64,000 nt of DNA, taken from Candidatus Acidiferrales bacterium (GTDB lineage: Bacteria > Acidobacteriota > Terriglobia > Acidiferrales > UBA7541). Shown here piece after piece: positions 1 through 64,000 of the stretch. Each line of letters begins with the position of its first letter. The first letter of the stretch is position 1. Below the pieces are notes generated by a model. It did not search any database. It was not told the origin of the DNA and saw nothing but the letters and a program-made list of their open reading frames with translations. The stretch is from NCBI GenBank assembly GCA_049787175.1, contig JBAQYT010000135.1, forward strand, positions 2,548 through 66,547, in the 5' to 3' direction. The position numbers were made by a program, and so were the translations under genes.

Positions 1-1
1 A

Positions 2-781
2 GTTTTGAGCGGTTTTGCCGGTCAAATTGGGATTCTCATTGTCGATTACGTAAACGGAGATGCTGCTGCCGCTGTTTTCAAGATGGCAACAACTTTCGGA
101 ATAGTGCCTGCGTTGCTTGGAATGATCGTGGTTCTTCCTCTCATGCCAGTGGCACGGGAAGGAATTCTCAACGGGCACGACATTGCCGTCAGCTTAGTTC
201 TTCCCATCACGCGGTATCTGCTTATGTTAGGGCTACCGATTACGGCCGCAGGCTTAGTATTGGCGCCGGAGGTTATCGCAACATTTACGCGACACAGTTA
301 TGCTGGGGCTATATGGCCGTTGCGAATCTTGCTTGGCGCAAATCTTTTGCGGGCATGGATGACCGCTGCTTCTGGAGTCTTGTTCGTCGGCGAAGGTCTT
401 CGCGCACTAGCCAAGATTTATGGAGCCATGGTGACGATTACGTTGATCGCAGGCGTGTTTCTTGCCCGGCGCTGGGCGATCAACGGTATGGCCATTGCGC
501 AGCTTATGTCATGGACTATGGGAGCGATACTGATGTGCGCGTTCTTCCGGCGCAGATCATCCATGCGGCTGGAATGGAAGCTCTATCTGCGGCATGGTTG
601 TTCCGCGTTGATCATGGCGGGGGTCGTGTATTTCGGTACGCGAGTTTGCCACACGGCTTTCGAACGGTTAATACTGGGAGGCTGCATTTCCGCAACCGTG
701 TATCTGGCGCTCCTGTGGTTGCAGCGTGACTCCTCGTTGCTCAGCGCCGCAAGGGTCCTGCGAAATTGGGCTACAGGCTGA
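2..781 (+). CDS. Polysaccharide flippase (Wzx / MOP family), C-terminal part; the 5' end lies outside the window
   Basis: The frame is open from the window edge to TGA at 779-781. The product is a series of hydrophobic TM helices typical of the C-terminal half of Wzx-type exporters. It sits at the head of a glycosyltransferase/Wzy locus. Confidence 0.6.
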   Translation, partial: VLSGFAGQIGILIVDYVNGDAAAAVFKMATTFGIVPALLGMIVVLPLMPVAREGILNGHDIAVSLVLPITRYLLMLGLPITAAGLVLAPEVIATFTRHSYAGAIWPLRILLGANLLRAWMTAASGVLFVGEGLRALAKIYGAMVTITLIAGVFLARRWAINGMAIAQLMSWTMGAILMCAFFRRRSSMRLEWKLYLRHGCSALIMAGVVYFGTRVCHTAFERLILGGCISATVYLALLWLQRDSSLLSAARVLRNWATG

Positions 782-875
782 TTATGGCTATAAGTACTGC
801 ACCATCCGTCATCTTACAGCCACGGCTGTCGGTCTGCAGTTTGCAAATTCAGCGACTGGTTGGCAGGGTACAGAA

Positions 876-1604
876 ATGAAATTCGCCCATTCGCTTCCCA
901 AAGCACAGTTCGTCGGCTCAAGGAATGAAAGTATTCTGCGATATTGCGCGGGGAAAACCGTCTTGCACCTCGGATTCGTCGATGAAGGATTACTTGAGGA
1001 TCGTTTGCGAGAACAAAGCTGGTTGCACGCGCGACTTGCACAGGTCACCCGGAAATTGGTAGGCGTTGATGTGTCTGCGCAGGGTGTCAATCGCGCCCGC
1101 GAGCTTGGATACAATGACTGTTACGTAGGCGATGTAGAGAAGCTTTCCGCCGTACCATTTCCGCGTTTGGACTACGATATCATATTGGCGCCCGATATCA
1201 TCGAGCACCTCGCGAATCCCGGGCTGTTCTTATCCGAACTTCGCCAAATTCTCACCGATAGCATGGTTGTGCTGGTTACCACGCCTAATGCCCTTTCTAT
1301 TAGAACATTTTTCTATCCTTTGTCGGGCACTGAAGTGGTTCACCCAGACCACAACTTTTACTACTCGCCAACAACGCTTCCAACCTTGCTGAAGAAACAT
1401 GGGTATAAAATCGAGCATTTAGCCCTTTATTCAAGTTTTTGGAAGCCAAATTTCAGGGATCGGCGAAGCATTACAGAAAATTTTCTGAAGGGAATTTATC
1501 TGCCGATGGACATTACACTTCGCTATTTGCTTATTCCGTTTTTTCCTTACTTCAGCGACGGAATGATGCTTTATGCCAAAAAGAATAGCGAAGGACTTGC
1601 GTAG
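876..1604 (+). CDS. Class I SAM-dependent methyltransferase
   Basis: ATG at 876 ('MKFAHS...'). Motif I-like 'VLHLGFVDEG', 'DIILAPDIIEHL' and 'VLVTTPN' fit the Methyltransf_11/23 fold. The upstream part of track ORF 726..1604 overlaps the flippase and looks non-coding. Confidence 0.75.
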   Translation: MKFAHSLPKAQFVGSRNESILRYCAGKTVLHLGFVDEGLLEDRLREQSWLHARLAQVTRKLVGVDVSAQGVNRARELGYNDCYVGDVEKLSAVPFPRLDYDIILAPDIIEHLANPGLFLSELRQILTDSMVVLVTTPNALSIRTFFYPLSGTEVVHPDHNFYYSPTTLPTLLKKHGYKIEHLALYSSFWKPNFRDRRSITENFLKGIYLPMDITLRYLLIPFFPYFSDGMMLYAKKNSEGLA

Positions 1605-1660
1605 TAACTGTGCCAAATCAGAGAAGTAAGTAAGAAAAAACACGTTTCGACATCCCGTAG

Positions 1661-3157
1661 ATGAGCATAGAAACTCCACGCATATTGGAGCAGCAAACGC
1701 CGCGTTTACCGATCTCGGCCTTCGGGGCGCTCGCGGCCGTTGGCGTCATCATCGCAATCATGGTAGGGCTAACAAGGCCGGAAATCATTGACTTTGCCAG
1801 TCCAGACACCTTCGCATACACAGCTCAGCCGATGGTGTGGATCTTTGGCGCAGCAACGCTTTTACCTTGCCTGGCGTATGCTCGCAATGCTGGCACATCC
1901 ATTCGGTTTGGTCTCCTGCTTTGGTTCGTTCTCGGAACCATCACTTTCACAAAGGATTTCTCGTACATTCGCCTGCCAGGCGAGCCGATCTTTGTCACCG
2001 ATGTTCTCTTAGCAGTGCTTATCCTTTCCCTCATAATCTTCAATCCGAGGCTGAGAACAAATCTTCGTTCAACAGCGGGAAAGTTCTTGCTGTGTTATCT
2101 TGGAATAGGCGCGTTCACGTTATTCCGCAGCGTGCTTGCTGGACATCCTGTATTACTTAGCCTAAGGGATGCAGCGATTACTTGGTATGCCTTATTCTTC
2201 CTTGTTGGCTACCTATGCGCCTGCGACCCCCGCAAGCTGCTTTTGCTCGGTAAGATATTCTTCCTGGGCAGTGCTCTCACAAGCGTGGTTGCAATCTTCT
2301 ATTTCCTGCATTATCCGCAGTATGGATATGGAGTCCATCTTACGCCGGGTGGCATTTACGCAACTGCTGCACTAGGTGTGCTTTTAGTAGGCTTTGAAAA
2401 TGGATTTATTCATAAGGGTTTGTGGACTTATGGATTGGCCTTCCTGTTTGCGATTGGAGTGTTGCTCTCAGATGCCCGGACAAACTATCTCGCCCTTTGC
2501 CTAATGTTGGTCGCGGCATTTCTGTTTGTACCCAAAGCGCGCAGGAGAAGAAGACTGAGAGCGCTGAAGCCGCTACTCCGCGGCGCTATAGTTCTAACAC
2601 TTCTGGTTGTTATTCTCTCTGCCACGCCAGTTGCGCACAAATTTGTCACGGCGGGTCTTAAAATGGCCTATCAAGGACTATTCACGCCGAAACAGGACCC
2701 TGATGCGATGTGGCGTTTAGCTGCATGGGTAACAGCAGTCGATATTTTCCTTAGGCAACCTGTCTTGGGCGTCGGTTACGGTAGCCCTTTCCGGTTTGAA
2801 TTCCAATTAAATGCCAAGTCCCGCAAGATAAACGTGGATGCAAAGCCGCACAACACATATCTCACGGTGTTATATCAGATGGGGTTGATTGGTATCTTAC
2901 CTCTATTGGCCATTCTGCTTTACTTTTTCTTCCGCGCTTTCAGCTATCTTCGTGGGGCTTTATTCAATGACGCTCCATGCCTCCTCGTTACGATTTTTCA
3001 GATTGTCTTAGTCACTTTGGGAATGTTCAATCTCGTTTTGGAGACGCCATTCTACGGTTCGATTTTTTGGCTGAACTTGGGTATAGGTTTTTGGTTAATA
3101 GAAAGGAAGGTGAACTTGCAACCATCCGCTGGTCAATTAATGGCGAGGCTATGGTGA
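1661..3157 (+). CDS. O-antigen ligase/polymerase family membrane protein (Wzy-like)
   Basis: 498 aa with about 10 or more TM segments. It has a large loop with 'KPHNTYLTVLYQMGLIG', the signature region of the Wzy_C/O-antigen ligase domain. Confidence 0.75.
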   Translation: MSIETPRILEQQTPRLPISAFGALAAVGVIIAIMVGLTRPEIIDFASPDTFAYTAQPMVWIFGAATLLPCLAYARNAGTSIRFGLLLWFVLGTITFTKDFSYIRLPGEPIFVTDVLLAVLILSLIIFNPRLRTNLRSTAGKFLLCYLGIGAFTLFRSVLAGHPVLLSLRDAAITWYALFFLVGYLCACDPRKLLLLGKIFFLGSALTSVVAIFYFLHYPQYGYGVHLTPGGIYATAALGVLLVGFENGFIHKGLWTYGLAFLFAIGVLLSDARTNYLALCLMLVAAFLFVPKARRRRRLRALKPLLRGAIVLTLLVVILSATPVAHKFVTAGLKMAYQGLFTPKQDPDAMWRLAAWVTAVDIFLRQPVLGVGYGSPFRFEFQLNAKSRKINVDAKPHNTYLTVLYQMGLIGILPLLAILLYFFFRAFSYLRGALFNDAPCLLVTIFQIVLVTLGMFNLVLETPFYGSIFWLNLGIGFWLIERKVNLQPSAGQLMARLW

Positions 3158-3274
3158 GCAGGATGGTCAGCTTGCGTCTGCGACATTTACATGCACTTAC
3201 AGTTTCACGTGAGGTTTTGCAGCACACCGCTAGTCGTGGAGGGCTGCTGAAAAGCTTTGGGCGAGGAACGAAGA

Positions 3275-4429
3275 ATGCAGAAAGAAAGAGTAACGCGGCT
3301 TCTGCTTGTAGGTCCAACTCCACCTCCTTATAACGGGATGAGTGTGGCTACGGAAATGGTAAAGAGGGCGCTTCACGGGGTGATTGACTGTATTCATTTG
3401 GATACAGCCGACCGTCGTGGACTTGCGAATGTAGGTAAACTCGATTTCACGAATGTATTTCTTGCACTTTTTCACGGAATGAAATTTTTATGGATTCTGC
3501 TCAGCGATCGGCCTGCCTCGGTCTACGTACCAATCTCACAGTTATGGCTTCCTTTTCTCAGAGATTGCTTGTTTCTGGTTCCTGCGAGGCTATTGAATCG
3601 GGACGTTATTATTCATCTTCATGGGTCATATTTTCGGCGGTTTTATATTCACACTTCCCCGATAATGCGTGCCATAGTTCACTATGCGCTGGGGAATGTG
3701 ATGATTGCCATCGTCCTGGGCGAGAACGTCGCAAATGTATTTGATGGCATTCTTCCGCCAGACAGGATTCGCATCATTCCGAATGGAGTTCCGGATACGC
3801 TGTCAGGGCAAGCAGCCAAAAACGCAAAGCAAACGAATGGGTTCGCGCCAGTGGTGCTCTACCTGAGCACGCTCGCGGCTGGCAAAGGTTTTTCGGACAT
3901 TCTTCGTGCACTACCGGGAGTACGAGACCGAGTTGGCTCCGTTCGTGCTGTGTTCGCAGGAGAATGGTATTCGAGGCAGGATAAAGATATGGCTGACGAG
4001 CTCATTGAGAGTCTAGGTTTGCAAGCAGTTGTGGAGTTTACAGGACCCGTCGATCCCGAGCAACGGGCCCAACTCCTGGAAAAAGCTAGCGTGTTTGTCC
4101 TTCCAAGCAGGAATGAAGGCCAGCCGTACGCTATTCTGGAAGCTATGGCGGCCAGACTACCAATTATTTCAACCAAAATCGGCTGCATTCCCGAAACTGT
4201 ACGCGATAACGTAGAGGGATTTCTGATCGAGCCAGGGGACATTGAGACGCTGGCTAGAAAAATCTCTGATCTCTTACTTGACCCACGTCTGCTCCAAAGA
4301 ATGGGGGAGGCCAGCCGGCGAAGATTTCTCGACTGCTATACATACGAGAGATTTGCGGAAAAGATAAGAGCTGTTTTCGCGAGCCCGGCGCGGACTCCCT
4401 GTTTATCTGACAGCACAGGAGAATTGTGA
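3275..4429 (+). CDS. Glycosyltransferase family 4 (GT-B fold)
   Basis: 'PSRNEGQPYAILEAMAARLPIISTKIGCIPETVRDNVEGFLIEPGD' is the classic GT4 EX7E region. I chose ATG 3275 because GAGGAA lies 6 nt upstream; the track ORF starts at an upstream TTG (3257). Confidence 0.85.
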   Translation: MQKERVTRLLLVGPTPPPYNGMSVATEMVKRALHGVIDCIHLDTADRRGLANVGKLDFTNVFLALFHGMKFLWILLSDRPASVYVPISQLWLPFLRDCLFLVPARLLNRDVIIHLHGSYFRRFYIHTSPIMRAIVHYALGNVMIAIVLGENVANVFDGILPPDRIRIIPNGVPDTLSGQAAKNAKQTNGFAPVVLYLSTLAAGKGFSDILRALPGVRDRVGSVRAVFAGEWYSRQDKDMADELIESLGLQAVVEFTGPVDPEQRAQLLEKASVFVLPSRNEGQPYAILEAMAARLPIISTKIGCIPETVRDNVEGFLIEPGDIETLARKISDLLLDPRLLQRMGEASRRRFLDCYTYERFAEKIRAVFASPARTPCLSDSTGEL

Positions 4430-5163
4430 ATAATCCCGACACCGCTATAAAAACAGTGAATGGCAGTGAGCCAGGAAAAGCCAGCAACTTCCGGCGGGAG
4501 AGAATTCCCACAAGTCTTCGAAACATCTATTTGTTCTTTCAAGGATGTTTCGCACCAAAGAGATTTAGATTGCTTTACCGTTCCCTCGGACTAGACGGGC
4601 ACACCAGGGTCTTGGATCTTGGCGGTACCAGTCAATATTGGAATTTGGCGCAACGACTTGGTTTCCCAGTCCCAAGGGTGACCATTGTGAATACCACCGA
4701 TCCCGAGGATTCAACGTCAAATCGGCTGTCCTGGGTAAAAGCGGACGCGAGGAGGGTTCCTTTTAAGGACTTTGCTTTTGATGCAGTCGTGAGCAATTCC
4801 CTGATCGAACATCTTGGTGATTATGGGTCTCAGCAAGAGTTTGCCAATGAGGTTCGCCGCTTGGCACCGAATTACTTTGTACAGACTCCTAACCGGAATT
4901 TCCCGGTTGAGCCACACTTTTTGGGGCCCTCCGTTCATTGGCTGCCCAAGAGCGTACAACGAGCAACTATACGGAATTTAACCTTGTACGGAATACTGAG
5001 CAGGCCGTCACCCCGTGAGGTCGAAGAATTCCTTTCCGAACTGAGGCTGCTGACGAGACGTGATATGGATAACCTATTTAGTGGTGCACACATCATTAGC
5101 GAGAAGTGGCTGGGAATGAACAAATCAATCATCGCGTGTTCGGCTCAAAGTCGGCATGAATAG
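4426..5163 (+). CDS. Class I SAM-dependent methyltransferase (Methyltransf_11-like)
   Basis: 'VLDLGGTSQYWN' (motif I) and 'FDAVVSNSLIEHLG'. GTG start with GGAG 5 nt upstream, overlapping the GT4 stop (GTGA). Confidence 0.75.
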   Translation: MNNPDTAIKTVNGSEPGKASNFRRERIPTSLRNIYLFFQGCFAPKRFRLLYRSLGLDGHTRVLDLGGTSQYWNLAQRLGFPVPRVTIVNTTDPEDSTSNRLSWVKADARRVPFKDFAFDAVVSNSLIEHLGDYGSQQEFANEVRRLAPNYFVQTPNRNFPVEPHFLGPSVHWLPKSVQRATIRNLTLYGILSRPSPREVEEFLSELRLLTRRDMDNLFSGAHIISEKWLGMNKSIIACSAQSRHE

Positions 5164-5313
5164 GCTGCTCATCTCGGCACAACCGCACGGGAATCTGCCG
5201 AAGAAATGACGTGAGTTTCTATAGTGATTAAGAACGGGGCGCGATTGCCCTTTTTTAAATCAGTTGCGGGCGAGGGGTAAGAAAATTACTCACACAATGG
5301 GCGATTTGAAACG

Positions 5314-6117
5314 ATGACCTATCTCGGCAAGAAAAATGTCGTCGGAATTATGATCGACGCACTCGATTATGAGGGAGCCATCAATGCAATAGTAGGAGCA
5401 GCCAAGGAACGCCGCGGATTTGCAGTATCCACAGCGGCGGTGCATGCCGTGATGGAAGGCGTGCTTAATCCGGAACACAAATTCCGTTTAAATCATCTCG
5501 ACATGATAGCCCCAGATGGGCAACCCGTCCGGTGGGCGCTCAACCTGCTGCATGGATCAAAATTGTGCGACAGAGTGTATGGGCCGAAGCTCACGCTTAA
5601 GCTTTGCGCTCGAGCAGAAGCAGAGAAACTTAATGTCCTTTTTTATGGAAATACCACCGAAACATTGAACGCTCTTCGCGAAAAACTCATGCAAATGTTT
5701 CCTCGCTTGCGCATTGTTGGCATTTTGCCTTCGCAATTCCGAAAACTCAGCTTAGACGAACGAGATGAGATCGGCCGCCGGATTCGTGACACGGGTGCCT
5801 CGATTGTCATCGTTGGATTGGGTTGCCCACGTCAGGACAGCTGGTCTTACGAATACCGCGATATTCTCTCCGTACCTATCATTGCAGTAGGAGGCGCTTT
5901 TGGAGTTATTGCTGGCAACGTTGCCCAAGCACCAAAGTGGATGCAAGACCGCGGCCTTGAATGGCTGTTTCGCCTTTTTTGCGAGCCGAAACGCCTTTGG
6001 CGTCGCTACATTTTGTTGAATCCTGTTTACGCTGTTTTGGTGGCCTTGCAAGCATCCGGCCTTCTAAAATTCCAAACTGAAGGCAAGCAGCCCACGGCAG
6101 AATTGAGGTACGGGTGA
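5314..6117 (+). CDS. WecG/TagA/CpsF-family glycosyltransferase (GT26, ManNAc/ManNAcA-type transferase)
   Basis: 'MIAPDGQPVRWA', 'VGLGCPRQDSW' and 'AVGGAFGVIAG' are hallmark GT26 motifs. Confidence 0.85.
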   Translation: MTYLGKKNVVGIMIDALDYEGAINAIVGAAKERRGFAVSTAAVHAVMEGVLNPEHKFRLNHLDMIAPDGQPVRWALNLLHGSKLCDRVYGPKLTLKLCARAEAEKLNVLFYGNTTETLNALREKLMQMFPRLRIVGILPSQFRKLSLDERDEIGRRIRDTGASIVIVGLGCPRQDSWSYEYRDILSVPIIAVGGAFGVIAGNVAQAPKWMQDRGLEWLFRLFCEPKRLWRRYILLNPVYAVLVALQASGLLKFQTEGKQPTAELRYG

Positions 6118-6192
6118 AGCTGTGATTTTGTTTATCCCTTAGCTGGGAAAAAGAGACGCCATACAAATCCCATGTCTATTTTCAGGGAGTAA

Positions 6193-7119
6193 ATGCGAAT
6201 GCCTAATATTTTGGTCACTGGTGGAAGGGGCTTCATAGGAACAAATCTAATGAATGAACTGCGATCTCGTGGGCACAGCGTCTGGACATGCGACATCCTA
6301 CAGGGACATGACGACAAGCATTATAAGGCCGACGTTGCCGCTTTTCGCCAAATGGAATCTATTTTCATGAAGCAGTCCTTCGACTACGTCTATCACTTGG
6401 CGGCAGAGTATGGCCGATGGAATGGGGAAGATCACTATGAGAACCTCTGGCGAACGAATGTGGTTGGAACAAAACACTTGCTTCAACTGCAGGTGCACTA
6501 TAAATTTCGAATGGTGTTTTTTAGTAGCGCTGAAGTTTACGGCGACTACAACGGGCTAATGACCGAAGATCTCTTGGACAAGATACCCATCAAGCAAATA
6601 AACGATTATGCAATCACGAAATGGGCGGGTGAACTGCAGTGTTTGAATGCCGCAGAGATGTTTGGAACAGAGACTGTACGTGTCCGTCCTGTCGGCTGCT
6701 ATGGTCCTCACGAATACTACAGCCCCTATCGTGGCGTTATTCCGATATTTACGTATTCCTGCCTAAAGGCCAAGCCATTCAAAGTGTACCGCGGCCATCA
6801 GCGTATTTTTGACTTTGTGGAAGATACTTGCCGGACCTTCGCGAATATCGTCGACAATTTTATTCCAGGTGAGGTTTACAACGTTGGCAGCAAAGAAGAT
6901 TGGACCACTAGCATTGAGGAGCTCGCTAGCGTTATCCTCGAAGCGACTGGCGCTGCCCCGAAACTTGCACAATATGAGGGCAGTGAGCAATTCACCACCC
7001 GCGTAAAGGTAGTCGATTTCAGTAAAGCACGAAGAGATCTGCACCACGATCCACAAATCGATCTCCGTAGCGGGGTACGAAAATATGTATCGTGGATGAG
7101 ATCGGTTTACGAGGCTTAA
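6193..7119 (+). CDS. NAD-dependent sugar-nucleotide epimerase/dehydratase (extended SDR)
   Basis: Rossmann motif 'ILVTGGRGFIGTNL', 'SSAEVYG', and catalytic YxxxK in 'YAITKWAGE'. RBS AGGGAG lies upstream of the ATG. Confidence 0.85.
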   Translation: MRMPNILVTGGRGFIGTNLMNELRSRGHSVWTCDILQGHDDKHYKADVAAFRQMESIFMKQSFDYVYHLAAEYGRWNGEDHYENLWRTNVVGTKHLLQLQVHYKFRMVFFSSAEVYGDYNGLMTEDLLDKIPIKQINDYAITKWAGELQCLNAAEMFGTETVRVRPVGCYGPHEYYSPYRGVIPIFTYSCLKAKPFKVYRGHQRIFDFVEDTCRTFANIVDNFIPGEVYNVGSKEDWTTSIEELASVILEATGAAPKLAQYEGSEQFTTRVKVVDFSKARRDLHHDPQIDLRSGVRKYVSWMRSVYEA

Positions 7120-7149
7120 TCATCGTCTGATTAATACGGAGAAAAATGC

Positions 7150-8208
7150 ATGCAGGCATATCATGACAATATTCGCGACAAGGTAGTTCTAATTACCGGC
7201 GGCGCAGGGTCCATCGGCAGCAATCTGGCTCGCTCGGTTGCTGAACTCGGAGCAAGGGCTGTCATCATCTTGGATGATCTTTCGGCTGCTTACAAATGGA
7301 ATATTCCAAGCCTGCCGAACATTCTTTTTGTCGAAGGCAGTGTCCTCGATGAGACGGCGCTCAAACGCGTATTTGCGGAAAAGCCCCAGATCATCTTTCA
7401 TCTCGCTGCATTTTTCGCGAACCAGAATTCTATCGATTATCCCGAAAAAGACTTGCTCGTGAACGGGATGGGAACACTCCGCGTCTTTGAATATTGCGCT
7501 CTCGCAGGCGTCGACCGCGTCGTTTATGCCTCGTCGGGCTGCTCCATTTATGGGAGCGCTTCTCCATTGCCTCTTTGCGAAGATTTCATGTCTATGCATT
7601 TGACGTCACCTTATCAGATAACGAAAATGCTCGGAGAGCTCTACGCTAATTTCTTCCATCACCATAGCGGACTGCCAGTAGTGAAGGCACGCTTGTTCAA
7701 CTCGTACGGCCCCGGCGAAGTCCCAGGACAATACCGAAACGTGATTCCGAATTTCATTTTTCGGGCGCTTCTCAAGCAACCGTTGCCATTCACGGGGAGT
7801 GGCGACGAAACAAGAGATTTTACGTATGTAATGGATATTGTAGATGGTTTACTACGGGCGGCCTATTTTGAAATGGCCGTCGGCAAAGAAATGAACATTG
7901 CTTCGGGGAAAGAAATTAATATCTTAAAAATGGCGGAGCTTGTTAACGACCTTACGGGGAATACAGCTGGTATCTGCAGAGCGAAACCGAGGGTTTGGGA
8001 CACAAAAAAACGCTTGCTCGCGTCCATTGGCCGCGCGGAGGAAATGATCGGTTATCAGCCAAAAATGGACTTCGAAACGGGCCTGAGAAACACTATTGAA
8101 TGGTTCCAAAGCCACATGGATGAAATTATTAGCTGTGCGGGATTCCCTCCGGGTATGTCATCGGCGGCTCGGCCTTTACAAGAACTCTCTCCCGCACTGT
8201 CGCGTTAA
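7150..8208 (+). CDS. NAD-dependent sugar-nucleotide epimerase/dehydratase (extended SDR)
   Basis: 'VLITGGAGSIGSNLA', 'SSGCSIYG', and YxxxK in 'YQITKMLGE'. Confidence 0.85.
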   Translation: MQAYHDNIRDKVVLITGGAGSIGSNLARSVAELGARAVIILDDLSAAYKWNIPSLPNILFVEGSVLDETALKRVFAEKPQIIFHLAAFFANQNSIDYPEKDLLVNGMGTLRVFEYCALAGVDRVVYASSGCSIYGSASPLPLCEDFMSMHLTSPYQITKMLGELYANFFHHHSGLPVVKARLFNSYGPGEVPGQYRNVIPNFIFRALLKQPLPFTGSGDETRDFTYVMDIVDGLLRAAYFEMAVGKEMNIASGKEINILKMAELVNDLTGNTAGICRAKPRVWDTKKRLLASIGRAEEMIGYQPKMDFETGLRNTIEWFQSHMDEIISCAGFPPGMSSAARPLQELSPALSR

Positions 8209-8251
8209 AACTTTACCAGGATCTCAGCACCATCTTAAGCGACGGAGAAAC

Positions 8252-9406
8252 ATGGCAGCGGTAAGTCTTCCTTACTGCATGGTGATTGTTGGCACGCGTC
8301 CCGAAGTGATTAAAATGGCGCCCGTCGTGCTGTGTCTGCAGGAAGACGCAAAAATCAAGACAAGGTTAGTCGCCACCGCCCAGCATCGCCAAATGCTTGA
8401 TCAGGCTCTTCAACTCTTTGGCTTGAGCGCGGACATTGATCTAGATCTGATGCAAGAGTCGCAACGGCTTCCGCTATTCGTGGCGGAAGCGGTGTTGGCC
8501 TTGTCGCGCGTCCTTCACGATGAGAAACCGGATCTCATATTAGTCCAAGGCGACACAACGACAACACTGGCTGCGTCCCTAGCTGGCTTCTACGAAAAAA
8601 TCCCCGTGGCTCATGTGGAAGCAGGATTGCGCAGCCATGACATGCAGAGTCCGTTTCCCGAGGAGATGAACCGGCGTGTTGTTACACTGCTGGCAGAGAT
8701 TCACTTCGCCCCCACCGTCGAAGCACGTGACAATTTGATTCGCGATCACGTCGATTCCCACCGGATTGTCGTCACAGGAAATCCTGTTATTGACGCCTTG
8801 CATATGATTAAAGATCGTGCCGTAGCTGTCGCATCCAGTCGCTTTCCTTTTCTGAGGAACGGCTTGCGAACACTGCTGGTTACGGCTCATCGGCGCGAGA
8901 ACCATGGTGAACCTCTTCGAAGAATTTGCCATGCTATTTCGTCCCTGACCCTTCAGCATCCGGATATTCAGATCATATGGCCTGTTCATCCGAATCCCCA
9001 CGTCGAGAGTACAGTGCGAAACATGCTCGCCGACAAAGAACGGATTCACCTGACAAAACCTCTTGACTACTGTGCATTCGTCGGCGTACTCGCGTTATCT
9101 GAGTTCGTGCTTTCTGATTCGGGAGGAGTGCAGGAGGAAGGCCCGGCCCTTGGCAAGCCAGTTCTTGTCTTACGCGACACAACAGAGCGGCCCGAAGCAG
9201 TTGCCGCTGGTGTAACAAAGTTGGTCGGAAGCAACGAGCATCTAATCCTGAAAGAAGCCTCGCGTCTCCTGACCAGTTATGAATCCTATTGCCAAATGGC
9301 TCGCCAGATTTGCCCTTACGGAGATGGGAAAGCCTCGAAACGTATTCTGTCAGCAATCTCTTCGCGTCTTGGTATTGACCGGACCGGGGATTTTTGTACC
9401 CGGTGA
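8252..9406 (+). CDS. wecB: UDP-N-acetylglucosamine 2-epimerase (non-hydrolysing)
   Basis: 'VIVGTRPEVIKMAPV', 'LVQGDTTTTLA', 'VAHVEAGLRS', 'PFPEEMNRR' and 'SDSGGVQEEGPALGKPVLVLRDTTERPE'. ATG 8252 has GGAGA upstream. The track ORF start at 8096 overlaps the preceding gene. Confidence 0.9.
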   Translation: MAAVSLPYCMVIVGTRPEVIKMAPVVLCLQEDAKIKTRLVATAQHRQMLDQALQLFGLSADIDLDLMQESQRLPLFVAEAVLALSRVLHDEKPDLILVQGDTTTTLAASLAGFYEKIPVAHVEAGLRSHDMQSPFPEEMNRRVVTLLAEIHFAPTVEARDNLIRDHVDSHRIVVTGNPVIDALHMIKDRAVAVASSRFPFLRNGLRTLLVTAHRRENHGEPLRRICHAISSLTLQHPDIQIIWPVHPNPHVESTVRNMLADKERIHLTKPLDYCAFVGVLALSEFVLSDSGGVQEEGPALGKPVLVLRDTTERPEAVAAGVTKLVGSNEHLILKEASRLLTSYESYCQMARQICPYGDGKASKRILSAISSRLGIDRTGDFCTR

Positions 9407-9761
9407 AGTGAGAGGGAATTCACTTGGAGGAAGACCGGTCATGCCCATGATGAGATACAAGCCGGAGCAGATCGTGACGCTGCTGCGGCAAAATTGAAGT
9501 GGCCATCGCCAACGGAAAGACCACCGCGCAAGCCTGCAAAGAAGCCCAGATCACAGCACAGACCTGCTCCCGCTGGCGGTAAGGAATACGGCGACTGAAG
9601 CTGGATCAGTCGAAACGCCTCAACACTGGGCGTCCGCACTCGGCGCTCGGTTATAGGCCGCCGCGCCGGCGGCTATGACCCCCTGGTTTCACCCAACTCG
9701 ATTTCACAGCGCGAGGCTGTGATGTAAACTCTCTCGTTCGCCGTGGTGCAAAGAGTCGGTC
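9404..9761 (+). mobile_element. Decayed, internally deleted IS3-family insertion sequence (ends approximate)
   Basis: Contains the transposase remnant described in the next feature. The right side ends in '...GGTCAGGTCA', which has the TG...CA type terminus of IS3/IS407-group IRs. The left border is assumed at the TGA of wecB, and the IR match between the two ends is poor. Confidence 0.45.
9441..9727 (+). pseudogene. IS3-family transposase pseudogene (orfA N-terminus fused to the orfB C-terminus, with frameshifts and stops)
   Basis: Frame 1 gives 'MPMMRYKPEQIVTLLRQ' then a stop. Shifting frame gives 'IEVAIANGKTTAQACKEAQITAQT..RWR*..LKLDQSKRL', the HTH of IS3 OrfA. This runs directly into 'RPHSALGYRPP', the conserved extreme C-terminus of the IS3 OrfB integrase. 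About 1 kb of the element is therefore missing. Confidence 0.7.
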
Positions 9762-10224
9762 AGGTCAGTTTTTAGATCTCAACCCGGATAATGAGTAGGT
9801 TACAATACGCAGTCAGCGGCATGACGACGGCTCCGACCTATGATAGTGTTGCCCCATAATTCCGGGAGACTCAAGGTGGTGAATGACTGCGTAGGTGAGA
9901 TCGTAGGTTCGCGGAAGCTGGAGAATAGTTTTCGGGGGAACAAGCTGCAAACTATTCTGCTCCATGCGTGTTTAAGGAAGAGAACTGTAAGCAGGGGGAC
10001 ATGGAGGGGTTCTAACGGAGCGGATTTACACTGAACGTGTTCACGTGCCGCTTGTGGTGAGAAACCGGTAGGCAATTGCTAAGCGTGCGGTGTCTACGAC
10101 AATTGCGGCAGTTTGCGAAAGGCTTCCCCAGCGTTTTCGAATCTCGCGAAGATTTGTTTAAGACAAGCTCGAGCGTGACAGCAGCGGTCAAAAGACGGTG
10201 TAGGCGAACATTTGTGGAGAAACA

Positions 10225-11751
10225 ATGAGTACTGTTGCGCGTCCTACCGTGGCTCCGAAACGCCATCCTTGGAAGTCGGTTCCCGCCGACTGGTTAGACT
10301 CCAAAAATTCCAGAAAAAAGGAAATCGAACGCTGGGGTACAGTCCGTCGAATCTTCATCGATATGTTACTTGTCGGCGCCAGCGGCGTGGCTGCGTATTT
10401 TCTTCGTTTTTCGGGACTCCGCGCTTTTACGAGGCCGAATGTCTTTTCGCACCCCCTTGTACCTCAAACTCAAATGACTCAAGCCCAAATAACCGGAGTC
10501 TATTTGGGGTTTCTGCTTATTTATTTAGCCCTGCTCATACTCGGTGCTTATTCGCAGAAATTATACAGGATCGATCTGACGCGGCCTTGGTCGGCCGAAG
10601 TTCTACTGTTGACGCGCGCCGTGCTCATCGCCACGGTCATTCTTACGGCGTTTATTTACCTTTCGGGGATAAAGACTGTTTCTCGCATGATTGTGGGATC
10701 GACAGCCTTGTGCAGCGCGCTCACATTAAGCGGTTGGCGAGTTTGTCAACGGTACATGCTACGTCGCAGGCTAGCGAAGGGTATGGATATGCGGCATGCG
10801 CTCATTATTGGGGCAGGCGAAACTGGCATGATGCTGGCAGATTACCTCCAGCAAAATCGAGCTCTGGGATATGAGGTGCTGGGGTTCCTTGACTCAAACA
10901 GCCGTGGCGACCCGCGGATTCTGGGAGCACCTGAAGATCTGCCCCGTGCGGCGCGCCAATTTTTCATTGATGAAATTTTTATCACGATTCCATCCGACCG
11001 AGCATTGGTAAAACAACTCGCGCTCGGAGCTATGGAATTGAATTTAGGAGTCAAGGTAGTTCCTGAGCTCTACTACGGCCTGGAATGGGGCTGTCCGCTG
11101 GACTTCGTGGGCGATGTACCCGTTCGAGTTTTGCATCCGGAGCCTATACCCGCTTCCGGGCTTTTCCTGAAACGTATGACTGATGTAGTTGCTTCTACCC
11201 TCCTGTTGCTTTTGCTTTCGCCGGTTTTAGTCTTGATTGCTTTGGCTATCGCAATTGATTCGCCGGGTCCTATATTTTATCGGGCCTATCGCGTGGGTAG
11301 GAAGGGCCGTAAATTCCTTTGTTATAAGTTTCGAACCATGGTTCCTAATGCCGACGCGCTAAAAGAAAAATTAAGACATCTAAACGAGCGCCAAGGGCCC
11401 TTTTTCAAGATATCTAAAGATCCGAGATTAACGCGTCTTGGTGGTTTTCTTCGGAGATACAGTTTGGATGAAGTGCCCCAATTATGGAATGTACTGAAGG
11501 GAGAAATGAGCTTAGTCGGACCTCGGCCGCATCCGCTAGACGATGTCGAAAACTATACGCCAGAACACTTTCGCCGGCTGGAGGTAACGCCGGGCATCAC
11601 TGGTTTGTGGCAGATCGAGGCACGTCATGATCCATCCTTCGAAAAGACCATGACCCTCGACAACAAATACATTGAGCAGTGGAGTTATCTCCTCGATCTG
11701 CAGATCTTATTAAAAACCATTCCCGCCGTTTTTATGTACCCGGGCAGATAA
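10225..11751 (+). CDS. Polyprenyl-phosphate hexose-1-phosphate transferase (WbaP/exopolysaccharide priming glycosyltransferase)
   Basis: N-terminal TM helices, a central NAD-like linker, and the C-terminal 'bacterial sugar transferase' domain: 'YKFRTMVPNAD', 'DPRLTRLGGFLRRYSLDEVPQLWNVLKGEMSLVGPRPHP'. GGAGA RBS. Confidence 0.9.
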   Translation: MSTVARPTVAPKRHPWKSVPADWLDSKNSRKKEIERWGTVRRIFIDMLLVGASGVAAYFLRFSGLRAFTRPNVFSHPLVPQTQMTQAQITGVYLGFLLIYLALLILGAYSQKLYRIDLTRPWSAEVLLLTRAVLIATVILTAFIYLSGIKTVSRMIVGSTALCSALTLSGWRVCQRYMLRRRLAKGMDMRHALIIGAGETGMMLADYLQQNRALGYEVLGFLDSNSRGDPRILGAPEDLPRAARQFFIDEIFITIPSDRALVKQLALGAMELNLGVKVVPELYYGLEWGCPLDFVGDVPVRVLHPEPIPASGLFLKRMTDVVASTLLLLLLSPVLVLIALAIAIDSPGPIFYRAYRVGRKGRKFLCYKFRTMVPNADALKEKLRHLNERQGPFFKISKDPRLTRLGGFLRRYSLDEVPQLWNVLKGEMSLVGPRPHPLDDVENYTPEHFRRLEVTPGITGLWQIEARHDPSFEKTMTLDNKYIEQWSYLLDLQILLKTIPAVFMYPGR

Positions 11752-11868
11752 CTGCGTGGTAAATTAACATCCCGAGATTTCACCAGAATATCAAGGAGAG
11801 GAAAATAACGGGCGCGACACAATAGCCGCGCGATCTCGGGCTCCTTGGACAGGCGGGAAATAAAGGCT

Positions 11869-13356
11869 ATGCAAAAATGTCTTGGCGCTGTGCTTTTGCT
11901 CGTTGGAACCTCTGGCTTATCTGTGGCACACCTCAGAGCTCGAAAAATGGCCACAGCGACTTCCCCTTCAAGCGACGCAATTCAGTATGTTTCAAATGAT
12001 GGAAATGATTCAAATGATGGCCTGACGTGGGGTAGCCCAAAGGCCACGATCCCGGCAGCCCTTGCTGCTCTTCCTCCTGGAGGAGGCACAATGATAACGG
12101 CGCCGGGCTACAGGGTTAGCTTCAGCTCTCAGATCTTAGTTGGCGGCTCGGCTACATCAAACCGCAAATACGTAAAACTCGCGCTTGGAGCGGGCAGCGT
12201 GCTCACTTGGACTGGCACAGGATGCGCAATATCCATCCCGAACGGAAGCTCGGTCACCGGCGATGACACACTCGGTGGAAGTTGGCCGTCGATTGTTCTA
12301 GGGCCATCTGCCAGACCGCCCCTTCTCTGTAATTCAGACTCGAGCGGCGCTCAGCAGTACTTTGCAGCAAGTGGGTTAGCGGTTGTGGGAAATGGCGCGA
12401 CGAATCAAACGGCTCCTTTAGTGAGAATAACTTCAGTATTTGACACCTCGCACCTACGAGACTTCCAAGCCTGGCATTGGGGTGGCCCTATTCTACAGCT
12501 CTCGAGCGGTACCGCTTCGGGCGCTATTCTCGGACCGTTCTCTTGCTACAACTGCTGGCTAAACGGCGATTTCATTAGTGGATCACAGCCGGTGGTTATC
12601 TCCCAGCCTTCCCCGGACAATATAATCATTTCCGTTAATTTTGTGGGCGGTTCGATCACGGATGCAGGAAACGGAAATTCGGAACTCACATGTTCTGGCG
12701 CGGAGTCTCCTGGGGTCTTCATTACTGGCGTTGGATTATTCGGAACTTACTTGGAAAACCACTATGCCGCCTCCGATGCGATGGATTTCCAAAATTGCGG
12801 GTTTACTCTTTCAAACGTTGTGGTGGGAGGAATAGGAGGCACGAACGTCGTGAAGATCTCCCAAATGACGGGCGATGCAATTCCCTCGATTATCCTGGGA
12901 TTGCAGGATGCAAGCATCGGAAGATTTATGCATACGATCAACAATACCGTCACCGGACTTGTCTACAGTGCGCCCGGTGGAAGTCTGCCCTTCTATACAT
13001 TCGCTCAGCCTGGATACATAGGCGCGCAAGCAATATTTGACAATATGGACATTTCAACAGGGTCGTCTTGCACATCTGCTAGCTCTCCAGCTAACTGCGG
13101 TTCTGCCGCGGCAGGAAGCTTCGTTATCCGAGCCGACTCTACCTCTGTTGTAGTCGATACCGCTGTCGTGACCGCCAATTCGCAAATCCTAGTCACGTTC
13201 GACTCAAGTTTGGGCGCGAAACTCGGTGTCACTTGCAATACCACTTATGCAGCACCGTGGGTGTCGCAAAGAACTCCTGGAGCAAGCTTTACAGTTAGCG
13301 CAGCCACCGCCCCGCAAACAAATCCGGCATGTTACAGCTATGCCGTCATCAACTGA
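11869..13356 (+). CDS. Secreted right-handed beta-helix (pectate-lyase-fold, DUF1565-like) protein
   Basis: Signal-like N-terminus 'MQKCLGAVLLLVGTSGLSVA', then 'YVSNDGNDSNDGLTWGSPKATIPAALAALPPGGG', the DUF1565/beta-helix entry motif. The body is Gly/Ser/Asn/Thr-rich and repetitive. Confidence 0.6.
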   Translation: MQKCLGAVLLLVGTSGLSVAHLRARKMATATSPSSDAIQYVSNDGNDSNDGLTWGSPKATIPAALAALPPGGGTMITAPGYRVSFSSQILVGGSATSNRKYVKLALGAGSVLTWTGTGCAISIPNGSSVTGDDTLGGSWPSIVLGPSARPPLLCNSDSSGAQQYFAASGLAVVGNGATNQTAPLVRITSVFDTSHLRDFQAWHWGGPILQLSSGTASGAILGPFSCYNCWLNGDFISGSQPVVISQPSPDNIIISVNFVGGSITDAGNGNSELTCSGAESPGVFITGVGLFGTYLENHYAASDAMDFQNCGFTLSNVVVGGIGGTNVVKISQMTGDAIPSIILGLQDASIGRFMHTINNTVTGLVYSAPGGSLPFYTFAQPGYIGAQAIFDNMDISTGSSCTSASSPANCGSAAAGSFVIRADSTSVVVDTAVVTANSQILVTFDSSLGAKLGVTCNTTYAAPWVSQRTPGASFTVSAATAPQTNPACYSYAVIN

Positions 13357-13381
13357 ACCAATAGGGCTTCTGGGGCTCGCT

Positions 13382-15280
13382 CTAGGGTACGCTCCCCCGC
13401 TTTCTGTCAGATGCTTCAGAAGCAGTTAGGGCCTCTTGAGTCCACTCTACTCCTGGATACAGACTTGGAATGCGGAAAGCCCGATAGGCTAAAGGACCTT
13501 TAATGTCCATCTGCCAGACAAGCTGAGGATTCGCTCCCTGAGTCATTTCTTGGACATATGACATGCCCGGTGTATGCAGATCGAACGCGACGTCATACTC
13601 CAGGTCTCCATTCGAAACGAATTGGGCGTCCCCGCAGCAAATCGAATATGCCGAGAGATTCTGTGCCGCTTGGAGCTGTGCCGTTTTCGTATACTCATTC
13701 ACCTGAAATACGGGCACGTCACTATAGCAATTTACGGTACCAGCGGTGCCGCAGATGTCATCGTTTGCATCCGCTAATCTATTGTTTCCATTGTCAAAGA
13801 ACATTAACGAGAACACCCCGGCGCTGTTTGTGCTGACGATAGAAGGATAATGCTGTCCATAATTCCACTGTAGGGGTTCCTCGTCGCTGGGCAATGTGAA
13901 GTCGCCTTGATATCCGAAGTGCCACAGAATGCTTCCGTCTCCCGCGCCATTTTCGTAGTTGATCTTGACGATCCAATTTTGGTTACGCATGGAAAGCAGA
14001 AGGTTTCCGTCGTCTGGTGAATATACGAGTGCATTTGAATGAGTCCAGTCCGCGATTCCATTAGCGATGCCGTACGGAATGCGGCTTGGATTAAGGTGGT
14101 CGAATGTCGACCACGTCCACACCGGAGAGGCGGTCTTTGGGTCCCAGTCCACAAGAGCGTCCCCGGTCACTATCGTGCCGACCGGCAATCCCGGCTGATT
14201 GTTAAAGGTTTTGTTGTAGTCGGTCAGAAGAATAAAATGCCCATTAGGCAACTCCAAAACGTCGTGATGAAACGACGCGCCTTGGAATGGCACACCCAGG
14301 GAACTGAGACCACTGTTTAGTTCTTTGAGTGTAATTCGACTGATAATATTACCTGCTAAATCGACCTCCTGTACTTCGTTCAGATTTGCGGAACCAGCCG
14401 GGATTCCGCCTGAAGAATCTGTCACCGGCGAAGCTACCACCAGCATGTGGCCATTGGGTAATAATTTCATCGGGAACGGCCATTCGCCGGACCCAATGTT
14501 GTAATACCAAATAACATTTCCCGCCAAATCCGTCACTACTGCTGTAAGCTCTCCTTTCCCATCCGTAGGATCCAAACAGAGCAGCTCGACACCGGGTGCT
14601 GGCGCGGTGCCGGCAGTTTGTTGGACCGTAATGTTCGAAATAGGGGCTGGTAGGGTGCCCGTCGTAAACTTATGGTCGCTGTCGGACACCTGTGTCCCAT
14701 CAGACAGATGAATCAAAGCTTGCATGTGATATGTCGTGCTGGCTCGCATTCCAGCCACAAAGATACTCACGGTTCCGCCGCCATCGGGAGCTGGCTGCGC
14801 CCACGTTTTAAGGCCATAATTGCTGCTTTGACCGAATTGAATCTGGACGCTTGCTCCCTCTGGTGCCTGAATCGAGTATGATGCTACAAGCGGATTGCTC
14901 GTGGAATTCACCGTGCCTGGAGCGAATTTCGAAGGATTGAAAACTTGAACGAAACCGGGCGTCGACGGTACGTGGTCCGCTGGAATCTCTGCAGTGACAG
15001 TCGCACTCTCCACGGTAGGATTGGTAGGTGCGGTGTAGAGGCCGGTCGAACTAATCATTCCCGTTGATCCAGAACCTCCCAAGACCCCATTGACCATCCA
15101 CACTACCTGTGTAGTCGGCGATCCGTTTAGACTAGCCGTAAACTGAACTGCCTGGCCAGCCAAGACAACCGCCTGGGAAGGAGTAACAACGGGCGTGGAG
15201 TTTCTGGCGCAACCCGAAAGCAAGCACACGCCACCAAGTATCGAACTCAGAAGCAAAAATCTCCTCTTATCGTTTCTCAA
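13382..15280 (-). CDS. Lipoprotein with Ig-like domain and arylsulfotransferase (ASST)-like beta-propeller
   Basis: 'DWTHSNALVYSPDDGNLLLSMRNQNWIVKINYENGAGDGSILWHFG' and 'HHDVLELPNGHFILL' resemble ASST-family propellers. Lipobox 'LLSGC' follows 'KRRFLLL'. I prefer the TTG start at 15280, with GGGAGGA 5 nt upstream; the track ORF extends to a GTG at 15379. Confidence 0.65.
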   Translation of the reverse strand: MRNDKRRFLLLSSILGGVCLLSGCARNSTPVVTPSQAVVLAGQAVQFTASLNGSPTTQVVWMVNGVLGGSGSTGMISSTGLYTAPTNPTVESATVTAEIPADHVPSTPGFVQVFNPSKFAPGTVNSTSNPLVASYSIQAPEGASVQIQFGQSSNYGLKTWAQPAPDGGGTVSIFVAGMRASTTYHMQALIHLSDGTQVSDSDHKFTTGTLPAPISNITVQQTAGTAPAPGVELLCLDPTDGKGELTAVVTDLAGNVIWYYNIGSGEWPFPMKLLPNGHMLVVASPVTDSSGGIPAGSANLNEVQEVDLAGNIISRITLKELNSGLSSLGVPFQGASFHHDVLELPNGHFILLTDYNKTFNNQPGLPVGTIVTGDALVDWDPKTASPVWTWSTFDHLNPSRIPYGIANGIADWTHSNALVYSPDDGNLLLSMRNQNWIVKINYENGAGDGSILWHFGYQGDFTLPSDEEPLQWNYGQHYPSIVSTNSAGVFSLMFFDNGNNRLADANDDICGTAGTVNCYSDVPVFQVNEYTKTAQLQAAQNLSAYSICCGDAQFVSNGDLEYDVAFDLHTPGMSYVQEMTQGANPQLVWQMDIKGPLAYRAFRIPSLYPGVEWTQEALTASEASDRKRGSVP

Positions 15281-15602
15281 TCTGATCCTCCCAAGCAAGG
15301 ATGCACTTAAATTTCCCGAAAGAAGAAAGACACCCCTACAAATAAAAAGAATTACTCTTAATCGAAGGAAAAGTTCCACAATTTCGATGTATCGGTACGG
15401 CCCAAGAACTTACCCTATTTCCGTGAACCAGCGAAGGGGAAAATCACAGGGCCATCCATATTCGTCAGCCGGCGTATAGAGCTGTTCGCCAGGACAGGTT
15501 CCTCCCAAGGGAAAAATAACAAGTACCGGCCCCGCACGACGAATGCCTTCGATATCCTGGTATTTCAGACGCTTCTTCTTGTCCAGAGGAGCAGGCCGGC
15601 CA

Positions 15603-16433
15603 ATGCTCACATGTCCAAATTGCGGTTACAAACAATCCAGCGGAGACAGATGCCAGAAATGTTCGTCGCTATTTTCGTATTACTCCCCATCTAAGGCGCA
15701 GGACGAAGCTTCGGGACAGGAAGCCGTGGGAGCCCCGCCTGCTTCGCCGGTTAGCAACGCGGAGCCAGCGGAAGGATTCTTCATTCCGTGGCGGACAGCC
15801 TATCGCGTAATGAGCGGGATAAGCCTCGCGCTGCTTCTCGCCGTGGTTTTCCTGATCTTTCACAAAGCCGCTCCGCCGCAAGTACGCATTGATCCGCAAG
15901 CAGCCGCGCGCGCGGCTGCGAAGCTCTCGGAAGCGCAGACTGCGGCGCAGCAAAACCAGCCGCATCAGGTCACGCTCGATTCCACGGAAGTGAATTCATA
16001 TCTGAATTCGAACTTACAACTTGCAAATGCTGCAGCAAAGTCCGACGCAACTTCGGACGCGGCAGCGAATCCGGCCGCAACGCCTGCGGCATCCGCAGAG
16101 GCTCCTGCTGCCGAGCCGACCATCGACGACGTACAGTCAGCGGTGAAAGACGTCAAAGTAGACATGGTCGGCGATCTGGTGAAGGCGTATGTGACGTTCG
16201 ATTTTCACGGCAAAGACATGTCGCTCGAGCTCGACGGGCATCTTTCTTCGGCGGACGGCTATTTGCACTTCGAGCCCACGGCAGGGGAACTCGGCTCGCT
16301 TCCGTTGCCGCAATCGACGCTCGACGCCGCTGTCGATAAAATGATGTCGTCGCCGGAAAATCGCGAGAAGATGCGCCTGCCGCCCGGCATAAATAGTATT
16401 AAGGTCGTGAACGGCCAGGTGGTTGTCAATTAG
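15603..16433 (+). CDS. Zinc-ribbon / single-TM / Ala-rich membrane protein of unknown function
   Basis: 'MLTCPNCGYKQSSGDRCQKCSS' (CxxC-N11-CxxC), a TM helix 'ISLALLLAVVFLIF', an Ala/Gln-rich low-complexity segment, then a ~110-aa C-terminal domain. Confidence 0.5.
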   Translation: MLTCPNCGYKQSSGDRCQKCSSLFSYYSPSKAQDEASGQEAVGAPPASPVSNAEPAEGFFIPWRTAYRVMSGISLALLLAVVFLIFHKAAPPQVRIDPQAAARAAAKLSEAQTAAQQNQPHQVTLDSTEVNSYLNSNLQLANAAAKSDATSDAAANPAATPAASAEAPAAEPTIDDVQSAVKDVKVDMVGDLVKAYVTFDFHGKDMSLELDGHLSSADGYLHFEPTAGELGSLPLPQSTLDAAVDKMMSSPENREKMRLPPGINSIKVVNGQVVVN

Positions 16434-16459
16434 CAGCGGAACAGCAGCCGCAAATCGCA

Positions 16460-16497
16460 CTGCGCAGCGGCCAAAACTTTGCTGAGCGGCCGCGCAG
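16460..16497. terminator. GC-rich imperfect hairpin between convergent genes (possible bidirectional terminator)
   Basis: CTGCGCaGCgGC ... GCgGCcGCGCAG gives 10 pairs with 2 mismatches and a 14-nt loop. It lies in the 81-nt gap between the stops at 16433 (+) and 16515 (-). The U-tracts are weak. Confidence 0.3.
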
Positions 16498-16514
16498 ATT
16501 TCCCGGCATCCCCC

Positions 16515-18374
16515 TCAGGAAAATAATTCCAGGATTTCTTCGTAGCGCTTAAACGGCGGAATCAAATAGGCGCCGGGCATTTCCGTTCGCGCCCAATCCA
16601 GCATGCGCCGCGCCAACTGAAATCCGCGATCGCGCGCGGATGCGCCTGCCGATTCCATTTCCTTCAAAGTCGCTTCCGGTATCAGAATTCCGGGTACCTC
16701 GTTGTTCAAACGCAGGGCTTGTTTGTAACTCGTCAGCGGCCACAAGCCAACGAGCACCGGTATCGGCGATTTTCCGCCAATTTTTTTCAGGAACGCGTGC
16801 CAGTGCTCCGGGTCAAAAATCGGCTGGGTCATGGCGAAGTGCGCTCCCGCTTCCACTTTGGCGAAGAACCGCCGGATTTCTTCTTCGATGTCGTCGGCCA
16901 CCGGATTCACAGCGACGCCGATGGTAAAGTTCGTGGCCCCGCCGAGATTTTTTCCGGCCCAATCCGTTCCTTGATTAAGCCGCGCGAGCACTTTGACCAA
17001 GCCAGTCGAATCCACCTCGTAGACGCCGCTCGTTTCCGGATGATCGCCGAGCGAAGGCGGATCGCCGGTGATGGCCAGCACATTGCGGACACCTCCGACG
17101 GACCACGCGCCCAGCAGCATTGCTTGCAGACCAATAATGTTTGCGTCGCGCGTGGTGAGGTGCGGCACGGTTTCAATTCCGTGCGCTTCCAGAGCGCCCG
17201 CCAGAACAAGGGCATCCATGCCAACACGCGCCAGCGTGCCGCTATTGATGTCGATGACGTCCACGTTGCCGGAAGCCGTCACGCGCTTCACCTGTTCGAG
17301 CACGCGATCGATGCTGGTGCCCTTGGGCGGATCGATTTCCACGGACACCGCGAATTTGCCAGCCTGAATTTTCCGCCAGAACTGGCTTTCGGGCTCGCGC
17401 GTTGCCAAGCGCCGCGTTTTTTCGCGAGGCTCGAGAGTTTCTTCCGCGATGCCCGGAGCCGAAACATGCGCGGCACTCGAGGGACGAAGATTCTTGACTG
17501 CCTCCACCATGGCGCGGATGTGCTCCGGCGTGCTTCCGCAGCAGCCGCCGAGGATGCGCACGCCCAGCGCGGCGGCATCGCGCGCGAAATCCGCGAAATA
17601 TTCGGGCGACGATTTGGGATAAACAATGCGGTCGCCGACGCGCTTTGGAAACCCTGCGTTCGGCATGGCGCTCAACGGCAACTTCGAATCGTTGATCGAA
17701 TTGGCAATCTCGCGAAGAATCGGCAGGAGGAGCTGGGGACCGATGGTGCAATTGGCGCCGATGACTTGAACGTTTTTCGGCTTCAGTCTGGCAACGGCAT
17801 CTTCCGGCCGCGTGCCATCAAAGGTGCTGCCTTCTTCCGAATAGGTGAGCTGAGCAACGATCGGCGATTTCGAGAAAGAGCGGATGGCGTCGATGGCGGC
17901 GAGAAGCTCTTCCAGTTCGCCAAAAGTTTCGAGGATAAATAAATCCGCGCCACGCTCTTCGAGGGCCAGAGCCTGCTCGCGGAATATTTCGCGGATTTCG
18001 CCGGGGGGAAGCTCCTTGGCCTGGCGCTGCGTTCCGAGAGGGCCAATCGAACCGGCAATCAGGACTTCGTGGCGCGAGGCCTCGCGAGCTTCACGCGCGA
18101 TTTTCACGCCGCGATGGTTGAGTTCGGCGACGCGATCACCGAGACCAATCGCAGCGAGCTTGCGGCGGTTCGCGCCGAAGGTATTCGTTTCCAGAATTTG
18201 CGCGCCGGCTTCGAGATAGGCCTGATGCACGCGGAAAACGGCTTCGGGCTGCGTGGAATTCAACTCGTCGAGGCAGCGCTGCGGCCCCAAGATTTCGTAG
18301 AGCATCGAGCCCATGGCGCCATCGCCGACAAGAACGGCGTTGCGGAGGCGATCGTTGAATTCTTCAATTTTCAT
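16515..18374 (-). CDS. Bifunctional homocysteine S-methyltransferase / 5,10-methylenetetrahydrofolate reductase (YitJ-type)
   Basis: The N-terminal half matches the Hcy-binding S-methyltransferase domain ('ETNTFGAN', 'GANCT', 'GGCCGSTPEHI'). The C-terminal half matches MetF/MTHFR ('DVIDINSG', 'ETVPHLTTRD', 'NVLAITGDPP'). Confidence 0.9.
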   Translation of the reverse strand: MKIEEFNDRLRNAVLVGDGAMGSMLYEILGPQRCLDELNSTQPEAVFRVHQAYLEAGAQILETNTFGANRRKLAAIGLGDRVAELNHRGVKIAREAREASRHEVLIAGSIGPLGTQRQAKELPPGEIREIFREQALALEERGADLFILETFGELEELLAAIDAIRSFSKSPIVAQLTYSEEGSTFDGTRPEDAVARLKPKNVQVIGANCTIGPQLLLPILREIANSINDSKLPLSAMPNAGFPKRVGDRIVYPKSSPEYFADFARDAAALGVRILGGCCGSTPEHIRAMVEAVKNLRPSSAAHVSAPGIAEETLEPREKTRRLATREPESQFWRKIQAGKFAVSVEIDPPKGTSIDRVLEQVKRVTASGNVDVIDINSGTLARVGMDALVLAGALEAHGIETVPHLTTRDANIIGLQAMLLGAWSVGGVRNVLAITGDPPSLGDHPETSGVYEVDSTGLVKVLARLNQGTDWAGKNLGGATNFTIGVAVNPVADDIEEEIRRFFAKVEAGAHFAMTQPIFDPEHWHAFLKKIGGKSPIPVLVGLWPLTSYKQALRLNNEVPGILIPEATLKEMESAGASARDRGFQLARRMLDWARTEMPGAYLIPPFKRYEEILELFS

Positions 18375-18736
18375 TGTGGGCGATGCTCCGGTTGGGAGCG
18401 GCGATCCTCCTCAAAAAGGGAACGGGCAGTATAGCATTGACGCTCGCGAGAGCGGTGGATGGCGGGGCGAACGGGATATGAAAAATGGGATTTGGGTGTA
18501 ATCGGGACAAGGAAAAAAGCCGCATTTCAGTCCCGATTAGAAAATGTTTTCTCCTTTGTTTTGCGTGAATTAGGAATTGGCGACTTGTGTTCCAGTGTCC
18601 GATTAAAAAAACCATAGATTTGGGTAGAAAAGTTACCTGGGAGGGGGTTTGGAGGACTAGGCAGAGGGGAAGCTCCACCGAGAAATCCTTAAGAGGGCGA
18701 TTGAGATGACGGATTGACGCATCGGAGTCACGACCC

Positions 18737-18765
18737 TATATAGCATGAGTTAACCAGATTGTCAA
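18737..18765 (-). promoter_or_regulatory. Near-consensus sigma-70-type promoter (TTGACA-17 nt-TATATA) about 355 nt upstream of the metF-fusion gene
   Basis: The minus strand reads aggtaTTGACAatctggttaactcatgcTATATAgggtcg. The -35 lies at 18760-18765 and the -10 at 18737-18742, with an exact 17-nt spacer. Such a match is rare in this GC-rich context. Confidence 0.45.
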
Positions 18766-18792
18766 TACCTAAGCGAGAGGGCGACTAGTGGC

Positions 18793-19035
18793 TTACAGTC
18801 TCCTGCCGATTGCGGGTTGGCCTCGGAGAAGGAAGGTCTTCGGATATTTTCCTTCACCGCAGATTTTGAAGGACCCAAAATCTTTGTACCAAGCACCTTC
18901 TGGCGCATCCGGTTCGGATTCGCGCCACAGTTTCAACGCATACAGGTCCTTCACAGAAATCTTGCGGTCTCGAAGCCGTTCAAACAGATGATCGCGCAAG
19001 GCAGGAGGCAAGCCGGTCCACTGAATCTTGAGCAT
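18793..19035 (-). CDS. 80-aa protein of unknown function, downstream partner of the RHH gene (possible toxin-like component)
   Basis: The ATG immediately follows the TAG of the upstream RHH gene (TAGATG). The sequence is 'MLKIQWTGLPPALRDHLFERLRDRKISVKDLYALKLWRESEPDAPEGAWYKDFGSFKICGEGKYPKTFLL...'. I recognise no family. Confidence 0.5.
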   Translation of the reverse strand: MLKIQWTGLPPALRDHLFERLRDRKISVKDLYALKLWRESEPDAPEGAWYKDFGSFKICGEGKYPKTFLLRGQPAIGRRL

Positions 19036-19293
19036 CTATTCGCCGAACGTCATGCGGGCCAGTTTTTCCTTGATGCGTTTCCGCTCGGTGGGGCTCGGGG
19101 AGGAACTCAACCGGTCTGCGAGTTCAAAGAATCTGCTTTTTTCTGCTTCTCGCGATTCGATGCCGCTTTCGATCAGTTCCACCAGGACGTGGTTTGTGCT
19201 GGTGCGCTGATTCTTGGCGAGCGTTCGAACGCGGCGAGCAAGGCGTGGAGGAAGCGACACGCTCTGACGCATGGGTTTTTCAGTAGTTGCCAT
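19036..19293 (-). CDS. Ribbon-helix-helix (CopG/Arc-like) DNA-binding protein, antitoxin-like
   Basis: 'MRQSVSLPPRLARRVRTLAKNQRTSTNHVLVELIESGIE' is a typical RHH beta-strand/helix/helix N-terminus. I chose the start at 19293 ('MATTEKP'). The longer track ORF (to 19497) has no support. Confidence 0.7.
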   Translation of the reverse strand: MATTEKPMRQSVSLPPRLARRVRTLAKNQRTSTNHVLVELIESGIESREAEKSRFFELADRLSSSPSPTERKRIKEKLARMTFGE

Positions 19294-19299
19294 GAAGAA

Positions 19300-19343
19300 A
19301 GTATACACCATAATGCACCATTTCGCACCATGGAGCGTGGTGA
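19300..19343 (-). promoter_or_regulatory. Leaderless-type promoter (-10 TATACT) overlapped by three 10-bp-phased CACCAT repeats plus an inverted copy (putative RHH operator)
   Basis: On the plus strand CACCAT occurs at 19306-11, 19316-21 and 19326-31, with GTGGTG at 19337-42. On the minus strand TATACT (19300-19305) ends 6 nt before the ATG, so the predicted +1 is the A of the ATG. Confidence 0.5.
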
Positions 19344-19520
19344 ACACGTCCATAAAGGAGCCGAGGCAAACTCTGGATGGACACCTGGCGTTCCGCCACA
19401 GGCTGAGCATGTTTCGCAGGAATTGGCTTCGCGGCGCGGCGGTGTGGCAATTTTGAGGCGCGGGCTCGATGTCTTGGTGCAGAATAGGCGCGGGCAAAAA
19501 TTGATGCTAGGGAGGATGGC

Positions 19521-20222
19521 ATGAGAGATCACACGGGGGTTCTTATGCGGGAGAGACGCGTCATTGTTGGAATGATCTTCGGGTTTTTGTTTGGCGCGAT
19601 GGTGATGGTTGCTGGAACAGCATTGGCACAGCATGGAGGGGCGAATGGCGTGGGACAACCCACTGCGGCATCAGCGCCGAGTGCTGCGAATCAGACGGAC
19701 GCGGCGTACGCGTTGCTGACAGAATTTAAGAACGAAGGCGGGCAAATGGGCGGGCAGCGGGGCGCGGGGCCAAGCGACGCGGAGCACGCGTCGCTGGCGA
19801 AACTGGCTGGGGAGTATGACCGGGTCATAAAATTCCTGGGGCAGACGGGGGCGACGGCACAGCCGTCGTCGGGCACATGCACGTTTTCCGTCGAGCTTGG
19901 CGGCAGGTTCGTCGTCGAGAAGAGCCATGATGTGGTGTTTGGGCGGCCGGTGGACGGGCTGCGGATATATGGGTACAACGACGGGACGAAACAGTATGAA
20001 ATGGCGCGGATGTACACGATGTCGAACGGCATCACGTTGATGAAGGGCACGAGCAGCGACGGCGGGAAGACGATTGAGTTTAGCGCGGAGGCAAGCAAGA
20101 TGCCGCTGCGCGCGAGATTTGAGCGCGTGAATGACGATCAGTTCAGTGTGACGATGTCGACGACGGATGCGAATGGGAAGGACATGCCGTTTCAGGAAAC
20201 TGATTACACACGAAAGAAGTAA
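19521..20222 (+). CDS. Secreted protein, DUF1579-like
   Basis: GGAGGA RBS. TM/signal segment 'VIVGMIFGFLFGAMVMVAGTALA'. The C-terminal ~140 aa has the pattern seen in DUF1579 ('...LGGRFVV...FGRPVDGLRIYGYNDGTKQYEM...'). The family assignment is from memory only. Confidence 0.5.
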   Translation: MRDHTGVLMRERRVIVGMIFGFLFGAMVMVAGTALAQHGGANGVGQPTAASAPSAANQTDAAYALLTEFKNEGGQMGGQRGAGPSDAEHASLAKLAGEYDRVIKFLGQTGATAQPSSGTCTFSVELGGRFVVEKSHDVVFGRPVDGLRIYGYNDGTKQYEMARMYTMSNGITLMKGTSSDGGKTIEFSAEASKMPLRARFERVNDDQFSVTMSTTDANGKDMPFQETDYTRKK

Positions 20223-20440
20223 TTTGTGGTGACAGCGGCAAAAACCGCAGAGTTGCGGGCAAACAAGGACCTGCTTTACATAAGTGCAAAAACCGCTGCG
20301 AAATCGTTTGCCCATCGTGCTGGGGGATGGCGGCAATACATCGCGCAGATGAGGCGCGCGAAAGGAAAGAGACTTTCAAATCCAGTTGCTGGCATGGTTG
20401 CGCTTCATTCCTTAGGATAAGAAGTCACGCCCTGACGAAA

Positions 20441-20710
20441 CGACCACGCTGGTCGCATCTTCGCTCGGAATGGCAACGCAACCCCCCCCTTTGCAAAAAG
20501 GGCGAAGGATGGGGCACCCGCGCAAAGCAAATCACTTGCTAGGCGGATGTGCGGCGATGTCGGCCTGAGACCGACGCTACAAGGCAAGGGCGCACAGGCT
20601 AAGAGCCTGTGCCACAGAAGGGGAATGAGACGGGCGACCCGAGGGTCGCCCCTACGAGGCAAAGACCGACCCTTCGCGCCGTTGTTTAGGTGGGGGCGCG
20701 AAGGATGGGG
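20441..20710. repeat. Hairpin-dense intergenic repeat tract (REP/MITE-like)
   Basis: At least seven stem-loops. They are 20441-55 (6 bp), 20487-502 (6 bp, GCAA loop), 20526-40 (5 bp), 20559-75 (5 bp), 20592-612 (9 bp), 20632-51 (8-9 bp) and 20671-704 (10 bp). The 13-nt direct repeat GCGAAGGATGGGG occurs at 20502-14 and 20698-710. Confidence 0.55.
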
Positions 20711-20863
20711 AGGCCGCGAAGACTGAAGCAAAGCAGATCCCTCACACCGTTCGCAGAGATGGCGACCGGATTCCCTTCGCCACGACACTCAGGGCAGGCG
20801 GGATGACAACGTAAAACTGGGCGGATCCAGGCGCGGTCGGTGCGCGGCGGCCAGCGGGGCGAC

Positions 20864-21172
20864 CTACTTCATGAGTTCCTGCAAAAACTGATCGGAGTGC
20901 ATGAACACGGCAAAGTGCCCCCGGTTGATGGTTATAAAGGCCTTGTGGGGCGCCTTGATGGAGGCGAGGTAAAGCAGCGATGCCCGCTGCGCCATTCGCA
21001 TCAGGTCGGAACGACTGACCAAGCCTGGCAAGCCATGGAGAAAGCCAATGAAGCGACCTACGGCAAAGGTAAAACTGCCGCTCACTGATCGACCACAAGA
21101 CAAGAGAGAAAGCAGTCCTACACGCTGTTCAACGGCCCAGTAGAAGTTGCTGGGAGGAAGAATAAACGCCAT
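20864..21172 (-). CDS. Small ORF resembling only the C-terminal end of an alpha/beta-hydrolase (possible gene remnant)
   Basis: The tail '...INRGHFAVFMHSDQFLQELMK' looks like the catalytic-His region and C-terminus of alpha/beta-fold hydrolases, but there is no nucleophile elbow in the 102 aa. It adjoins the repeat tract. Confidence 0.3.
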   Translation of the reverse strand: MAFILPPSNFYWAVEQRVGLLSLLSCGRSVSGSFTFAVGRFIGFLHGLPGLVSRSDLMRMAQRASLLYLASIKAPHKAFITINRGHFAVFMHSDQFLQELMK

Positions 21173-21576
21173 GGTGCGCTAGGACTGGCGGGTGCGTCGA
21201 TTCGTAAGGGATGGACTGTAAAGGATTTAGGCGATTAAGGGAGCGGCAAAATACGTGCAAGAGGGGATTGCGTGAGGGGCGTAAGGGCGCAATCATGCAG
21301 TGCGGCGGAGGTCACCGAACATTCAGCAGAGGCATCAGAGGCAGAATCAGGTTTTCGATATTCCCACAGGCCCGTTTCGGAACAGGTTTGAAAAAAACGA
21401 GCAGAGAAGCATCGGTCGTTGTTCAAGGGCTCGTCCGGGTATTCGGCCGAGCTTTTCCGCTATTCTCCTAGCTTCCTTTGCATCTCGCGCTGGCCGGTTT
21501 GCCAGAGCCCTCCCGGGCGGCGCAAGCATTGCTCCCGTAGCTCCCGAGGAAGATTTATACTTGCAGTTGACCTCGT

Positions 21577-23454
21577 ATGGCCTTGGAAAACGGGGGCCAG
21601 CATATGGATAGCGCCAACCAAAAAGCGAAACAGGCGACGGTGGAGTCTGCGCCTGCTCCCACGCTGCGCGAGCGGCTGAAAGCGCTGCACAACGTGCCTC
21701 CGGTGCTGCACATGATTTGGGAGGCGGCACCGCGCTCGGTTTTCTGCGGAGTGCTGTTTCGCGTGCTGATCGCGGTGATCCCCGCGGCCGTGCTGGTCGT
21801 AACGAAATACATCATTGATGCGCTGGTCCGATACACCAACCACACAGCGACGCTTCCGCATTATTTCTGGTGGCTGGTCGGGGCGGAATTTGCGCTGGCG
21901 TGCCTGGCGATGATTTTTTCGCGCGTCGCGGATTTTTGCGAGACGGTGGTCGCGGATCTATTCACGCGTTATATCGGCAAGCGAATCATGGAGCACGCTT
22001 CGCGATTGGATTTGACATCGTACGAAGATTCGATCGTGTACGACAAGATGGATCGCGCGCGGGTGCAAGGCACGGATCGCGTGGCCATGATTCGGGCGAT
22101 GGGGCAGTTGCTCCAGCAGGTGATTACGACGATTACGCTGGCGATCCAGGTGGCGTTCTATGCGCCGTGGATTTTGGCGATTCTGTTTATCGCGGTGCTG
22201 CCGGCGTTTTTGGGCGAGACGCACTTTTCCTTTTTGGGCTATTCGCTGAATTTCAGCCAGACGCGCGCGCGGCGCGAGATGGATTACTTACGAATCGTCG
22301 GCGGCAGCAAGGAAAGCATCAAGGAACTGAAACTTTTTGGCCTGGGGCCGTTTTTCGTAAACCGCTACACGACGATCACCGATGAGCTCCACGCGCAAAC
22401 GGTGGCGCTGGCGCGGCGCAAACTGATCGCCGGCACGCTCTTGACGGTGCTCGGAACGGTTGGATATTACGGAACGTACGCGTACGTGATCTACGAAACG
22501 GTTTTAGGAGTGTTCAGCATCGGCACGTTGACATTGCTGACCGGCGCGATTGCGGGCGCCAGCACAAACATTCAAGCGGTGTTCACGACGTTCTCCGGAA
22601 TTGCGGATCAAGCGCTGTTCATGACCGACCTGCTGGAATTTTTTGCGGTGCGGCCGATCGTTTTTTCGAAGCCGAACGCGCTGCCAGTGCCGCGCCCGAT
22701 CCGGCAGGGATTCGAGTTCAAGAATGTTTCGTTTTCCTATCCCGGCCATTCACGGGTGGTGCTGGGAAACGTAAGCTTCCGGCTGGAACCGGGCGAACGG
22801 ATCGCGCTGGTCGGAGAAAACGGGCAAGGGAAGACAACCATCGTGAAGCTGCTGGTGCGTTTGTATGACGTGACGTCGGGGCAGATCCTGCTGGATGGAG
22901 TGGACCTCCGCGAATATGACCTTGAGGATGTGTGGAAAGAAGTCGGGGTGATTTTTCAGGATTTCGTGCGCTACGAGATGAGCGCAGCGCATAACATCGC
23001 GATGGGGCGGATCGATGAACGCCAAAACGAGGAGAGTATCCGAGCCGCTGCGGAGAAAAGCCTGGCGGACCAAGTGATTAGCAGGCTTCCGAAAAAATAC
23101 GAACAAATTCTGGGATCGCGGTTCGAAGGCGGCGTGGATCTCTCCGGCGGCGAATGGCAAAAAATGGCGCTCGCGCGCGCCTACCTTCGGGACGCGCAGT
23201 TGCTGATCCTTGATGAGCCTACGGCGTCGCTGGATGCGCGCTCCGAGCATGAAGTGTTTCAGCGTTTCGCGGAGCTGACCGAAGGCAAGATGTCTCTTTT
23301 GATTTCTCACCGTTTTTCCACCGTGCGCATGGCTAATCGCATTTTGGTTCTCGAAAATGGCAGGATCGCCGAGCAGGGCGCCCATGATGAGCTGCTCAAG
23401 AACGGCGGACGGTATGCAGAAATGTTTGAGATGCAAGCGGCAAATTATCGATGA
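21577..23454 (+). CDS. ABC exporter, fused permease-ATPase (MsbA/NdvA(ChvA)-type)
   Basis: Six-TM N-terminal domain, then Walker A 'GENGQGKTT', signature 'LSGGEWQKMALARA' and Walker B 'LLILDEPT'. An alternative start is ATG 21604. Confidence 0.9.
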   Translation: MALENGGQHMDSANQKAKQATVESAPAPTLRERLKALHNVPPVLHMIWEAAPRSVFCGVLFRVLIAVIPAAVLVVTKYIIDALVRYTNHTATLPHYFWWLVGAEFALACLAMIFSRVADFCETVVADLFTRYIGKRIMEHASRLDLTSYEDSIVYDKMDRARVQGTDRVAMIRAMGQLLQQVITTITLAIQVAFYAPWILAILFIAVLPAFLGETHFSFLGYSLNFSQTRARREMDYLRIVGGSKESIKELKLFGLGPFFVNRYTTITDELHAQTVALARRKLIAGTLLTVLGTVGYYGTYAYVIYETVLGVFSIGTLTLLTGAIAGASTNIQAVFTTFSGIADQALFMTDLLEFFAVRPIVFSKPNALPVPRPIRQGFEFKNVSFSYPGHSRVVLGNVSFRLEPGERIALVGENGQGKTTIVKLLVRLYDVTSGQILLDGVDLREYDLEDVWKEVGVIFQDFVRYEMSAAHNIAMGRIDERQNEESIRAAAEKSLADQVISRLPKKYEQILGSRFEGGVDLSGGEWQKMALARAYLRDAQLLILDEPTASLDARSEHEVFQRFAELTEGKMSLLISHRFSTVRMANRILVLENGRIAEQGAHDELLKNGGRYAEMFEMQAANYR

Positions 23455-23490
23455 AACTGCCGTCGATGAAAGCGTGAGGCCTGTTCACAA

Positions 23491-26400
23491 ATGGCGACAC
23501 CGAATCCGTCACTCATAAATACCGGGCCGGACCCTATTGCACCGGCGAACTGCGAGGAAGCTGCTCGTAAGAAAGATGTGGCAAGCGAAAAACGCGCGGC
23601 CACGCTGAGCAAGCTTCGCTCGAGGGCGCTCGAAATTGGCGCGGAGCAGCGCATTTCGGAAGCAAAAGGGAGCGCTCTGCCGCTCGAAGCAAAACTGCAA
23701 GACGCTGCTGACTCCATTGACAAAGCTTTCGAACAACTGCAATTGCTCGCCAGCGCCGGAACGCGGTTGTTCGGCGTGCAGCGGCAGCTCTTTGAGAGTG
23801 CAGACATTGTGCGGATGGCGCTGCAAAATGCGCGAGGCAGCTTGAAGAAAGCAGAACTCGTTCCGCAAGTTGCCACGGCGGACGGCGAGACTGTGCCGCG
23901 CGCCTATGCGGCGATCGAGAAGTTCTTCGAAGCGATCGATTATGATTTCGATTCGGAGAAGTTCTCGGTTTTCTTCCGGGCGTTCCAGGAAAAGGATCCG
24001 CTGCGATTTGCCGAGGACTGGCTTCTGATTGCCTTTGCCCAACTGCTGCTCCTCGATCGCATCCGCCGCACGATCGAGCGGCTGCCGTTGCCGACGAATG
24101 GTTCGAATGCGGCCCATGCACCTGAGACAGAAAACAGCGTTTTGATGGGGACGCTGATCACGAGTCTGCGCCGGATCAGCGAGTTCGAGCCGGAGGAAAT
24201 TATCGGCGCGGTCAGCGAAATCGACAGAGTGTTGAGGGCGGATCCTGCAAAAGCGTACGCCCGGATGGATTTTGAAAGCCGCGAGGCGTATTGCCGGGCG
24301 GTCGCGGAATTGGCCGCGCAATCTCCCGCGAGTGAGCGCGAAGTGGCGGAAAAGGCGGTCGAGCTTGCCGGCGCGCCGCCGGCGGCCGCGACAAGAAGAG
24401 GCGTGGAACGAAGATCGCACGTGGGATTTTACGTGATCCGCGAAGGACGGAAGATTCTCGGCGAGGCCATCGGGTATCGCGCGGCGTGGCACACACGCCT
24501 GCGTACAGGCCTGCTGCGGTCCGCCGATTTGATTTATCTGATGGGAATTGAACTCGCAACGATGGGTGTGATTGCGTTAGCGCTTGTAGCGGCTCACGGC
24601 AGATTGCCGGGTTCCGTGGAACTGCTGCTATTCCTGCTGCCGGCGCTGGAATGCGCTGTGGCGACAGTAAACATTCTGTCGACGCAGTTCGTTTCTCCGA
24701 GGGCGCTGCCGAAGATGGATTTTTCCAAGGGCATTGCGGAAGAGTGCGCCACAGTGGTTGCGATTCCGACGCTGCTGATCAGCGAGGAACAGACCCGGAA
24801 GATGGTGAATGATCTAGAAGTGCGTTACTTAGCGAATCGCGATCGAAATCTTTACTTTGCGTTGATCACCGACCCGCCGGATTCCGTGAAGCAATTCGAT
24901 GAGAAGGATCAGTTAGCGCCGTTGTGCGCGGGGTTGGTCAAGAAGCTGAATGAGAAATATGCGGAGGAAGGCCGAGATTCGTTTTTTCATTTTCATCGGA
25001 ACCGCGTCTACAACGCGACGGAAAAAATGTGGATGGGGTGGGAAAGGAAGCGCGGCAAACTTCTGGACTTCAATCGGCTGTTGCTGGGACAGGAAAACAG
25101 CTTCACGCTGAAGACGGGCGATCTTTCCGTTCCGTCGAAAATCAAGTACGTGATCACACTCGACGCGGACACGCAATTGCCGCGCGATTCGGCGCGCAAG
25201 CTGGTTGGCGCGCTGGCGCATCCGTTGAACCGCGCGGTCATCGATCCGGCGACGAACAAAGTGGTGGAGGGCTACGGCATTCTGCAGCCGAGAGTGGAAA
25301 TCAGCATCCACTCGGCGGCGCGCTCGCGGCTGGCAGCAATTTTTTCAGGGGACACGGGATTCGATATCTATGCCAGAGCCGTTTCCGACGTCTATCAGGA
25401 TCTTTTTGGGGAAGGGATTTTCACCGGCAAAGGCATATACGAAGTGGAGATATTTCAGCAGGCGCTGGAGCATCGATTCCCGATCAATTCGCTGCTGAGC
25501 CACGATCTGATTGAAGGGGCGTACGCGCGGGCGGGTTTGCTCTCCGATGTTGAAGTTGTGGATGATTACCCATCGCACTTCAGCGCTTACAGCCGGCGCA
25601 AGCATCGCTGGGTGCGCGGCGACTGGCAAATTATTTTGTGGCTGTTGCCGCGCGTGCCGGACTATTTCGGCAAGATCGTGCGCAATCCGCTGAGCCTGCT
25701 GTCGCGGTGGGAAATCATCGATAACCTTCGGCGGAGCGTCACAGAATTCGCGACATTCGTTCTGCTGCTCGGAATCTGGTTATTTTTCCCCGGAAATATC
25801 GTGTATTGGACGCTTGCCGCTTTGGCGGTGATCGCGTTCCCCACGTATTTTCAGTTTTTTGTTTCGATTGCGCGGGGCGGCGCGGCGCGGTTCACGACGG
25901 CGTTTTGGGCGAACTTCGCCGCGGATTTTGCCAGTGCGAATGAGCGGCTCTTTTTCCGCATAACGTTCCTGTGTCATCAAGGGTTTGTCACCATGGATGC
26001 GGTGGTGCGGACAGTGATACGCGTGGCGATCACGCGCCGGCGGATGCTGGAGTGGGAAACGGCCGCCGAAGTGGAGATCGCCGCGAATAAGAAGAAATCG
26101 CCGGTAGAAACTTATCTGGAGTGGATGCCGCTGCTTTCTTTTGGCATCGCGGTGGTCATCGCGGCGTTCCGGCCCACATCTCTTCTGATTGCGCTGCCGT
26201 TTCTGGCGCTGTGGGCGTCATCGAAACCCATTTGCCATTGGTTGAATCGGCCGGGCCGCTCCGGAGTGACGCCGCTCGGGGCGAAGGATCGCGTCCTGCT
26301 GCGCGGCGCTGCGCTGCGAACGTGGCGTTTTTTCCGCCAGTACAGCACCGCGGAGGAGAATTGGCTGATCCCGGACATTGTGCAAGAGGCCGCGCCGTTC

Positions 26401-28242
26401 GCGGCCCATCAGATATCCACGACCAATCTGGGATTCCTGTTGAATGCCAGGCTGGCGGCGTACGACCTGGGCTTTGTAACTTTGCGCGAGTTCATAACCA
26501 CCACGCAAAAAACATTCGAAACAATGGGGCGCATGGCGAAATCCAACGGGCATTTGTACAACTGGTATAACACGCGGACGCTCGAGCCCTTAACGCCGCG
26601 ATTCATTTCGACGGTGGACAACGGGAACTTGGTTTGCTGCCTTTGGACGCTAAAGCATGGCTGCCTGGAGGCGAGAGAGGCCCCTATTTTTCAGGAAGCT
26701 CTATGGCGAGGACTCGAAGACCATCTTGACTTGGCCGCGGAATTTCTTCCCAAGGAGCGGAAGAATGAACGAATCGCGGCGCGCATCGAGGAAATGAAGC
26801 TGAGGACCCGCTCAAAGGCGAGCGGCGACGCAACGTGGCTGGAGGTGGTTCGCGGGCTGGAAGTGGATGTGGCGATGCTCGAAATGGAGCTATCCGAGGC
26901 GGGAGTCGGCGAGGAAGGCCGGTGGTGGGTGCACGAGCTGTCTTTGCGGCTGCATCATCTGGGAAAAATGGTGCAGGACTTTACGCCGTGGCTTTTGCCG
27001 GAAGTCGCCAAGTATTTGCGGGCTTTCGAAATTCCCCACGATGCGTCGATCAGCGGCCTCACGCTGCAGTCGGCATTGAGAGCAAACGCTGCTCTGCAAG
27101 AGCGACTGAAGGAATTTTTGGCGCAGCCGGAACTCGACGCCGAGACGCGCATGATGGCGGAGTCGGTTGGGACCCGGCTGGCAAGCGCGGAAGAGATTTG
27201 CCGGGAGGTCAGCGAGAGCCTGGAGAGCATCGCGGCGGTTGCGGAAGAGTTGGCGAAAGGAATGGATTTTGGCTTTTTCTACAATAAGCGCAAGAAAGCG
27301 ATGTCCATCGGCTATGACGTGGAGCATGGCTGCTTGATGGATTATTACTATGACGTATTTGCGTCGGAGGCGCGCGCGGCGGTATTCGTAGCCGTGGCGA
27401 AGGGCGAAATTCCGCAGGAGACGTGGCTCCATCTCCGACGGCCGCATGCGCTGTACAAACGGACTCGCGTGATTCTTTCTTGGACCGGAACGATGTTCGA
27501 ATATCTGCTGCCGGCGTTGTGGATGAGGAGCTATCCCAACACAATTTTTGAGCGGAGCGGTCAGGGCGCAGTGCGGGCGCAGCAAAATTTCACGCGCAAG
27601 ACGTCGGTGCCGTGGGGCATATCGGAGAGCTCGTGCATCGATAAGAATCCAGATGGCTTCTATCGTTATCACGCGTTTGGAGTGCCAGGGCTGGCGATGA
27701 ACCAGGCGAGCTCGCCGGATCTGGTAATATCGCCGTATTCCACATTCCTTGGCTTGCTGGTGGACGCGGCGGGCGCGGCGAAAAATCTGCAACGGATGAA
27801 AGAAATGGGCTGGCTGGGTGCGTATGGATTTTTCGAATCGGCAGACTTTACAACTTCGCGCGTGGGCGAAGGGGAACAGTATGAGCTGGTGCACTGCTGG
27901 ATGGCGCATCACCAAGGGATGAGCTTGGTAGCCGTGGTGAATGTGCTGTGCGACGCGCCGATGCAAAGGCGTTTCCACGCAGAACCGCTGGTGGAGGCTA
28001 CGGAGCGGCTGCTGCACGAAAAATTCCCGCGAATGTGGAAGCTCGAGAAAGTTGACAAGGCGGTAGTCGACGCCCACGCGTTATTGAGCATCGAGCAGAA
28101 GCAGCGGCTCGCGGAGTCTTCGTCGCTGCACGGGCACGTGAGCGTACCAGGCGCGGAGGGTGCGGAACCTGCGCGGGCGCCCGTTGCGGCAGCCAGTTCG
28201 ACGGCGAAGCTTGCCGCCGACCACCATCGCAGCGATACGTAA
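23491..28242 (+). CDS. Cyclic beta-1,2-glucan synthase-like protein: GT84 glycosyltransferase domain plus (alpha/alpha)6 'cyclization'-type domain, without the GH94 phosphorylase domain
   Basis: 'ITLDADTQLPRDSARKLVGALAHPLNRAVID', 'GYGILQPRV', 'HDLIEGAYARAGLLSDVEVVDDYP' and 'RRKHRWVRGDWQI' match the Cgs/NdvB/ChvB GT84 core. 'NGHLYNWYNTRTLEPLTPRFISTVDNGNL' and 'WMAHHQGMSL' match the region downstream of it. The ORF ends at 1583 aa, whereas Cgs proteins are about 2800 aa. Confidence 0.8.
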   Translation: MATPNPSLINTGPDPIAPANCEEAARKKDVASEKRAATLSKLRSRALEIGAEQRISEAKGSALPLEAKLQDAADSIDKAFEQLQLLASAGTRLFGVQRQLFESADIVRMALQNARGSLKKAELVPQVATADGETVPRAYAAIEKFFEAIDYDFDSEKFSVFFRAFQEKDPLRFAEDWLLIAFAQLLLLDRIRRTIERLPLPTNGSNAAHAPETENSVLMGTLITSLRRISEFEPEEIIGAVSEIDRVLRADPAKAYARMDFESREAYCRAVAELAAQSPASEREVAEKAVELAGAPPAAATRRGVERRSHVGFYVIREGRKILGEAIGYRAAWHTRLRTGLLRSADLIYLMGIELATMGVIALALVAAHGRLPGSVELLLFLLPALECAVATVNILSTQFVSPRALPKMDFSKGIAEECATVVAIPTLLISEEQTRKMVNDLEVRYLANRDRNLYFALITDPPDSVKQFDEKDQLAPLCAGLVKKLNEKYAEEGRDSFFHFHRNRVYNATEKMWMGWERKRGKLLDFNRLLLGQENSFTLKTGDLSVPSKIKYVITLDADTQLPRDSARKLVGALAHPLNRAVIDPATNKVVEGYGILQPRVEISIHSAARSRLAAIFSGDTGFDIYARAVSDVYQDLFGEGIFTGKGIYEVEIFQQALEHRFPINSLLSHDLIEGAYARAGLLSDVEVVDDYPSHFSAYSRRKHRWVRGDWQIILWLLPRVPDYFGKIVRNPLSLLSRWEIIDNLRRSVTEFATFVLLLGIWLFFPGNIVYWTLAALAVIAFPTYFQFFVSIARGGAARFTTAFWANFAADFASANERLFFRITFLCHQGFVTMDAVVRTVIRVAITRRRMLEWETAAEVEIAANKKKSPVETYLEWMPLLSFGIAVVIAAFRPTSLLIALPFLALWASSKPICHWLNRPGRSGVTPLGAKDRVLLRGAALRTWRFFRQYSTAEENWLIPDIVQEAAPFAAHQISTTNLGFLLNARLAAYDLGFVTLREFITTTQKTFETMGRMAKSNGHLYNWYNTRTLEPLTPRFISTVDNGNLVCCLWTLKHGCLEAREAPIFQEALWRGLEDHLDLAAEFLPKERKNERIAARIEEMKLRTRSKASGDATWLEVVRGLEVDVAMLEMELSEAGVGEEGRWWVHELSLRLHHLGKMVQDFTPWLLPEVAKYLRAFEIPHDASISGLTLQSALRANAALQERLKEFLAQPELDAETRMMAESVGTRLASAEEICREVSESLESIAAVAEELAKGMDFGFFYNKRKKAMSIGYDVEHGCLMDYYYDVFASEARAAVFVAVAKGEIPQETWLHLRRPHALYKRTRVILSWTGTMFEYLLPALWMRSYPNTIFERSGQGAVRAQQNFTRKTSVPWGISESSCIDKNPDGFYRYHAFGVPGLAMNQASSPDLVISPYSTFLGLLVDAAGAAKNLQRMKEMGWLGAYGFFESADFTTSRVGEGEQYELVHCWMAHHQGMSLVAVVNVLCDAPMQRRFHAEPLVEATERLLHEKFPRMWKLEKVDKAVVDAHALLSIEQKQRLAESSSLHGHVSVPGAEGAEPARAPVAAASSTAKLAADHHRSDT

Positions 28243-28279
28243 TCGGAAGTGATTGAGTTTTTTATTCCGCTGAGTGAGA

Positions 28280-28354
28280 TGGTAGCGATACCGGGACTCG
28301 AACCCGGATTTGAGCCTTGAGAGGGCTCCGTCCTAACCTTTAGACGATATCGCC
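28280..28354 (-). tRNA. tRNA-Glu (anticodon CUC), CCA encoded
   Basis: The reverse complement reads GGCGATA TC GTCT AAAGGTTA GGAC G GAGCC CTCTCAA GGCTC AAAT CCGGG TTCGAGT CCCGG TATCGCT A CCA. It has a 7-bp acceptor (one G-U), 4-bp D, 5-bp anticodon and 5-bp T stems, and a TTCGAGT T-loop. Confidence 0.9.
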
Positions 28355-28660
28355 ACAGGGTTGAAGCGGAACATTGGCCGTTTGCGGCCCGTTCAAACTT
28401 CGATTTTCGCACGGCTGATAATTGCCCGCAAGTAGCCGCTGATCGCATCAGAGAGGCGCGAGGCCGTGAGTCGCGACGGGCGCAGCAGGCAGCGCCCTGC
28501 GATGGATGTCGGCGCAACGGGCTCAGAGCGCTCCCTTTCTTCGCAGACACACATAAACAAGCAGTGCCTCCACGAACAGCGGACGCTCTGGGCTAATCTC
28601 AAAAACAAGTTCTAATGGGCCGAAACGCGGGTATGATTCCGTGCGCGGAGGACCACTCGA

Positions 28661-29950
28661 ATGATTTCTCGCCGAAGATTTTTTCAGCTTGCAGGGCTTG
28701 CAGCGGGCGCGCCGCTTGCGTCTCGTCTGGCGTTGGCGCAAGACGCGCCGGGATGCGGAAATTTGCCGCCGGCCATCGGGCAATTGAAGTCGATGCGCGA
28801 CCAGGCTCAGCCGATTACCGTGGCCGAACGGCAAGAGCGCGTGGAGCGCGCGCGCCGCTTGATGCAGGAAAATCACATCGACGCCATCATGCTGATTGGC
28901 GGCACGTCGATGAAGTATTTTGCGAACATCGACTGGTGGCTCAGCGAGCGGACATTCACGCTCATTATTCCGGCGAAAGGAGAGCCATTTTTCGTTTGCC
29001 CGGGATTTGAGGAGGGCCGCGCACGGGAGCAAATCAATCGCGGGCCGTTCGCAGGGAATCCGGATATTCGTATCTGGCAGGAGAACGAGAGTCCGTACCA
29101 GCGCGCGGCGCAGGGACTGAAGGACCGCGGAATCGCGAACGGGCGGATGGGGATTGAGGAAACGGTGTGGTTCGTGAAAAGCGATGGTGTGGCTCATGCG
29201 ACGCCAGGGCTGACGTTTACAAGCGCAACGCCGGTGACCGCGGGATGCCGCATGCATAAGACGCAGCACGAAATAGCGCTGCTGCAGCTTGCGAATACGG
29301 TCACAATAAAGGCTTATGAAGCGGCGTGGCGGTCGCTGCAAGCAGGAATGACGCAGCAGGATTTCGCGCGAATGGTCTCCGAGGCACACGCACAATTGGG
29401 TTTCCAAGGCGATGCAGGAGTGCAAGTGGGGGAGTATTCCGCGCTGCCGCATGGCTCGATTGAGCCGCAGAAAGTGGAAGAGGGAACGATTCTGCTGATC
29501 GACGGGGGCTGCACCGTGGAAGGCTATCATTCGGATATCAGCCGCACGTTCGTTCTGGGCACGCCCACGGACAAAATGAACAAAGTGTTCGACATTGTTC
29601 ACCGAGCGCAAGCTGCGGCGCTTGCTCAGGCGCGGCCGGGCGTGGAGGCGCAGTCGGTCGACGCCGCCGCGCGCAAAGTGATCGAGGACGCGGGCTACGG
29701 TCCCGGATACAAATATTTGGGGCACCGGCTCGGCCACGGAATCGGGATGGATGACCACGAGTGGTGTTATCTGGTTGGCGGCGATACGATCAAGCTTGAG
29801 CCACGCATGAGCTTCAGCGATGAACCGGGCATTTACATCCGAGGCGAATTTGGCGTCCGGCTTGAGGATTGCATGCATATTACCGAGGACGGCGCGAAGC
29901 TCTTCACGGGGCAGAGCGCGTCGCTTGAGCATCCATTCGATACGGCGTAG
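28661..29950 (+). CDS. M24-family metallopeptidase (Xaa-Pro aminopeptidase/prolidase-like) with twin-arginine signal
   Basis: Tat motif 'SRRRFFQLAGLAAGAPLASRLALA'. M24 metal-ligand regions 'LIDGGCTVEGYHSDISRT', 'GHRLGHGIGMDDHE' and 'FSDEPGIY...VRLED'. GGAGGA RBS. Confidence 0.85.
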   Translation: MISRRRFFQLAGLAAGAPLASRLALAQDAPGCGNLPPAIGQLKSMRDQAQPITVAERQERVERARRLMQENHIDAIMLIGGTSMKYFANIDWWLSERTFTLIIPAKGEPFFVCPGFEEGRAREQINRGPFAGNPDIRIWQENESPYQRAAQGLKDRGIANGRMGIEETVWFVKSDGVAHATPGLTFTSATPVTAGCRMHKTQHEIALLQLANTVTIKAYEAAWRSLQAGMTQQDFARMVSEAHAQLGFQGDAGVQVGEYSALPHGSIEPQKVEEGTILLIDGGCTVEGYHSDISRTFVLGTPTDKMNKVFDIVHRAQAAALAQARPGVEAQSVDAAARKVIEDAGYGPGYKYLGHRLGHGIGMDDHEWCYLVGGDTIKLEPRMSFSDEPGIYIRGEFGVRLEDCMHITEDGAKLFTGQSASLEHPFDTA

Positions 29951-30054
29951 AGGATATTTCGGCCTCGGAAACTCGACGGCAAGCACCCGCGGCAAGCGCT
30001 TTCCTCTGTGGTAGCTTTAGAGAGGGTCTCCTGAACTCTCTACAGAGGGGCGTT

Positions 30055-30912
30055 ATGGATTCGCGGAGCAATCGCCGCAGCGATCGCATTTCCATCTCGT
30101 TCACGCTCGAAACACTGGGCATGAACGCCGAAAACCGGCCTTTCCTGGAAACCGCAAGGACGGTGGTCGTAAATCGTCACGGCGCACTGGTTTCGCTCAG
30201 TCACAAACTTCGTGTGGGGCAAACGGTCACCGTGCGGCGCCGTGTGGTTGACGGGTCGATTCGACAAGCGGAGGTGCGCGTCGTCGCGTGTGAGAAAGAG
30301 ACGGCGAATGGCGGAGAGTATGGAGTGTCATTCGTCGATCCGAATCTGGATTTTTGGGGGATCGAATTTCCATCGCCGGAAAGGGCAATCGATGCGGTCG
30401 TACGGCTCCTGGTGGAATGCTCGCATTGCAAGTGCCAAGAATTGGCCTATCTTGATTCGCGCGAGCTGAAGGAATTCGAGGCGAATCACCTCTTCGCACG
30501 GCAGTGCCGCATGTGCGAATCTCCGACGATCTGGAAACAGCCACTGGAATCGATGTCTCGCGCGGGCACGGGGGATTCGCATCGCGAAGGCACGGGATCA
30601 GGGGCCGCGAGCGCGTCGCCCGAACGGGAAACGACACGTTATGAGACGCGTCTCACCGCGTGCGTTCGGGAAAAGCCCGGCACGGAAGAAATGGCCGTGT
30701 GTGAAAATGTTTCGCGTCAAGGAGTTGCTTTTCGCACAAAGAACCGATATCAGGAAGGGTCGCAGGTGGAAGTGGCCGTGCCGTACACGCCGGGAATGGC
30801 TAACGTTTTTGTTCCGGCAATTGTGATTCACGTGCGGGCATTGCCGGCGGCGGGCCTGTACCGGCATGGCGCAAGATATTTGCGAAAGGACGGCTCAGAA
30901 CTCACCGCTTAG
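30055..30912 (+). CDS. PilZ-domain protein (degenerate N-terminal PilZ-like domain, Cys4 knuckle, canonical C-terminal PilZ)
   Basis: C-terminal 'RYETR' (RxxxR) and 'ENVSRQG' (NxSxxG). The N-terminus has 'RRSDR' but only 'VNRHGALV' in place of DxSxxG. The central region 'CSHCKC...CRMC' is zinc-ribbon-like. Confidence 0.65.
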   Translation: MDSRSNRRSDRISISFTLETLGMNAENRPFLETARTVVVNRHGALVSLSHKLRVGQTVTVRRRVVDGSIRQAEVRVVACEKETANGGEYGVSFVDPNLDFWGIEFPSPERAIDAVVRLLVECSHCKCQELAYLDSRELKEFEANHLFARQCRMCESPTIWKQPLESMSRAGTGDSHREGTGSGAASASPERETTRYETRLTACVREKPGTEEMAVCENVSRQGVAFRTKNRYQEGSQVEVAVPYTPGMANVFVPAIVIHVRALPAAGLYRHGARYLRKDGSELTA

Positions 30913-31401
30913 AGCAGAGGCATGCTCGGCGGTTGGATGCAAATTGTAGCGCATGCTGATATTCAAGAAAACGCGGCCGCAGGCGGTGTCAAAATAAATC
31001 GCGGTCTCTTCCGTTTCTGCCTTGCTATCGGAGTTTTCCTGATGCACAGGCGTTTCTGGCGGAAATACTTTGAACTGATAGCCGTGATCGTTGAGCAAAG
31101 TGACCGCATTTCCGATCATCATGTTCGCCAGCTCAAAGACCGTTTCACCGATCACTTGATCCGATTGTTGGACTTCTTCCCCCGCGAGAACGCATGCGAC
31201 GCGTACGGCGGTATCGGAAGTCATGTCGACAATGATGCGGCCTTCGATTTCTCCGTGGATGGCTATCCGCGCCGCGCAGCCCTTTGGCCGATAATCCTCC
31301 TGCTCCATGGTCAGGCCGCCGATCTTGGCGGGCTCATGAAGGACGCTTGCCAGCACACAATCCGCCGCGCTGATGAAAGGCTGAATCAGTTCCATCTTCA
31401 T
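30895..31401 (-). CDS. cheX: CheX/CheC-family chemotaxis phosphatase
   Basis: 168 aa with 'ETVFELANMMIGNAVTLL', the E-x2-N motif of the CheC/CheX/FliY family. The start overlaps the cheY stop (ATGA). The 3' end overlaps the convergent PilZ gene by 18 nt. Confidence 0.65.
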   Translation of the reverse strand: MKMELIQPFISAADCVLASVLHEPAKIGGLTMEQEDYRPKGCAARIAIHGEIEGRIIVDMTSDTAVRVACVLAGEEVQQSDQVIGETVFELANMMIGNAVTLLNDHGYQFKVFPPETPVHQENSDSKAETEETAIYFDTACGRVFLNISMRYNLHPTAEHASALSGEF

Positions 31402-31844
31402 GAGCGTGTTTCTCCCACGGTTGCATGCGCGTGCGCGTCTTCATCCGTCAACACGTAGCGGATGATTTCGTAGAGCACATCGGGTTTCACGGGTTTTTGC
31501 ACAAAGTGGCGCGCGCCTTTCTGGAGCGCGGCCAGAATGTTGTCCTGATAACCGACGGACGAAACCATCACGATGCGCGCATCGGGATGCTGCCGCACGA
31601 TACGTTCGACGGCTTCGATGCCCTCCATTTGCGGCATGGTGATATCCATCAGCACAATATCGGGCTTGGTGCGCGCGTATTCGGTGATGGCTGTGCAGCC
31701 GTCGCCGGCTTCGCCGACGACTTCACCTCCGAACGAGTTAATCATCTTCGCCAGGTTCTTGCGCGCGAAGACCGAGTCGTCAACGACGAGATAACGAACC
31801 GGCTGGCTATCCTGCTTTCGCGTCAATGGCGTAAATGGTTTCAT
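31398..31844 (-). CDS. cheY: CheY-like single-domain response regulator
   Basis: 'YLVVDDSVFARK', 'IVLMDITMPQMEG', 'IVMVSSVG' and 'HFVQKPV' supply all the phospho-acceptor pocket residues. I chose ATG 31844; the longer track ORF overlaps cheB. Confidence 0.85.
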   Translation of the reverse strand: MKPFTPLTRKQDSQPVRYLVVDDSVFARKNLAKMINSFGGEVVGEAGDGCTAITEYARTKPDIVLMDITMPQMEGIEAVERIVRQHPDARIVMVSSVGYQDNILAALQKGARHFVQKPVKPDVLYEIIRYVLTDEDAHAHATVGETRS

Positions 31845-31878
31845 GAGCGTCTCCTCGAACGATGTTGCCGTCTTTCCA

Positions 31879-32979
31879 TCATTGTATTTGCAGAGCCGGC
31901 CCTTTTTGCTGGCCTGATTCGGAAGACTGGCCGGCGCATTGGGCGTAAAGAAAATTGGGAAGAGTCTCGAGATCCAGCACGCGATTGACATGGCCACGCT
32001 CGATGGCGCTGCGCGGCATGCTGTCCACCACACAGGAAGTGGAATTTTGAGCAAGCGCGAGCCCGCCTGCGTCCTTCACCAAACGAATGGCATCCGCGCC
32101 ATCGTCTCCCATGCCCGTCATCAGAAGCGCGATGGCCCGCGCGCCAAACTCTTTGGCTACGGAGCGAAACAAAACATCCGCGGATGGGCGGTGGCCGTTC
32201 ACGCGTGGCGATTCCGAGACAACGGCGATATGCCCCTGCGGCGTACGACGCACCAGAAGATGCCGGTTGCCGGGACAGATGAGAGCTTGCCCGGCGATGA
32301 GCTGGTCGCCGGAACATGCTTCGCGCACTTGAATCGGGGAGTTTTCGTCCAAACGCTTTGCCAGCATTTCCGTGAAGCCCTCCGGCATGTGCTGCGCGAT
32401 CAGGAAACAGCCGCCAAAATCAGCGGGCATTTGCGAAAGCATGTACTCGAGCGCATGTGGCCCACCCGTGGAGATTCCCACTGCCACGACACGCGTCGGC
32501 GGATGATGGTGCTGCCCTTTGGGAAGGCGCGCCTTTAGCCGCGCCGCAGGAATTTCCGCGATCATTTTAGGGATGCCGGAAATTGCCGCTGCTTTGATCT
32601 TCATCGCGAGTTCCCGAGCGATTCCTTGCAGCGTGCCAGAGGCGGCATTCGAGGGCTTGGTCACGAAGTCAAATGCGCCCAAGGCCAACGCTTTCAGGGT
32701 CTCACGCGCGCCTTCGCGGGAATGCGCGCTGAAAAGAATCACAGGAACGCGAAACCGCCGAGTAATCTCGTGCATCATTTCGATTCCGTTCATGCGCGGC
32801 ATCTCGAGATCGAGAGTCACCACGTGCGGCTTCAGCTCCTCAATTTTTTTTAGCCCAAATGATCCGTCCATCGCCGTGCCGACAACTTTGATGGTTCCGT
32901 CCTTCTCCAAGATTTGCGGAATGAGTTTGCGCATCAGCGCGGAATCGTCAACGACGAGCACGCGCACCGGTTCGCTCAT
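31879..32979 (-). CDS. cheB: Protein-glutamate methylesterase/deamidase CheB (REC + CheB_methylest)
   Basis: REC domain 'VLVVDDSALMRK...TLDLEMPRMNG'. Catalytic domain 'VAVGISTGGPHAL', 'QHMPEGFT', 'HRPSADVLF' and 'LLMTGMGDDGA'. Confidence 0.92.
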   Translation of the reverse strand: MSEPVRVLVVDDSALMRKLIPQILEKDGTIKVVGTAMDGSFGLKKIEELKPHVVTLDLEMPRMNGIEMMHEITRRFRVPVILFSAHSREGARETLKALALGAFDFVTKPSNAASGTLQGIARELAMKIKAAAISGIPKMIAEIPAARLKARLPKGQHHHPPTRVVAVGISTGGPHALEYMLSQMPADFGGCFLIAQHMPEGFTEMLAKRLDENSPIQVREACSGDQLIAGQALICPGNRHLLVRRTPQGHIAVVSESPRVNGHRPSADVLFRSVAKEFGARAIALLMTGMGDDGADAIRLVKDAGGLALAQNSTSCVVDSMPRSAIERGHVNRVLDLETLPNFLYAQCAGQSSESGQQKGPALQIQ

Positions 32980-35081
32980 GCGATGGCTCCGAGCGCGGGC
33001 ATCCGTCCCAGGCGGCTCGCGACCGCCGAAATATTCAGTATGAGCACGACGGTGCCGTCGCCAAGAATCGAGGCGCCGGTGACGATGTCGGATGCGGCTA
33101 GGCGATCGTCGAGAGCCTTGATGACCAATTCTTCTTCGCCCATGAGCGCGTCGACAATGAGGCCGAATTTTCGTTCGCCGGCTCCAATAACGACGACGAA
33201 GACTTTTTTCGCAACGACGCCGTCCGCCGAACTGGGTTGGTCCAAGTAGACTAGCGTGAGCAGTTGATCGCGCAGGCGGATGACGCTGTGATTGTCAACG
33301 CGATGGATGTCGTTGTTTGTGATGCGCGTGATTTCCAGCACATTGGCGATCGGCGCAGCGTAGAGGCGACCATTGATGCGGAAAAGAAGAGCCTGAATGC
33401 TGGCGAGGGTCAGCGGCACCATGAGGCGGAATTTCGTTCCTGCCGCGGGCGAACTTTCGATCTCGACCGCGCCTTTCAAGTGTTCGAGCGCGGTGGCAAC
33501 CACATCCATGCCCACGCCTCGGCCGCTTACTTCGGTGACTTGATCGGCGGTGCTCAGGCCGGGCTGAAAAATCAATCGAGCTGCTTCGGCGTCGGTGAGA
33601 GAGGCCACTTCGGATGCTGGAATAATGCCACGCTCAATTGCACGGTGAACCAGTTTTTGCCGGTCGATTCCGCGGCCATCGTCTGAAACCTCGATGACCA
33701 TTTGATTCCCCTGGTGGTAAGCGTTGAGCTGGACGGTGCCGCATCTTTTCTTTCCGACAGACTCGCGCTCGCTGGGATTCTCGATTCCGTGGCCAACGGC
33801 ATTGCGAACCAAGTGAGCGAGCGGTTCGGCCAATGCGTCGAGAATGCTCTTATCCAAATCAGTGTTTTCGCCGGAGACGGTGAGAGTAACTTCCCGTTCG
33901 CAACTCTTAGCGATATCACGCACCAAGCGCGGAAAGCGACGAAAGAGCTGTTCGACCGGAACCATGCGAATTTTCATCACCGAGCGCTGAAGCTCTTCGA
34001 GCACACGAGATTGAAGAGCCAGTGCATCAGCGAATCGGCTGCGCAAGGGGTCTTTGGCGTGGCGTTTGTCGAATTCGATGATGGTTCGGTGCAGCATGGA
34101 TTTGCCGATGATCAGCTCGCCGATTAAATTCAAGACCGTGTCGATGCGATCGGCGTCCACGCGCAAGGTATGGTCTGCCGCTACCCGTGCCGCCGCCTTC
34201 TCGTGCTGTGCAGGCTCGTCCATGGCTCTCGCCGGAGCGTCGCGATGGTTTGGCGGAGGAGTTACGTTGGCCACTCCAGAAGCTCGAGCTTCGGCCTGTA
34301 GCAAGACTTCGAGAAGGTCCTGCGAAGGTTCCTGGGCCTCGGAAATTCGCTCCAGAGTTACGTTCGAGATAACCGAGGGAATCTTGCACTTCGCCGCCAG
34401 CAACTCCTTGGCATGATCGGTGGCGATGGCGGCTTCAATGTGCGACGCATATTCCGCCGCGGCGGCATCAACGGGATAGATGGCGAGAATCGCGCCGATG
34501 TTTCGAAGCACGTTTTGCACGAGCTGAAATGCAGCCGCGTGCATCCCGGTTGCGGGATCGATTTCGAGCGCGATGTTGTAGACGCATTCGTTGCGGCTCA
34601 ACGAATCGGCAATGCGCTCGCGCTGCACGTCGCTCCAGTCGAACCTCCGAGCAGTGGCAAGGGCAGGGGCTGGTTTGGGCCGCGCCTCTTGTGGACTTTT
34701 CGCGATGCGGCGAATGTGCTCGCGAAGTTCTTCGCCCGAGGGAGGTGAAACGTTCATGCGATAGGCGGCCAGCATGGCCTGGAATGTGTCCGCGGCAGTG
34801 AATATCACATCGACGGCCGAACTTTGCATGGCGTGGACGGCGCTAGGCCCGAGCGCATCTTCCATTTCATGCGCCAGAGTGCTCAACTCGCGAAAGCCGC
34901 AAGCGGCCGAATCACCCTTGAGAGTGTGTACAACCCGGCGGACGCGGCGGATGATTTCCGCGTCTTGCGGGTGAGTCTCGAGCGCCAGCCCCGCTTCATT
35001 CAGCTCTTGCAGCAACTCCTGGGCGGTCTCAAAGAAAAGCTCGCGGAGTTCGGCAGCGCGTTCGTCGGGAAAGAAGTTCAT
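32976..35081 (-). CDS. cheA: Chemotaxis histidine kinase CheA (Hpt-dimerisation-HATPase-CheW)
   Basis: Hpt 'VHTLKGDSAACGF'. 'RVDADRIDTVLNLIGELII', 'HLVRNAVGHGIE', 'DDGRGID' and 'GRGVGMDVV', plus a C-terminal CheW-like domain. ATGA overlaps on both sides. Confidence 0.95.
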   Translation of the reverse strand: MNFFPDERAAELRELFFETAQELLQELNEAGLALETHPQDAEIIRRVRRVVHTLKGDSAACGFRELSTLAHEMEDALGPSAVHAMQSSAVDVIFTAADTFQAMLAAYRMNVSPPSGEELREHIRRIAKSPQEARPKPAPALATARRFDWSDVQRERIADSLSRNECVYNIALEIDPATGMHAAAFQLVQNVLRNIGAILAIYPVDAAAAEYASHIEAAIATDHAKELLAAKCKIPSVISNVTLERISEAQEPSQDLLEVLLQAEARASGVANVTPPPNHRDAPARAMDEPAQHEKAAARVAADHTLRVDADRIDTVLNLIGELIIGKSMLHRTIIEFDKRHAKDPLRSRFADALALQSRVLEELQRSVMKIRMVPVEQLFRRFPRLVRDIAKSCEREVTLTVSGENTDLDKSILDALAEPLAHLVRNAVGHGIENPSERESVGKKRCGTVQLNAYHQGNQMVIEVSDDGRGIDRQKLVHRAIERGIIPASEVASLTDAEAARLIFQPGLSTADQVTEVSGRGVGMDVVATALEHLKGAVEIESSPAAGTKFRLMVPLTLASIQALLFRINGRLYAAPIANVLEITRITNNDIHRVDNHSVIRLRDQLLTLVYLDQPSSADGVVAKKVFVVVIGAGERKFGLIVDALMGEEELVIKALDDRLAASDIVTGASILGDGTVVLILNISAVASRLGRMPALGAIA

Positions 35082-35983
35082 GCCGGCACCTCGAGGCGCT
35101 GGTACGCGGTGCCGTTATTCTGATGGATCATCTTAAATTTCGTGGTGAGGCCGAACAGGCTCTCCGCGTGGCCGACAAATAAATATCCGTCGGGATTCAA
35201 GCAGCGGTGAAACTTCTCGATGAGGCGTTTTTGTTCCGCCTCGTCGAAATAGATCATTACATTGCGGCAGAAGATGATGTCGTTCCGTTGCGGCAGGAAC
35301 TCAGTCTTCAGATTGTGAAAGTCGAATTGCACGAGATTTTTCAGGGATGATTTAACGGCGTATTTGTCGCCCTGCTTTTCGAAGTAGCGCAAGCGGCATG
35401 TATAGTCGACCGCCTCCATCTGGTTGTCTGTGTAAAGTCCTTGCTGTCCCTGCAAGAGCGCGGAATAGCTGATATCGGAGGCGACGATTTCAACTTTCCA
35501 CGGCGGAGGGATCAAAGGCTTTGGCGAGGGCATGTCAAAGGGCAAAGGATTGCGCAGATAGTAGTAAGCCAGAGCGTCGCAGACGCCGATGGCCATGGTG
35601 TAGGGTTCCTGGCCGGTGGAGCAGCCGGCGCTCCACAAACGCAGCGAAAAATCGCGGCGCTCCTGTTTCCTACGCAGGAGATTCTCCAGGACGACTTTGG
35701 AGAAGAGCTCCAGTTGCGGCAAATTGCGAAAGAAGCTGGTCTCGTTGACGGTGAGGTTCTCGACCAGCGCGGCCAGCTCCTTTTTTCCGTCGCGGCTGGT
35801 CAGCAGGCGGTAATAGCTGTAAAAGGAATCCATGTTGCAGGCTTTGAGGCGTCGCTGTAAGCGATCGCACAGAAAATGAATGCGATGTTCGTCGAAGCAC
35901 ATACCGCATTCTTGGTAGACAAGGGTTTGCAGAAGCTTGAGTTCAGGCTCGGTGAGGGGCGCCGGAATTGTCAGTGTCGCCAT
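35078..35983 (-). CDS. cheR: Chemotaxis protein methyltransferase CheR
   Basis: 'ETSFFRN', 'LWSAGCSTGQEPYTMA' and 'IIFCRNVMIYFD' (CheR SAM-binding domain). Confidence 0.92.
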   Translation of the reverse strand: MATLTIPAPLTEPELKLLQTLVYQECGMCFDEHRIHFLCDRLQRRLKACNMDSFYSYYRLLTSRDGKKELAALVENLTVNETSFFRNLPQLELFSKVVLENLLRRKQERRDFSLRLWSAGCSTGQEPYTMAIGVCDALAYYYLRNPLPFDMPSPKPLIPPPWKVEIVASDISYSALLQGQQGLYTDNQMEAVDYTCRLRYFEKQGDKYAVKSSLKNLVQFDFHNLKTEFLPQRNDIIFCRNVMIYFDEAEQKRLIEKFHRCLNPDGYLFVGHAESLFGLTTKFKMIHQNNGTAYQRLEVPA

Positions 35984-36024
35984 AGTGAATGTTCACTCGC
36001 TGTGCTGAATGTTCACGATCAGGC

Positions 36025-36507
36025 TCAAGCTAAATGTTCGACGACGGGAGAGTTGACCTCGTCGAGATGATGCAATTCGCCACCGTCTAAAATCTTGTTC
36101 AAGTCGACAAGGATGATCAGGCGATTGTTCAGTTTTCCCACACCCGTGACGTAGTCGATCTCTCCGTTCAAGAAGACTGAGCTGGGAGGTTCGATATCCG
36201 AAGGGGGGATTTTGAGCACTTCGGATGCGGAGTTGACAATGAGGCCGACGGTGCGATTCTCAAGCTCGACGACAACGATACGGTTTTTCTTGTTGTTCTC
36301 AACTTCGGTTTCGCCAAATCGTTTGCGTAAATCCACGACGGAGATGATCTTGCCACGCAGGTTGATTACGCCTTCGACGTATTTCTGAGCGTTCGGGACG
36401 GCCGTTATTTCCGGCACGCGCACGATTTCGCGGACCAGCGAGATGGGAACTCCATAGGTCTCCCGGCCAATCCGCAACCCGACGATTTGGATGTCTTTTG
36501 TCATCAT
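36025..36507 (-). CDS. cheW: Chemotaxis coupling protein CheW
   Basis: 160 aa: 'IVGLRIGRETYGVPISLVREIV', 'GVINLRGKIISVVDLRKRFG', 'VGLIVNSASEVL'. I chose ATG 36507; the track ORF extension overlaps the MCP. Confidence 0.9.
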   Translation of the reverse strand: MMTKDIQIVGLRIGRETYGVPISLVREIVRVPEITAVPNAQKYVEGVINLRGKIISVVDLRKRFGETEVENNKKNRIVVVELENRTVGLIVNSASEVLKIPPSDIEPPSSVFLNGEIDYVTGVGKLNNRLIILVDLNKILDGGELHHLDEVNSPVVEHLA

Positions 36508-36514
36508 GCGCCGG

Positions 36515-38521
36515 CTACGCTCGGACGAGATCGGATCGGTAGGAATCTTCGGAATCGTTGTCGTGATCAGAATTACCGCGCCTCGAGAGGCTGCGACTCG
36601 CATCGTGTGCATCGCGATCGATTCGGAAGCGACCCATGCTTTCCAGCAGCATGCGCGAGAGCTTGGACATCTGCTCGGCGGTTGCGGCAAGCTCCGTGGA
36701 GCCGGAAGTGGACTGCTGGACGATTTCGCGCATTTTTTCCATTGCGCGCACGACGCCCTGCGCTCCGGAAGCCTGTTCCTCGACGGATGAATTGATTTCC
36801 TGGGTGATTTCGGTGAGCCGCGTAGTCGCTTTGGCGATCTGCGACGATCCACTGGACTGTTCGTTGGTGGCCGCGCCAATCTCCTGGGCAAATTTGTAAA
36901 CTTCGCTGACCACATTGGAGATTTTGCCGAAGGCTTTGTTGAGGTCGAGCCCGAGAAGTAGCCCGTCTTGAACCATCTGCGTGCTGGTTACCATATTGTT
37001 GACGGCCTGGCGAGCTTCGTCCTGGATTCCCTGGATAAGCTCCGCGATCTCCTTGGTGGATTGCGTGGATTTTTCGGCGAGCTTGCGGACCTCATCGGCA
37101 ACGACGGCAAACCCCAGACCGTGCTCGCCGGCGCGCGCGGCTTCAATGGCGGCGTTGAGCGCGAGCAGATTGGTTTGCTCGGCCAGATCGTCAATCACTT
37201 CGATGATCTTGCCAATATTGTCCGCGCGCTTGCCGAGCAAGCCGATGATTTCCGAGGAAGACTGGATCGCCGTACTGGTGCGGTTTAAGCCGTCGGTGGC
37301 TTTTTCCATGGTGGTGATTCCTGTTTCCACCTCGACGCGCGAGCGGTGGCAAATATCCAGCAGAATTTTTGCGGTGTCGGCGACACGCTGTACGGATGCG
37401 ACCATTTGCTCGATGGACGCGGAAGTTTCGGCGACGCTCGAAGCTTGCACCTGCGTATTTTTGACGACGTTTTGCACGTTGATGCTCATTTCATGCATGG
37501 TGCTGGTGACTTCATCAATGGCGGAGGCAGCCTGCACGCTTATTTTGGCGGACTCTTCCGACGCGGCGGCCATCTGGCTGGCTCCGGCGGCCACCTGCGC
37601 GGCGGTGTCGCGGACGCGCCGCACCATTTCGCGCAGCCCGCGCGCCATTCGCGAGAATGCTGTGGCCATTGTGTCGCGCTTGGAGAGAGGCTCGATTTCC
37701 ACGGTAAGCTCGCCCTCGGCGATCGCTCCGGACACTCCGGCCATGCGTTTGAGGTGTCCCACCATGGCACGGAAATTATCCGCGAGGCGGCCGACTTCGT
37801 CGTCGCGGCGAATGTCGATGTTGTGGTCCAAGTCCCCGGCGCTGCCGATCTCGTGGGCCACTTCGATCAAATGATCGAGCGGGTCGGTAATGGACTTCGC
37901 TGTGTAGTAGGCGATGCCGAGGCCCAGAAGAATGGCCAGTAACATCCCGAAAGAGCTTCCGACTGTGCTGATCCCGCTGGCGCGGGCGGCGGAATCGTTT
38001 GCCGCGTCAAGGGATTGACGCAGCCGTGTTTCAGCATCGTCCAGTACATCGATGGATTTGCCGATCCATGATCCGGGATTCTTCTCGAGGTAAAAGACTT
38101 GCAAGTCCGACACGGTACTGTCGCCCGAATCGACTTGGTGACGTTTTGCAATCAATGGCCGGGCAAAATCTTGATCCCAGTCTTGCTCGCTTGCCTCGAC
38201 CTGGACAAGCGCGTCATGGAGCACTTCGTCATTGTTATTCGCCTCAGCTTTGACGATGTAATCAATCAGGTCGCTTTCCTGCTTGTTTGTCGTCGCCTCG
38301 ATTCGGGGATCACCGCTCAGCAAGAAATTACGCAGGCCGAGCCGCGCCTCCATCATCTGGTAGCGGACGGACTCGATCACCTGAACGCTCTCGAGTGTCG
38401 AGGCAGCTTTCTTGCGGACCGAATGCTCGCGGAGCAGCGCCGACAAATTCACCGCGAACACTATCGACAGGATCAACAGAATGGATCCAAACCCGGTATA
38501 GAGCTTCTTTCCGATGGTCAT
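36515..38521 (-). CDS. Methyl-accepting chemotaxis protein (periplasmic 4HB/CHASE3-like sensor, HAMP, MA domain)
   Basis: Highly conserved hairpin tip '[38 protein letters not shown]'. HAMP '[16 protein letters not shown]...[11 protein letters not shown]'. I prefer the 'MTIGKKL' start at 38521 (GGGAGG upstream); an alternative ATG lies at 38539. Confidence 0.92.
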
Positions 38522-38594
38522 TGGCCAGCGCCTCCCCATGCCCTGCGCGCAACATTGCTCTTCCCGACTGAAAGCCGTTCAGAAAAACGAGAAT

Positions 38595-38936
38595 CTATTG
38601 CTGGCCGCTGAAGTCGAATTCGATCACTTCTGTTGTTTCTTTCGGCCCAGGTTCAAATTTCCAGTTTTTTAACGCCTTCATCGCAGACTCAATCAACAGC
38701 GGACTGCCGCCCACCGCGCGGGTGGTTTTCACGTGGCCGTCGGGCTCCACGATTGCTTCTATTTTTACTTTGCCGGTGATGTTCATTTGCCGAGCGAGGT
38801 TGGGATAATCGGGTACAACTCGACGGCTGACCTTTCGCTTCGTGGCTGAATCTTGGGCCGAAGCGAGCGGCGTGAGCAAGAGTCCCGCCGCCACTAAGAC
38901 TAGGCTGAAACCCAAGAGTTTCTTTGTGAGGTTCAC
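38595..38936 (-). CDS. Small exported TonB C-terminal-domain protein, first gene of chemosensory operon 1
   Basis: 'VVPDYPNLARQMNITGKVKIEAIVEPDGHVKTTRAVGGSPLLIESAMKALKNWKFEP' is a TonB_C fold signature. Signal peptide 'LLGFSLVLVAAGLLLTPLASA'. I chose the GTG start at 38936, with AAGGAG 6 nt upstream. The ATG at 39017 would lie upstream of the predicted promoter. Confidence 0.7.
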   Translation of the reverse strand: MNLTKKLLGFSLVLVAAGLLLTPLASAQDSATKRKVSRRVVPDYPNLARQMNITGKVKIEAIVEPDGHVKTTRAVGGSPLLIESAMKALKNWKFEPGPKETTEVIEFDFSGQQ

Positions 38937-38978
38937 GGACTTCTCCTTGGATGGGCCTGAATATCCGTAATCCCTGAA

Positions 38979-38994
38979 TGCAAAGCATGGACCA
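38979..38994 (-). promoter_or_regulatory. Sigma-54 (-24/-12) promoter candidate for the TonB-C/MCP/che operon
   Basis: The minus strand reads TGGTCCATGCTTTGCA against the consensus TGGCACG-N4-TTGCW. GG and GC have the exact spacing, and the -12 element TTGCA is complete. The element ends 42 nt upstream of the GTG start. A sigma-54 activator is encoded 2.6 kb away. Confidence 0.55.
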
Positions 38995-39484
38995 GTTCCG
39001 ATGCTGCAATTATTCATGCAGGCGGGAGCCTCGACGAGTTCGTAAGACTAATAGAAACAGTAACTTACAATTTAACATGGACTACAGCCTCGATGCCGTG
39101 CTTTGGCCATTTCGTCTCATCCGCCTGGCGATACCTGTGTAAGCGTCTCATGTTGAGAGACGGAGCTGGCAGCGACTGATACATAGTTCAGCAACTCGCG
39201 CGGCGCACTTGTTGACTCAAAATGAGATGGAGGGCTACCGTTGAAGTGTTTCTCAAACTTCAAGATTGGCGCGCAGGCCCCCTAGTCTCCATGCGTGCAC
39301 GGTTGCGGTTCAGAGTCCTCTCGTCTAGCGACGAAGGCAGCGTCGAGCGCCTTCTTGCACAGTTGTGCATTTTCGCCCGCCATCGCAAGGCGCAAGATTT
39401 GGTTTCCTTTGTTTGCCGCACTACAAAAGCCTTTTTCTGGATCGACTGGGCGCGCTATAGGCGGATGGAGTGCGAGTGGCCGTC

Positions 39485-41500
39485 ATGAAGAAGCACGCCA
39501 AAAGGAGCGCATCCGCGCCGAATTCCATCCGGTCCAGGCGCAGAGAAGCGACCGCGGACGACGCCGTGGAGCTTCGAGCGCGAAGCTTGATGAATCTGGC
39601 GCTGGAGCTGAAGCCATCGCTGCGCCTGCCAGAATTTGTTGGCCGGTTCACCTGTCGAGCGGGAGAAATTCTGGGAGCACGAGCGGCGATCCTGGCGCTC
39701 ACTCGCGGCACGCAACTCGAAACGGTTCTTGCGAACGATTTGCGCGGTCCTGGCCGCGAGCTTGACTGGCCAAGCCTGAATGCCGCTCTCACGAAGCTTG
39801 TCCAAGAGTATCAGGAACCGATTCTATTGGGTTCTGCAACAGCACTTCTCGGAGCGTCTCTGGCGCGCAGCTTTGGATGGCATGATCTTTGTTTCGTGCG
39901 CCTGGCCGGGACGGAAGGCGACCTTTTGGGCGCCCTCTGCCTGGTCGACCGCGCGAAAGATCTGTCCGATGCAGACCGAAACTTAGTGCAGGCGCTGGCC
40001 GGGCACGCTTCCGTCGCGTTGGAAAATTCGCGGCTTTTTTCGCGTATCGAACACTCCAAACGGCAGTGGGTTGAAGATTTCGACGCGATCAGCGACCTGA
40101 TCGTGGTTCACGATCCTAGCAATGTGATCTTGCGAATCAATCGTCCCCTTGCCGATGCGGTGGGTTCGCGGCCGTCCGAACTGGTTGGGAAAAGTACGCG
40201 AGCACTCAGTGGCATCGCCGCGGATTCGTCCGTTCTCGCTTGCCCGTTTTGCCGGGAGTCGGAGCATACAGCGGAAGAGTCTGTGTTTACATCGGGCGCC
40301 CGCGCGTTCCTGATTTCCACGTCGCGGATCGGTTCGGGAGAGGAAGGCTCGCGCACGATCCATATCTTGAAAGACATCACCGAACAGCGCCGGTATCAGA
40401 CACAGCTTCAGCGCGAGCGCGACTTCAATACCAAAATACTTAACAATACACAGAGCATGATTCTGGTGCTCGATACGGCCGGCTTAGTCAGCTATGCCAA
40501 CCGGCGGTGCTATGAATCCGGTTACGCCAAGGAAGACCTGCTCGGCCGCGCGTTCGCAGAATTCATTCCGCGAAACCGACGGGGGCAATTCGATCGGACT
40601 TTTGAGAGCGCACTTCGCGGAGTGGCTTCGGAAAACATGGAGCTTCCGGTGCTGCGCGGGAATCGCAGCACCGGGCAATTCTCCATCAGCCTGAGCCCCA
40701 TGCGCGATGAGCAAGGGCACGTCAACAGCATCGTGGTTGTGCTCGCCGATATCACGGACGCCGCTGTTTTGCAGGCGCAGCTCCGGCACAGCGAAAAAAT
40801 GGCCGCCGTCGGCCAGCTCGTTGCCGGCGTGGCTCACGAAATCAATAATCCGCTTGCGGCGATTGTTGGGTACTCGGACCTGCTTCTGGAAAACACCAGC
40901 GTGCCGGAATCGGCGAAGGAGGAGCTGCGCATCGTGCTGAAGGAAGCGGAGCGCACAAAGGAAATTGTGCAAAATCTCCTGCGATTCGCGCGGCAAATGC
41001 CCGCCAAGCGTGAAGCTCTAGACATTCATGGTGTTTTGCGTCAAGTGCTGCAATTGCGCACGTATGGCGCCACGGGCGATGGCGTGGAAGTGATCGAGCG
41101 CTTCGACAAGCTGGTTCCGCAGGTTTTCGGCGATGGGCACCAGTTGCAACAGGTGTTTCTGAATATTCTGAATAACGCCTATGACGCGATTCGCGAAGCT
41201 TGCCGCGCCGGCAAAATAGAGATTGCCACGCGTGAACGCAACGGCGTGGTGGAGATCGCGGTGCGCGACAATGGCATCGGCATTTCCGATAGCGCGCGAA
41301 TTTTTGAGCCCTTTTACACAACGAAAGAAGTCGGCAAAGGAACCGGTTTGGGACTGAGCATTTGCTACGGCATCGTGAGAGAACACGGTGGCGATGTGAT
41401 TTGCGAAAACAATGCCGATGGGATGGGATGTACATTTTTTGTCCGGCTTCCGGCGGTTAACGCCGCGGAAACGGCTTCGGTGGCGGGTACGACCCGTTAG
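39485..41500 (+). CDS. Sensor histidine kinase (GAF - PAS - PAS - HisKA - HATPase_c), soluble
   Basis: 'AVGQLVAGVAHEINNPLAAIVGYSDLL' (H-box), 'NILNNAYDA' (N-box), 'DNGIGI' and 'GTGLGLSICYGIV' (G-boxes). No TM helix is seen. The start is uncertain (ATG 39485 or GTG 39470). Confidence 0.85.
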   Translation: MKKHAKRSASAPNSIRSRRREATADDAVELRARSLMNLALELKPSLRLPEFVGRFTCRAGEILGARAAILALTRGTQLETVLANDLRGPGRELDWPSLNAALTKLVQEYQEPILLGSATALLGASLARSFGWHDLCFVRLAGTEGDLLGALCLVDRAKDLSDADRNLVQALAGHASVALENSRLFSRIEHSKRQWVEDFDAISDLIVVHDPSNVILRINRPLADAVGSRPSELVGKSTRALSGIAADSSVLACPFCRESEHTAEESVFTSGARAFLISTSRIGSGEEGSRTIHILKDITEQRRYQTQLQRERDFNTKILNNTQSMILVLDTAGLVSYANRRCYESGYAKEDLLGRAFAEFIPRNRRGQFDRTFESALRGVASENMELPVLRGNRSTGQFSISLSPMRDEQGHVNSIVVVLADITDAAVLQAQLRHSEKMAAVGQLVAGVAHEINNPLAAIVGYSDLLLENTSVPESAKEELRIVLKEAERTKEIVQNLLRFARQMPAKREALDIHGVLRQVLQLRTYGATGDGVEVIERFDKLVPQVFGDGHQLQQVFLNILNNAYDAIREACRAGKIEIATRERNGVVEIAVRDNGIGISDSARIFEPFYTTKEVGKGTGLGLSICYGIVREHGGDVICENNADGMGCTFFVRLPAVNAAETASVAGTTR

Positions 41501-41552
41501 TGGCACGCGGGTTGAAGCTTGGGGGAAATTCGGAGAGTAAGAAGGGGAATTA

Positions 41553-42959
41553 ATGTCCAACGATTTGCGTATCCGATTTTTGGTGGTTGACGATGAGGCT
41601 TCCATTCGGAAGTTGTGCATGACGATCGGTGAAAAGCTCGGCTTTGCGGTCTCGGAGGCGGAAAATGCGGAAGCCGCGCTGGCTTTGGTGGAGGCGCATT
41701 TGCCGGAAGTGGTTATCGCAGACCTGAAATTGCCGCAGATGAGCGGGGTCGAGCTGCTGCGTCAGATCAAGCATCTTCTTCCCGCCACTGAAGTGGCCAT
41801 CATGACGGGCCACGGCACCGTAGAATCAGCGGTCGATGCCATGAAACTGGGCGCATACGATTACATCGAGAAACCTTTTCGTGTCGAGAAACTGCGATCC
41901 CTGCTGCAGCGCATGGCGGAAAAAGTGAGCCTCGTTGCCGAGAATCAGTTTCTGCGGGAGCGCATGGACGCGGAGACGCGCCTGGATGGTATTGTCGGGA
42001 CGTCCACAAAAATCCAGGACGTGCTGCGCATGGTGGCGCGGCTGAAAGATTCACCGGCTCCTGTTTTGATCGTCGGCGAAAGCGGGACGGGCAAAGAACT
42101 GGTCGCGCGCGCCATCCATTTTCGCGGGCCTTTGGCGCAAAGGCCTTTCGTCGCCGTTGATTGCGGCGCGCTGGTTCCCACTTTGATGGAAAGCGAGCTC
42201 TTCGGCCACGAAAAGGGCGCTTTCACCGGAGCGCTCAAGTCGAAGGCGGGCCTCTTCCAGGCGGCGAATGGTGGAACAATATTTCTGGACGAAATTGGCG
42301 AGCTTCCCCTGGAAATGCAGGCCAAACTGCTGCGCGTGCTGCAAGAGAAGGAAGTGCGACCGGTCGGCAGCAACGAAAGCGTCGCCGTGGACGTGCGCGT
42401 GATCGCGGCGACCAACCGAGATCTGGAAGCAGCGTATCGCGCCGGCGCATTTCGGAAGGATTTGTTCTTCCGGCTGAATGTGGTGATCGTGCACATGCCC
42501 GCATTGCGCGAACGCCGCGCGGACATTCCCGTGCTGGTGCGGTCCTTTCTGGAGCGCCACGCCGCCGGCGAAAACGTTCAGATCAGTGCAGCGGTGATGA
42601 AAGCGTTCCTGCAGTACGATTGGCCCGGCAACATTCGAGAACTGGAGAATTGCATAGCCCGTGCTCTGGCTTTGGGCGACCGGCAGTCGATTGGGTTGAA
42701 CGATCTTCCGCCTGCGCTTCGCTCCAGCGAAGAAACGGACTTTTCAACCGAGGACTCTCGGGTGCTTGCTTCCACGGCCCTTGCCGACATGGAGCGCATG
42801 ACGATCATTCGCGTTTTCGAGCAAGTGGGCGGCGATAAGGCGCTGGCCGGCAAGATGCTTGGAATCAGCCGCGCGACGTTGTATCGCAAACTGAAGCTGT
42901 ATCAGATTCCACTGCGGCAGTCCCGGAAGATGGTTGCGGCCGCAGCGCCGGAGCAGTAG
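41553..42959 (+). CDS. Sigma-54-dependent response regulator (REC - AAA+ - Fis HTH; NtrC family)
   Basis: REC 'FLVVDDEASIRK...VIADLKLPQMSG'. Walker A 'GESGTGKE'. Sigma-54 contact loop 'GAFTGA' in 'EKGAFTGALKS'. 'FRKDLFFRLNV'. C-terminal HTH 'AAGKMLGISRATLYRKLK'. Confidence 0.93.
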   Translation: MSNDLRIRFLVVDDEASIRKLCMTIGEKLGFAVSEAENAEAALALVEAHLPEVVIADLKLPQMSGVELLRQIKHLLPATEVAIMTGHGTVESAVDAMKLGAYDYIEKPFRVEKLRSLLQRMAEKVSLVAENQFLRERMDAETRLDGIVGTSTKIQDVLRMVARLKDSPAPVLIVGESGTGKELVARAIHFRGPLAQRPFVAVDCGALVPTLMESELFGHEKGAFTGALKSKAGLFQAANGGTIFLDEIGELPLEMQAKLLRVLQEKEVRPVGSNESVAVDVRVIAATNRDLEAAYRAGAFRKDLFFRLNVVIVHMPALRERRADIPVLVRSFLERHAAGENVQISAAVMKAFLQYDWPGNIRELENCIARALALGDRQSIGLNDLPPALRSSEETDFSTEDSRVLASTALADMERMTIIRVFEQVGGDKALAGKMLGISRATLYRKLKLYQIPLRQSRKMVAAAAPEQ

Positions 42960-43115
42960 TGCTTTCGCAGCATTTGTCTCACGATGGCCAGCACGGCGCA
43001 CCAGTTAGTGAGACATTTTCGTCGCAGGGTGAGACATGCAAGAGATTGCCCGTGCGACGCCTTCCGTAATTGCCGCAATTCCAACGAGTTGAGTTTCCTC
43101 CTGGTGTCCCCGCTT

Positions 43116-43131
43116 TGGCCGCACGCGTGCT
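43116..43131 (+). promoter_or_regulatory. Weaker sigma-54-type promoter candidate upstream of chemosensory operon 2
   Basis: TGGCCGCACGCGTGCT has GG and GC at consensus spacing; -24 matches 4/6 and -12 is GTGCT against TTGCW. It ends 76 nt upstream of ATG 43208. A chance match is plausible in GC-rich DNA. Confidence 0.3.
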
Positions 43132-43207
43132 TTCCTCACTTCATTGCGCCGAGGGCAGGGTGTACTTCGGCTTAGATAGCACTCTGCGCAAGGGGTTCTG
43201 AATTGCC

Positions 43208-44992
43208 ATGACCAAGCTTGCTGGAAAATCCGTCCCGCCCGAACAGGCGACTCCGTCGCTGAGCGAAAAAGCGGAAGCGATCGCGGGCGCTTGGGCCGAA
43301 GCCCGGCTCGTTTATCCGCTTTTTTTCTATTTGGCCACACACTTCCACTTGGCGATTCCGCCTATTCATGATGCTGCGCTTCCTGCCGCTTGTCCCGCTA
43401 CGGAACTATTCGAGCAAGTGATTTGCTGGCTCGACGAAATGGATGCGCAAATCCGGACCAATCAGTTGCGGCAGCTCTTGCACTCACTCAAAGACGTGAG
43501 ACCGGAGAGCTTGCGCGCGCTGATCTTGCGCTTGCTGCGTCACGCCGAAAAATCGGCGACCGATCGCGATAATATCGACCTGCTGCTCGCGACGTATTTC
43601 GCCCTTTGCGCTCCTGAAGATTTGTATGCCTGCGAAATTACGCTTGCCGATGTGGCTCAGGTCCTGCAGAGCGTTCTCGCCGATGCGGATCCCACGGAAC
43701 TCGAATGGTGCGGGCCCCTCAATCAAGTGCTCGATGCGATGAAAGAATGCAGGGGGCTGCGCGAAGTATTTGCCGCGAAACTGCTGGAGAAAGGGCGCGA
43801 ACTGAAGGATGCGGCCGGCTTCATGTTCTATGATCCGGCAGCCCTGGTGGCATTCACACGATTCAATTTTCTGTTGCGCCGCTCGTTTTTCCGCTTGCTC
43901 CACGCGGACTTGCGCGCGATTCGCGAAGGCCTGACCGAGCTTGAGCGCCGCGGCATTTCCACAGTCGATTGCCGCACTGCGGGACTTACTCAACAGGAAC
44001 CCGTGGCGCACCTGCGGGAGATTTCGCTCGCGTGGCGCCAACCCATATCCGCCGATTATGCGGCGGAATCCGCGAACCGAACCTTCGAGCAGCTTCTTAC
44101 TATCCGGGCCGCAGTCGAGCGCGCACTAGGGATCTTACCGGTCGAAGTTAAAGTGCCGGTGATCGGCTCAATTCCGTCGACGGAAAAGCCAAAATCTGTT
44201 TCTGCGCCTCCTGAGCAGCAACCTGTGCCGCGGCAGGCGCACGAATCGAGCGAGAGGCCTACGCCAAAGCCGCGAATTGTCACGTTGCCCAATCGCAATG
44301 AGGCGTCTTCGACGGAGGTTCGTGGCAGCGTGCCATTGCCAGGCGAGCAACCTGTTCGAATTCCTGCGGCGCCAATGGGCCCAACGAAGCCAAGCACACC
44401 AGCAGCACGTTTGCCGGATCATTTGTCAGATCAGGCGCCAGGGCAAGCGCCGGGCGCGGAAATCAAGCCGTCGCTGGCGTCCACTTTGCGGCCAGCGCCT
44501 CCCGTTTCCGCGCTGGCTGACTCTCCTGCGCCACCTGTTGAGCGCGCCGCGATTTCCGGGACTCGCACTGCACCGCCGATGAGCGATGTCCTTTCCCCGG
44601 ATCTGGAAAAGTGCCTCGAAGGCATTTGGGAACAATTGATTGAGGCGCCGCCTACGCGAGGCCGTTCCATGAGCACGGTGACCCTCGGCGATGCCAGGAT
44701 CTTGCTATCTGCATGGGAAGTAAACGCGTTCGTCAGCGACGGCGGACAGCTTTCGGAAGATCTTCGCCGTGCGGTAGCCGCGCGTGCCTTGGTTGCACTG
44801 GCGCGCCAGGAAGAGAAAGTATCTGGCGATCGCACAAAACTCAACGACGCCGTGGCTTTGGGTCGCGAGGAAATGAAGTATTTGCAAGGGCGCGTTGACC
44901 AAGCGCAGCGGACGAAAAACACGGAAGCGGCGGTGAATCTGGGCATCAGCGCCCGGCGCCTGCTTTCCACGATCGAAGAAGCGCAGACGTAA
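43208..44992 (+). CDS. 594-aa orphan protein (helical N-domain, ~150-aa Pro-rich linker, helical C-domain), first gene of chemosensory operon 2
   Basis: Long ORF with the codon bias of its neighbours, followed 58 nt later by the REC gene. I recognise no known motif. The central region 'PSTEKPKSVSAPPEQQPVPRQ...PAPPVSALADSPAPPVE' is low-complexity. Confidence 0.6.
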   Translation: MTKLAGKSVPPEQATPSLSEKAEAIAGAWAEARLVYPLFFYLATHFHLAIPPIHDAALPAACPATELFEQVICWLDEMDAQIRTNQLRQLLHSLKDVRPESLRALILRLLRHAEKSATDRDNIDLLLATYFALCAPEDLYACEITLADVAQVLQSVLADADPTELEWCGPLNQVLDAMKECRGLREVFAAKLLEKGRELKDAAGFMFYDPAALVAFTRFNFLLRRSFFRLLHADLRAIREGLTELERRGISTVDCRTAGLTQQEPVAHLREISLAWRQPISADYAAESANRTFEQLLTIRAAVERALGILPVEVKVPVIGSIPSTEKPKSVSAPPEQQPVPRQAHESSERPTPKPRIVTLPNRNEASSTEVRGSVPLPGEQPVRIPAAPMGPTKPSTPAARLPDHLSDQAPGQAPGAEIKPSLASTLRPAPPVSALADSPAPPVERAAISGTRTAPPMSDVLSPDLEKCLEGIWEQLIEAPPTRGRSMSTVTLGDARILLSAWEVNAFVSDGGQLSEDLRRAVAARALVALARQEEKVSGDRTKLNDAVALGREEMKYLQGRVDQAQRTKNTEAAVNLGISARRLLSTIEEAQT

Positions 44993-45050
44993 ACAGTTAG
45001 TTGGCTCGGCTGGCGGAGTTGTTGCCGTGGCCTTGTCCCGGGAGGTTTAT

Positions 45051-45413
45051 GTGTTGAAAAAGGTTCTTGTCGTCGACGACTCCGTTGCAGCCGTGAAAAT
45101 GATGCAGGGAATGCTCGAGCAGGGCGGCTATGTATCTGTCGGCCTGAGCGATCCACTGCGGATCGAAGAGGCTATCACCACGGAGCATCCCGGTCTCATT
45201 CTTCTGGATGTGGTCATGCCGCAGCGCAACGGTTTTCAAATCTGCCGCGACCTGAAAGGGAACACATTGTTTGGCGGTATTCCTGTGATTCTGGTCAGTT
45301 CGAAAAATACCTCGAGCGACAAGTTCTGGGGACAACAGCAAGGCGCGGACGCGTATATTGCCAAGCCTTTTACCGCCGAGGAACTCTTGGAAACGGTGCG
45401 GAGATTTGCCTGA
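45051..45413 (+). CDS. Single-domain response regulator (PilG/PilH-like position)
   Basis: 'VLVVDDSVAAVK', 'LILLDVVMPQRNG', 'VILVSSK' and 'YIAKPF'. GTG 45051 has GGAGG 5 nt upstream; the track ORF begins at an in-frame GTG at 45027. Confidence 0.85.
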   Translation: MLKKVLVVDDSVAAVKMMQGMLEQGGYVSVGLSDPLRIEEAITTEHPGLILLDVVMPQRNGFQICRDLKGNTLFGGIPVILVSSKNTSSDKFWGQQQGADAYIAKPFTAEELLETVRRFA

Positions 45414-45988
45414 TGCTTGATGATTACAAGCCGGACCACAGCTTCGAACAGGAGCGTGAGCTCGCCGCCATCGAGCCTGATAGCGGCGAGATGCTCGATT
45501 TTCCAGAGACGATCGAGCCGTTCGATGCGGCTTCGCTTAGCGAGCGCAGCCCGGAGAGCCAGTACTGCGTGTTTCGCGCGGGCCGCGAACGTTTTTGCCT
45601 TTCTGTTCTTGCGATTGAAGAAGTCGTGGGATGGCCTCCGGTGACACGGGTTCCGCTCGCCCCGTCGTTCTTGATGGGTGTTTTCAACTTGCGCGGCTCC
45701 ATTGTTCCGCTGGTTGACATTGCCTTCACCGAAGGCCGCCGGGCCGGGCTGCTGCCGCGACACGTGGTCGTTGCAGCATTGCGGGACGATGCCAGCGCAA
45801 CCAATCTTCGTTTCGGCATTGCCGCCGACGAAGTGATCGGTACTTACACTGCGGCGGACGACTCGCTGCTTGACCAAATGCCCAGCGAGATTCCGCATTG
45901 CCGCGGCATGCTGCGTCACGATGACCGCCTGGCGCTGGTGCTCGATTTAAAGAAAATGATCGAAGTATTTCCGGTGCCCGTCATATGA
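45413..45988 (+). CDS. CheW-like coupling protein (PilI-like position)
   Basis: 'YCVFRAGRERFCLSVLAIEEVV', 'GVFNLRGSIVPLVDI' and 'LRFGIAADEVIG'. The start overlaps the preceding stop (TGATG). Confidence 0.8.
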   Translation: MLDDYKPDHSFEQERELAAIEPDSGEMLDFPETIEPFDAASLSERSPESQYCVFRAGRERFCLSVLAIEEVVGWPPVTRVPLAPSFLMGVFNLRGSIVPLVDIAFTEGRRAGLLPRHVVVAALRDDASATNLRFGIAADEVIGTYTAADDSLLDQMPSEIPHCRGMLRHDDRLALVLDLKKMIEVFPVPVI

Positions 45989-46063
45989 GCTCGCAGGGAT
46001 CGCATTGTTTTGAATACCGCCGCTTTGGACGCGGCCATCAAGCTTTTCGATTTGGAGGATGTT

Positions 46064-47518
46064 ATGAAATCGCGTCTTAGCTCGACCATCTGGACCTTAA
46101 TTCTGTGGGATGCGGCCGCGCTCGGCGGAGTTCTCGGCCTCGCGTTCCATGCAGGCGCCGCAGCGAGTGGGCAGTCGTTCGCCAATTTTTCGGCGCTTCC
46201 GAGCGGGGCGTCGACAAGCCTGCTTTGCGCCGGGGGGCTGGCGATTGCGACGTTTCTGCTGCACGTGATCCTGCTGCCGAAGCGCGTGATCGCGCCGCTG
46301 ACAGAACTCGCGAGCTTTTCCGAGAAGCTCGCGGCTGGCGACGCTCGCGCGAAAGCGGAGATTGCGTCGTCGGATGAGTTCGGCTTTATCGCTGAGAATT
46401 TGAATCGTAGCGCGGCGAAAGTGGCGCGTTCGTCGGTGAGCCAGGAAGCGTCAGAATCATTGCAACGGAGCATCACTGACCTGCTCAACTTGATCAATCA
46501 GGTTTCGCGCGGCGATTTGACGATGCGCGGCAGAGTGACCAACGATGCGCTTGGCAACGTCACTGACTCGGTGAACTTGATGCTCGACAATTTCACGAAA
46601 GTCATCGAGCGCGTTCGCAAAGCGGCGATCGACGTCAACAACAGCGCCGGACACATTCTGTTTGCCGCCGACGAAATGACCACGGGCGCAACACAGCAGG
46701 ACCAAGAAATCACTAATACTTCGTCAGCCGTGGAAGAGCTGACGGTGTCGATGAAACAGGTGTCGAACAACGCCGAAGCCAGCGCGGAAGCCGCACGGCG
46801 CGCGCTGGACGCCGCGGAACAGGGCAACCGCGCCGTCCGCGACACACTCGAGGGCATGCAGCGCATTCGTGCTTCGGTGCAAGCGACGGCCAAGAAAATC
46901 AAATCGCTTGGCGACCGTTCGCTGGAAATTTCGGAAATCATCAATGTGATCAACGACATTACGGAACAGACCAACCTGCTGGCGCTCAACGCCGCCATCG
47001 AAGCAGCGCGCGCGGGCGAGGCGGGCCGCGGGTTCGCGGTGGTCGCCGACGAAGTTCGCAAGCTTGCCGAGCACTCACGCAGCGCGACAAAGGACATCGC
47101 GGCACTGATCAAAGCCATTCAGGCCGAGACGAACGAAGCGGTGGTCGTCATGGAAGAAGGCACAAAGGAAGTGGAAGTCGGCGCCAGCCTGGCCGATCAA
47201 GCGGGAAAAGCGCTGGAAGCGATCTCCAGTGTCGTACGCCAATCCGCCGAACTCGTGCAGGAGATTTCGCTAGCCTCGAAACAACAGGTGCGAGGCACGG
47301 AAGGCGTGGCCAACGCGATGCAAATTATTTCCGGAATCACGCGGCAGACTTCGCAGGGGGCGCGGCAAACGGTGGCGACGGTGGGCGACATGGTGAAGCT
47401 CTCCGAACAGTTGAATGAAGCCCTGGCTCAGTTCCGCTCCGGATCGAAAAATGGTTCAGAGACTGCGGCGGCCGACGAATCCCGGTCCGTACCGGTGCCT
47501 ATAGGTGCCCGCCGCTAG
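46064..47518 (+). CDS. Methyl-accepting chemotaxis protein with minimal extracytoplasmic loop (PilJ-like position)
   Basis: Two TM helices separated by about 25 aa, then HAMP ('[18 protein letters not shown]...[10 protein letters not shown]') and an MA domain ('[38 protein letters not shown]'). ATG 46064 has GGAGGA 4 nt upstream; the track ORF starts at TTG 46010. Confidence 0.9.
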
Positions 47519-47552
47519 GCATTCGATTGTGATTCACTAACGCGCGCCGAAT

Positions 47553-48431
47553 ATGAAACATATTGCAACTGCTTCGATTACGGATTACGAGCTCGATGAG
47601 ATTCGTACGCTCATTGAGCGACGCTCCGGCATTTTGTTCGATGCGTCGCGTGAACGGTTTTTCTCGACACGCATTCGCGAACACATGGCGGCAAGGCATT
47701 TCGCGCACGGCACAGACCTGCTTCGCAAGCTGCATGACTCGAATGTTGAATATGACACGCTGGTCGAGCGCTTGCTGACGCAGGAGACTTCCTTTTTCCG
47801 CTATCCGGCAGTTTTCGAGGCCTTTCAGAGAAAAGTTCTTCCCGAACTACACATGAAGAAATTCTGGGAGAACCCGAGGTCTTTGCGGGTGTGGAGCGCC
47901 GGGTGCGCCACGGGAGAAGAGCCCTATTCCATCGCCATTTCGGTGGCAGACGCACTGATGTTTTCCGAAGCGTGGAACGTTGAGATCCTGGCGACGGATA
48001 TCAGCAAGAATGCACTGAAATACGCGCAGCAAGGCGTGTATTCCCGCAGAAATATCGGCCATCTTTCTCCGCGCCAACTGGATGCGTATTTTACCGCCTC
48101 CGGCAATGAACACGTCATCAAGCCGCGCGTCCGCCGCATGGTTTCGTTCGCGCCCATGAACTTGGCGCAGGCCGTGTACCTCGGACGCCTAGATTGTATT
48201 TTCTGCATGAACGTCATGATCTACTTTTCGGAGGCGCGCAGGAATTCGTTGATCCAGCACTTCTACGAATATCTCGAGCCCGGCGGCTATCTGTTTCTCG
48301 GCCATTCGGAATCCGTTTCGAATGTTCCGGTAAAGTTTGAGGCGGTTGTCTGCGGGGACTGCATTCTTTATCGCAAGCCAGCGGGCGAAATGATTTATCG
48401 CGGCGCGGCGCTCGTGGAAGGTGCCCTGTGA
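47553..48431 (+). CDS. cheR: CheR-type protein-glutamate methyltransferase (PilK-like position)
   Basis: 'ETSFFRY', 'VWSAGCATGEEPYSIA' and 'CIFCMNVMIYF'. Confidence 0.9.
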   Translation: MKHIATASITDYELDEIRTLIERRSGILFDASRERFFSTRIREHMAARHFAHGTDLLRKLHDSNVEYDTLVERLLTQETSFFRYPAVFEAFQRKVLPELHMKKFWENPRSLRVWSAGCATGEEPYSIAISVADALMFSEAWNVEILATDISKNALKYAQQGVYSRRNIGHLSPRQLDAYFTASGNEHVIKPRVRRMVSFAPMNLAQAVYLGRLDCIFCMNVMIYFSEARRNSLIQHFYEYLEPGGYLFLGHSESVSNVPVKFEAVVCGDCILYRKPAGEMIYRGAALVEGAL

Positions 48432-51427
48432 GCGATCCTGGAAAAGGCGCAATCGAAGTCTTTCTGCAGGAAGCGTCTGAGCACCTGCAATTCCTGCGGG
48501 AATACGCGAGCATCCTGCAGGAGCCGCAGCCCAATCCCGAGAATCTCGAACGGCTGTACATTGCCGCGCATACGCTCTCCGGCACTTCGGCGACCTACGG
48601 ATTTCCGCTGTTCTCGGAAATCTCAGGCAAGCTCGCGCATATTTTTCAGTACACGCGCAACGCGCCTCTCAACTCCGACACTATAGCGCCTCTCACGGAG
48701 TTTCTCTCTGACGCCATCTCCGTTCTCGAATTCGATCTGCTCGAAATCAGCGACTCCGCCATGGAAGTGGCATTGGACATTCAAGCATTCAAGCAGCGCT
48801 ACGCCTTCGCATTTCCTGCGGCTGCACCTTCTTCCCCGGTTGAAACCGCCATCGCCAGCACTTCGGGAGAGGCGGCGGATTCGGTGCCGCATCCGACTCA
48901 AGAAACTACTTCGCATTATGACTCCTTGCCGCACGATGATGAGGTTGCCGACGAAGTCCTGCAGTTTTTCGTTCCTGAAGCCGAGGAACACCTCCAAACC
49001 GTTACGGAATGCCTGCTCGCGCTGGAAACAAATCCGAGCCCCGAAGATGTAAACCGGCTGTTTCGGGCCATGCATACGGTCAAGGGCTCGGCGGCTCAGG
49101 TTGGCCTGCACCGTATTTCCGCGATCGCCCATCGCGTCGAAGATTTGATTGGGCAGGTTCGCGATGGCATTCTTGCCCCTGGTGCCGAACTCACCGATCT
49201 GTGCCTGGAATCCGCGGACATTTTGAAGAAGTTCTTGCATCACCAATGGCACAGCGAAGCCGACGCTCGCACAGCGGTCGACCTGCTGCTTTCACGCATT
49301 TCTGAATTTCTGCCGGAGGAAACAGACGTCCCGACGCCGGCGGATTCCGTGGAAAGCGCCATGGTTCAAGCTGCTGTTGAGGGAGCGGGCCTCGCCCATT
49401 CCACCGACCCCGCGCACAGCGATGACGCGGCCGCTGAGGCGTCCAAGCTCTCTCCTGTGAATGCGCCCCAGCTGCACTCTGTCCGCATTTCACTGGAGCG
49501 TTTGGACAAAATGATGAACGCGGTCGGCGAACTGGTCATCAATCGCACGCGCATGATCGGCCGTCTGGCCGAGCTTGAGAAGCTCGTCGAAATCTTGAAT
49601 TTCTCCAAGTCTCGCCTGGGAGAGAAGATTTCCGGATTTCAAGACAAGTACGAATTCCGATGGGTCGGAGCGCAGTCTACGTCGCTTTCTTCAAATGTGA
49701 GTCCGCAACATGCCTCCAGGGCGCCTTCCGACAATCGCCATGATCCGTTTAGCGAATTCACCGAACTCGAGATGGATCGGTACGATGATTTCAGCATTCT
49801 CTCCCGTTCCCTGGCGGAGATTTCCGCCGACGTAAACGAGGTTCTCGCGCAGCTCGGCGGCTTTATGGGCCGCGTCGATGCGGATATCGATGAATTTACG
49901 AAACTGGCGCATCACCTTCAGGATCAGATTACGCAGGCGCGGATGGTTCCGATCGGCAATCTGTACACGCGCCTGTCGCGGACGGTGCGCGATGCCGCGA
50001 AGATGTCAGGCAAAGAAATCGACTTCGTTCTGGACGGCGCTTCCACAGAACTTGACAACAACATCATTCAGCAGATTTCCGATCCGCTGATTCACATTGT
50101 CCGCAATGCCGTTGCACACGGCCTGGAAATGCCGGAGGAGCGCGCGCAGCAGGGCAAGAATCCTCGAGGGCGCATCGCTGTGCGCGCCTATCACCGCGGC
50201 AATCACATTTTCATCGAGGTGGAAGACGACGGCTGCGGCATCGATGCGGAGAAGGTTCGCGCCCGCGCCGCCGAATCCGGATTCGTTTCCGCCGAGCAGG
50301 CGCGTCAGATGAACGACCGCGAATTGCGCAATCTCCTCTTTTTGCCCGGATTTTCCACGGCCCACGAAAAGACCGAACTGGCCGGCCGCGGCGTGGGCCT
50401 GGACGTCGTCAAATCGAATCTGGATGCGCTCAATGGCGAAGTGGAAATACGCACCGAAGTTGGACAAGGCTCTTGTTTCACGCTGAAAGTTCCGCTCACG
50501 CTGATTATTTCACAGGCGCTCTTCGTTCGTTGCGGCGCATCGCTTTTTGCTTTGCCGCTTGGCTTCGTCGAGGAAATTCGGCGTTTGCGTCCCGAGGAGA
50601 TTGAGGATGTCGGCGGCAAGCTGCTCACAAAAGTTCGCGATGAGATTATCGACGTGGTTCGGCTCGACGCGCGTCTAGGCCTTCCTCTGCTCGAAACAGT
50701 GAACGGTTATTTTCGGATGGTTATCGTCAAAGTCGCGGGGCGGCGCGTTGGCTTGGTGGTGGACGAAGTCCTGCGAAAAGACGAAGTGGTCATCAAGAAT
50801 CTTGGGGGCTTCCTTCGCAACATCAGGCTTTTCCCCGGCGCGACGATTGCCCCTGACGGAAGTTTGATTCTTGCCATCGACTTGCATCGGCTGGTCGCCC
50901 TGGAACTCTCCGAGCACGCCTCGATCAGCGCCACGGCCGCGGCAGCGCGGGTGTTCGCGCCGGGGGCCGCAGCGGTTGCGTCGGGCAGCATTCCCGCGGA
51001 GGCGATTGACGAAGTTCAGAGCGAGCGCGTGGTTGTCGTCGTGGATGATTCCATCAGCGTGCGCAAATTCGTCGGCAGGATGCTCGAGAAAGCCGGCTAT
51101 CGCGTGCTGCTTGCTTCTGACGGTCTGGAGGCGACAGAGCTTGTGGCGCAATCGGGCGCGCATTTGATCATCACCGACCTCGAAATGCCACGCATGAATG
51201 GATACGAGCTGATGAGCCATTTGCGCCAGAATCGGGAAACGCGCCGGATTCCGACGATGGTCGTTACCTCGCGCGCCGGCGCAAAACACCGCGACCGCGC
51301 ATTAAAGGAAGGCGCGGTGGCATTTCTCACAAAGCCCGTACAAGAGGAACAGTTGCTTGCGGCCGTGGCGTCGATTCTAGGAGTGGAGAAGGCGGGGCTG
51401 CGTCACCGGCCCGTGCCTGTTGGCTGA
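48428..51427 (+). CDS. Hybrid CheA-type histidine kinase: 2 x Hpt - dimerisation - HATPase - CheW - REC (ChpA-like)
   Basis: Hpt1 'AAHTLSGTSATYGF' and Hpt2 'AMHTVKGSAAQVGL'. 'HIVRNAVAHGLE', 'DDGCGID' and 'GRGVGLDVV'. CheW-like domain. C-terminal REC 'VVVVDDSISVRK...IITDLEMPRMNG...FLTKPV'. GTG start overlaps the cheR stop (GTGA). Confidence 0.93.
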   Translation: MSDPGKGAIEVFLQEASEHLQFLREYASILQEPQPNPENLERLYIAAHTLSGTSATYGFPLFSEISGKLAHIFQYTRNAPLNSDTIAPLTEFLSDAISVLEFDLLEISDSAMEVALDIQAFKQRYAFAFPAAAPSSPVETAIASTSGEAADSVPHPTQETTSHYDSLPHDDEVADEVLQFFVPEAEEHLQTVTECLLALETNPSPEDVNRLFRAMHTVKGSAAQVGLHRISAIAHRVEDLIGQVRDGILAPGAELTDLCLESADILKKFLHHQWHSEADARTAVDLLLSRISEFLPEETDVPTPADSVESAMVQAAVEGAGLAHSTDPAHSDDAAAEASKLSPVNAPQLHSVRISLERLDKMMNAVGELVINRTRMIGRLAELEKLVEILNFSKSRLGEKISGFQDKYEFRWVGAQSTSLSSNVSPQHASRAPSDNRHDPFSEFTELEMDRYDDFSILSRSLAEISADVNEVLAQLGGFMGRVDADIDEFTKLAHHLQDQITQARMVPIGNLYTRLSRTVRDAAKMSGKEIDFVLDGASTELDNNIIQQISDPLIHIVRNAVAHGLEMPEERAQQGKNPRGRIAVRAYHRGNHIFIEVEDDGCGIDAEKVRARAAESGFVSAEQARQMNDRELRNLLFLPGFSTAHEKTELAGRGVGLDVVKSNLDALNGEVEIRTEVGQGSCFTLKVPLTLIISQALFVRCGASLFALPLGFVEEIRRLRPEEIEDVGGKLLTKVRDEIIDVVRLDARLGLPLLETVNGYFRMVIVKVAGRRVGLVVDEVLRKDEVVIKNLGGFLRNIRLFPGATIAPDGSLILAIDLHRLVALELSEHASISATAAAARVFAPGAAAVASGSIPAEAIDEVQSERVVVVVDDSISVRKFVGRMLEKAGYRVLLASDGLEATELVAQSGAHLIITDLEMPRMNGYELMSHLRQNRETRRIPTMVVTSRAGAKHRDRALKEGAVAFLTKPVQEEQLLAAVASILGVEKAGLRHRPVPVG

Positions 51428-51431
51428 AACC

Positions 51432-52547
51432 ATGAATGCCGCCACAAAAAAGATTCGTGTGCTGCTGGTGGACGATTCGTCCTTCATGCGCAAAGTGCTG
51501 CACGGCATCGTCAGCGCCGATCCTCAGATGGAAGTCGTCGGCCAAGCCAAGGATGGAAACGAAGCGATCGCCATGGCGCAATCGCTCAAACCCGACGTGA
51601 TCACCATGGACATCAACATGCCGCACATGGATGGTTTGCAGGCGACCGAACAGATCATGTCGCAGAATCCGAAGCCGATTGTCATTGTCAGTTCGGAAAC
51701 GCGCGACGGCGCCTCAAGCACGCTGGCCGCTTTGGAGCTAGGCGCGATTGATTTCATTTCCAAGCCTTCCAGCGGCATCGACCTTGACATGAATTCAGTG
51801 GGCGCCGATCTGAATCGCAAGTTGAAGATGGCGGCGAAAGTTCACGTGATACGCACTGCGGCGCGACCGAAGCTCCGTGCTGGCGCAGCGCATCGGTCTG
51901 CTCCTTCGGCCGTCTCGACTGAGCACGCCGGCTCCGCTGGTGTGGCAGGTAGTCGCTTCCCCCTGGTGGTGATCGCCGCTTCCACGGGCGGGCCAGCGGC
52001 GGTCATGCGTCTCGCGGCGGATCTTCCGAAGGATCTTCCCGCTGCAGTTGTATTGGTTCAACACATGCCCGCGAGCTTCACCAGCCAATACGCTATCCAG
52101 CTCGCCGACGCGACGGAAATCGAAGTGAAAGAAGCCTCAGCGAATGAAGCTCTCGCCCCCGGCATTCTCTACGTTTGCCCTGGCTCGCACCACCTGCGCA
52201 TTTCGCCGAAGGGACGCATCGTGCTCGATAGTGGAGCGCGTATTTCCGGGTACCGCCCCTGCGCCGATGTCGCGATGGAAACTGCGGCCGGCTGGACCGG
52301 GCCAATAACCACAGGCGTGGTTCTCACCGGCATGGGCAATGATGGTTCGCGCGGCGCTCAGGCAATTTATTCCGCTGGGGGGGCGGTTTTCGTTCAGGAC
52401 GAGGCGACTTCGGTCATTTTTGGAATGCCTGCGGAGGTTATTAAAACGGGGTTTGTAAGCCAAGTTCTTCCACTGGATCAAATTGCCGCGGCGATTGAAA
52501 AACGCGTGCGCCAACTCGCCAGCGCTCCACAGACTGTGCTGCCATGA
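51432..52547 (+). CDS. cheB: CheB-type methylesterase (REC + catalytic domain; ChpB-like position)
   Basis: 'VLLVDDSSFMRK...TMDINMPHMDG', 'VVIAASTGGPAAV', 'VQHMPASFT', 'YRPCADVAM' and 'VVLTGMGNDGS'. I chose ATG 51432; the track ORF uses an in-frame TTG at 51420. Confidence 0.9.
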   Translation: MNAATKKIRVLLVDDSSFMRKVLHGIVSADPQMEVVGQAKDGNEAIAMAQSLKPDVITMDINMPHMDGLQATEQIMSQNPKPIVIVSSETRDGASSTLAALELGAIDFISKPSSGIDLDMNSVGADLNRKLKMAAKVHVIRTAARPKLRAGAAHRSAPSAVSTEHAGSAGVAGSRFPLVVIAASTGGPAAVMRLAADLPKDLPAAVVLVQHMPASFTSQYAIQLADATEIEVKEASANEALAPGILYVCPGSHHLRISPKGRIVLDSGARISGYRPCADVAMETAAGWTGPITTGVVLTGMGNDGSRGAQAIYSAGGAVFVQDEATSVIFGMPAEVIKTGFVSQVLPLDQIAAAIEKRVRQLASAPQTVLP

Positions 52548-53101
52548 AAATCGCGCCGAGCGAACCGCGGCCAGGCCGCCACTCTTCTCGCAGCGAGCCG
52601 GTGATACTTTTCTCCATTGCGGGCCAGATGTTTGCGATCAATGCGAACGCCATTCAGGAAATCCGCACCACGGACAGCATTTCGGCCGCCGCTTCCGAAG
52701 TTTCGGCTGGCGGCATCGCGAAAGTGCGCCATCGCTTGCGGCGTGGCCACAAGACTTTTCACGTGGTAAATGGTTGCGTTCATTTTGGGTTGGCAACGTC
52801 GCGCCCGGCGCAGGTTGTGGTCCTGCGAAATCATCGCATCGCTGTTCTCGTGGACTCCATCGATCGGATGGAGACGATGTCGTTCCTTATGGCCCTGCCA
52901 CCCGGATTCTGTGGCCCCGAGCGTTTGTGGTATCGCGGAATAACCTTAGTTGCTGAAAATGTTGTTCCGGTCGTAAGCCCGTCAGGATTTTTGACGGAGC
53001 AGGAACTCGCGCAATTGGACGCAGCAGCGGCGGAGGCTGACATTGCCGCAGAGGCCGCTGTTCAAGCGACACATCAGGCGCCCGCGGAGCATCCTGAATG
53101 A
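52544..53101 (+). CDS. Divergent CheW-like domain protein (ChpC-like position)
   Basis: 'ILFSIAGQMFAINANAIQEI', 'VVVLRNHRIAVLVDSIDRM' and 'GITLVAENVVPVVSPSGF' follow the CheW pattern. Ala/Glu-rich tail. ATGA overlap with cheB. Confidence 0.65.
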   Translation: MKIAPSEPRPGRHSSRSEPVILFSIAGQMFAINANAIQEIRTTDSISAAASEVSAGGIAKVRHRLRRGHKTFHVVNGCVHFGLATSRPAQVVVLRNHRIAVLVDSIDRMETMSFLMALPPGFCGPERLWYRGITLVAENVVPVVSPSGFLTEQELAQLDAAAAEADIAAEAAVQATHQAPAEHPE

Positions 53102-53577
53102 CCGTCGCGGTCGAAACTCCCACAAAATCTTTTGTTCTCTTGCCGTTGGGCAACCGTCGTATTGCCTTTGCGGCGGACTCCGTCATCGAACTGACCGCGT
53201 TTGAGAAGCTTCAGCATTTTCCGCACGGCACGCCGTGGATTTCCGGCGTGCTTGTGCGCCGCAACCGCGTGGTGCCGGTCTGCGATGTCAGCAAATTATT
53301 CGGCGAAGAGGCGCTCTCGGTGGGCCGTTTCTATTTGATCGCGGAATGGCAGGAGCACGGCGTGCGCGACTGGTGCGCCATTCCGGTCGCCGGAGAATGC
53401 GAACTAGCGTCTGCCGAATCGGTGCTGCCCGTCGTTCCCCAAACGAGCGTGCGGCCCTGGTTCGTTACCGGGCTCATATCCGTCGCCGGCGAAGAGATAG
53501 AAGTCGTCGACTTGACCAAACTCATTCAGGCGCGCCGCGTGGCGCTCGGAAGTCCCGCTGTGGAGCCTGCGTCATGA
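53098..53577 (+). CDS. Second divergent CheW-like domain protein
   Basis: 'FVLLPLGNRRIAFAADSVIEL', 'WISGVLVRRNRVVPVCDVSKLFG' and 'GLISVAGEEIEVVDLTKLI'. ATGA overlaps at both ends. Confidence 0.65.
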   Translation: MTVAVETPTKSFVLLPLGNRRIAFAADSVIELTAFEKLQHFPHGTPWISGVLVRRNRVVPVCDVSKLFGEEALSVGRFYLIAEWQEHGVRDWCAIPVAGECELASAESVLPVVPQTSVRPWFVTGLISVAGEEIEVVDLTKLIQARRVALGSPAVEPAS

Positions 53578-54419
53578 GCGTCGCCGTGGCGCTGCCGAAA
53601 ATTTTACTGATTGACAGCAACGTGTATTTTTCCAAAAAACTCAGTGATGCATTGAAAACGGAAGGCTTCGAAGTGGTCACGAGCTCCCAAGCTGCATACG
53701 CACTCACCATGCTCGAATGGAATCGCCCGGCGGCTGTGCTTTGCGCAACGAATCTTCGCGAAATGAGCGCCTACGAGATTGCGCCGATTCTGCGCGCGGA
53801 TTCGAAAACCGCCGCGATTCCTATCATTGCCGTGGGCAATGGCGGAGATCAGGCGCTCATGGAGGCGTTTCGTTCCGGCTGCGACGACTATGTGGATCGC
53901 CGCTGCGCGCCGGACGACATCGCCGCGCACGTGCGCGCATTCCTCCTGAGCCGCCAGGAAGGATTCCAGCCGACGCAAATGGTCCCGAGCTCCATGGCCA
54001 CGCTTACCGGCGACCTGTCTCGCATGGACTTGCCCGGCGTGATTCAAATGCTGAATCAGGCTCGGCAGACCGGCGCCCTGAATATCAATGCGGGGGACAC
54101 GGACGGCGTCATCTACTTCGACGGCGGCGAGCTGTCGCATGCGGAGTGCGGCGTGCTTTTCGGGGATGAAGCAGTCATTCATATTCTCAAGTCTTGCGAA
54201 GGCGCCGGCAAAGGCGTCTACAAATTTGTATACGGCACCACTGCCACGCATCATACGGTGCTGCGTTCGGCCACGGACCTAATGCTCGATGCCATGCGCG
54301 AGCTGGACGAAGCAGCCCACGAAGCGGAATCCAGTGAAAGCGGCGGGGAAGTATCCGAGCCGCAGTCCGGGAATCCATCAGAGAGCGGCCCCGATAAAAT
54401 CGAATGGGAGCGGCCATGA
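53574..54419 (+). CDS. Degenerate receiver domain fused to a DUF4388 (PATAN-type) domain
   Basis: The N-terminal REC fold 'ILLIDSNVYFSKK...' has 'AAVLCATNLREMSAYE' where the phospho-acceptor Asp should be, and 'DRRC' instead of KPF. The C-terminal 'LTGDLSRMDLPGVIQMLNQARQTGALNINAGDTDGVIYFDGGELSHAECGVLFGDEAVIHIL' fits the DUF4388 pattern. I chose ATG 53574 (ATGA overlap); the track ORF start at 53235 is an Arg-rich artefact. Confidence 0.65.
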   Translation: MSVAVALPKILLIDSNVYFSKKLSDALKTEGFEVVTSSQAAYALTMLEWNRPAAVLCATNLREMSAYEIAPILRADSKTAAIPIIAVGNGGDQALMEAFRSGCDDYVDRRCAPDDIAAHVRAFLLSRQEGFQPTQMVPSSMATLTGDLSRMDLPGVIQMLNQARQTGALNINAGDTDGVIYFDGGELSHAECGVLFGDEAVIHILKSCEGAGKGVYKFVYGTTATHHTVLRSATDLMLDAMRELDEAAHEAESSESGGEVSEPQSGNPSESGPDKIEWERP

Positions 54420-55147
54420 GCGAAACGCCCGAAACTGTTACGGAAAAAGTGCCTACGGTTTACTTCATCGATGACAGCGCCACGATGCGCGAAGTCATCA
54501 AGATCGCCTTCCGGCGCGAGTCGATGAACGTGATCACCTGCCGCGATGCTGCTTCCGCGTTGGCGCAATTCAACGAAACGGCTCCCGATGCCGTCATCAC
54601 CGATGTGATCATGCCGGGCAAAGACGGCTACGAAGTCTGCCAGTTCATCAAGAAGGACGCCAATCTTGCGAAAACGCCGGTGATTTTGATGTCCGGCGTT
54701 GTCGATCGAACCGTTGCCGAAAAGGCCATCGCCGCATGCGCTGATGAGCTGATTCGTAAACCGTTTCAGCCGCAGGAGCTGATTACGCGCGTCAGAAATC
54801 TGCTCAATCCGAAGCCACAAGCCGCTCACGCAAAGGAGCCATCTGCGAGCGCTGAGGCGCGCCCTGCCGCTGCGGCATTGTCGGGAATTTTCGCCATGCC
54901 GGCTGAGCCCGCGCTGGCAGTGGTGCGGCCTGTTCCTGCGATTGCGGGGAGCCAGCGGCCCGCCGTTTCCACCCCGGCGTATTCTTCGCCCCGGCCTGCT
55001 GCGACGTCAGGCGAAATTCAGAAGCTGCGCTTTGAGATTCAGCGGCTCGAAATGCTCGTCAAGAAGCTTCAGTCGGACCTCGAAGCCGAGCGCCAATATG
55101 TTGCCTCGCTCGAATTGCACATGCGCACCCTCCAGGAAGCCGAGTGA
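54416..55147 (+). CDS. Response regulator: canonical REC + Ala/Pro-rich linker + C-terminal coiled coil
   Basis: 'VYFIDDSATMRE', 'AVITDVIMPGKDG', 'VILMSGV' and 'LIRKPF'. A linker 'PKPQAAHAKEPSASAEARPAAAA...' follows, then the heptad-like 'EIQKLRFEIQRLEMLVKKLQSDLEAERQYVASLELHMRTLQEAE'. ATGA overlap with the preceding gene. Confidence 0.8.
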   Translation: MSETPETVTEKVPTVYFIDDSATMREVIKIAFRRESMNVITCRDAASALAQFNETAPDAVITDVIMPGKDGYEVCQFIKKDANLAKTPVILMSGVVDRTVAEKAIAACADELIRKPFQPQELITRVRNLLNPKPQAAHAKEPSASAEARPAAAALSGIFAMPAEPALAVVRPVPAIAGSQRPAVSTPAYSSPRPAATSGEIQKLRFEIQRLEMLVKKLQSDLEAERQYVASLELHMRTLQEAE

Positions 55148-55166
55148 GGCTGGCGTCGCGAGACTT

Positions 55167-56042
55167 TTACATATGCTTGGACGTCAAGAACTCTCGAACA
55201 ACCGCGCTCACGTCTCTATGCTGGACAGTCGCTTCGTAATTCATGTGTTGCATGTCGCGATCTGAAATTGTGCCGGCTAGTTCCGCGATTGCCATCATCA
55301 CTTCCAGATGCTTTTTCGCGATTTCGCCACGGACGATAGTCACCGCCTGATACGGCGGAAAGTAATGTTTGTCGTCTTCAAGCACGGTGAAGTCACTGGT
55401 CATCAATTGTCCGTCGGTCGTGTTTCCGGCCACGATGTCCACTTGGCGCGCTGACAGCGCACGATAGAGAAGCCCTAAATCCATAATTCGCGGAGTGCCG
55501 GCAAATTTCAGACCATAGGTTTTCACGAATCCATCATATCCGTCGGGACGTTCCATGAACTCGTATCCGAATCCGGGGCGCCAAGACGGTGCATACTTCG
55601 CGGCTTGCGAAATCGTTCGAATGTGATCCTTCTGAGCATCTGTTCCTCGAATCACAATGGCGAAACTGTCGTTGAATCCCAGGGGCGGCTCGACGATGAG
55701 ATTGAAACGCTTCGCATACTCGCTGCGAACATGTTCAAACACGGCATGAGGATCTTTCTCTGGCGGTCCTTTCAGTACTGCGGTTAGCGCCGTGCCTGTG
55801 TACTCCACGTACATATCGATCCGGCCGGCGAGCAACGCCTGGTGACAAATATACGTACCAGCAAGATAGAACCGCCGCTCCACGTGCATTCCTGTCCGTG
55901 CTTCAATTCGTTGTGCAAGGAGCTCACCGAGAATGGCCTGCTCGGGGAAATTTTTCGAGCCAACGACGATGGTGTTTTGGCGATTGACGCATCCCGCGGC
56001 GAAGATGGCTGCGACGATGCAGGTGAGAATCGGCCAGCGCAT
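55167..56042 (-). CDS. Glycine betaine/choline-type (QAT family) ABC transporter substrate-binding lipoprotein
   Basis: Lipobox 'IFAAGC'. 'VGSKNFPEQAILGELLAQ', 'IDMYVEYTGTAL' and 'LEDDKHYFPPYQA' are typical of OpuBC/OpuCC/OsmX-like binding proteins. I chose ATG 56042. Confidence 0.85.
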   Translation of the reverse strand: MRWPILTCIVAAIFAAGCVNRQNTIVVGSKNFPEQAILGELLAQRIEARTGMHVERRFYLAGTYICHQALLAGRIDMYVEYTGTALTAVLKGPPEKDPHAVFEHVRSEYAKRFNLIVEPPLGFNDSFAIVIRGTDAQKDHIRTISQAAKYAPSWRPGFGYEFMERPDGYDGFVKTYGLKFAGTPRIMDLGLLYRALSARQVDIVAGNTTDGQLMTSDFTVLEDDKHYFPPYQAVTIVRGEIAKKHLEVMMAIAELAGTISDRDMQHMNYEATVQHRDVSAVVREFLTSKHM

Positions 56043-56046
56043 GGAG

Positions 56047-56694
56047 TTACCGCGCTTGGCGCATGCGCCGTTCGAACAGTCCAAGGATGATGTCCGCGAA
56101 GAGCGCGAGAATCGCCGCGGGAATCGCACCGGCAAGAATCACGCGGTTGTCGACCATTGCCAGGCCGCGGAAAATGAATTCTCCCAGTCCACCCGCGCCT
56201 ACCGCCGCGGCGATTGTTGCAATGCCGACCGTCCATACCGTCGCCACGCGGACTCCCGCAAGCAGCACGGGTAGCGACAGAGGCAGCTCCACGCGAAAGA
56301 GAATTTGTGAATCGGTCATGCCCATTGCTCGCGCGGCCTCTCGCACGTTTGGATCGATTCCCTGGATGCCGGTCATCGTGTTCCGGATAATCGGCAGCAG
56401 GGCGTACACTGCCAAAGCAGCAATCGCTAGGCGGTCGGCGCGGGCCCCCAGCCACGGAACCGGCAACAGAAAACCGAACAGCGCCAAGCTCGGAATTGTC
56501 TCCGCAACATTGGCGCTGGCGAGGATTGGCTTGGAAAGCCACGGCTTGCGCGTGACGGCGATACCGAGAGGGATCCCCACGGCGATTGCCAGTAGCATCG
56601 CTATTACCACCAGCCACAGATGCTCGCCTGTGGCCTGCAGAATTTCCATGCGATGCGTTAGAAAGAAATGGACGAGATTCATTGCGTGCCTCAT
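56047..56694 (-). CDS. ABC transporter permease (osmoprotectant/QAT family)
   Basis: 215 aa with 5-6 TM helices and the EAA-like loop 'IDPNVREAARAMGMTDSQILFRVELP'. ATGA overlap with the ATPase gene. Confidence 0.88.
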   Translation of the reverse strand: MRHAMNLVHFFLTHRMEILQATGEHLWLVVIAMLLAIAVGIPLGIAVTRKPWLSKPILASANVAETIPSLALFGFLLPVPWLGARADRLAIAALAVYALLPIIRNTMTGIQGIDPNVREAARAMGMTDSQILFRVELPLSLPVLLAGVRVATVWTVGIATIAAAVGAGGLGEFIFRGLAMVDNRVILAGAIPAAILALFADIILGLFERRMRQAR

Positions 56695-57464
56695 TTCTCC
56701 GGAGGCTGCCGCGGCGCGCCTCTTCCCATCGTGGCGACATAAGCGGCGGGTAGCGGCTCCGTCGCGCGAAGGAAGTCTTGCGGTTCGTAGGTGCCGACCA
56801 GCTCTCCAGCCTCCAGCAGCGCGATTCGCGTGCCGAAAAGCAAAGCCTCGCGAATATCATGCGTAACGAAAATAATTGTCTTTTGTAATTCTTGTTGAAT
56901 CGCAAGAAATTCCTTCTGTATTTCGGCGCGCGTCAGGGGATCAAGCGCTCCAAAAGGCTCATCCATCAGCAAAATGGTAGGGTTGGCTGCGAGCGCGCGC
57001 GCCACGCCCACACGCTGCTTCTGGCCGCCGGAGAGTGCGTGCGGACGCCGCTCCGCGAATTGCGATGGATCAAGCCCAACGGTCCGCAGCAATTCCGCGA
57101 CGCGCTCCTTCCTGCGATTTTCAGGCCAATGCTCCAGCTCCGGAACCAGACCAATATTTCGCTCCACGGTGAAATGAGGGAAGAGACCGGCGTCCTGAAT
57201 GACGTAGCCGATTTGGCGCCGCAGGCGAATGGAATCCCACTCCGTCGTGGCGCGGCCTTCGACCAGAACTTCTCCGCGGTTCGGCTCAAGCAGCCGGTTC
57301 ACCAGCTTCAAGGCCGTGGTTTTTCCTGAGCCGCTGCGCCCGAGCAACACAAGCGTTTCTCCTGTGCTCACTTGGAGAGACAAGTTCTTGAGGATGACCT
57401 GACCGCTGTGGCGGAACTCGACTTGGCGAAACTCAATGGCCGCTTTGAATTGTGCTTCGCCCAT
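56691..57464 (-). CDS. ABC transporter ATP-binding protein (osmoprotectant/QAT family, no CBS tail)
   Basis: Walker A 'GRSGSGKTT', Q-loop, signature 'LSGGQKQRVGVARA', Walker B 'ILLMDEPFGALD' and H-loop 'FVTHD'. Confidence 0.92.
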   Translation of the reverse strand: MGEAQFKAAIEFRQVEFRHSGQVILKNLSLQVSTGETLVLLGRSGSGKTTALKLVNRLLEPNRGEVLVEGRATTEWDSIRLRRQIGYVIQDAGLFPHFTVERNIGLVPELEHWPENRRKERVAELLRTVGLDPSQFAERRPHALSGGQKQRVGVARALAANPTILLMDEPFGALDPLTRAEIQKEFLAIQQELQKTIIFVTHDIREALLFGTRIALLEAGELVGTYEPQDFLRATEPLPAAYVATMGRGAPRQPPEK

Positions 57465-57565
57465 CCGCTGATTCTAGCGTGAATAGCCTTTGCATCGATG
57501 GGAGAAGGCGTAAACTTGGCCTACACGGCTGGCAGAATGAAGCATCTCAGGGGCCAGGAAAAAAC

Positions 57566-57952
57566 ATGCTTTCCTATCTCATGCAGTTCCAAGACGCTGG
57601 AATTCTGCTTCTGAGGCTGATGGTTGGTCTGATTTTCATTTCCAGCGGATGGAAACACCTGAAGGACCCCACAGGCCGCAGCAAAAGCATTGGCATGAGC
57701 AAGGGATTTACTGTGTTTCTGGGCGCTGCGGAAATCGCCGGCAGTCTGGGCGTTATCTTCGGGGTCTTGCCGCAGCTCGCTGCGCTAGGCTTGATCCTGC
57801 TCATGCTGGGAGCCATACAAAAAAAGATTTTCGTGTGGCACACGGGCTTCTGGGGCAAAGATGGTTACGGCTGGCATTATGACCTGATGATGATCGTGAT
57901 GAGCATCGTGATTATTGTCACCGATGGCGGCCGGTACATCCTGGTTAAGTAA
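57566..57952 (+). CDS. DoxX-family membrane protein
   Basis: 128 aa with 4 TM helices. 'LLLRLMVGLIFISSGWKHL' and 'GAAEIAGSLGVIFGVL' are typical DoxX motifs. I chose ATG 57566. Confidence 0.75.
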   Translation: MLSYLMQFQDAGILLLRLMVGLIFISSGWKHLKDPTGRSKSIGMSKGFTVFLGAAEIAGSLGVIFGVLPQLAALGLILLMLGAIQKKIFVWHTGFWGKDGYGWHYDLMMIVMSIVIIVTDGGRYILVK

Positions 57953-57955
57953 AGT

Positions 57956-58651
57956 TTAACTCTTTAGGTAAGCGCGGACACCTCGAAGAACCTGCGCGAG
58001 CATGGCTGGCGTCAAACGACCGGTGAAAGTGTTCTGCTGGCTCGGATGGTAGGAGGTGAAAATACGGGGAAGGTCTCCGGGAAGCTGATACGTGACTCCA
58101 TGGGCGAAAGGATAAGCAGACTGACTGGGAATCAAGCCGCGATCCTTGAGGATTTGGAGATACGCCTTCAGGGCAACGCCACCTAACACTAAGATTGCCT
58201 TGGGATTGAGGATGCTTAGTTCGGTTTCGAGATATGGGCGGCAATGCGCAAATTCAGATGGAAGAGGTTTATTGGCAGGGGGAGCGCAGCGAACCGCGAC
58301 GCCGATATAGGCATTGCGGAGCGCGAGTCCATCATCTCGGCTAACTGAGGTGCCCTGGTTGGCGAATCCGGTGCGATGCAGCGCGTTAAAGAGAAAATCG
58401 CCAGAGCGGTCGCCGGTAAAAGCGCGGCCAGTACGATTTCCGCCATGGGCGGCTGGCGCAAGGCCCACGATCAGGAGCTGGGCATTGGGATCGCCGAAGC
58501 CTGGGAGCGGCTTGCCCCAGTACTCCCATGCGAGAAAGGCGCGGCGCTTGGTGCGAGCCACGGATTCGCGATAGCGCACCAGACGAGGACACTTGCGGCA
58601 GGATACAATTGTGTCGTTGAGGATTTTCAACTGGTTCTTCGCGGAGTTCAT
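57956..58651 (-). CDS. Uracil-DNA glycosylase superfamily protein (family 4/5-type, Fe-S class)
   Basis: 'CRKCPRLVRYRE' (Cys cluster) and 'LLIVGLAPAAHGGNRTGRAFTGDRSGDFLF' (motif A, with Ala as in family-5 UDGb). 'HPSQQN' lies near the C-terminus. Confidence 0.85.
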   Translation of the reverse strand: MNSAKNQLKILNDTIVSCRKCPRLVRYRESVARTKRRAFLAWEYWGKPLPGFGDPNAQLLIVGLAPAAHGGNRTGRAFTGDRSGDFLFNALHRTGFANQGTSVSRDDGLALRNAYIGVAVRCAPPANKPLPSEFAHCRPYLETELSILNPKAILVLGGVALKAYLQILKDRGLIPSQSAYPFAHGVTYQLPGDLPRIFTSYHPSQQNTFTGRLTPAMLAQVLRGVRAYLKS

Positions 58652-58688
58652 GAGGTACTTGTCTGTGCTAGAAGCGTTTCGCGAAAAA

Positions 58689-58718
58689 TTGACACGCCGA
58701 CAACGCGCAGACTAGCAT
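58689..58718 (+). promoter_or_regulatory. Sigma-70-type promoter candidate for the trp operon (TTGACA-18 nt-TAGCAT)
   Basis: TTGACA at 58689-94 and TAGCAT at 58713-18, about 70 nt upstream of the trpC ATG, in the divergent region shared with the udg gene. Confidence 0.35.
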
Positions 58719-58790
58719 ACTTGAAGCGATTTCCCCTGTCTGCGCCGGGAACTCTGCAAGCCGTTGTAATCAAGAGAGTGTTTGCGGGTA

Positions 58791-59600
58791 ATGGAAACGA
58801 AAACCGAATCGAAGAACATTCTCGCGCGCATTGTGGAGCGGCGACGCGGGGCGATCGCGCATCGAAAGCGCGTGCTGCCCGAGGTGGCGCTTAAGCTGGC
58901 GGTAGAGAAGAAGTCTACTCCGGTGCGGGATTTCGCTGGAGCGCTCACGCGGGAAGGGTTGAACATCATCGCGGAACTGAAAAAGGCTTCGCCATCACGC
59001 GGCCTTCTGCGCGGGGACTATCAGCCGGCGAAAATTGCCTCTGAATTGGAAGCGAACGGGGCGGCTGCGCTGTCTGTTCTGACGGAAGAGGATTTTTTTC
59101 AGGGCTCGCTGGCGGATTTGAAGGAAGTGTCGAAGTCGACCAAGATACCCATTCTGCGGAAGGATTTCATAATTGATCCCTGGCAAGTGTGGGAGTCGCG
59201 CGCGGCGAACGCGGATGCGTTCCTGCTGATCGTCGCGATTCTCGATGACGACAGCTTGCGCGATTTGCTTGCGCTGGGCCGAAAACTCGGGATGGAGGCG
59301 CTGGTGGAAACGCATTCGCGCGAGGAATTGAGTCGCGCGATAGGCGCGGGGGCCAAAATTATCGGCGTGAACAATCGCGATTTGAAAACACTCGAGGTGA
59401 GAATCGAGACGTCGCTCGAACTGGCCGAACTGATCCCGAAAGAATGCGTGGCGGTGAGCGAATCGGGCATTCGGAGTCACGTAGATTTGGTGCGTATGCG
59501 GCGAGCGGGGTTTGACGCGTTTCTCGTTGGGGAGCATCTGATGACTGTGCCGGATGCGGGCGTGGGATTGACGAAGCTACTGATGGAAGAGGGCGGCTAA
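58791..59600 (+). CDS. trpC: Indole-3-glycerol-phosphate synthase
   Basis: 'IIAELKKASPSRG', 'LSVLTEEDFFQGS', 'PILRKDFIIDPWQV', 'EVHSxxEL-like ALVETHSREEL' and 'IGVNNRDLKT'. Confidence 0.9.
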   Translation: METKTESKNILARIVERRRGAIAHRKRVLPEVALKLAVEKKSTPVRDFAGALTREGLNIIAELKKASPSRGLLRGDYQPAKIASELEANGAAALSVLTEEDFFQGSLADLKEVSKSTKIPILRKDFIIDPWQVWESRAANADAFLLIVAILDDDSLRDLLALGRKLGMEALVETHSREELSRAIGAGAKIIGVNNRDLKTLEVRIETSLELAELIPKECVAVSESGIRSHVDLVRMRRAGFDAFLVGEHLMTVPDAGVGLTKLLMEEGG

Positions 59601-59609
59601 AACGCGAAA

Positions 59610-60245
59610 ATGGTGAGAGTGAAGATCTGCGGAATTACGAACCGGGCTGATGCGAAGCTGGCCATCGATGCCGGCGCGGATGCGTTGGGCTTTAATTTTT
59701 ATGCCAAGAGCCCGCGGGGAATTGCCGTTTCTCACGCACGCGAAATCATCGGGCATTTGCCGCGGCGCATAAGCGCCGTGGGCGTTTTCGTAAATGCGTC
59801 GGCGGCAGATGTCCTGAAGATCGCACGCAAAGTGAAATTGGGAGTTTTGCAACTGCACGGCGACGAAAGCCCGAAAACGATAGCGCGATTGGCGCGCGAA
59901 TTCCCGGTGATAAAGGCTTTTCGGGTAGGGCCAGCATTTCAGGTCAAAGAGTTGGAGAAATATCCGAACGCTGCGGCTTTTCTGCTCGATGGTTTCGACG
60001 GCAAATTACGTGGAGGAACGGGAAAGCGTTTCGATTGGCGCATCGCGAGGCAGGCGAAACGCATCGCGCCGATGATTTTAGCGGGCGGGCTGACGAAGGA
60101 GAATGTGAGAAAGGCGATGCGCACCGCAAAGCCGTTTGCGATCGATGTTTGCAGCGGAGTGGAAGCGTCACCTGGAAAGAAAGACGCGAAGAAAGTGCGA
60201 GCGTTCATGGCGGTAATCAACGAAGAACGCAGGAAGAAAGCATGA
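59610..60245 (+). CDS. trpF: Phosphoribosylanthranilate isomerase
   Basis: '[12 protein letters not shown]', '[15 protein letters not shown]', 'LQLHGDE', 'AGGLTKENV' and 'DVCSGVE'. Confidence 0.9.
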
Positions 60246-61459
60246 AAAGCACGTTGACCACAGAAAAAATGCCGGACGCGCGAGGGAGATTTGGCGTCTA
60301 CGGTGGGCGCTATGTGCCAGAAACGCTGATGGCTCCGTTGGAGGAGCTGGAGCGTGCATATGAGGAAGCCCGCGGGGATGCTGCGTTTCAAGCACAACTC
60401 GATGACCTGCTGAAGAATTTTGCCGGGCGGCCGACGCCGCTGCAATTGGCTCCGCGTCTTACGGACCATCTGGACGGAGCGAAGATTTATCTGAAGCGCG
60501 AGGATTTGCTGCACACCGGCGCGCACAAGATCAACAACTGCATTGGACAGGGGCTGCTCGCGCTGCGAATGGGCAAACGTCGCGTGGTTGCGGAAACGGG
60601 CGCAGGGCAGCACGGAGTGGCGACGGCGACAGTAGCGGCAAGGCTGGGACTTGAGTGCACAGTGTATATGGGCACGGAAGACATGGAGCGGCAGCGATTG
60701 AATGTTTTCCGGATGCGGCTGTTGGGCGCTGAAGTCGTCGGCGTCGATTCAGGTAGCAAGACGCTCAAGGACGCGATTAATGAAGCGATGCGCGATTGGG
60801 TGACGAATGTGAGGACGACGCACTACTTGCTGGGTTCAGTGCTCGGCGCGCATCCGTATCCCATGATGGTGCGGGATTTTCACCGTGTGATTGGAAAGGA
60901 GGCGCACGCGCAGATTCTGGAGGCGGAAGGCCGCTTGCCGGATTGGCTTTTCGCGTGCGTCGGCGGGGGATCGAATGCGATTGGGCTGTTTTACAAATTT
61001 CTCGGCGATTCAGGCGTGAAGATGGTCGGCGTGGAAGCGGGAGGCCACGGGGGCACGCTCGGCGAACACGCCGCGCGGCTGGCCGCTGCGGCGGGATTTG
61101 TGGGGGCAAAGCCGGGAGTGCTACAAGGCACGCATACTTACCTGTTGCAAAATGCCGACGGGCAGATCGCGACGACGCACTCTGTTTCTGCGGGACTGGA
61201 TTATCCTGCGGTGGGTCCGGAGCATGCCTGGCTTGCCGAGCAGGGACGCGTGGAATACACGGCGGTACGCGACAATGAAGCAGTGGCGGCGCTGCGCACG
61301 TTGGCGCGCCTAGAAGGAATTATTCCGGCGCTCGAGTCGGCGCATGCGGTGGCCGAAGTGATCAAGCGCGCGCCGAAGATGAAGAAGAGCGAAATTATCA
61401 TCGTGAATTTGTCGGGGCGCGGCGACAAAGATATGGAGATCCTCGCGAAGTATGTCTGA
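60242..61459 (+). CDS. trpB: Tryptophan synthase beta chain
   Basis: '[16 protein letters not shown]', '[16 protein letters not shown]' (PLP lysine), '[10 protein letters not shown]' and 'GGGSNAIG'. ATG 60242 overlaps the trpF stop (ATGA); the track ORF N-terminal extension is spurious. Confidence 0.95.
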
Positions 61460-62300
61460 ACCGGCAAGCACAACAGCGCAACTGAAAACGAGGATCTGGC
61501 GAAAATTCGAGGAGCTCGCGCGCAGGAGCGAGCTAGGGCTGGTCGCTTATTTGACCGCGGGCGATCCGTCGATCGAGGGCACAGAAGCGATTGTTTTGCG
61601 CATCGCCGAGGCTGGGGCTGACGTGATCGAGCTGGGGATTCCGTTCAGCGATCCCGTTGCGGATGGACCCACGATTCAGCGTGCAAGTGAACGGGCATTG
61701 CGAGCGGGAACTACGCTCGAAAAAGTGCTCGGACTGGTTGCGGCGCTGCGAAAGAAGACCGAAGTGCCGCTGGTTTTGTTCGGCTACTTCAATCCGATAT
61801 TGCAGATGGGACTCGATAGCTTCGCCAAGAAGGCTTCCGCTGCCGGCGCGGACGGAGTCCTGGTCACTGATATGACGCCGGAGGAATCGACGGAATATCG
61901 CAGCACGATGCATGCGAACGGACTGGATACGATATTTCTGGCTGCGCCGACGTCCACGGACGAACGATTGAAGCGGATTGCGGACGCGACGAGCGGATTC
62001 TTGTACGTAATCTCGCGGACCGGCGTTACTGGTGCGAAAGATTCACTGCCGGAGGAGCTGCCAGCGATGGTGCGCCGCGCGCGAAAGTTCACGCGATTGC
62101 CGGTTGCCGTGGGATTCGGGATTTCGGTAGCGGCGCAGGTGACTGTGCTCGGCGGAATCGCGGATGCGGTCGTGGTCGGGTCGCCGCTGGTTGCCGAGAT
62201 TGAAAAGGCGAGGTCATTGAGTGAAGCAGCGGAAGGCGCGGCTGCGCGCGTGCGGATATTGAAGGAAGCCGCGAAGCATGGAGTGAGCCGCAGAGGCTAG
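61452..62300 (+). CDS. trpA: Tryptophan synthase alpha chain
   Basis: 'YLTAGDPS', '[22 protein letters not shown]', 'GYFNPI' and 'GFGIS'. It overlaps trpB by 8 nt. Confidence 0.93.
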
Positions 62301-62304
62301 ATGT

Positions 62305-63246
62305 ATGAGCGAAGCAAGCGAGTTTCGCCGCGTTGCAATACTGGGATCTGGGCTGATCGGCGCGTCGTTTGGCGCAGCGATGGAAAAGGAGCGGCCCGAC
62401 GTTTCGATCGTCGCGTATGACCGGCCGGAAGTTTTGCGCAAGCTGCGAGGAAGCAAGTTTGGATGGGAAACGTCCGAAGACTTGGGCAAAGCAGTTCGCG
62501 GCGCGGATTTGATTTACGTTGCGTTGCCGGTTGGCGCCGCGATCGAAATGCTGCCGGAGATTTCCGCGCAATGCGATTCGCGAGCGCTGGTGACCGATGC
62601 CGGCAGCACGAAGACGCGGATTTGCAGTGCCGCGAAAAGGGCGTTTGCTGGTGAACCGAAGTTCCTCGGCGGACATCCGATCGCGGGGAGAGAACTGAGC
62701 GGGTTGGAGCACGCGGACGCGAAATTATTTCGCGGAAAGCGCTATGCACTGGTCAATGATGGGTGGGGAAGAGAAGCGGAGAGCGATTCCAGAGTGCGGC
62801 AGTTTGTAGAGTTAGTGCGCGCGATTGGCGCAGAGCCTGCGTGGAGCGATGCGGAAACGCATGATTGGGCGATGGCAGTCGTTTCGCAAATGCCGCAACT
62901 GGTCGCGATTGCGATGGCGCGAGTGATCTCCGATGAAACGGACGAAACTGGGTTGCCATTATCGCTTGCCGGCAGCGGCCTGCGCGATCTATTGCGAACG
63001 GCGGGAAGTCCATATGAAATCTGGCGAGATATTTGCATGACCAATACGGAAAACATTGCGCGTTCGCTGGACCGCGTGGCGCAGGCGATTGATTTTCTGC
63101 GTGCGCATTTGACGAGCCGGGAGTTGGAGAAGGAATTCGCCGGCGCAAACGAAGTGTATAGGATGCTTCGCGAAATGGATTTGGCATCAGAGGGCGACAA
63201 AGGGCGAGTTGACGAAGCAATTCGCAGAGCGGGCAGCGATGGATAA
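62305..63246 (+). CDS. tyrA: Prephenate/arogenate dehydrogenase
   Basis: Rossmann 'VAILGSGLIGASFG', 'VTDAGSTK' and 'FLGGHPIAG' (PDH domain). Confidence 0.85.
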   Translation: MSEASEFRRVAILGSGLIGASFGAAMEKERPDVSIVAYDRPEVLRKLRGSKFGWETSEDLGKAVRGADLIYVALPVGAAIEMLPEISAQCDSRALVTDAGSTKTRICSAAKRAFAGEPKFLGGHPIAGRELSGLEHADAKLFRGKRYALVNDGWGREAESDSRVRQFVELVRAIGAEPAWSDAETHDWAMAVVSQMPQLVAIAMARVISDETDETGLPLSLAGSGLRDLLRTAGSPYEIWRDICMTNTENIARSLDRVAQAIDFLRAHLTSRELEKEFAGANEVYRMLREMDLASEGDKGRVDEAIRRAGSDG

Positions 63247-63934
63247 GCGAGTGGCGAACGCGGAAGCGGCGATCGGGCGCATCGGAGACGGTGCGACAAT
63301 TCTGGTTGGCGGGTTTGGAATGTGCGGTGTGCCGGAGCATTTGCTGCGCGCACTGCGAGCCAAGGGGACGAAGAATTTGACGCTGGTGTCGAACAATGCC
63401 GGGACGGACAATTATGGGATCGGCTGGCTACTCGAATCCAAGCAAGTGAAGAAGATGATCGCGAGCTACGTCGGCGAGAATAAGCGATTCGAGAACTTGG
63501 CGCTGAGCGGCGAAATCGAGGTCGAGCTGAATCCGCAGGGAACTCTTGCGGAGCGCATGCGCGCCGGCGGCGCGGGCATTCCGGCATTTTTTACTCCAAC
63601 GGGATATGGAACGCAGGCAGCGGAAGGAAAAGAGACGCGTATGTTCGAAGGACGGAATTACGTGATGGTGCCATGGCTGAAAGGCGATTTTGCTTTCATC
63701 AAGGCGTGGCGAGGCGATCGGTGGGGGAACTTGATGTACCGGAAGACGGCGAGGAATTTCAATGCGGTGATGGCCACGGCGGGAAAGCACGTGATTGCCG
63801 AGGTGGAGGAGTTGGTGGAACTTGGCAGCTTGGCGCCCGATAGCATCCATACGCCGGGAATTTTTGTCGATGCGATTTTTCAAGGAGACCACTACGGCAG
63901 GCCGATTGAAAAGAGGACGCTCCGGAAAAGCTGA
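63239..63934 (+). CDS. 3-oxoacid (acetoacetyl/succinyl) CoA-transferase subunit A
   Basis: 'DGATILVGGFGMCGVPE', 'LTLVSNNAG', 'SYVGENK' and 'ELNPQGTLAERMRAGGAGIPAFFTPTG' match family I CoA-transferase alpha subunits. ATG 63239 overlaps the tyrA stop by 8 nt. Confidence 0.88.
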   Translation: MDKRVANAEAAIGRIGDGATILVGGFGMCGVPEHLLRALRAKGTKNLTLVSNNAGTDNYGIGWLLESKQVKKMIASYVGENKRFENLALSGEIEVELNPQGTLAERMRAGGAGIPAFFTPTGYGTQAAEGKETRMFEGRNYVMVPWLKGDFAFIKAWRGDRWGNLMYRKTARNFNAVMATAGKHVIAEVEELVELGSLAPDSIHTPGIFVDAIFQGDHYGRPIEKRTLRKS

Positions 63935-63977
63935 GTGCATACGAAGTTAATTTCGACGACAGAATGTAAACAAAAAC

Positions 63978-64000
63978 ATGACTACGAATATGGACAAGCG
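63978..64000 (+). CDS. Possible start of CoA-transferase subunit B (only 7 codons in the window)
   Basis: ATG at 63978 ('MTTNMDK...'), 43 nt after subunit A. Called only from the usual A-B gene order. Confidence 0.25.

Follow-up and report, generated by a model that had tools for sequence, protein, structure and literature searches.

The closest described counterparts of the locus analysed here are the cyclic glucan synthases Cgs/NdvB/ChvB and their partner exporters NdvA/ChvA/Cgt. A canonical synthase combines an N-terminal domain (NTD), six transmembrane (TM) helices, a GT84 glycosyltransferase domain with three aspartates, an HRWxRGDWQ motif and a primer tyrosine, a GH189 cyclisation (CY) domain with both catalytic glutamates, and a C-terminal region of ~1300 aa (GP1-RFL-GP2-GP3) constituting the GH94 phosphorylase, which serves length control. 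In the Agrobacterium tumefaciens (Atu) Cgs the CY domain spans residues 979-1535, directly followed by the GH94 part from residue 1536 onwards, and the roles of the GT84 residues have been assigned in the same protein (PMC10901819). Those of the GH189 residues were assigned in the CGS of Thermoanaerobacter italicus (PMC10834661), itself a full-length three-region enzyme of which only the excised GH189 domain (PDB 8wy1) has been studied. Synthases deprived of GH94 have been obtained as laboratory constructs: a Brucella abortus Cgs devoid of its phosphorylase part yields cyclic glucans with a higher degree of polymerisation (DP) that are poorly exported by Cgt (PMC11071196), and truncated versions of Atu Cgs did not restore growth in a hypo-osmotic assay (PMC10901819). 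The locus described below, found in a soil acidobacterium, encodes a natural half-size synthase with domains for polymerisation and ring closure but none for length trimming. The earlier note on this DNA considered such a synthase uncharacterised, which holds for natural GH94-less proteins, but not for the engineered truncations with the same domain content.

The 64-kb window (i.e. the whole stretch of DNA that was analysed) contains two adjacent genes on the forward strand, one for an ABC half-transporter of 625 aa (positions 21577-23454) and one for the synthase of 1583 aa (23491-28242), both present exactly as the earlier note had them. The exporter stop codon is separated from the start of the synthase gene by 36 nt (23455-23490, forward strand), in which a consensus scan revealed neither a terminator-like nor a promoter-like site, and the two genes likely form an operon. 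The downstream boundary is provided by a gene for tRNA-Glu(CTC) on the reverse strand (28280-28354; ARAGORN; Rfam RF00005, 63.9 bits), which does not belong to the system, lies 37 nt past the synthase stop and is followed by a gene for an M24 peptidase.

The synthase is homologous to Atu Cgs (PDB 8rf0/8rf9; E 1.3e-227) from the NTD through the end of the cyclase domain, with 31-32% identity over about 1160 aligned columns; in the 8rf0 numbering, its residues 211-1094 correspond to Cgs residues 277-1159 and residues 1241-1515 to Cgs residues 1248-1522. The cytoplasmic NTD (residues 1-344; 23491-24522, forward strand as for all synthase segments) is recognisable as that of Cgs from approximately residue 211, being divergent before this point. 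It is followed by the hydrophobic helices TM1-TM2 (residues 345-398; 24523-24684), delimited by a hydropathy scan and aligned to the TM region of Atu Cgs, by the GT84 domain (residues 400-747; 24688-25732), defined by the alignment to Atu Cgs and its key residues, and by a further hydrophobic region (residues 749-908; 25735-26214) equated with TM3-TM6 of Cgs on the basis of hydropathy, long helices in an AlphaFold2 (AF2) model and the Cgs alignment. Hydrophobic segments at residues 345-398, 749-794 and 875-908 accommodate six TM helices flanking the GT domain. The GH189 domain (residues 940-1515; 26308-28035) was delimited by a residue-by-residue alignment to 8wy1, which the protein matches with E ~1e-105 (1.8e-105 to 9e-105); Pfam PF10091 is matched by residues 1286-1497. 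The AF2 model of residues 400-1583 (pTM 0.76) is likewise similar to the Cgs structures 8rfe/8rf9/8rf0 (TMq 0.72-0.74) and to 8wy1 (TMt 0.90), and displays the (alpha/alpha)6 barrel with the GH189-specific helical insert; pLDDT is ~80-95 across the GH189 domain and low in parts of the GT domain. The earlier note's proposal that the protein carries GT84 motifs and, in its C-terminal half, the Cgs cyclisation region is hence borne out by the alignments to both Cgs and 8wy1.

Judged from these alignments, every known catalytic residue of the two domains is present. The GT84 aspartates D558/D560 (nt 25162-25170) and D672 (nt 25504-25506) correspond to Atu D624/D626 and D739, respectively, the (Q/H)RW signature is found as H705-RWVRGDWQ-713 (nt 25603-25629), and Y627 (nt 25369-25371), equivalent to Atu Y694, is the candidate primer tyrosine. 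In the GH189 domain, the predicted acid/base E1293 (nt 27367-27369), the predicted nucleophile E1379 (nt 27625-27627), E1337 and H1473/H1474 match T. italicus E1356, E1442, E1400 and H1536/H1537, respectively, and D1043 is a further key residue. All the GT84 and GH189 key residues are invariant in 23 proteins of the short clade introduced below, and also in a comparison of 24 short and 57 long proteins, with the exception of a single Gly at the position of D560 among the 57 long ones; the position of Y627 is invariant throughout the same 24 and 57 proteins.

Homology to Cgs ceases at residue 1515-1520, i.e. at the CY/GH94 border as defined in the Atu enzyme, and what stands in place of the ~1300-aa phosphorylase region is a non-conserved, low-complexity tail of ~65 aa (residues 1516-1583 plus the stop; 28036-28242; pLDDT <50). 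The GH94 length-control region of canonical Cgs is thus absent from the synthase, and neither a GH94 gene nor another PF10091 gene occurs among the large open reading frames of the window. With the tRNA gene and then the M24 peptidase gene coming after the stop, there is no GH94 sequence downstream in any frame, so the statements of the earlier note that the protein ends where GH94 would begin, and that no frameshift conceals a continuing GH94, both stand.

An extremely improbable interpretation of the locus would be that of a Cgs gene cut short, in decay or wrongly assembled, next to an unrelated MsbA-type lipid exporter. It could draw on the fact that, in the metagenome set, a few of the short proteins are dispersed among the long forms and resemble fragments cut off at contig ends, yet the gene analysed here is followed by the tRNA and peptidase genes and belongs to a well-defined group. 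In a neighbour-joining (NJ) tree of representatives at 50% identity, 24 short representatives (1380-1580 aa) constitute an exclusive monophyletic clade in all 65 bootstrap replicates. The short form has been conserved, at 37-98% identity and with invariant catalytic residues, in 39 genomes as well as in hundreds of clusters. A survey of 80 genome loci (39 with short and 41 with long forms, viewed to +/-10 kb) further revealed that all 39 short forms, which come from Terriglobia including the cultured Paludibaculum fermentans, stop 0-69 aa past the cyclase domain (tail median 23 aa) and have no GH94 within 10 kb, whereas each of the 41 long forms carries GH94. These results confirm that the GH94-less form is a natural architecture rather than a truncation artefact; unlike the engineered constructs, it has evolved and persisted as a clade without GH94 and with a different exporter.

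The same survey bears on the exporter. In all 34 short-form loci whose upstream DNA could be seen, an orthologue of the ABC gene lies directly upstream of the synthase, as opposed to none of the 33 such long-form loci (Fisher p 7e-20); the median spacer is 21 nt (35 loci), and the exporter orthologues are better conserved (54-76% identity) than the synthases (40-53%). The short synthase with its obligate exporter partner is therefore a conserved clade-wide arrangement, of which the earlier note was not aware. The exporter has the type IV (ABCB-like) fold of a TMD-NBD half-transporter, with an N-terminal transmembrane domain (TMD; ~aa 40-370), a C-terminal ATPase (aa 396-550, PF00005 ABC_tran, E 6.6e-32) and the Walker A, signature and Walker B motifs GENGQGKTT, LSGGEWQ and ILDEPT; ABC_membrane scores just 26.8 bits. 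Its best full-length NCBIfam match is MsbA TIGR02203 (277.5 bits, cut-off 602), the MsbA model NF008381 scoring 233.6 bits (cut-off 867), with neither cut-off reached, and its PDB matches are ABCB1, ABCB4 and MsbA (E 1e-60 to 1e-104, residues 54-621), but the TMD alone finds no significant match in PDB (MsbA E 0.087). The NdvA/ChvA models NF010178 and TIGR01192 align solely to the nucleotide-binding domain (NBD; residues 352-620) and score far below their cut-offs (228.7 versus 733 bits and 176.8 versus 585 bits, respectively), so the possibility that the exporter is an NdvA/Cgt orthologue was rejected. Hence, of the "MsbA/NdvA-type" exporter 36 nt upstream suggested in the earlier note, the ABC exporter and its position are upheld, while the likeness to NdvA is generic only. 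That MsbA is the top-scoring named family would suit the notion of a chance lipid-exporter neighbour, but the score less than half the MsbA cut-off and the strict linkage to short synthases speak against it, and the locus survey together with the tree effectively refutes the truncated-gene reading as a whole. On sequence grounds, the exporter is an MsbA/ABCB-like protein with a divergent TMD and a dedicated partner of the short synthase. It shares with NdvA/ChvA/Cgt the homodimeric-type half-transporter organisation, the genetic linkage to a glucan synthase and the presumed export of a cytoplasmic glucan, and may be regarded as their functional analogue without being their orthologue, MsbA/ABCB proteins being its nearest full-length relatives. 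Its substrate, as suggested by the gene linkage, would be beta-1,2-glucan.

Taken together, the two genes probably make and export beta-1,2-glucan, combining synthesis, cyclisation and export without phosphorolytic length control. The conservation of the D558/D560/D672/HRW motif and of the primer tyrosine suggests that the membrane synthase would glucosylate its own Tyr627 and, in its GT84 domain, extend a beta-1,2-linked chain with UDP-glucose as the donor. The GH189 domain, with E1379 as the nucleophile and E1293 as the acid/base, would then release the chain by retaining transglycosylation, a long chain being closed into a ring with a minimum size of about 17 glucoses. As there is no GH94 phosphorylase, ring size would be set by the cyclase's own preference alone, and the product is thus expected to be larger and broader in size than the Brucella glucan (DP 17-24). 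The presumably co-transcribed exporter would deliver it into the periplasm, where, in soil Terriglobia, it probably helps to maintain the envelope or the osmotic balance. This reading is favoured by the ability of the isolated GH189 domain of T. italicus CGS (TiCGS) to cyclise linear beta-1,2-glucan by itself (PMC10834661) and by the cyclic nature of the glucan still produced by the B. abortus truncation (PMC11071196); against it, deletion of the GH94 region from the A. tumefaciens enzyme abolished its function in the hypo-osmotic assay, for which a scaffolding role of the region was proposed (PMC10901819).

Length control might alternatively be exerted in trans by a separate GH94 SOGP enzyme (1,2-beta-oligoglucan phosphorylase) encoded elsewhere in the genome, which would trim the chains and give the same products as a canonical Cgs. 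Stand-alone SOGP enzymes are indeed reported from bacteria (PMC3960220), but we consider this scenario quite improbable: GH94 is missing from the window and from the +/-10 kb surroundings of all the short-form loci, and a free-standing phosphorylase would probably not recreate the arrangement in Cgs, since there the growing chain is held covalently by the enzyme and GH94 and the cyclase form a fixed glucan-binding surface (PMC10901819).

A different issue is raised by homologues of GH144 beta-1,2-glucanases (8xul, E 7e-72) with Tat signals, which are encoded near 17 of the 39 short-form loci compared to 2 of the 41 long-form loci (p 4.5e-5), although the 64-kb window itself has no GH144 gene. 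In many relatives, such a Tat-exported endo-beta-1,2-glucanase could trim or recycle the exported glucan. The setting resembles OpgH and OpgG/OpgD of Escherichia coli in pairing a synthase at the cytoplasmic face with a product-shaping beta-1,2-glucanase in the periplasm, but the families are unrelated (GT2 and GH186 in E. coli), and OpgH translocates its own product rather than relying on an ABC exporter. By analogy with OpgH/OpgG, the product might not be cyclic but consist of linear beta-1,2-glucan or of oligosaccharides, with GH189 using water or a second chain as the acceptor and GH144 processing the exported chain in the periplasm. Besides the GH144 enrichment, this would accord with the linear transglycosylation products formed by the TiCGS cyclisation domain from short substrates, chain length deciding between the cyclic and the linear outcome; nevertheless, the same domain prefers long chains and catalyses exclusively transglycosylation without hydrolysis (PMC10834661), the catalytic set of cyclising enzymes (E1293, E1337, E1379 and the two histidines) is invariant in the short forms, and the Brucella truncation retains ring formation, all of which make a linear product unlikely.

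Building on the preferred reading of a cyclic product, one may tentatively envisage, though with considerable doubt, that in Terriglobia the control of beta-1,2-glucan size has moved out of the synthase, such that large or broadly sized rings are passed by a co-evolved exporter with a novel TMD, which Cgt/NdvA could not do, and are trimmed by GH144 where present. If so, the scaffolding role of GH94 would not be intrinsic to the Cgs mechanism, and the short form might even represent the ancestral state preceding the GH94 fusion. Short forms have no obvious insertion compensating for GH94: the GH189 helical insert (D1043-M1258 in the synthase, 215 aa) is of about the same length in the short clade (median 211 aa) and in long forms (median 223 aa), and the part of the NTD that precedes TM1 has a median length of 305 aa in the short clade, some 90 aa less than the 398 aa of long forms.

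The 1583-aa synthase (23491-28242, + strand) had been described in the earlier note as carrying the GT84 motifs and the cyclisation region of Cgs and as ending where the GH94 region would start, and both points were borne out. The nearest database protein, 98% identical, comes from a 'Candidatus Acidiferrales' MAG, which assigns the window to a Terriglobia acidobacterium. Pfam recognises just two stretches of the synthase, aa 553-764 (GT2, weakly) and aa 1286-1497 (PF10091 'glucoamylase'), and searches against solved structures retrieved the A. tumefaciens Cgs (E 1.3e-227), with residues 211-1094 and 1241-1515 of the synthase aligned to residues 277-1159 and 1248-1522 of Cgs, respectively. The cyclisation domain of the T. 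italicus CGS, crystallised as 8wy1 and the first member of family GH189, was matched at E 1e-105. In this domain-resolved alignment, a check the earlier note had asked for, the C-terminal half of the protein is homologous to the cyclisation domain (CY).

A residue-by-residue check found each known functional residue of the two reference proteins in the synthase. The glycosyltransferase residues D624, D626 and D739 of the A. tumefaciens enzyme correspond to D558, D560 and D672, its primer tyrosine Y694 to Y627, and its CY residues D1104, E1300 and E1386 to D1043, E1293 and E1379 (roles according to PMC10901819). In the numbering of the T. italicus domain, the acid/base E1356 is matched by E1293, the nucleophile E1442 by E1379, and the supporting residues E1400 and H1536/H1537 by E1337 and H1473/H1474 (roles according to PMC10834661). 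The HRWxRGDWQ motif (QHRWARGDWQ in A. tumefaciens) is present as H705RWVRGDWQ713, and hydrophobic segments at residues 345-398, 749-794 and 875-908 fit the six transmembrane helices of Cgs. Residues 400-1583 were modelled with AF2 (pTM 0.76). When superposed, the model reaches a TMq of 0.72-0.74 against the Cgs cryo-EM structures (about 1160 columns) and a TMt of 0.90 against 8wy1; its last 68 or so residues are of low confidence. The alignments and the superposition together therefore place the end of homology exactly at the border between CY and the GH94 region, the latter beginning at residue 1536 in A. tumefaciens (PMC10901819), with a short unconserved tail beyond. The cyclase domain has the characteristics of GH189. 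As all tested defining features of Cgs except the GH94 region are present, the protein would, on its sequence, best be named a GT84-GH189 synthase, that is, a predicted Cgs variant and not a canonical Cgs.

A frameshift or truncation artefact, already discounted in the earlier note, is excluded by the stop codon, the tRNA-Glu(CTC) gene (28280-28354, - strand, opposite to the synthase) and the M24 peptidase gene that follow the ORF, and by the conservation of the architecture in 39 genomes. No GH94 gene and no second PF10091 gene was found among the scanned ORFs of the window, nor by tblastn with GH144 and GH39 queries. Rfam detected the tRNA alone and no regulatory RNA in the region, and scans for promoter and terminator consensus sequences gave nothing above shuffled expectation. 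After the peptidase gene, and just before a chemotaxis cluster, comes a gene for a stand-alone PilZ protein with two PilZ-domain matches (30055-30912, + strand), the second gene past the synthase. A link between the two was rejected, and the PilZ protein is probably unrelated to glucan synthesis, because this gene order is kept only in a 90%-identical locus (L005) and not in the more distant loci L001 and L003.

The short form is widespread. More than 120 homologue clusters (49-98% identity) were found, all of 1490-1615 aa except two fragments of 1153 and 1305 aa. Of 1.84 billion representatives searched exhaustively with HMMER, 4200 were relatives at E<=1e-30; the best 150 of these show a bimodal length distribution, with peaks at about 1445-1670 and 2720-3050 aa and an intermediate smear of proteins that look like contig-cut fragments. 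In a neighbour-joining (NJ) tree inferred from the shared core, the window protein and 23 database representatives constitute a clade free of long or intermediate proteins, recovered in 65/65 bootstrap replicates, and the catalytic residues are all invariant within these 24 sequences. The clade is nested among long forms in this topology, which suggests a loss of GH94; depending on the root, the short form may instead be ancestral. Short proteins scattered among the long forms, as seen with metagenome representatives, are probably mostly contig-cut fragments. A small group of about 1500-1640 aa placed among long-form Cgs (P0155, P0158, P0193 and P0246) could represent a second independent loss of GH94 or, again, contig-cut fragments.

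When one genome per species was scanned, the resulting 80 loci fell into two clean classes. In 39 of them the ORF ends 0-69 aa (median 23) past the cyclase domain; the remaining 41 encode about 1300 extra residues homologous to GH94. The short forms occur in Acidoferrales, Acidobacteriaceae, Korobacteraceae, Bryobacteraceae (including the cultured Paludibaculum fermentans), Silvibacterium and Terracidiphilus, and the long forms in Blastocatellia/Pyrinomonadaceae, Proteobacteria, Chloroflexota, Verrucomicrobiota, Bacteroidota, Clostridium and others. Probably also of the short class is L070, a Vicinamibacterales locus cut by the end of its contig, which has the same exporter upstream. Two short-form loci come from MAGs labelled Acetobacteraceae (L023) and Solirubrobacteraceae (L031), and their proteins cluster with those of Acidobacteriaceae, a sign either of mis-binned contigs or of horizontal transfer; the exporter is present in the former, and the latter has no visible upstream DNA. 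A GH94 enzyme encoded elsewhere may, though less probably, act in trans; within 10 kb on either side of the synthase, a GH94 gene was found in none of the 39 short-form loci.

The synthase ORF is preceded, 36 nt upstream and in the same direction, by an ORF for a 625-aa ABC protein (21577-23454, + strand). An orthologue of this exporter (54-76% identity) lies directly upstream in all 34 short-form loci with visible upstream DNA (median spacer 21 nt) and in none of the 33 such long-form loci (Fisher p 7e-20); any ABC ATPase match within 10 kb was seen in only one long-form locus. At L001 and L003 the exporter is better conserved (67-70% identity to that in the window) than the synthase (51-52%). 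The observation made in the earlier note is real, was correctly interpreted and generalises to a conserved two-gene module. Its description of the exporter as NdvA-like holds in a generic sense and does not extend to orthology. The protein is a half-transporter of the ABCB/MsbA type, with a transmembrane and a nucleotide-binding domain, that falls in no named family: it scores 277.5 bits against MsbA models (cut-off 602), NdvA and ChvA models match its ATPase domain only (228.7/733 and 176.8/585 bits), and its transmembrane half alone has no significant match in the PDB. These sub-cut-off scores, combined with the unmatched transmembrane half, rule out an NdvA orthologue and argue for a putative functional analogue of NdvA/Cgt.

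The neighbourhoods of relatives bear on the nature of the product. A gene for a PF10091 protein of 471-476 aa occurs within 10 kb in 17/39 short-form versus 2/41 long-form loci (p 4.5e-5), e.g. at L001 (16326-17741, - strand) and L003 (14692-16116, - strand) besides 15 other short-form loci; tblastn found no such gene in the window. The protein matches the GH144 endo-beta-1,2-glucanases XCC2207 (8xul, E 7e-72) and CpSGL (5gzh) and carries a twin-arginine (Tat) signal peptide, and this neighbour thus independently supports a beta-1,2-linked product reaching the periplasm. Beside the GH144 gene, 13 short-form loci (L003, 16246-17244, + strand, and 12 others) encode a conserved membrane-anchored protein of about 333 aa that has a single hydrophobic helix, at its N-terminus, and matches neither Pfam nor NCBIfam.

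We propose that Tyr627 would be autoglucosylated and the chain elongated by the GT84 domain from UDP-glucose, and that retaining transglycosylation by the GH189 domain would then release the chain and, given sufficient chain length, release it as a ring. When excised, the TiCGS domain cyclises alone, with a minimum ring DP of 17 (PMC10834661). The rings would be expected to be larger and more heterogeneous because phosphorolytic trimming is absent; an engineered Brucella truncation does yield larger rings, which Cgt exports poorly (PMC11071196). It is a speculation that this poor export may be the rationale for a different exporter here. The partner ABC protein would export the product, with optional periplasmic hydrolysis where a GH144 enzyme is encoded. 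What counts against the proposed mechanism is that deletion of the GH94 region abolished function in A. tumefaciens, a scaffolding role having been proposed for the region (PMC10901819). A compensating insertion was rejected: short and long forms have CY helical inserts of equal length, and of the two regions compared only the NTD differs, the short clade having the shorter one (by about 90 aa).

In databases, such proteins are already annotated as 'glucoamylase family protein' or 'cyclic beta-1,2-glucan synthetase'. Cyclic beta-1,2-glucans play a part in the cell envelope and in interactions with hosts, and they are of use to inclusion chemistry as host molecules. Recent reviews treat CGS as a three-region enzyme, and in the full-text literature, the coverage of which is incomplete so that this is absence of evidence only, we encountered no natural GH94-less Cgs, dedicated exporter or beta-1,2-glucan synthesis in Acidobacteriota. 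There is still debate over what determines ring size and over any need for the GH94 half beyond trimming, truncations in Brucella and in Agrobacterium having given conflicting results. A clade that lacks GH94 and whose synthase invariably comes with a different ABC exporter amounts to an experiment already done by nature; with its two genes, the system is also a smaller one for expression, structure determination and the making of larger rings, and it extends beta-1,2-glucan biology to the abundant soil Acidobacteriota.

Several other features of the window deserve mention. Positions 1-16433 hold an exopolysaccharide/O-antigen-type cluster (a Wzy_C polymerase/ligase, a GT4 glycosyltransferase, two NAD epimerase/dehydratases, a UDP-GlcNAc 2-epimerase, an initiating sugar transferase and an arylsulfotransferase-family protein), which may be a horizontally acquired island given its GC content of 48-53%, the remainder of the window having 57-60%. 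At 16515-18374 (- strand), a homocysteine S-methyltransferase domain and a methylenetetrahydrofolate reductase domain are joined in one ORF of 619 aa. Two separate chemotaxis-type clusters are present, one at 31398-38539 (CheB, with CheA, CheR, CheW and an MCP inferred from synteny with L005) and the other at 46010-52547 (an MCP, CheR, a 999-aa CheA-CheW-receiver hybrid and CheB), with a PAS/GAF histidine kinase and a sigma-54 response regulator encoded between them. Finally, at 18001-30000 and 58001-64000, where the genes lie on the + strand, GC skew calculated in steps of 2 kb has unusually high positive values (+0.12 to +0.25).

Follow-up and report, generated by a model that had tools for sequence, protein, structure and literature searches.

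The locus and its conservation

The window analysed here, a stretch of 64,000 nucleotides from an uncultured soil acidobacterium (Candidatus Acidiferrales), carries on its plus strand an eleven-gene chemotaxis-like operon (43208-55147; Table 1), whose gene content and domains, as read by Pfam, are those of the original prediction. Reading the sequence also bore out the six overlapping gene junctions described earlier (one CTGATG, one GTGA and four ATGA). Gene order and strand are unchanged in all 80 of the 80 related Acidiferrales genomes, as far as each contig reaches, and this colinearity takes in 13 genes, namely a histidine kinase gene, an NtrC-type gene and the eleven genes of the operon. 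It extends to two more distant metagenomic loci, in which the homologue of the 594-aa protein is only ~33% identical; in every relative examined the accessory genes keep their place beside the che core. The 594-aa gene, previously taken for the leader, is the first of the eleven operon genes, and in relatives it never stands further back than second; the conserved unit itself, however, already begins at the histidine kinase gene (39470), upstream of the operon.

Table 1. Genes and promoter-region elements of the conserved unit
Feature	Coordinates	Strand	Basis or remark
Soluble GAF-PAS-HisKA-HATPase histidine kinase, first gene of the unit	39470..41500	+	Pfam
NtrC-family sigma-54 activator, REC-AAA+-HTH_8	41553..42959	+	Pfam
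Upstream-activator-like site TGAGAC-N6-GTCGCA-N3-TGAGAC	43009..43035	+	~80-110 bp upstream of the -24 element
Sigma-54-type -24/-12 element TGGCCGCACGCGTGCT (GG-N10-GC)	43116..43131	+	77 nt upstream of ATG
594-aa protein, Pro-rich	43208-44992	+	ORF
REC1, single-domain phosphorylatable receiver, PilH/PixH-like	45027..45413	+	Pfam
CheW1, PilI position	45413..45988	+	Pfam CheW, 86 bits; start overlaps REC1 end (TGATG)
HAMP-MCP	46010..47518	+	Pfam
CheR methyltransferase	47553..48431	+	Pfam CheR, 190 bits
Hybrid CheA, 999 aa	48428..51427	+	Pfam
CheB methylesterase, receiver intact	51420..52547	+	Pfam and NCBIfam above cut-off; start TTG 51420 or ATG 51432
CheW2, divergent CheW, ChpC position	52544..53101	+	Pfam CheW, 31.8 bits (cut-off 23.5)
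CheW3, divergent CheW	53098..53577	+	Pfam CheW, 45.5 bits
Pseudo-receiver fused to PATAN (DUF4388), 281 aa	53574..54419	+	Pfam
PilG-like phosphorylatable receiver with C-terminal extension	54404..55147	+	Pfam; probable start ATG 54416, giving an ATGA overlap

The 594-aa protein matched nothing in Pfam or NCBIfam and had been called an orphan; its family, however, comprises more than 2000 clusters at 90% identity and 564 representatives at 50% identity. An all-alpha N-terminal domain (residues ~18-306) is followed by a disordered Pro-rich linker (321-460) and a C-terminal part (464-593) that forms a helical domain with a beta hairpin. In the AlphaFold2 model (mean pLDDT 70) the two folded domains reach 85-95, and comparison of the model with PDB folds gave none with E below 0.1. 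With its two folded domains on a long disordered linker, the modelled protein is probably a scaffold or localisation factor.

The MCP has transmembrane segments at residues 27-48 and 66-97, separated by a loop of ~18 aa, and no periplasmic sensor domain. Its signalling domain is, by aligned spans, 27-28 residues longer than E. coli MCP models and equal in length to that of CtpM; because E. coli receptors are of the 36-heptad type, this length is consistent with a 40-heptad receptor. The two additional CheW proteins are divergent: CheW2 is 43-54% identical among loci in which CheA is ~64% identical, and CheW3, which covers only positions 2-64 of the 138 in the profile (the N-terminal half), is the fastest-evolving gene of the operon (35-49% identity).

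As had been reported, no pil or flagellar genes are present: none turned up in a Pfam scan of the ORFs between 0.7 and 60 kb. The window does encode a second, canonical che cluster on the minus strand (30.9-38.5 kb), 4.7 kb upstream and overlooked by the original prediction, as well as a PilZ-domain protein, a polysaccharide cluster and a glucan-synthase-like pair.

A kinase-regulator pair and a sigma-54-type promoter

Directly upstream of the operon lies a pair of genes, likewise overlooked before, encoding a histidine kinase and a sigma-54 activator. No hydrophobic segment was detected in the kinase, its gene is colinear in all loci reaching that far, and a search for NCBIfam equivalogs gave no match to it, nor any at or above cut-off for the NtrC-type activator. 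By residue check the receiver of the activator is intact, and the protein is 71-98% identical over the 80 loci.

Two kinds of element occupy the region between this pair and the operon. The TGAGAC composite, with a further GTCTCA half-site near 42977, occurs once in the window against an expectation of 0 by chance; almost every upstream region in the alignment has it, as does the distant locus L091. The sigma-54 promoter, a feature that had also gone unremarked, conforms to a pattern (TGGC-N8-TGC[AT]) that keeps its place in 63 of the 68 orthologous intergenic regions while its spacer varies, and that recurs in L091; the pattern by itself is not rare within the window. No sigma-70-like site was found in the same region. 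Because these DNA elements are conserved and the regulator gene is adjacent, the neighbouring sigma-54 regulator probably switches the operon on. The NtrC-type regulator would most likely bind the TGAGAC repeats and activate the sigma-54 promoter, so that the chemosensory operon would be made only under the condition sensed by the GAF-PAS kinase.

The hybrid CheA, the tail pair and the type of pathway

CheA consists of two Hpt domains (His48 and His216), an extended P3, P4, P5 and a C-terminal REC, without P2. The extended P3 bears the motif F-x-x-L-E-[MF]-D-x-Y, which is common to Acinetobacter ChpA, a cyanobacterial Tax-type CheA and a Deinococcus CheA (the last colinear with this CheA along residues 18-977) and is absent from the four flagellar-type CheAs and the one Wsp-like CheA compared. 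Of CheAs with multiple Hpt domains, 93% belong to the Tfp or ACF classes and most have a C-terminal REC, and the longest CheA dimerisation domains are those of Tfp CheAs (PMC10782961). Judged by its domains, the architecture seen here is typical of the Tfp/ACF classes.

Both live stand-alone receivers are nearer to PilH, PilG and PixH than to CheY. REC1, in which the active-site DD/D/S/K residues are intact, scores 116 bits against the Deinococcus REC1, 97 against a cyanobacterial PixH-like receiver, 83 and 79 against Acinetobacter PilH and PilG, respectively, and 48-53 against flagellar CheYs. The receiver of the last gene, with active-site residues that are invariant in 70 orthologues, scores 89 bits against D. 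radiodurans REC-X, 83 against Acinetobacter PilG and 47 against E. coli CheY; it is followed by a variable Ala/Pro-rich linker and a C-terminal heptad-repeat helix of ~40 aa, a segment also conserved in those orthologues. The receiver preceding it, fused to PATAN, had been described as phosphorylation-dead, and the residues at CheY positions D13, D57, T87 and K109 confirm this: they are S, A, G and R, and S15, A58, G88 and R109 are fixed or nearly so in 76 orthologues. This protein is among the best conserved of the operon (62-75% identity); structure prediction gave a confident REC fold but a poor model of PATAN, and the Pfam alignment gave no sign of an alpha-helical insertion in the PATAN match.

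The chemosensory systems that act on cyanobacterial pili are known to use PATAN response regulators as their output (bioRxiv 10.1101/2021.06.11.447907; PMC11181946). In Synechocystis the PATAN output domain binds PilB1 and PilC, and every functional study of a PATAN protein cited in the same paper (on PixG, PixE or the M. xanthus protein SgnC) points to pili or social motility (bioRxiv 10.1101/2021.06.11.447907); PATAN genes also recur near MglA/MglB genes (PMC4316618). Because PATAN output is known in cyanobacteria and the same tail pair stands behind a Deinococcus CheA, the output is not as fully open as was first stated, and on the same grounds the description of an undescribed signalling system was too strong.

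Because of the CheA architecture, the P3 motif and the PilH/PilG/PixH-like receivers, the operon appears most to resemble systems steering type IV pili, a link that we infer. We would give about an even chance to a pilus-type (Tfp-like) chemosensory pathway under sigma-54 control with a split PatA-like output. The likeness to Pil-Chp noted in the original prediction is upheld by gene order, the P2-less hybrid CheA with several Hpt domains, the P3 motif and the receiver scores. Against a pilus pathway stand the neighbour-joining tree of the CheA core, which is unresolved (deep bootstraps 8-34%), the raw distances of that core, by which flagellar CheAs are marginally nearest, the lack of pil genes in the scanned ORFs, an MCP without a PilJ-type periplasmic domain, and a PATAN protein unlike the PatA type in domain order, dead receiver and missing insertion.

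In a pilus-type pathway, the membrane MCP would build arrays with CheW1, CheW2, CheW3 and the hybrid CheA, adaptation would be supplied by CheR and CheB, and the two Hpt domains would pass phosphate to four receivers, namely CheA's own C-terminal REC as a sink, CheB, REC1 and the PilG-like last receiver. The translationally coupled last two genes may together constitute a split PatA-type regulator, in which the PilG-like receiver, with its flexible linker and coiled-coil tail, would act in concert with the pseudo-receiver-PATAN protein. On the model of PixG and PixE, the target of PATAN would be the type IV pilus motor (PilB/PilC) or a polarity module whose genes lie in another part of the genome.

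Alternatively, one could envision the adjacent NtrC-type regulator as the output of the pathway instead of the activator of the operon. The chemosensory proteins would then modulate its phosphorylation together with the GAF-PAS kinase, without control of an appendage; the output would be sigma-54-dependent transcription, and the operon promoter would reflect autoregulation. The model is M. xanthus Che3, a system with a hybrid CheA that is genetically linked to a kinase, CrdS, and an NtrC homologue, CrdA; Che3 and CrdS jointly regulate CrdA (PMC3147164); the ACF class likewise includes hybrid CheAs with several Hpt domains (PMC10782961), and the kinase and NtrC-type pair here is colinear with the operon in every locus. 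However, Che3 has no CheY (PMC3147164), whereas this operon has two live stand-alone receivers and a PATAN protein, all strongly conserved. Deinococcus homologues retain these receivers and the PATAN protein; the annotated flanks of both loci lack a kinase gene and an NtrC-type gene. A conserved activator site and sigma-54 promoter just downstream of an activator gene usually mark control of the operon by that activator. We therefore consider a Che3-like arrangement unlikely.

Distinctly unlikely, too, is an ACF-type pathway governing exopolysaccharide, biofilm or another surface property (Dif/Wsp-like), in which the PATAN and REC-coiled-coil proteins would bind a non-pilus target. The lack of pil genes in the window, the polysaccharide and glucan-synthase-like genes in the window and the unresolved CheA phylogeny would suit it, and supplementary tables list ACF-class CheAs of Deinococcus and Acidobacteriota (PMC10782961), but these are different, shorter proteins. 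The polysaccharide genes, moreover, lie 30 kb off in a region of different GC content, Pfam found neither GGDEF nor EAL nor any further enzymatic output domain in the operon, the P3 motif is missing from the Wsp-like CheA, and the PATAN data cited above lead to pili or social motility. That the operon serves flagellar chemotaxis or is a redundant paralogue of the canonical che cluster, which is adjacent in a distant relative too and whose CheA is Hpt-P2-P3-P4-P5, is most improbable: the marginally smaller CheA-core distances to flagellar CheAs are set against two Hpt domains, no P2, an extended P3 and a C-terminal REC, receivers far nearer PilG and PilH than CheY, and no flagellar genes in the scanned ORFs.

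Comparison with known systems

With the Pil-Chp system of Pseudomonas and Acinetobacter (pilG-pilH-pilI-pilJ-pilK-chpA-chpB-chpC) the operon shares the order REC, CheW, MCP, CheR, hybrid multi-Hpt CheA, CheB, CheW, as well as an extended P3 with the LE[MF]DxY motif, a PilH-like and a PilG-like receiver, both stand-alone and live, and a signalling-domain length consistent with a 40-heptad receptor. It differs in that the PilG-like receiver is operon-terminal and extended by a linker and coiled coil, the Hpt domains of CheA number only two, the PilJ-type periplasmic domain and nearby pil genes are lacking, and a third CheW, the PATAN protein, the 594-aa gene and probable sigma-54 control are added. 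The cyanobacterial Tax1/Hmp/Ptx systems (PixG-PixH-PixI-PixJ-PixL) also combine a PATAN protein and a CheY-like receiver in one chemosensory operon, with a hybrid CheA having an extended P3. Their regulators, however, are PATAN-REC proteins whose receiver is live and whose PATAN domain has an insertion, whereas the order here is REC-PATAN and a separate protein, encoded next to it, supplies the live receiver; CheR and CheB, both present here, are absent from the cyanobacterial cluster compared.

The last protein recalls M. xanthus RomR in its receiver, Pro-rich linker and conserved C-terminal tail (PMC3441718). The invariant Trp and Pro by which RomR-C is defined are, however, missing from the tail here. 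FrzS is a pseudo-receiver with a coiled coil, and its receiver is weakly similar to the pseudo-receiver of the operon (E about 1e-6); the Frz system differs in its FrzZ-like double receiver and cytoplasmic FrzCD-like receptor, neither of which is present here.

Deinococcus clusters (D. aetherius pDAETH-1; D. radiodurans), for which a literature search found no description, comprise REC (43% identical to REC1), CheW, MCP and the colinear two-Hpt hybrid CheA, followed by a degenerate-REC-PATAN protein and then a REC protein in which a Pro-rich linker leads to a C-terminal domain. As annotated they are without CheR, CheB, CheW2, CheW3, the 594-aa gene and an adjacent NtrC-type gene, and the last protein has a different C-terminal domain, a weak Roadblock/LC7 match in D. 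aetherius where the operon has a coiled coil. Pilus-type chemosensory systems are known already; the operon described here is probably an uncharacterised acidobacterial variant of them.

The operon and its upstream region

Eleven co-directional genes, as originally predicted, are borne out by ORF listing and Pfam scans, in the order 594-aa protein, REC, CheW, HAMP-MCP, CheR, hybrid CheA, CheB, two CheW-like proteins, REC with DUF4388/PATAN, and REC with a C-terminal extension, and the six predicted overlapping junctions can be read in the sequence (CTGATG once, GTGA once and ATGA four times). The MCP, CheW, CheA P3-P4-P5, CheR and CheB all exceed their Pfam gathering scores (CheB also exceeds the NCBIfam cut-off), the two CheW-like proteins after CheB give weak matches, yet above threshold, and by domain content the operon encodes a chemosensory (Che) pathway with adaptation enzymes. 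The absence of pilus and flagellar genes nearby also held, none being found among the ORFs Pfam-scanned across the 64-kb window; nor did the genes called in L091 and L094, two more distant metagenomic loci that carry the unit, include any pil gene.

The original prediction missed a canonical che cluster and, directly upstream of the operon, the genes of a soluble GAF-PAS-HisKA-HATPase kinase and an NtrC-family sigma-54 activator. No NCBIfam equivalog was found for the kinase, the activator or any accessory protein. The 248-bp gap before the gene of the 594-aa protein contains a -24/-12 element, TGGCCGCACGCGTGCT (GG-N10-GC), and, about 80-110 bp upstream of it, an activator-like repeat, TGAGAC-N6-GTCGCA-N3-TGAGAC. 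The -24/-12 pattern by itself is not rare (10 matches in the window vs about 6 expected); the repeat composite occurs once in the window, and a sigma-70 scan found no sigma-70-like site upstream of the operon. Across 68 intergenic regions, the -24/-12 element stands at the same place in 63, with a variable spacer and fixed TGGC and TGC[AT], and the TGAGAC repeat and the AT-rich stretch between repeat and promoter are conserved likewise. The element, the upstream repeat and the adjacent activator gene are features of a sigma-54-dependent operon with a cognate enhancer-binding protein, and would make this a clear case, as predicted from sequence, of a chemosensory operon under a dedicated sigma-54 switch.

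Positions of features in the window and, where named, in other loci
Feature	Position	Strand	Remarks
Polysaccharide biosynthesis cluster	1-13400		Wzy_C, GT1, WecG/TagA, two epimerases/dehydratases, UDP-GlcNAc 2-epimerase, initiating sugar transferase
619-aa ORF	16515-18374	minus	Homocysteine S-methyltransferase and methylenetetrahydrofolate reductase domains fused in one ORF
ABC exporter, then 1583-aa protein	21577-28242	plus	GT2 and glucoamylase-like domains in the 1583-aa protein
PilZ protein, 285 aa	30055-30912	plus	Two matched stretches; adjoins canonical che cluster
Canonical che cluster	30895-38539	minus	CheX, CheY, CheB, 701-aa CheA with P2, CheR, CheW, CHASE3-HAMP-MCP
Small TonB_C-domain protein	38595-39017	minus	Lies between both che clusters; transcribed divergently from the kinase gene
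GAF-PAS-HisKA-HATPase kinase	39470-41500
NtrC-family activator	41553-42959
Activator-like repeat	43009-43035
-24/-12 element	43116-43131
Chemosensory operon	43208-55147	plus
594-aa protein	43208-44992	plus	First gene of the operon
L091 (distant unit), extra genes	7492-7905, 9642-10004, 11822-12475
L094 (distant unit), extra genes	2565-2975, 6455-7135
L082 (Deinococcus aetherius), periplasmic ABC substrate-binding protein	4876-6177		Inserted between CheW and MCP
L093, distant 594-family member	1325-2977

The canonical che cluster also adjoins the operon in L091, and because this adjacency is kept there, the two che clusters and the kinase/activator pair may form one conserved supercluster; the TonB_C-domain gene has the same position in L091. 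The PilZ protein had no NCBIfam match at E ≤ 1e-20. Further off, the ABC exporter and 1583-aa protein are reminiscent of cyclic beta-glucan synthase/exporter pairs, and the polysaccharide cluster, whose GC is 0.48-0.53 vs 0.57-0.60 elsewhere, may have been horizontally acquired.

Conservation of the unit and the 594-aa family

Close relatives of the 594-aa protein and the PATAN protein number in the thousands; the named ones are mostly from 'Candidatus Acidiferrales/Acidoferrales' MAGs (Acidobacteriota), where they are annotated as 'hypothetical protein' or as 'DUF4388 domain-containing protein'. A CheA scan with one genome per species gave 535 relatives, the best 80 of which (CheA identity 63-97%, nearly all labelled Acidobacteriota) were taken for synteny by tblastn of 14 window proteins against their loci. 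Beforehand, the prediction had been staked on the accessory genes being syntenic with the che core in relatives, and they are, since every locus with a contig reaching that far has a single order on a single strand: kinase, activator, 594-aa gene, REC1, CheW1, MCP, CheR, CheA, CheB, CheW2, CheW3, REC-PATAN (the receiver with DUF4388) and REC-cc (the receiver with a C-terminal coiled coil). In loci whose CheA is about 64% identical, the MCP shares 76-81% identity with its window counterpart, the activator 71-75%, the PATAN protein 62-75%, the 594-aa protein 41-57%, CheW2 43-54% and CheW3 35-49%.

The whole arrangement is kept in L091 and L094, where CheA is about 60% and the 594 homologue about 33% identical; L091 retains the repeat and promoter, and L094 a TGGT variant of the -24/-12 element. 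Both have in addition a stand-alone REC between kinase and activator and, after the 594 homologue, a protein of 217-226 aa that matches HisKA weakly, and in L091 a 120-aa ORF separates the promoter from the 594 homologue; compared with these loci, the window appears to carry a reduced version of the unit. The operon is real and well conserved: all the relatives examined keep it, down to about 60% identity in CheA. Members of the Acidiferrales and related lineages turn up repeatedly in the sampled metagenomes from peat, forest and soil, with no cultured carrier among those found, and the operon is probably its carriers' main non-flagellar chemosensory pathway.

The operon also defines a large protein family, that of its 594-aa protein, which has no PDB fold match. 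The 594-aa protein itself matches nothing in Pfam or NCBIfam; in the predicted structure an all-alpha N domain and a helical C domain, both modelled with confidence, are separated by 140 disordered Pro-rich residues, and only noise came back from a PDB fold search (E of 0.17 or higher, to 14-3-3, TPR and designed helical repeats). Searching 1.8 billion representatives with a profile yielded 564 members, and genomic context was looked up for four of them (L091, L094, P0389 and P0367), of which the more distant P0389 and P0367 are not in a che context. Family members at L093 and on the P0367 contig, at about 190-215 bits to the profile, have unrelated neighbors, with no che gene in the vicinity. 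Its distribution thus extends beyond this operon and is not confined to chemosensory ones.

CheA, receivers and MCP

The operon CheA has two Hpt domains (His48 and His216) and a receiver at residues 869-980, with no match to a P2 domain. A multi-Hpt, P2-less CheA with a C-terminal receiver fits the type IV pilus (Tfp) class, an architecture also found in the alternative (ACF) class (PMC10782961). In a survey of 13,673 CheAs, 93% of the multi-Hpt CheAs were Tfp or ACF, most of them with a C-terminal receiver, and Tfp CheAs had the longest dimerization domains (PMC10782961). The P3 region here is about 100 residues longer than in four flagellar-type CheAs aligned, and the extra residues carry the motif F-x-x-L-E-[MF]-D-x-Y-x-x-[FL]-x-x-L-[SA]. 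This motif is present in the operon CheA, the Deinococcus CheA, a cyanobacterial Tax-type CheA and Acinetobacter ChpA, and in degenerate form in a P. aeruginosa megaplasmid ChpA-like protein; it is absent from the E. coli, Sphingomonas, Chondrinema and Gemmatirosa CheAs, the window's own canonical CheA and a Mesorhizobium Wsp-like CheA. The extended dimerization (P3) domain likewise fits the Tfp class. A neighbor-joining tree of the CheA core (200 bootstraps, 416 columns, 15 sequences, with 10 reference CheAs from plasmid and E. coli records) was star-shaped, with 8-34% bootstrap at deep nodes, and gives no class assignment. Judged from its genes, the operon would work like a Pil-Chp or Tax pathway, but because the tree lacks resolution and no pilus link was found, we do not file it as a tested member of either.

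Catalytic residues are intact in REC1, the CheA and CheB receivers, the last-gene receiver and the upstream NtrC-type protein. The receiver fused to DUF4388/PATAN is dead, as had been predicted, with S, A, G and R at CheY positions D13, D57, T87 and K109 in the alignment with E. coli CheY. These degenerate residues are fixed or nearly fixed in 76 orthologues, none of which has the CheY residues at these four positions, and the remaining domain is strongly conserved, which marks it as a selected pseudo-receiver rather than a decaying gene. The PATAN match (PF14332) scores 56.5 bits vs a 25-bit cut-off; the 122 profile positions are spanned by 103 residues here vs 160 in the cyanobacterial protein, and by profile coverage no alpha-helical insertion was seen inside the operon PATAN, where the structural model is of low confidence (shallow alignment, pLDDT 35-60 in the PATAN half). 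A PDB sequence search matched nothing but receiver domains and brought up no solved structure of a PATAN domain, and tblastn of REC-PATAN against plasmids returned, beyond Deinococcus and one unannotated Streptomyces record, generic receivers only.

REC1 scores 116 bits against Deinococcus REC1, 97 against a cyanobacterial PixH-like protein, 83 and 79 against Acinetobacter PilH and PilG, and 48-53 against flagellar CheYs; the last-gene receiver scores 89 bits against its D. radiodurans counterpart, 83 against Acinetobacter PilG and 47 against E. coli CheY. Within this small reference set, the two appear to be a PilG/PilH-type pair, a feature of the Tfp class. In the last protein, a variable Ala/Pro-rich linker leads into a conserved tail of about 40 residues with heptad repeats. 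The MCP has two TM helices, an 18-aa loop and no periplasmic domain, and its signaling domain equals that of P. aeruginosa CtpM in length; because it aligned 27-28 residues longer than models of the E. coli receptors, which are 36-heptad, it fits a 40-heptad receptor.

Proposed mechanism and known systems

Reference clusters were collected by tblastn of CheA against plasmid and chromid records, followed by their annotation, and the most informative are those of Deinococcus (D. aetherius pDAETH-1 and D. radiodurans). Their order is REC, CheW, MCP(s), two-Hpt hybrid CheA and then a tail pair, consisting of a DUF4388 protein whose N-terminal receiver is degenerate and a protein with a receiver, Pro-rich linker and C-terminal domain (with a sub-threshold Roadblock/LC7 match in D. 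aetherius); the CheA is colinear with residues 18-977 of the operon CheA, at 31% identity and 382 bits. Given the substrate-binding protein gene inserted in D. aetherius, that lineage may sense ligands indirectly. No description of the acidobacterial or the Deinococcus cluster was found in the literature. Because the Deinococcus clusters end with a matching pair, the tail pair, which the original prediction took for non-canonical, is common to two phyla; the analogy to Pil-Chp was largely right, but an "undescribed signalling system" overstated the case.

The conserved DNA and the adjacency of the genes suggest that the GAF-PAS kinase would phosphorylate the NtrC-type activator, which would bind the TGAGAC repeats and open the sigma-54 promoter, so that expression of the operon would be conditional. 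From domain content, the MCP, CheW1-3 and CheA would form an array, with adaptation via CheR and CheB; the 594-aa protein could, more speculatively, be a scaffold. Homology suggests four receivers as targets of CheA: its own (as a sink), CheB, the PilH/PixH-like REC1 and the PilG-like last receiver. By analogy, the last receiver would work jointly with the pseudo-receiver-PATAN protein, to whose gene its own is translationally coupled, and this pair would act on a type IV pilus motor or polarity module encoded elsewhere; MglA/MglB genes are recurrent neighbors of PATAN genes (PMC4316618), and P. aeruginosa pilus polarity is set by an antagonistic PilG/PilH pair (PMC10519157).

Alternatively, the adjacent NtrC-type regulator could itself be the output, as in the Che3/CrdSA design (PMC3147164), where a kinase and an NtrC-type regulator are linked to a hybrid-CheA cluster without CheY; the kinase and NtrC genes are adjacent and syntenic here as well. 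We rate this lower because the operon retains a PATAN protein and two live CheY-like proteins, by which it departs from the defining features of that type, and because no NtrC-type regulator lies in the annotated flanks of the Deinococcus clusters, although the two models are compatible with each other. Output through the tail pair, which we prefer, would offer a natural experiment in PATAN outputs working apart from a phosphorylatable receiver, and the homologous clusters make it testable in cultured Deinococcus (D. aetherius, D. radiodurans). One could further envision, as a joint proposal that we hold to be rather doubtful, that the split PatA-type output (pseudo-receiver-PATAN adaptor plus PilG-like receiver with coiled-coil tail), common to Acidobacteriota and Deinococcota, marks an old, unrecognized PATAN branch of pilus-type systems that connects the Tax design of cyanobacteria with the Chp design of proteobacteria, that the 594-aa family is a new scaffold or polar hub for such arrays, and that the module is deployed conditionally via its dedicated kinase, enhancer-binding protein and sigma-54 switch.

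PatA-type proteins have an N-terminal PATAN domain followed by a phosphorylatable C-terminal receiver, and a strict PatA-type regulator was rejected since the operon protein has its domains in the opposite order, its receiver is dead and no insertion was seen in its PATAN domain. RomR is defined by a receiver, a Pro-rich linker and a RomR-C tail that is rich in Glu and in which Trp and Pro are invariant (PMC3441718); the last gene encodes a receiver and an Ala/Pro-rich linker, but its conserved tail has neither Trp nor Pro, and orthology was rejected. A Wsp-type ACF system, whose output is a REC-GGDEF protein, was rejected because none of the 13 proteins has a GGDEF domain and the P3 motif is missing from the Wsp-like reference CheA, and a Frz-like one because there is no FrzZ and no cytoplasmic receptor. 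What sets the operon apart is its proposed split PATAN and PilG-like output, its third CheW, its 594-aa leader gene and its predicted dedicated sigma-54 switch.
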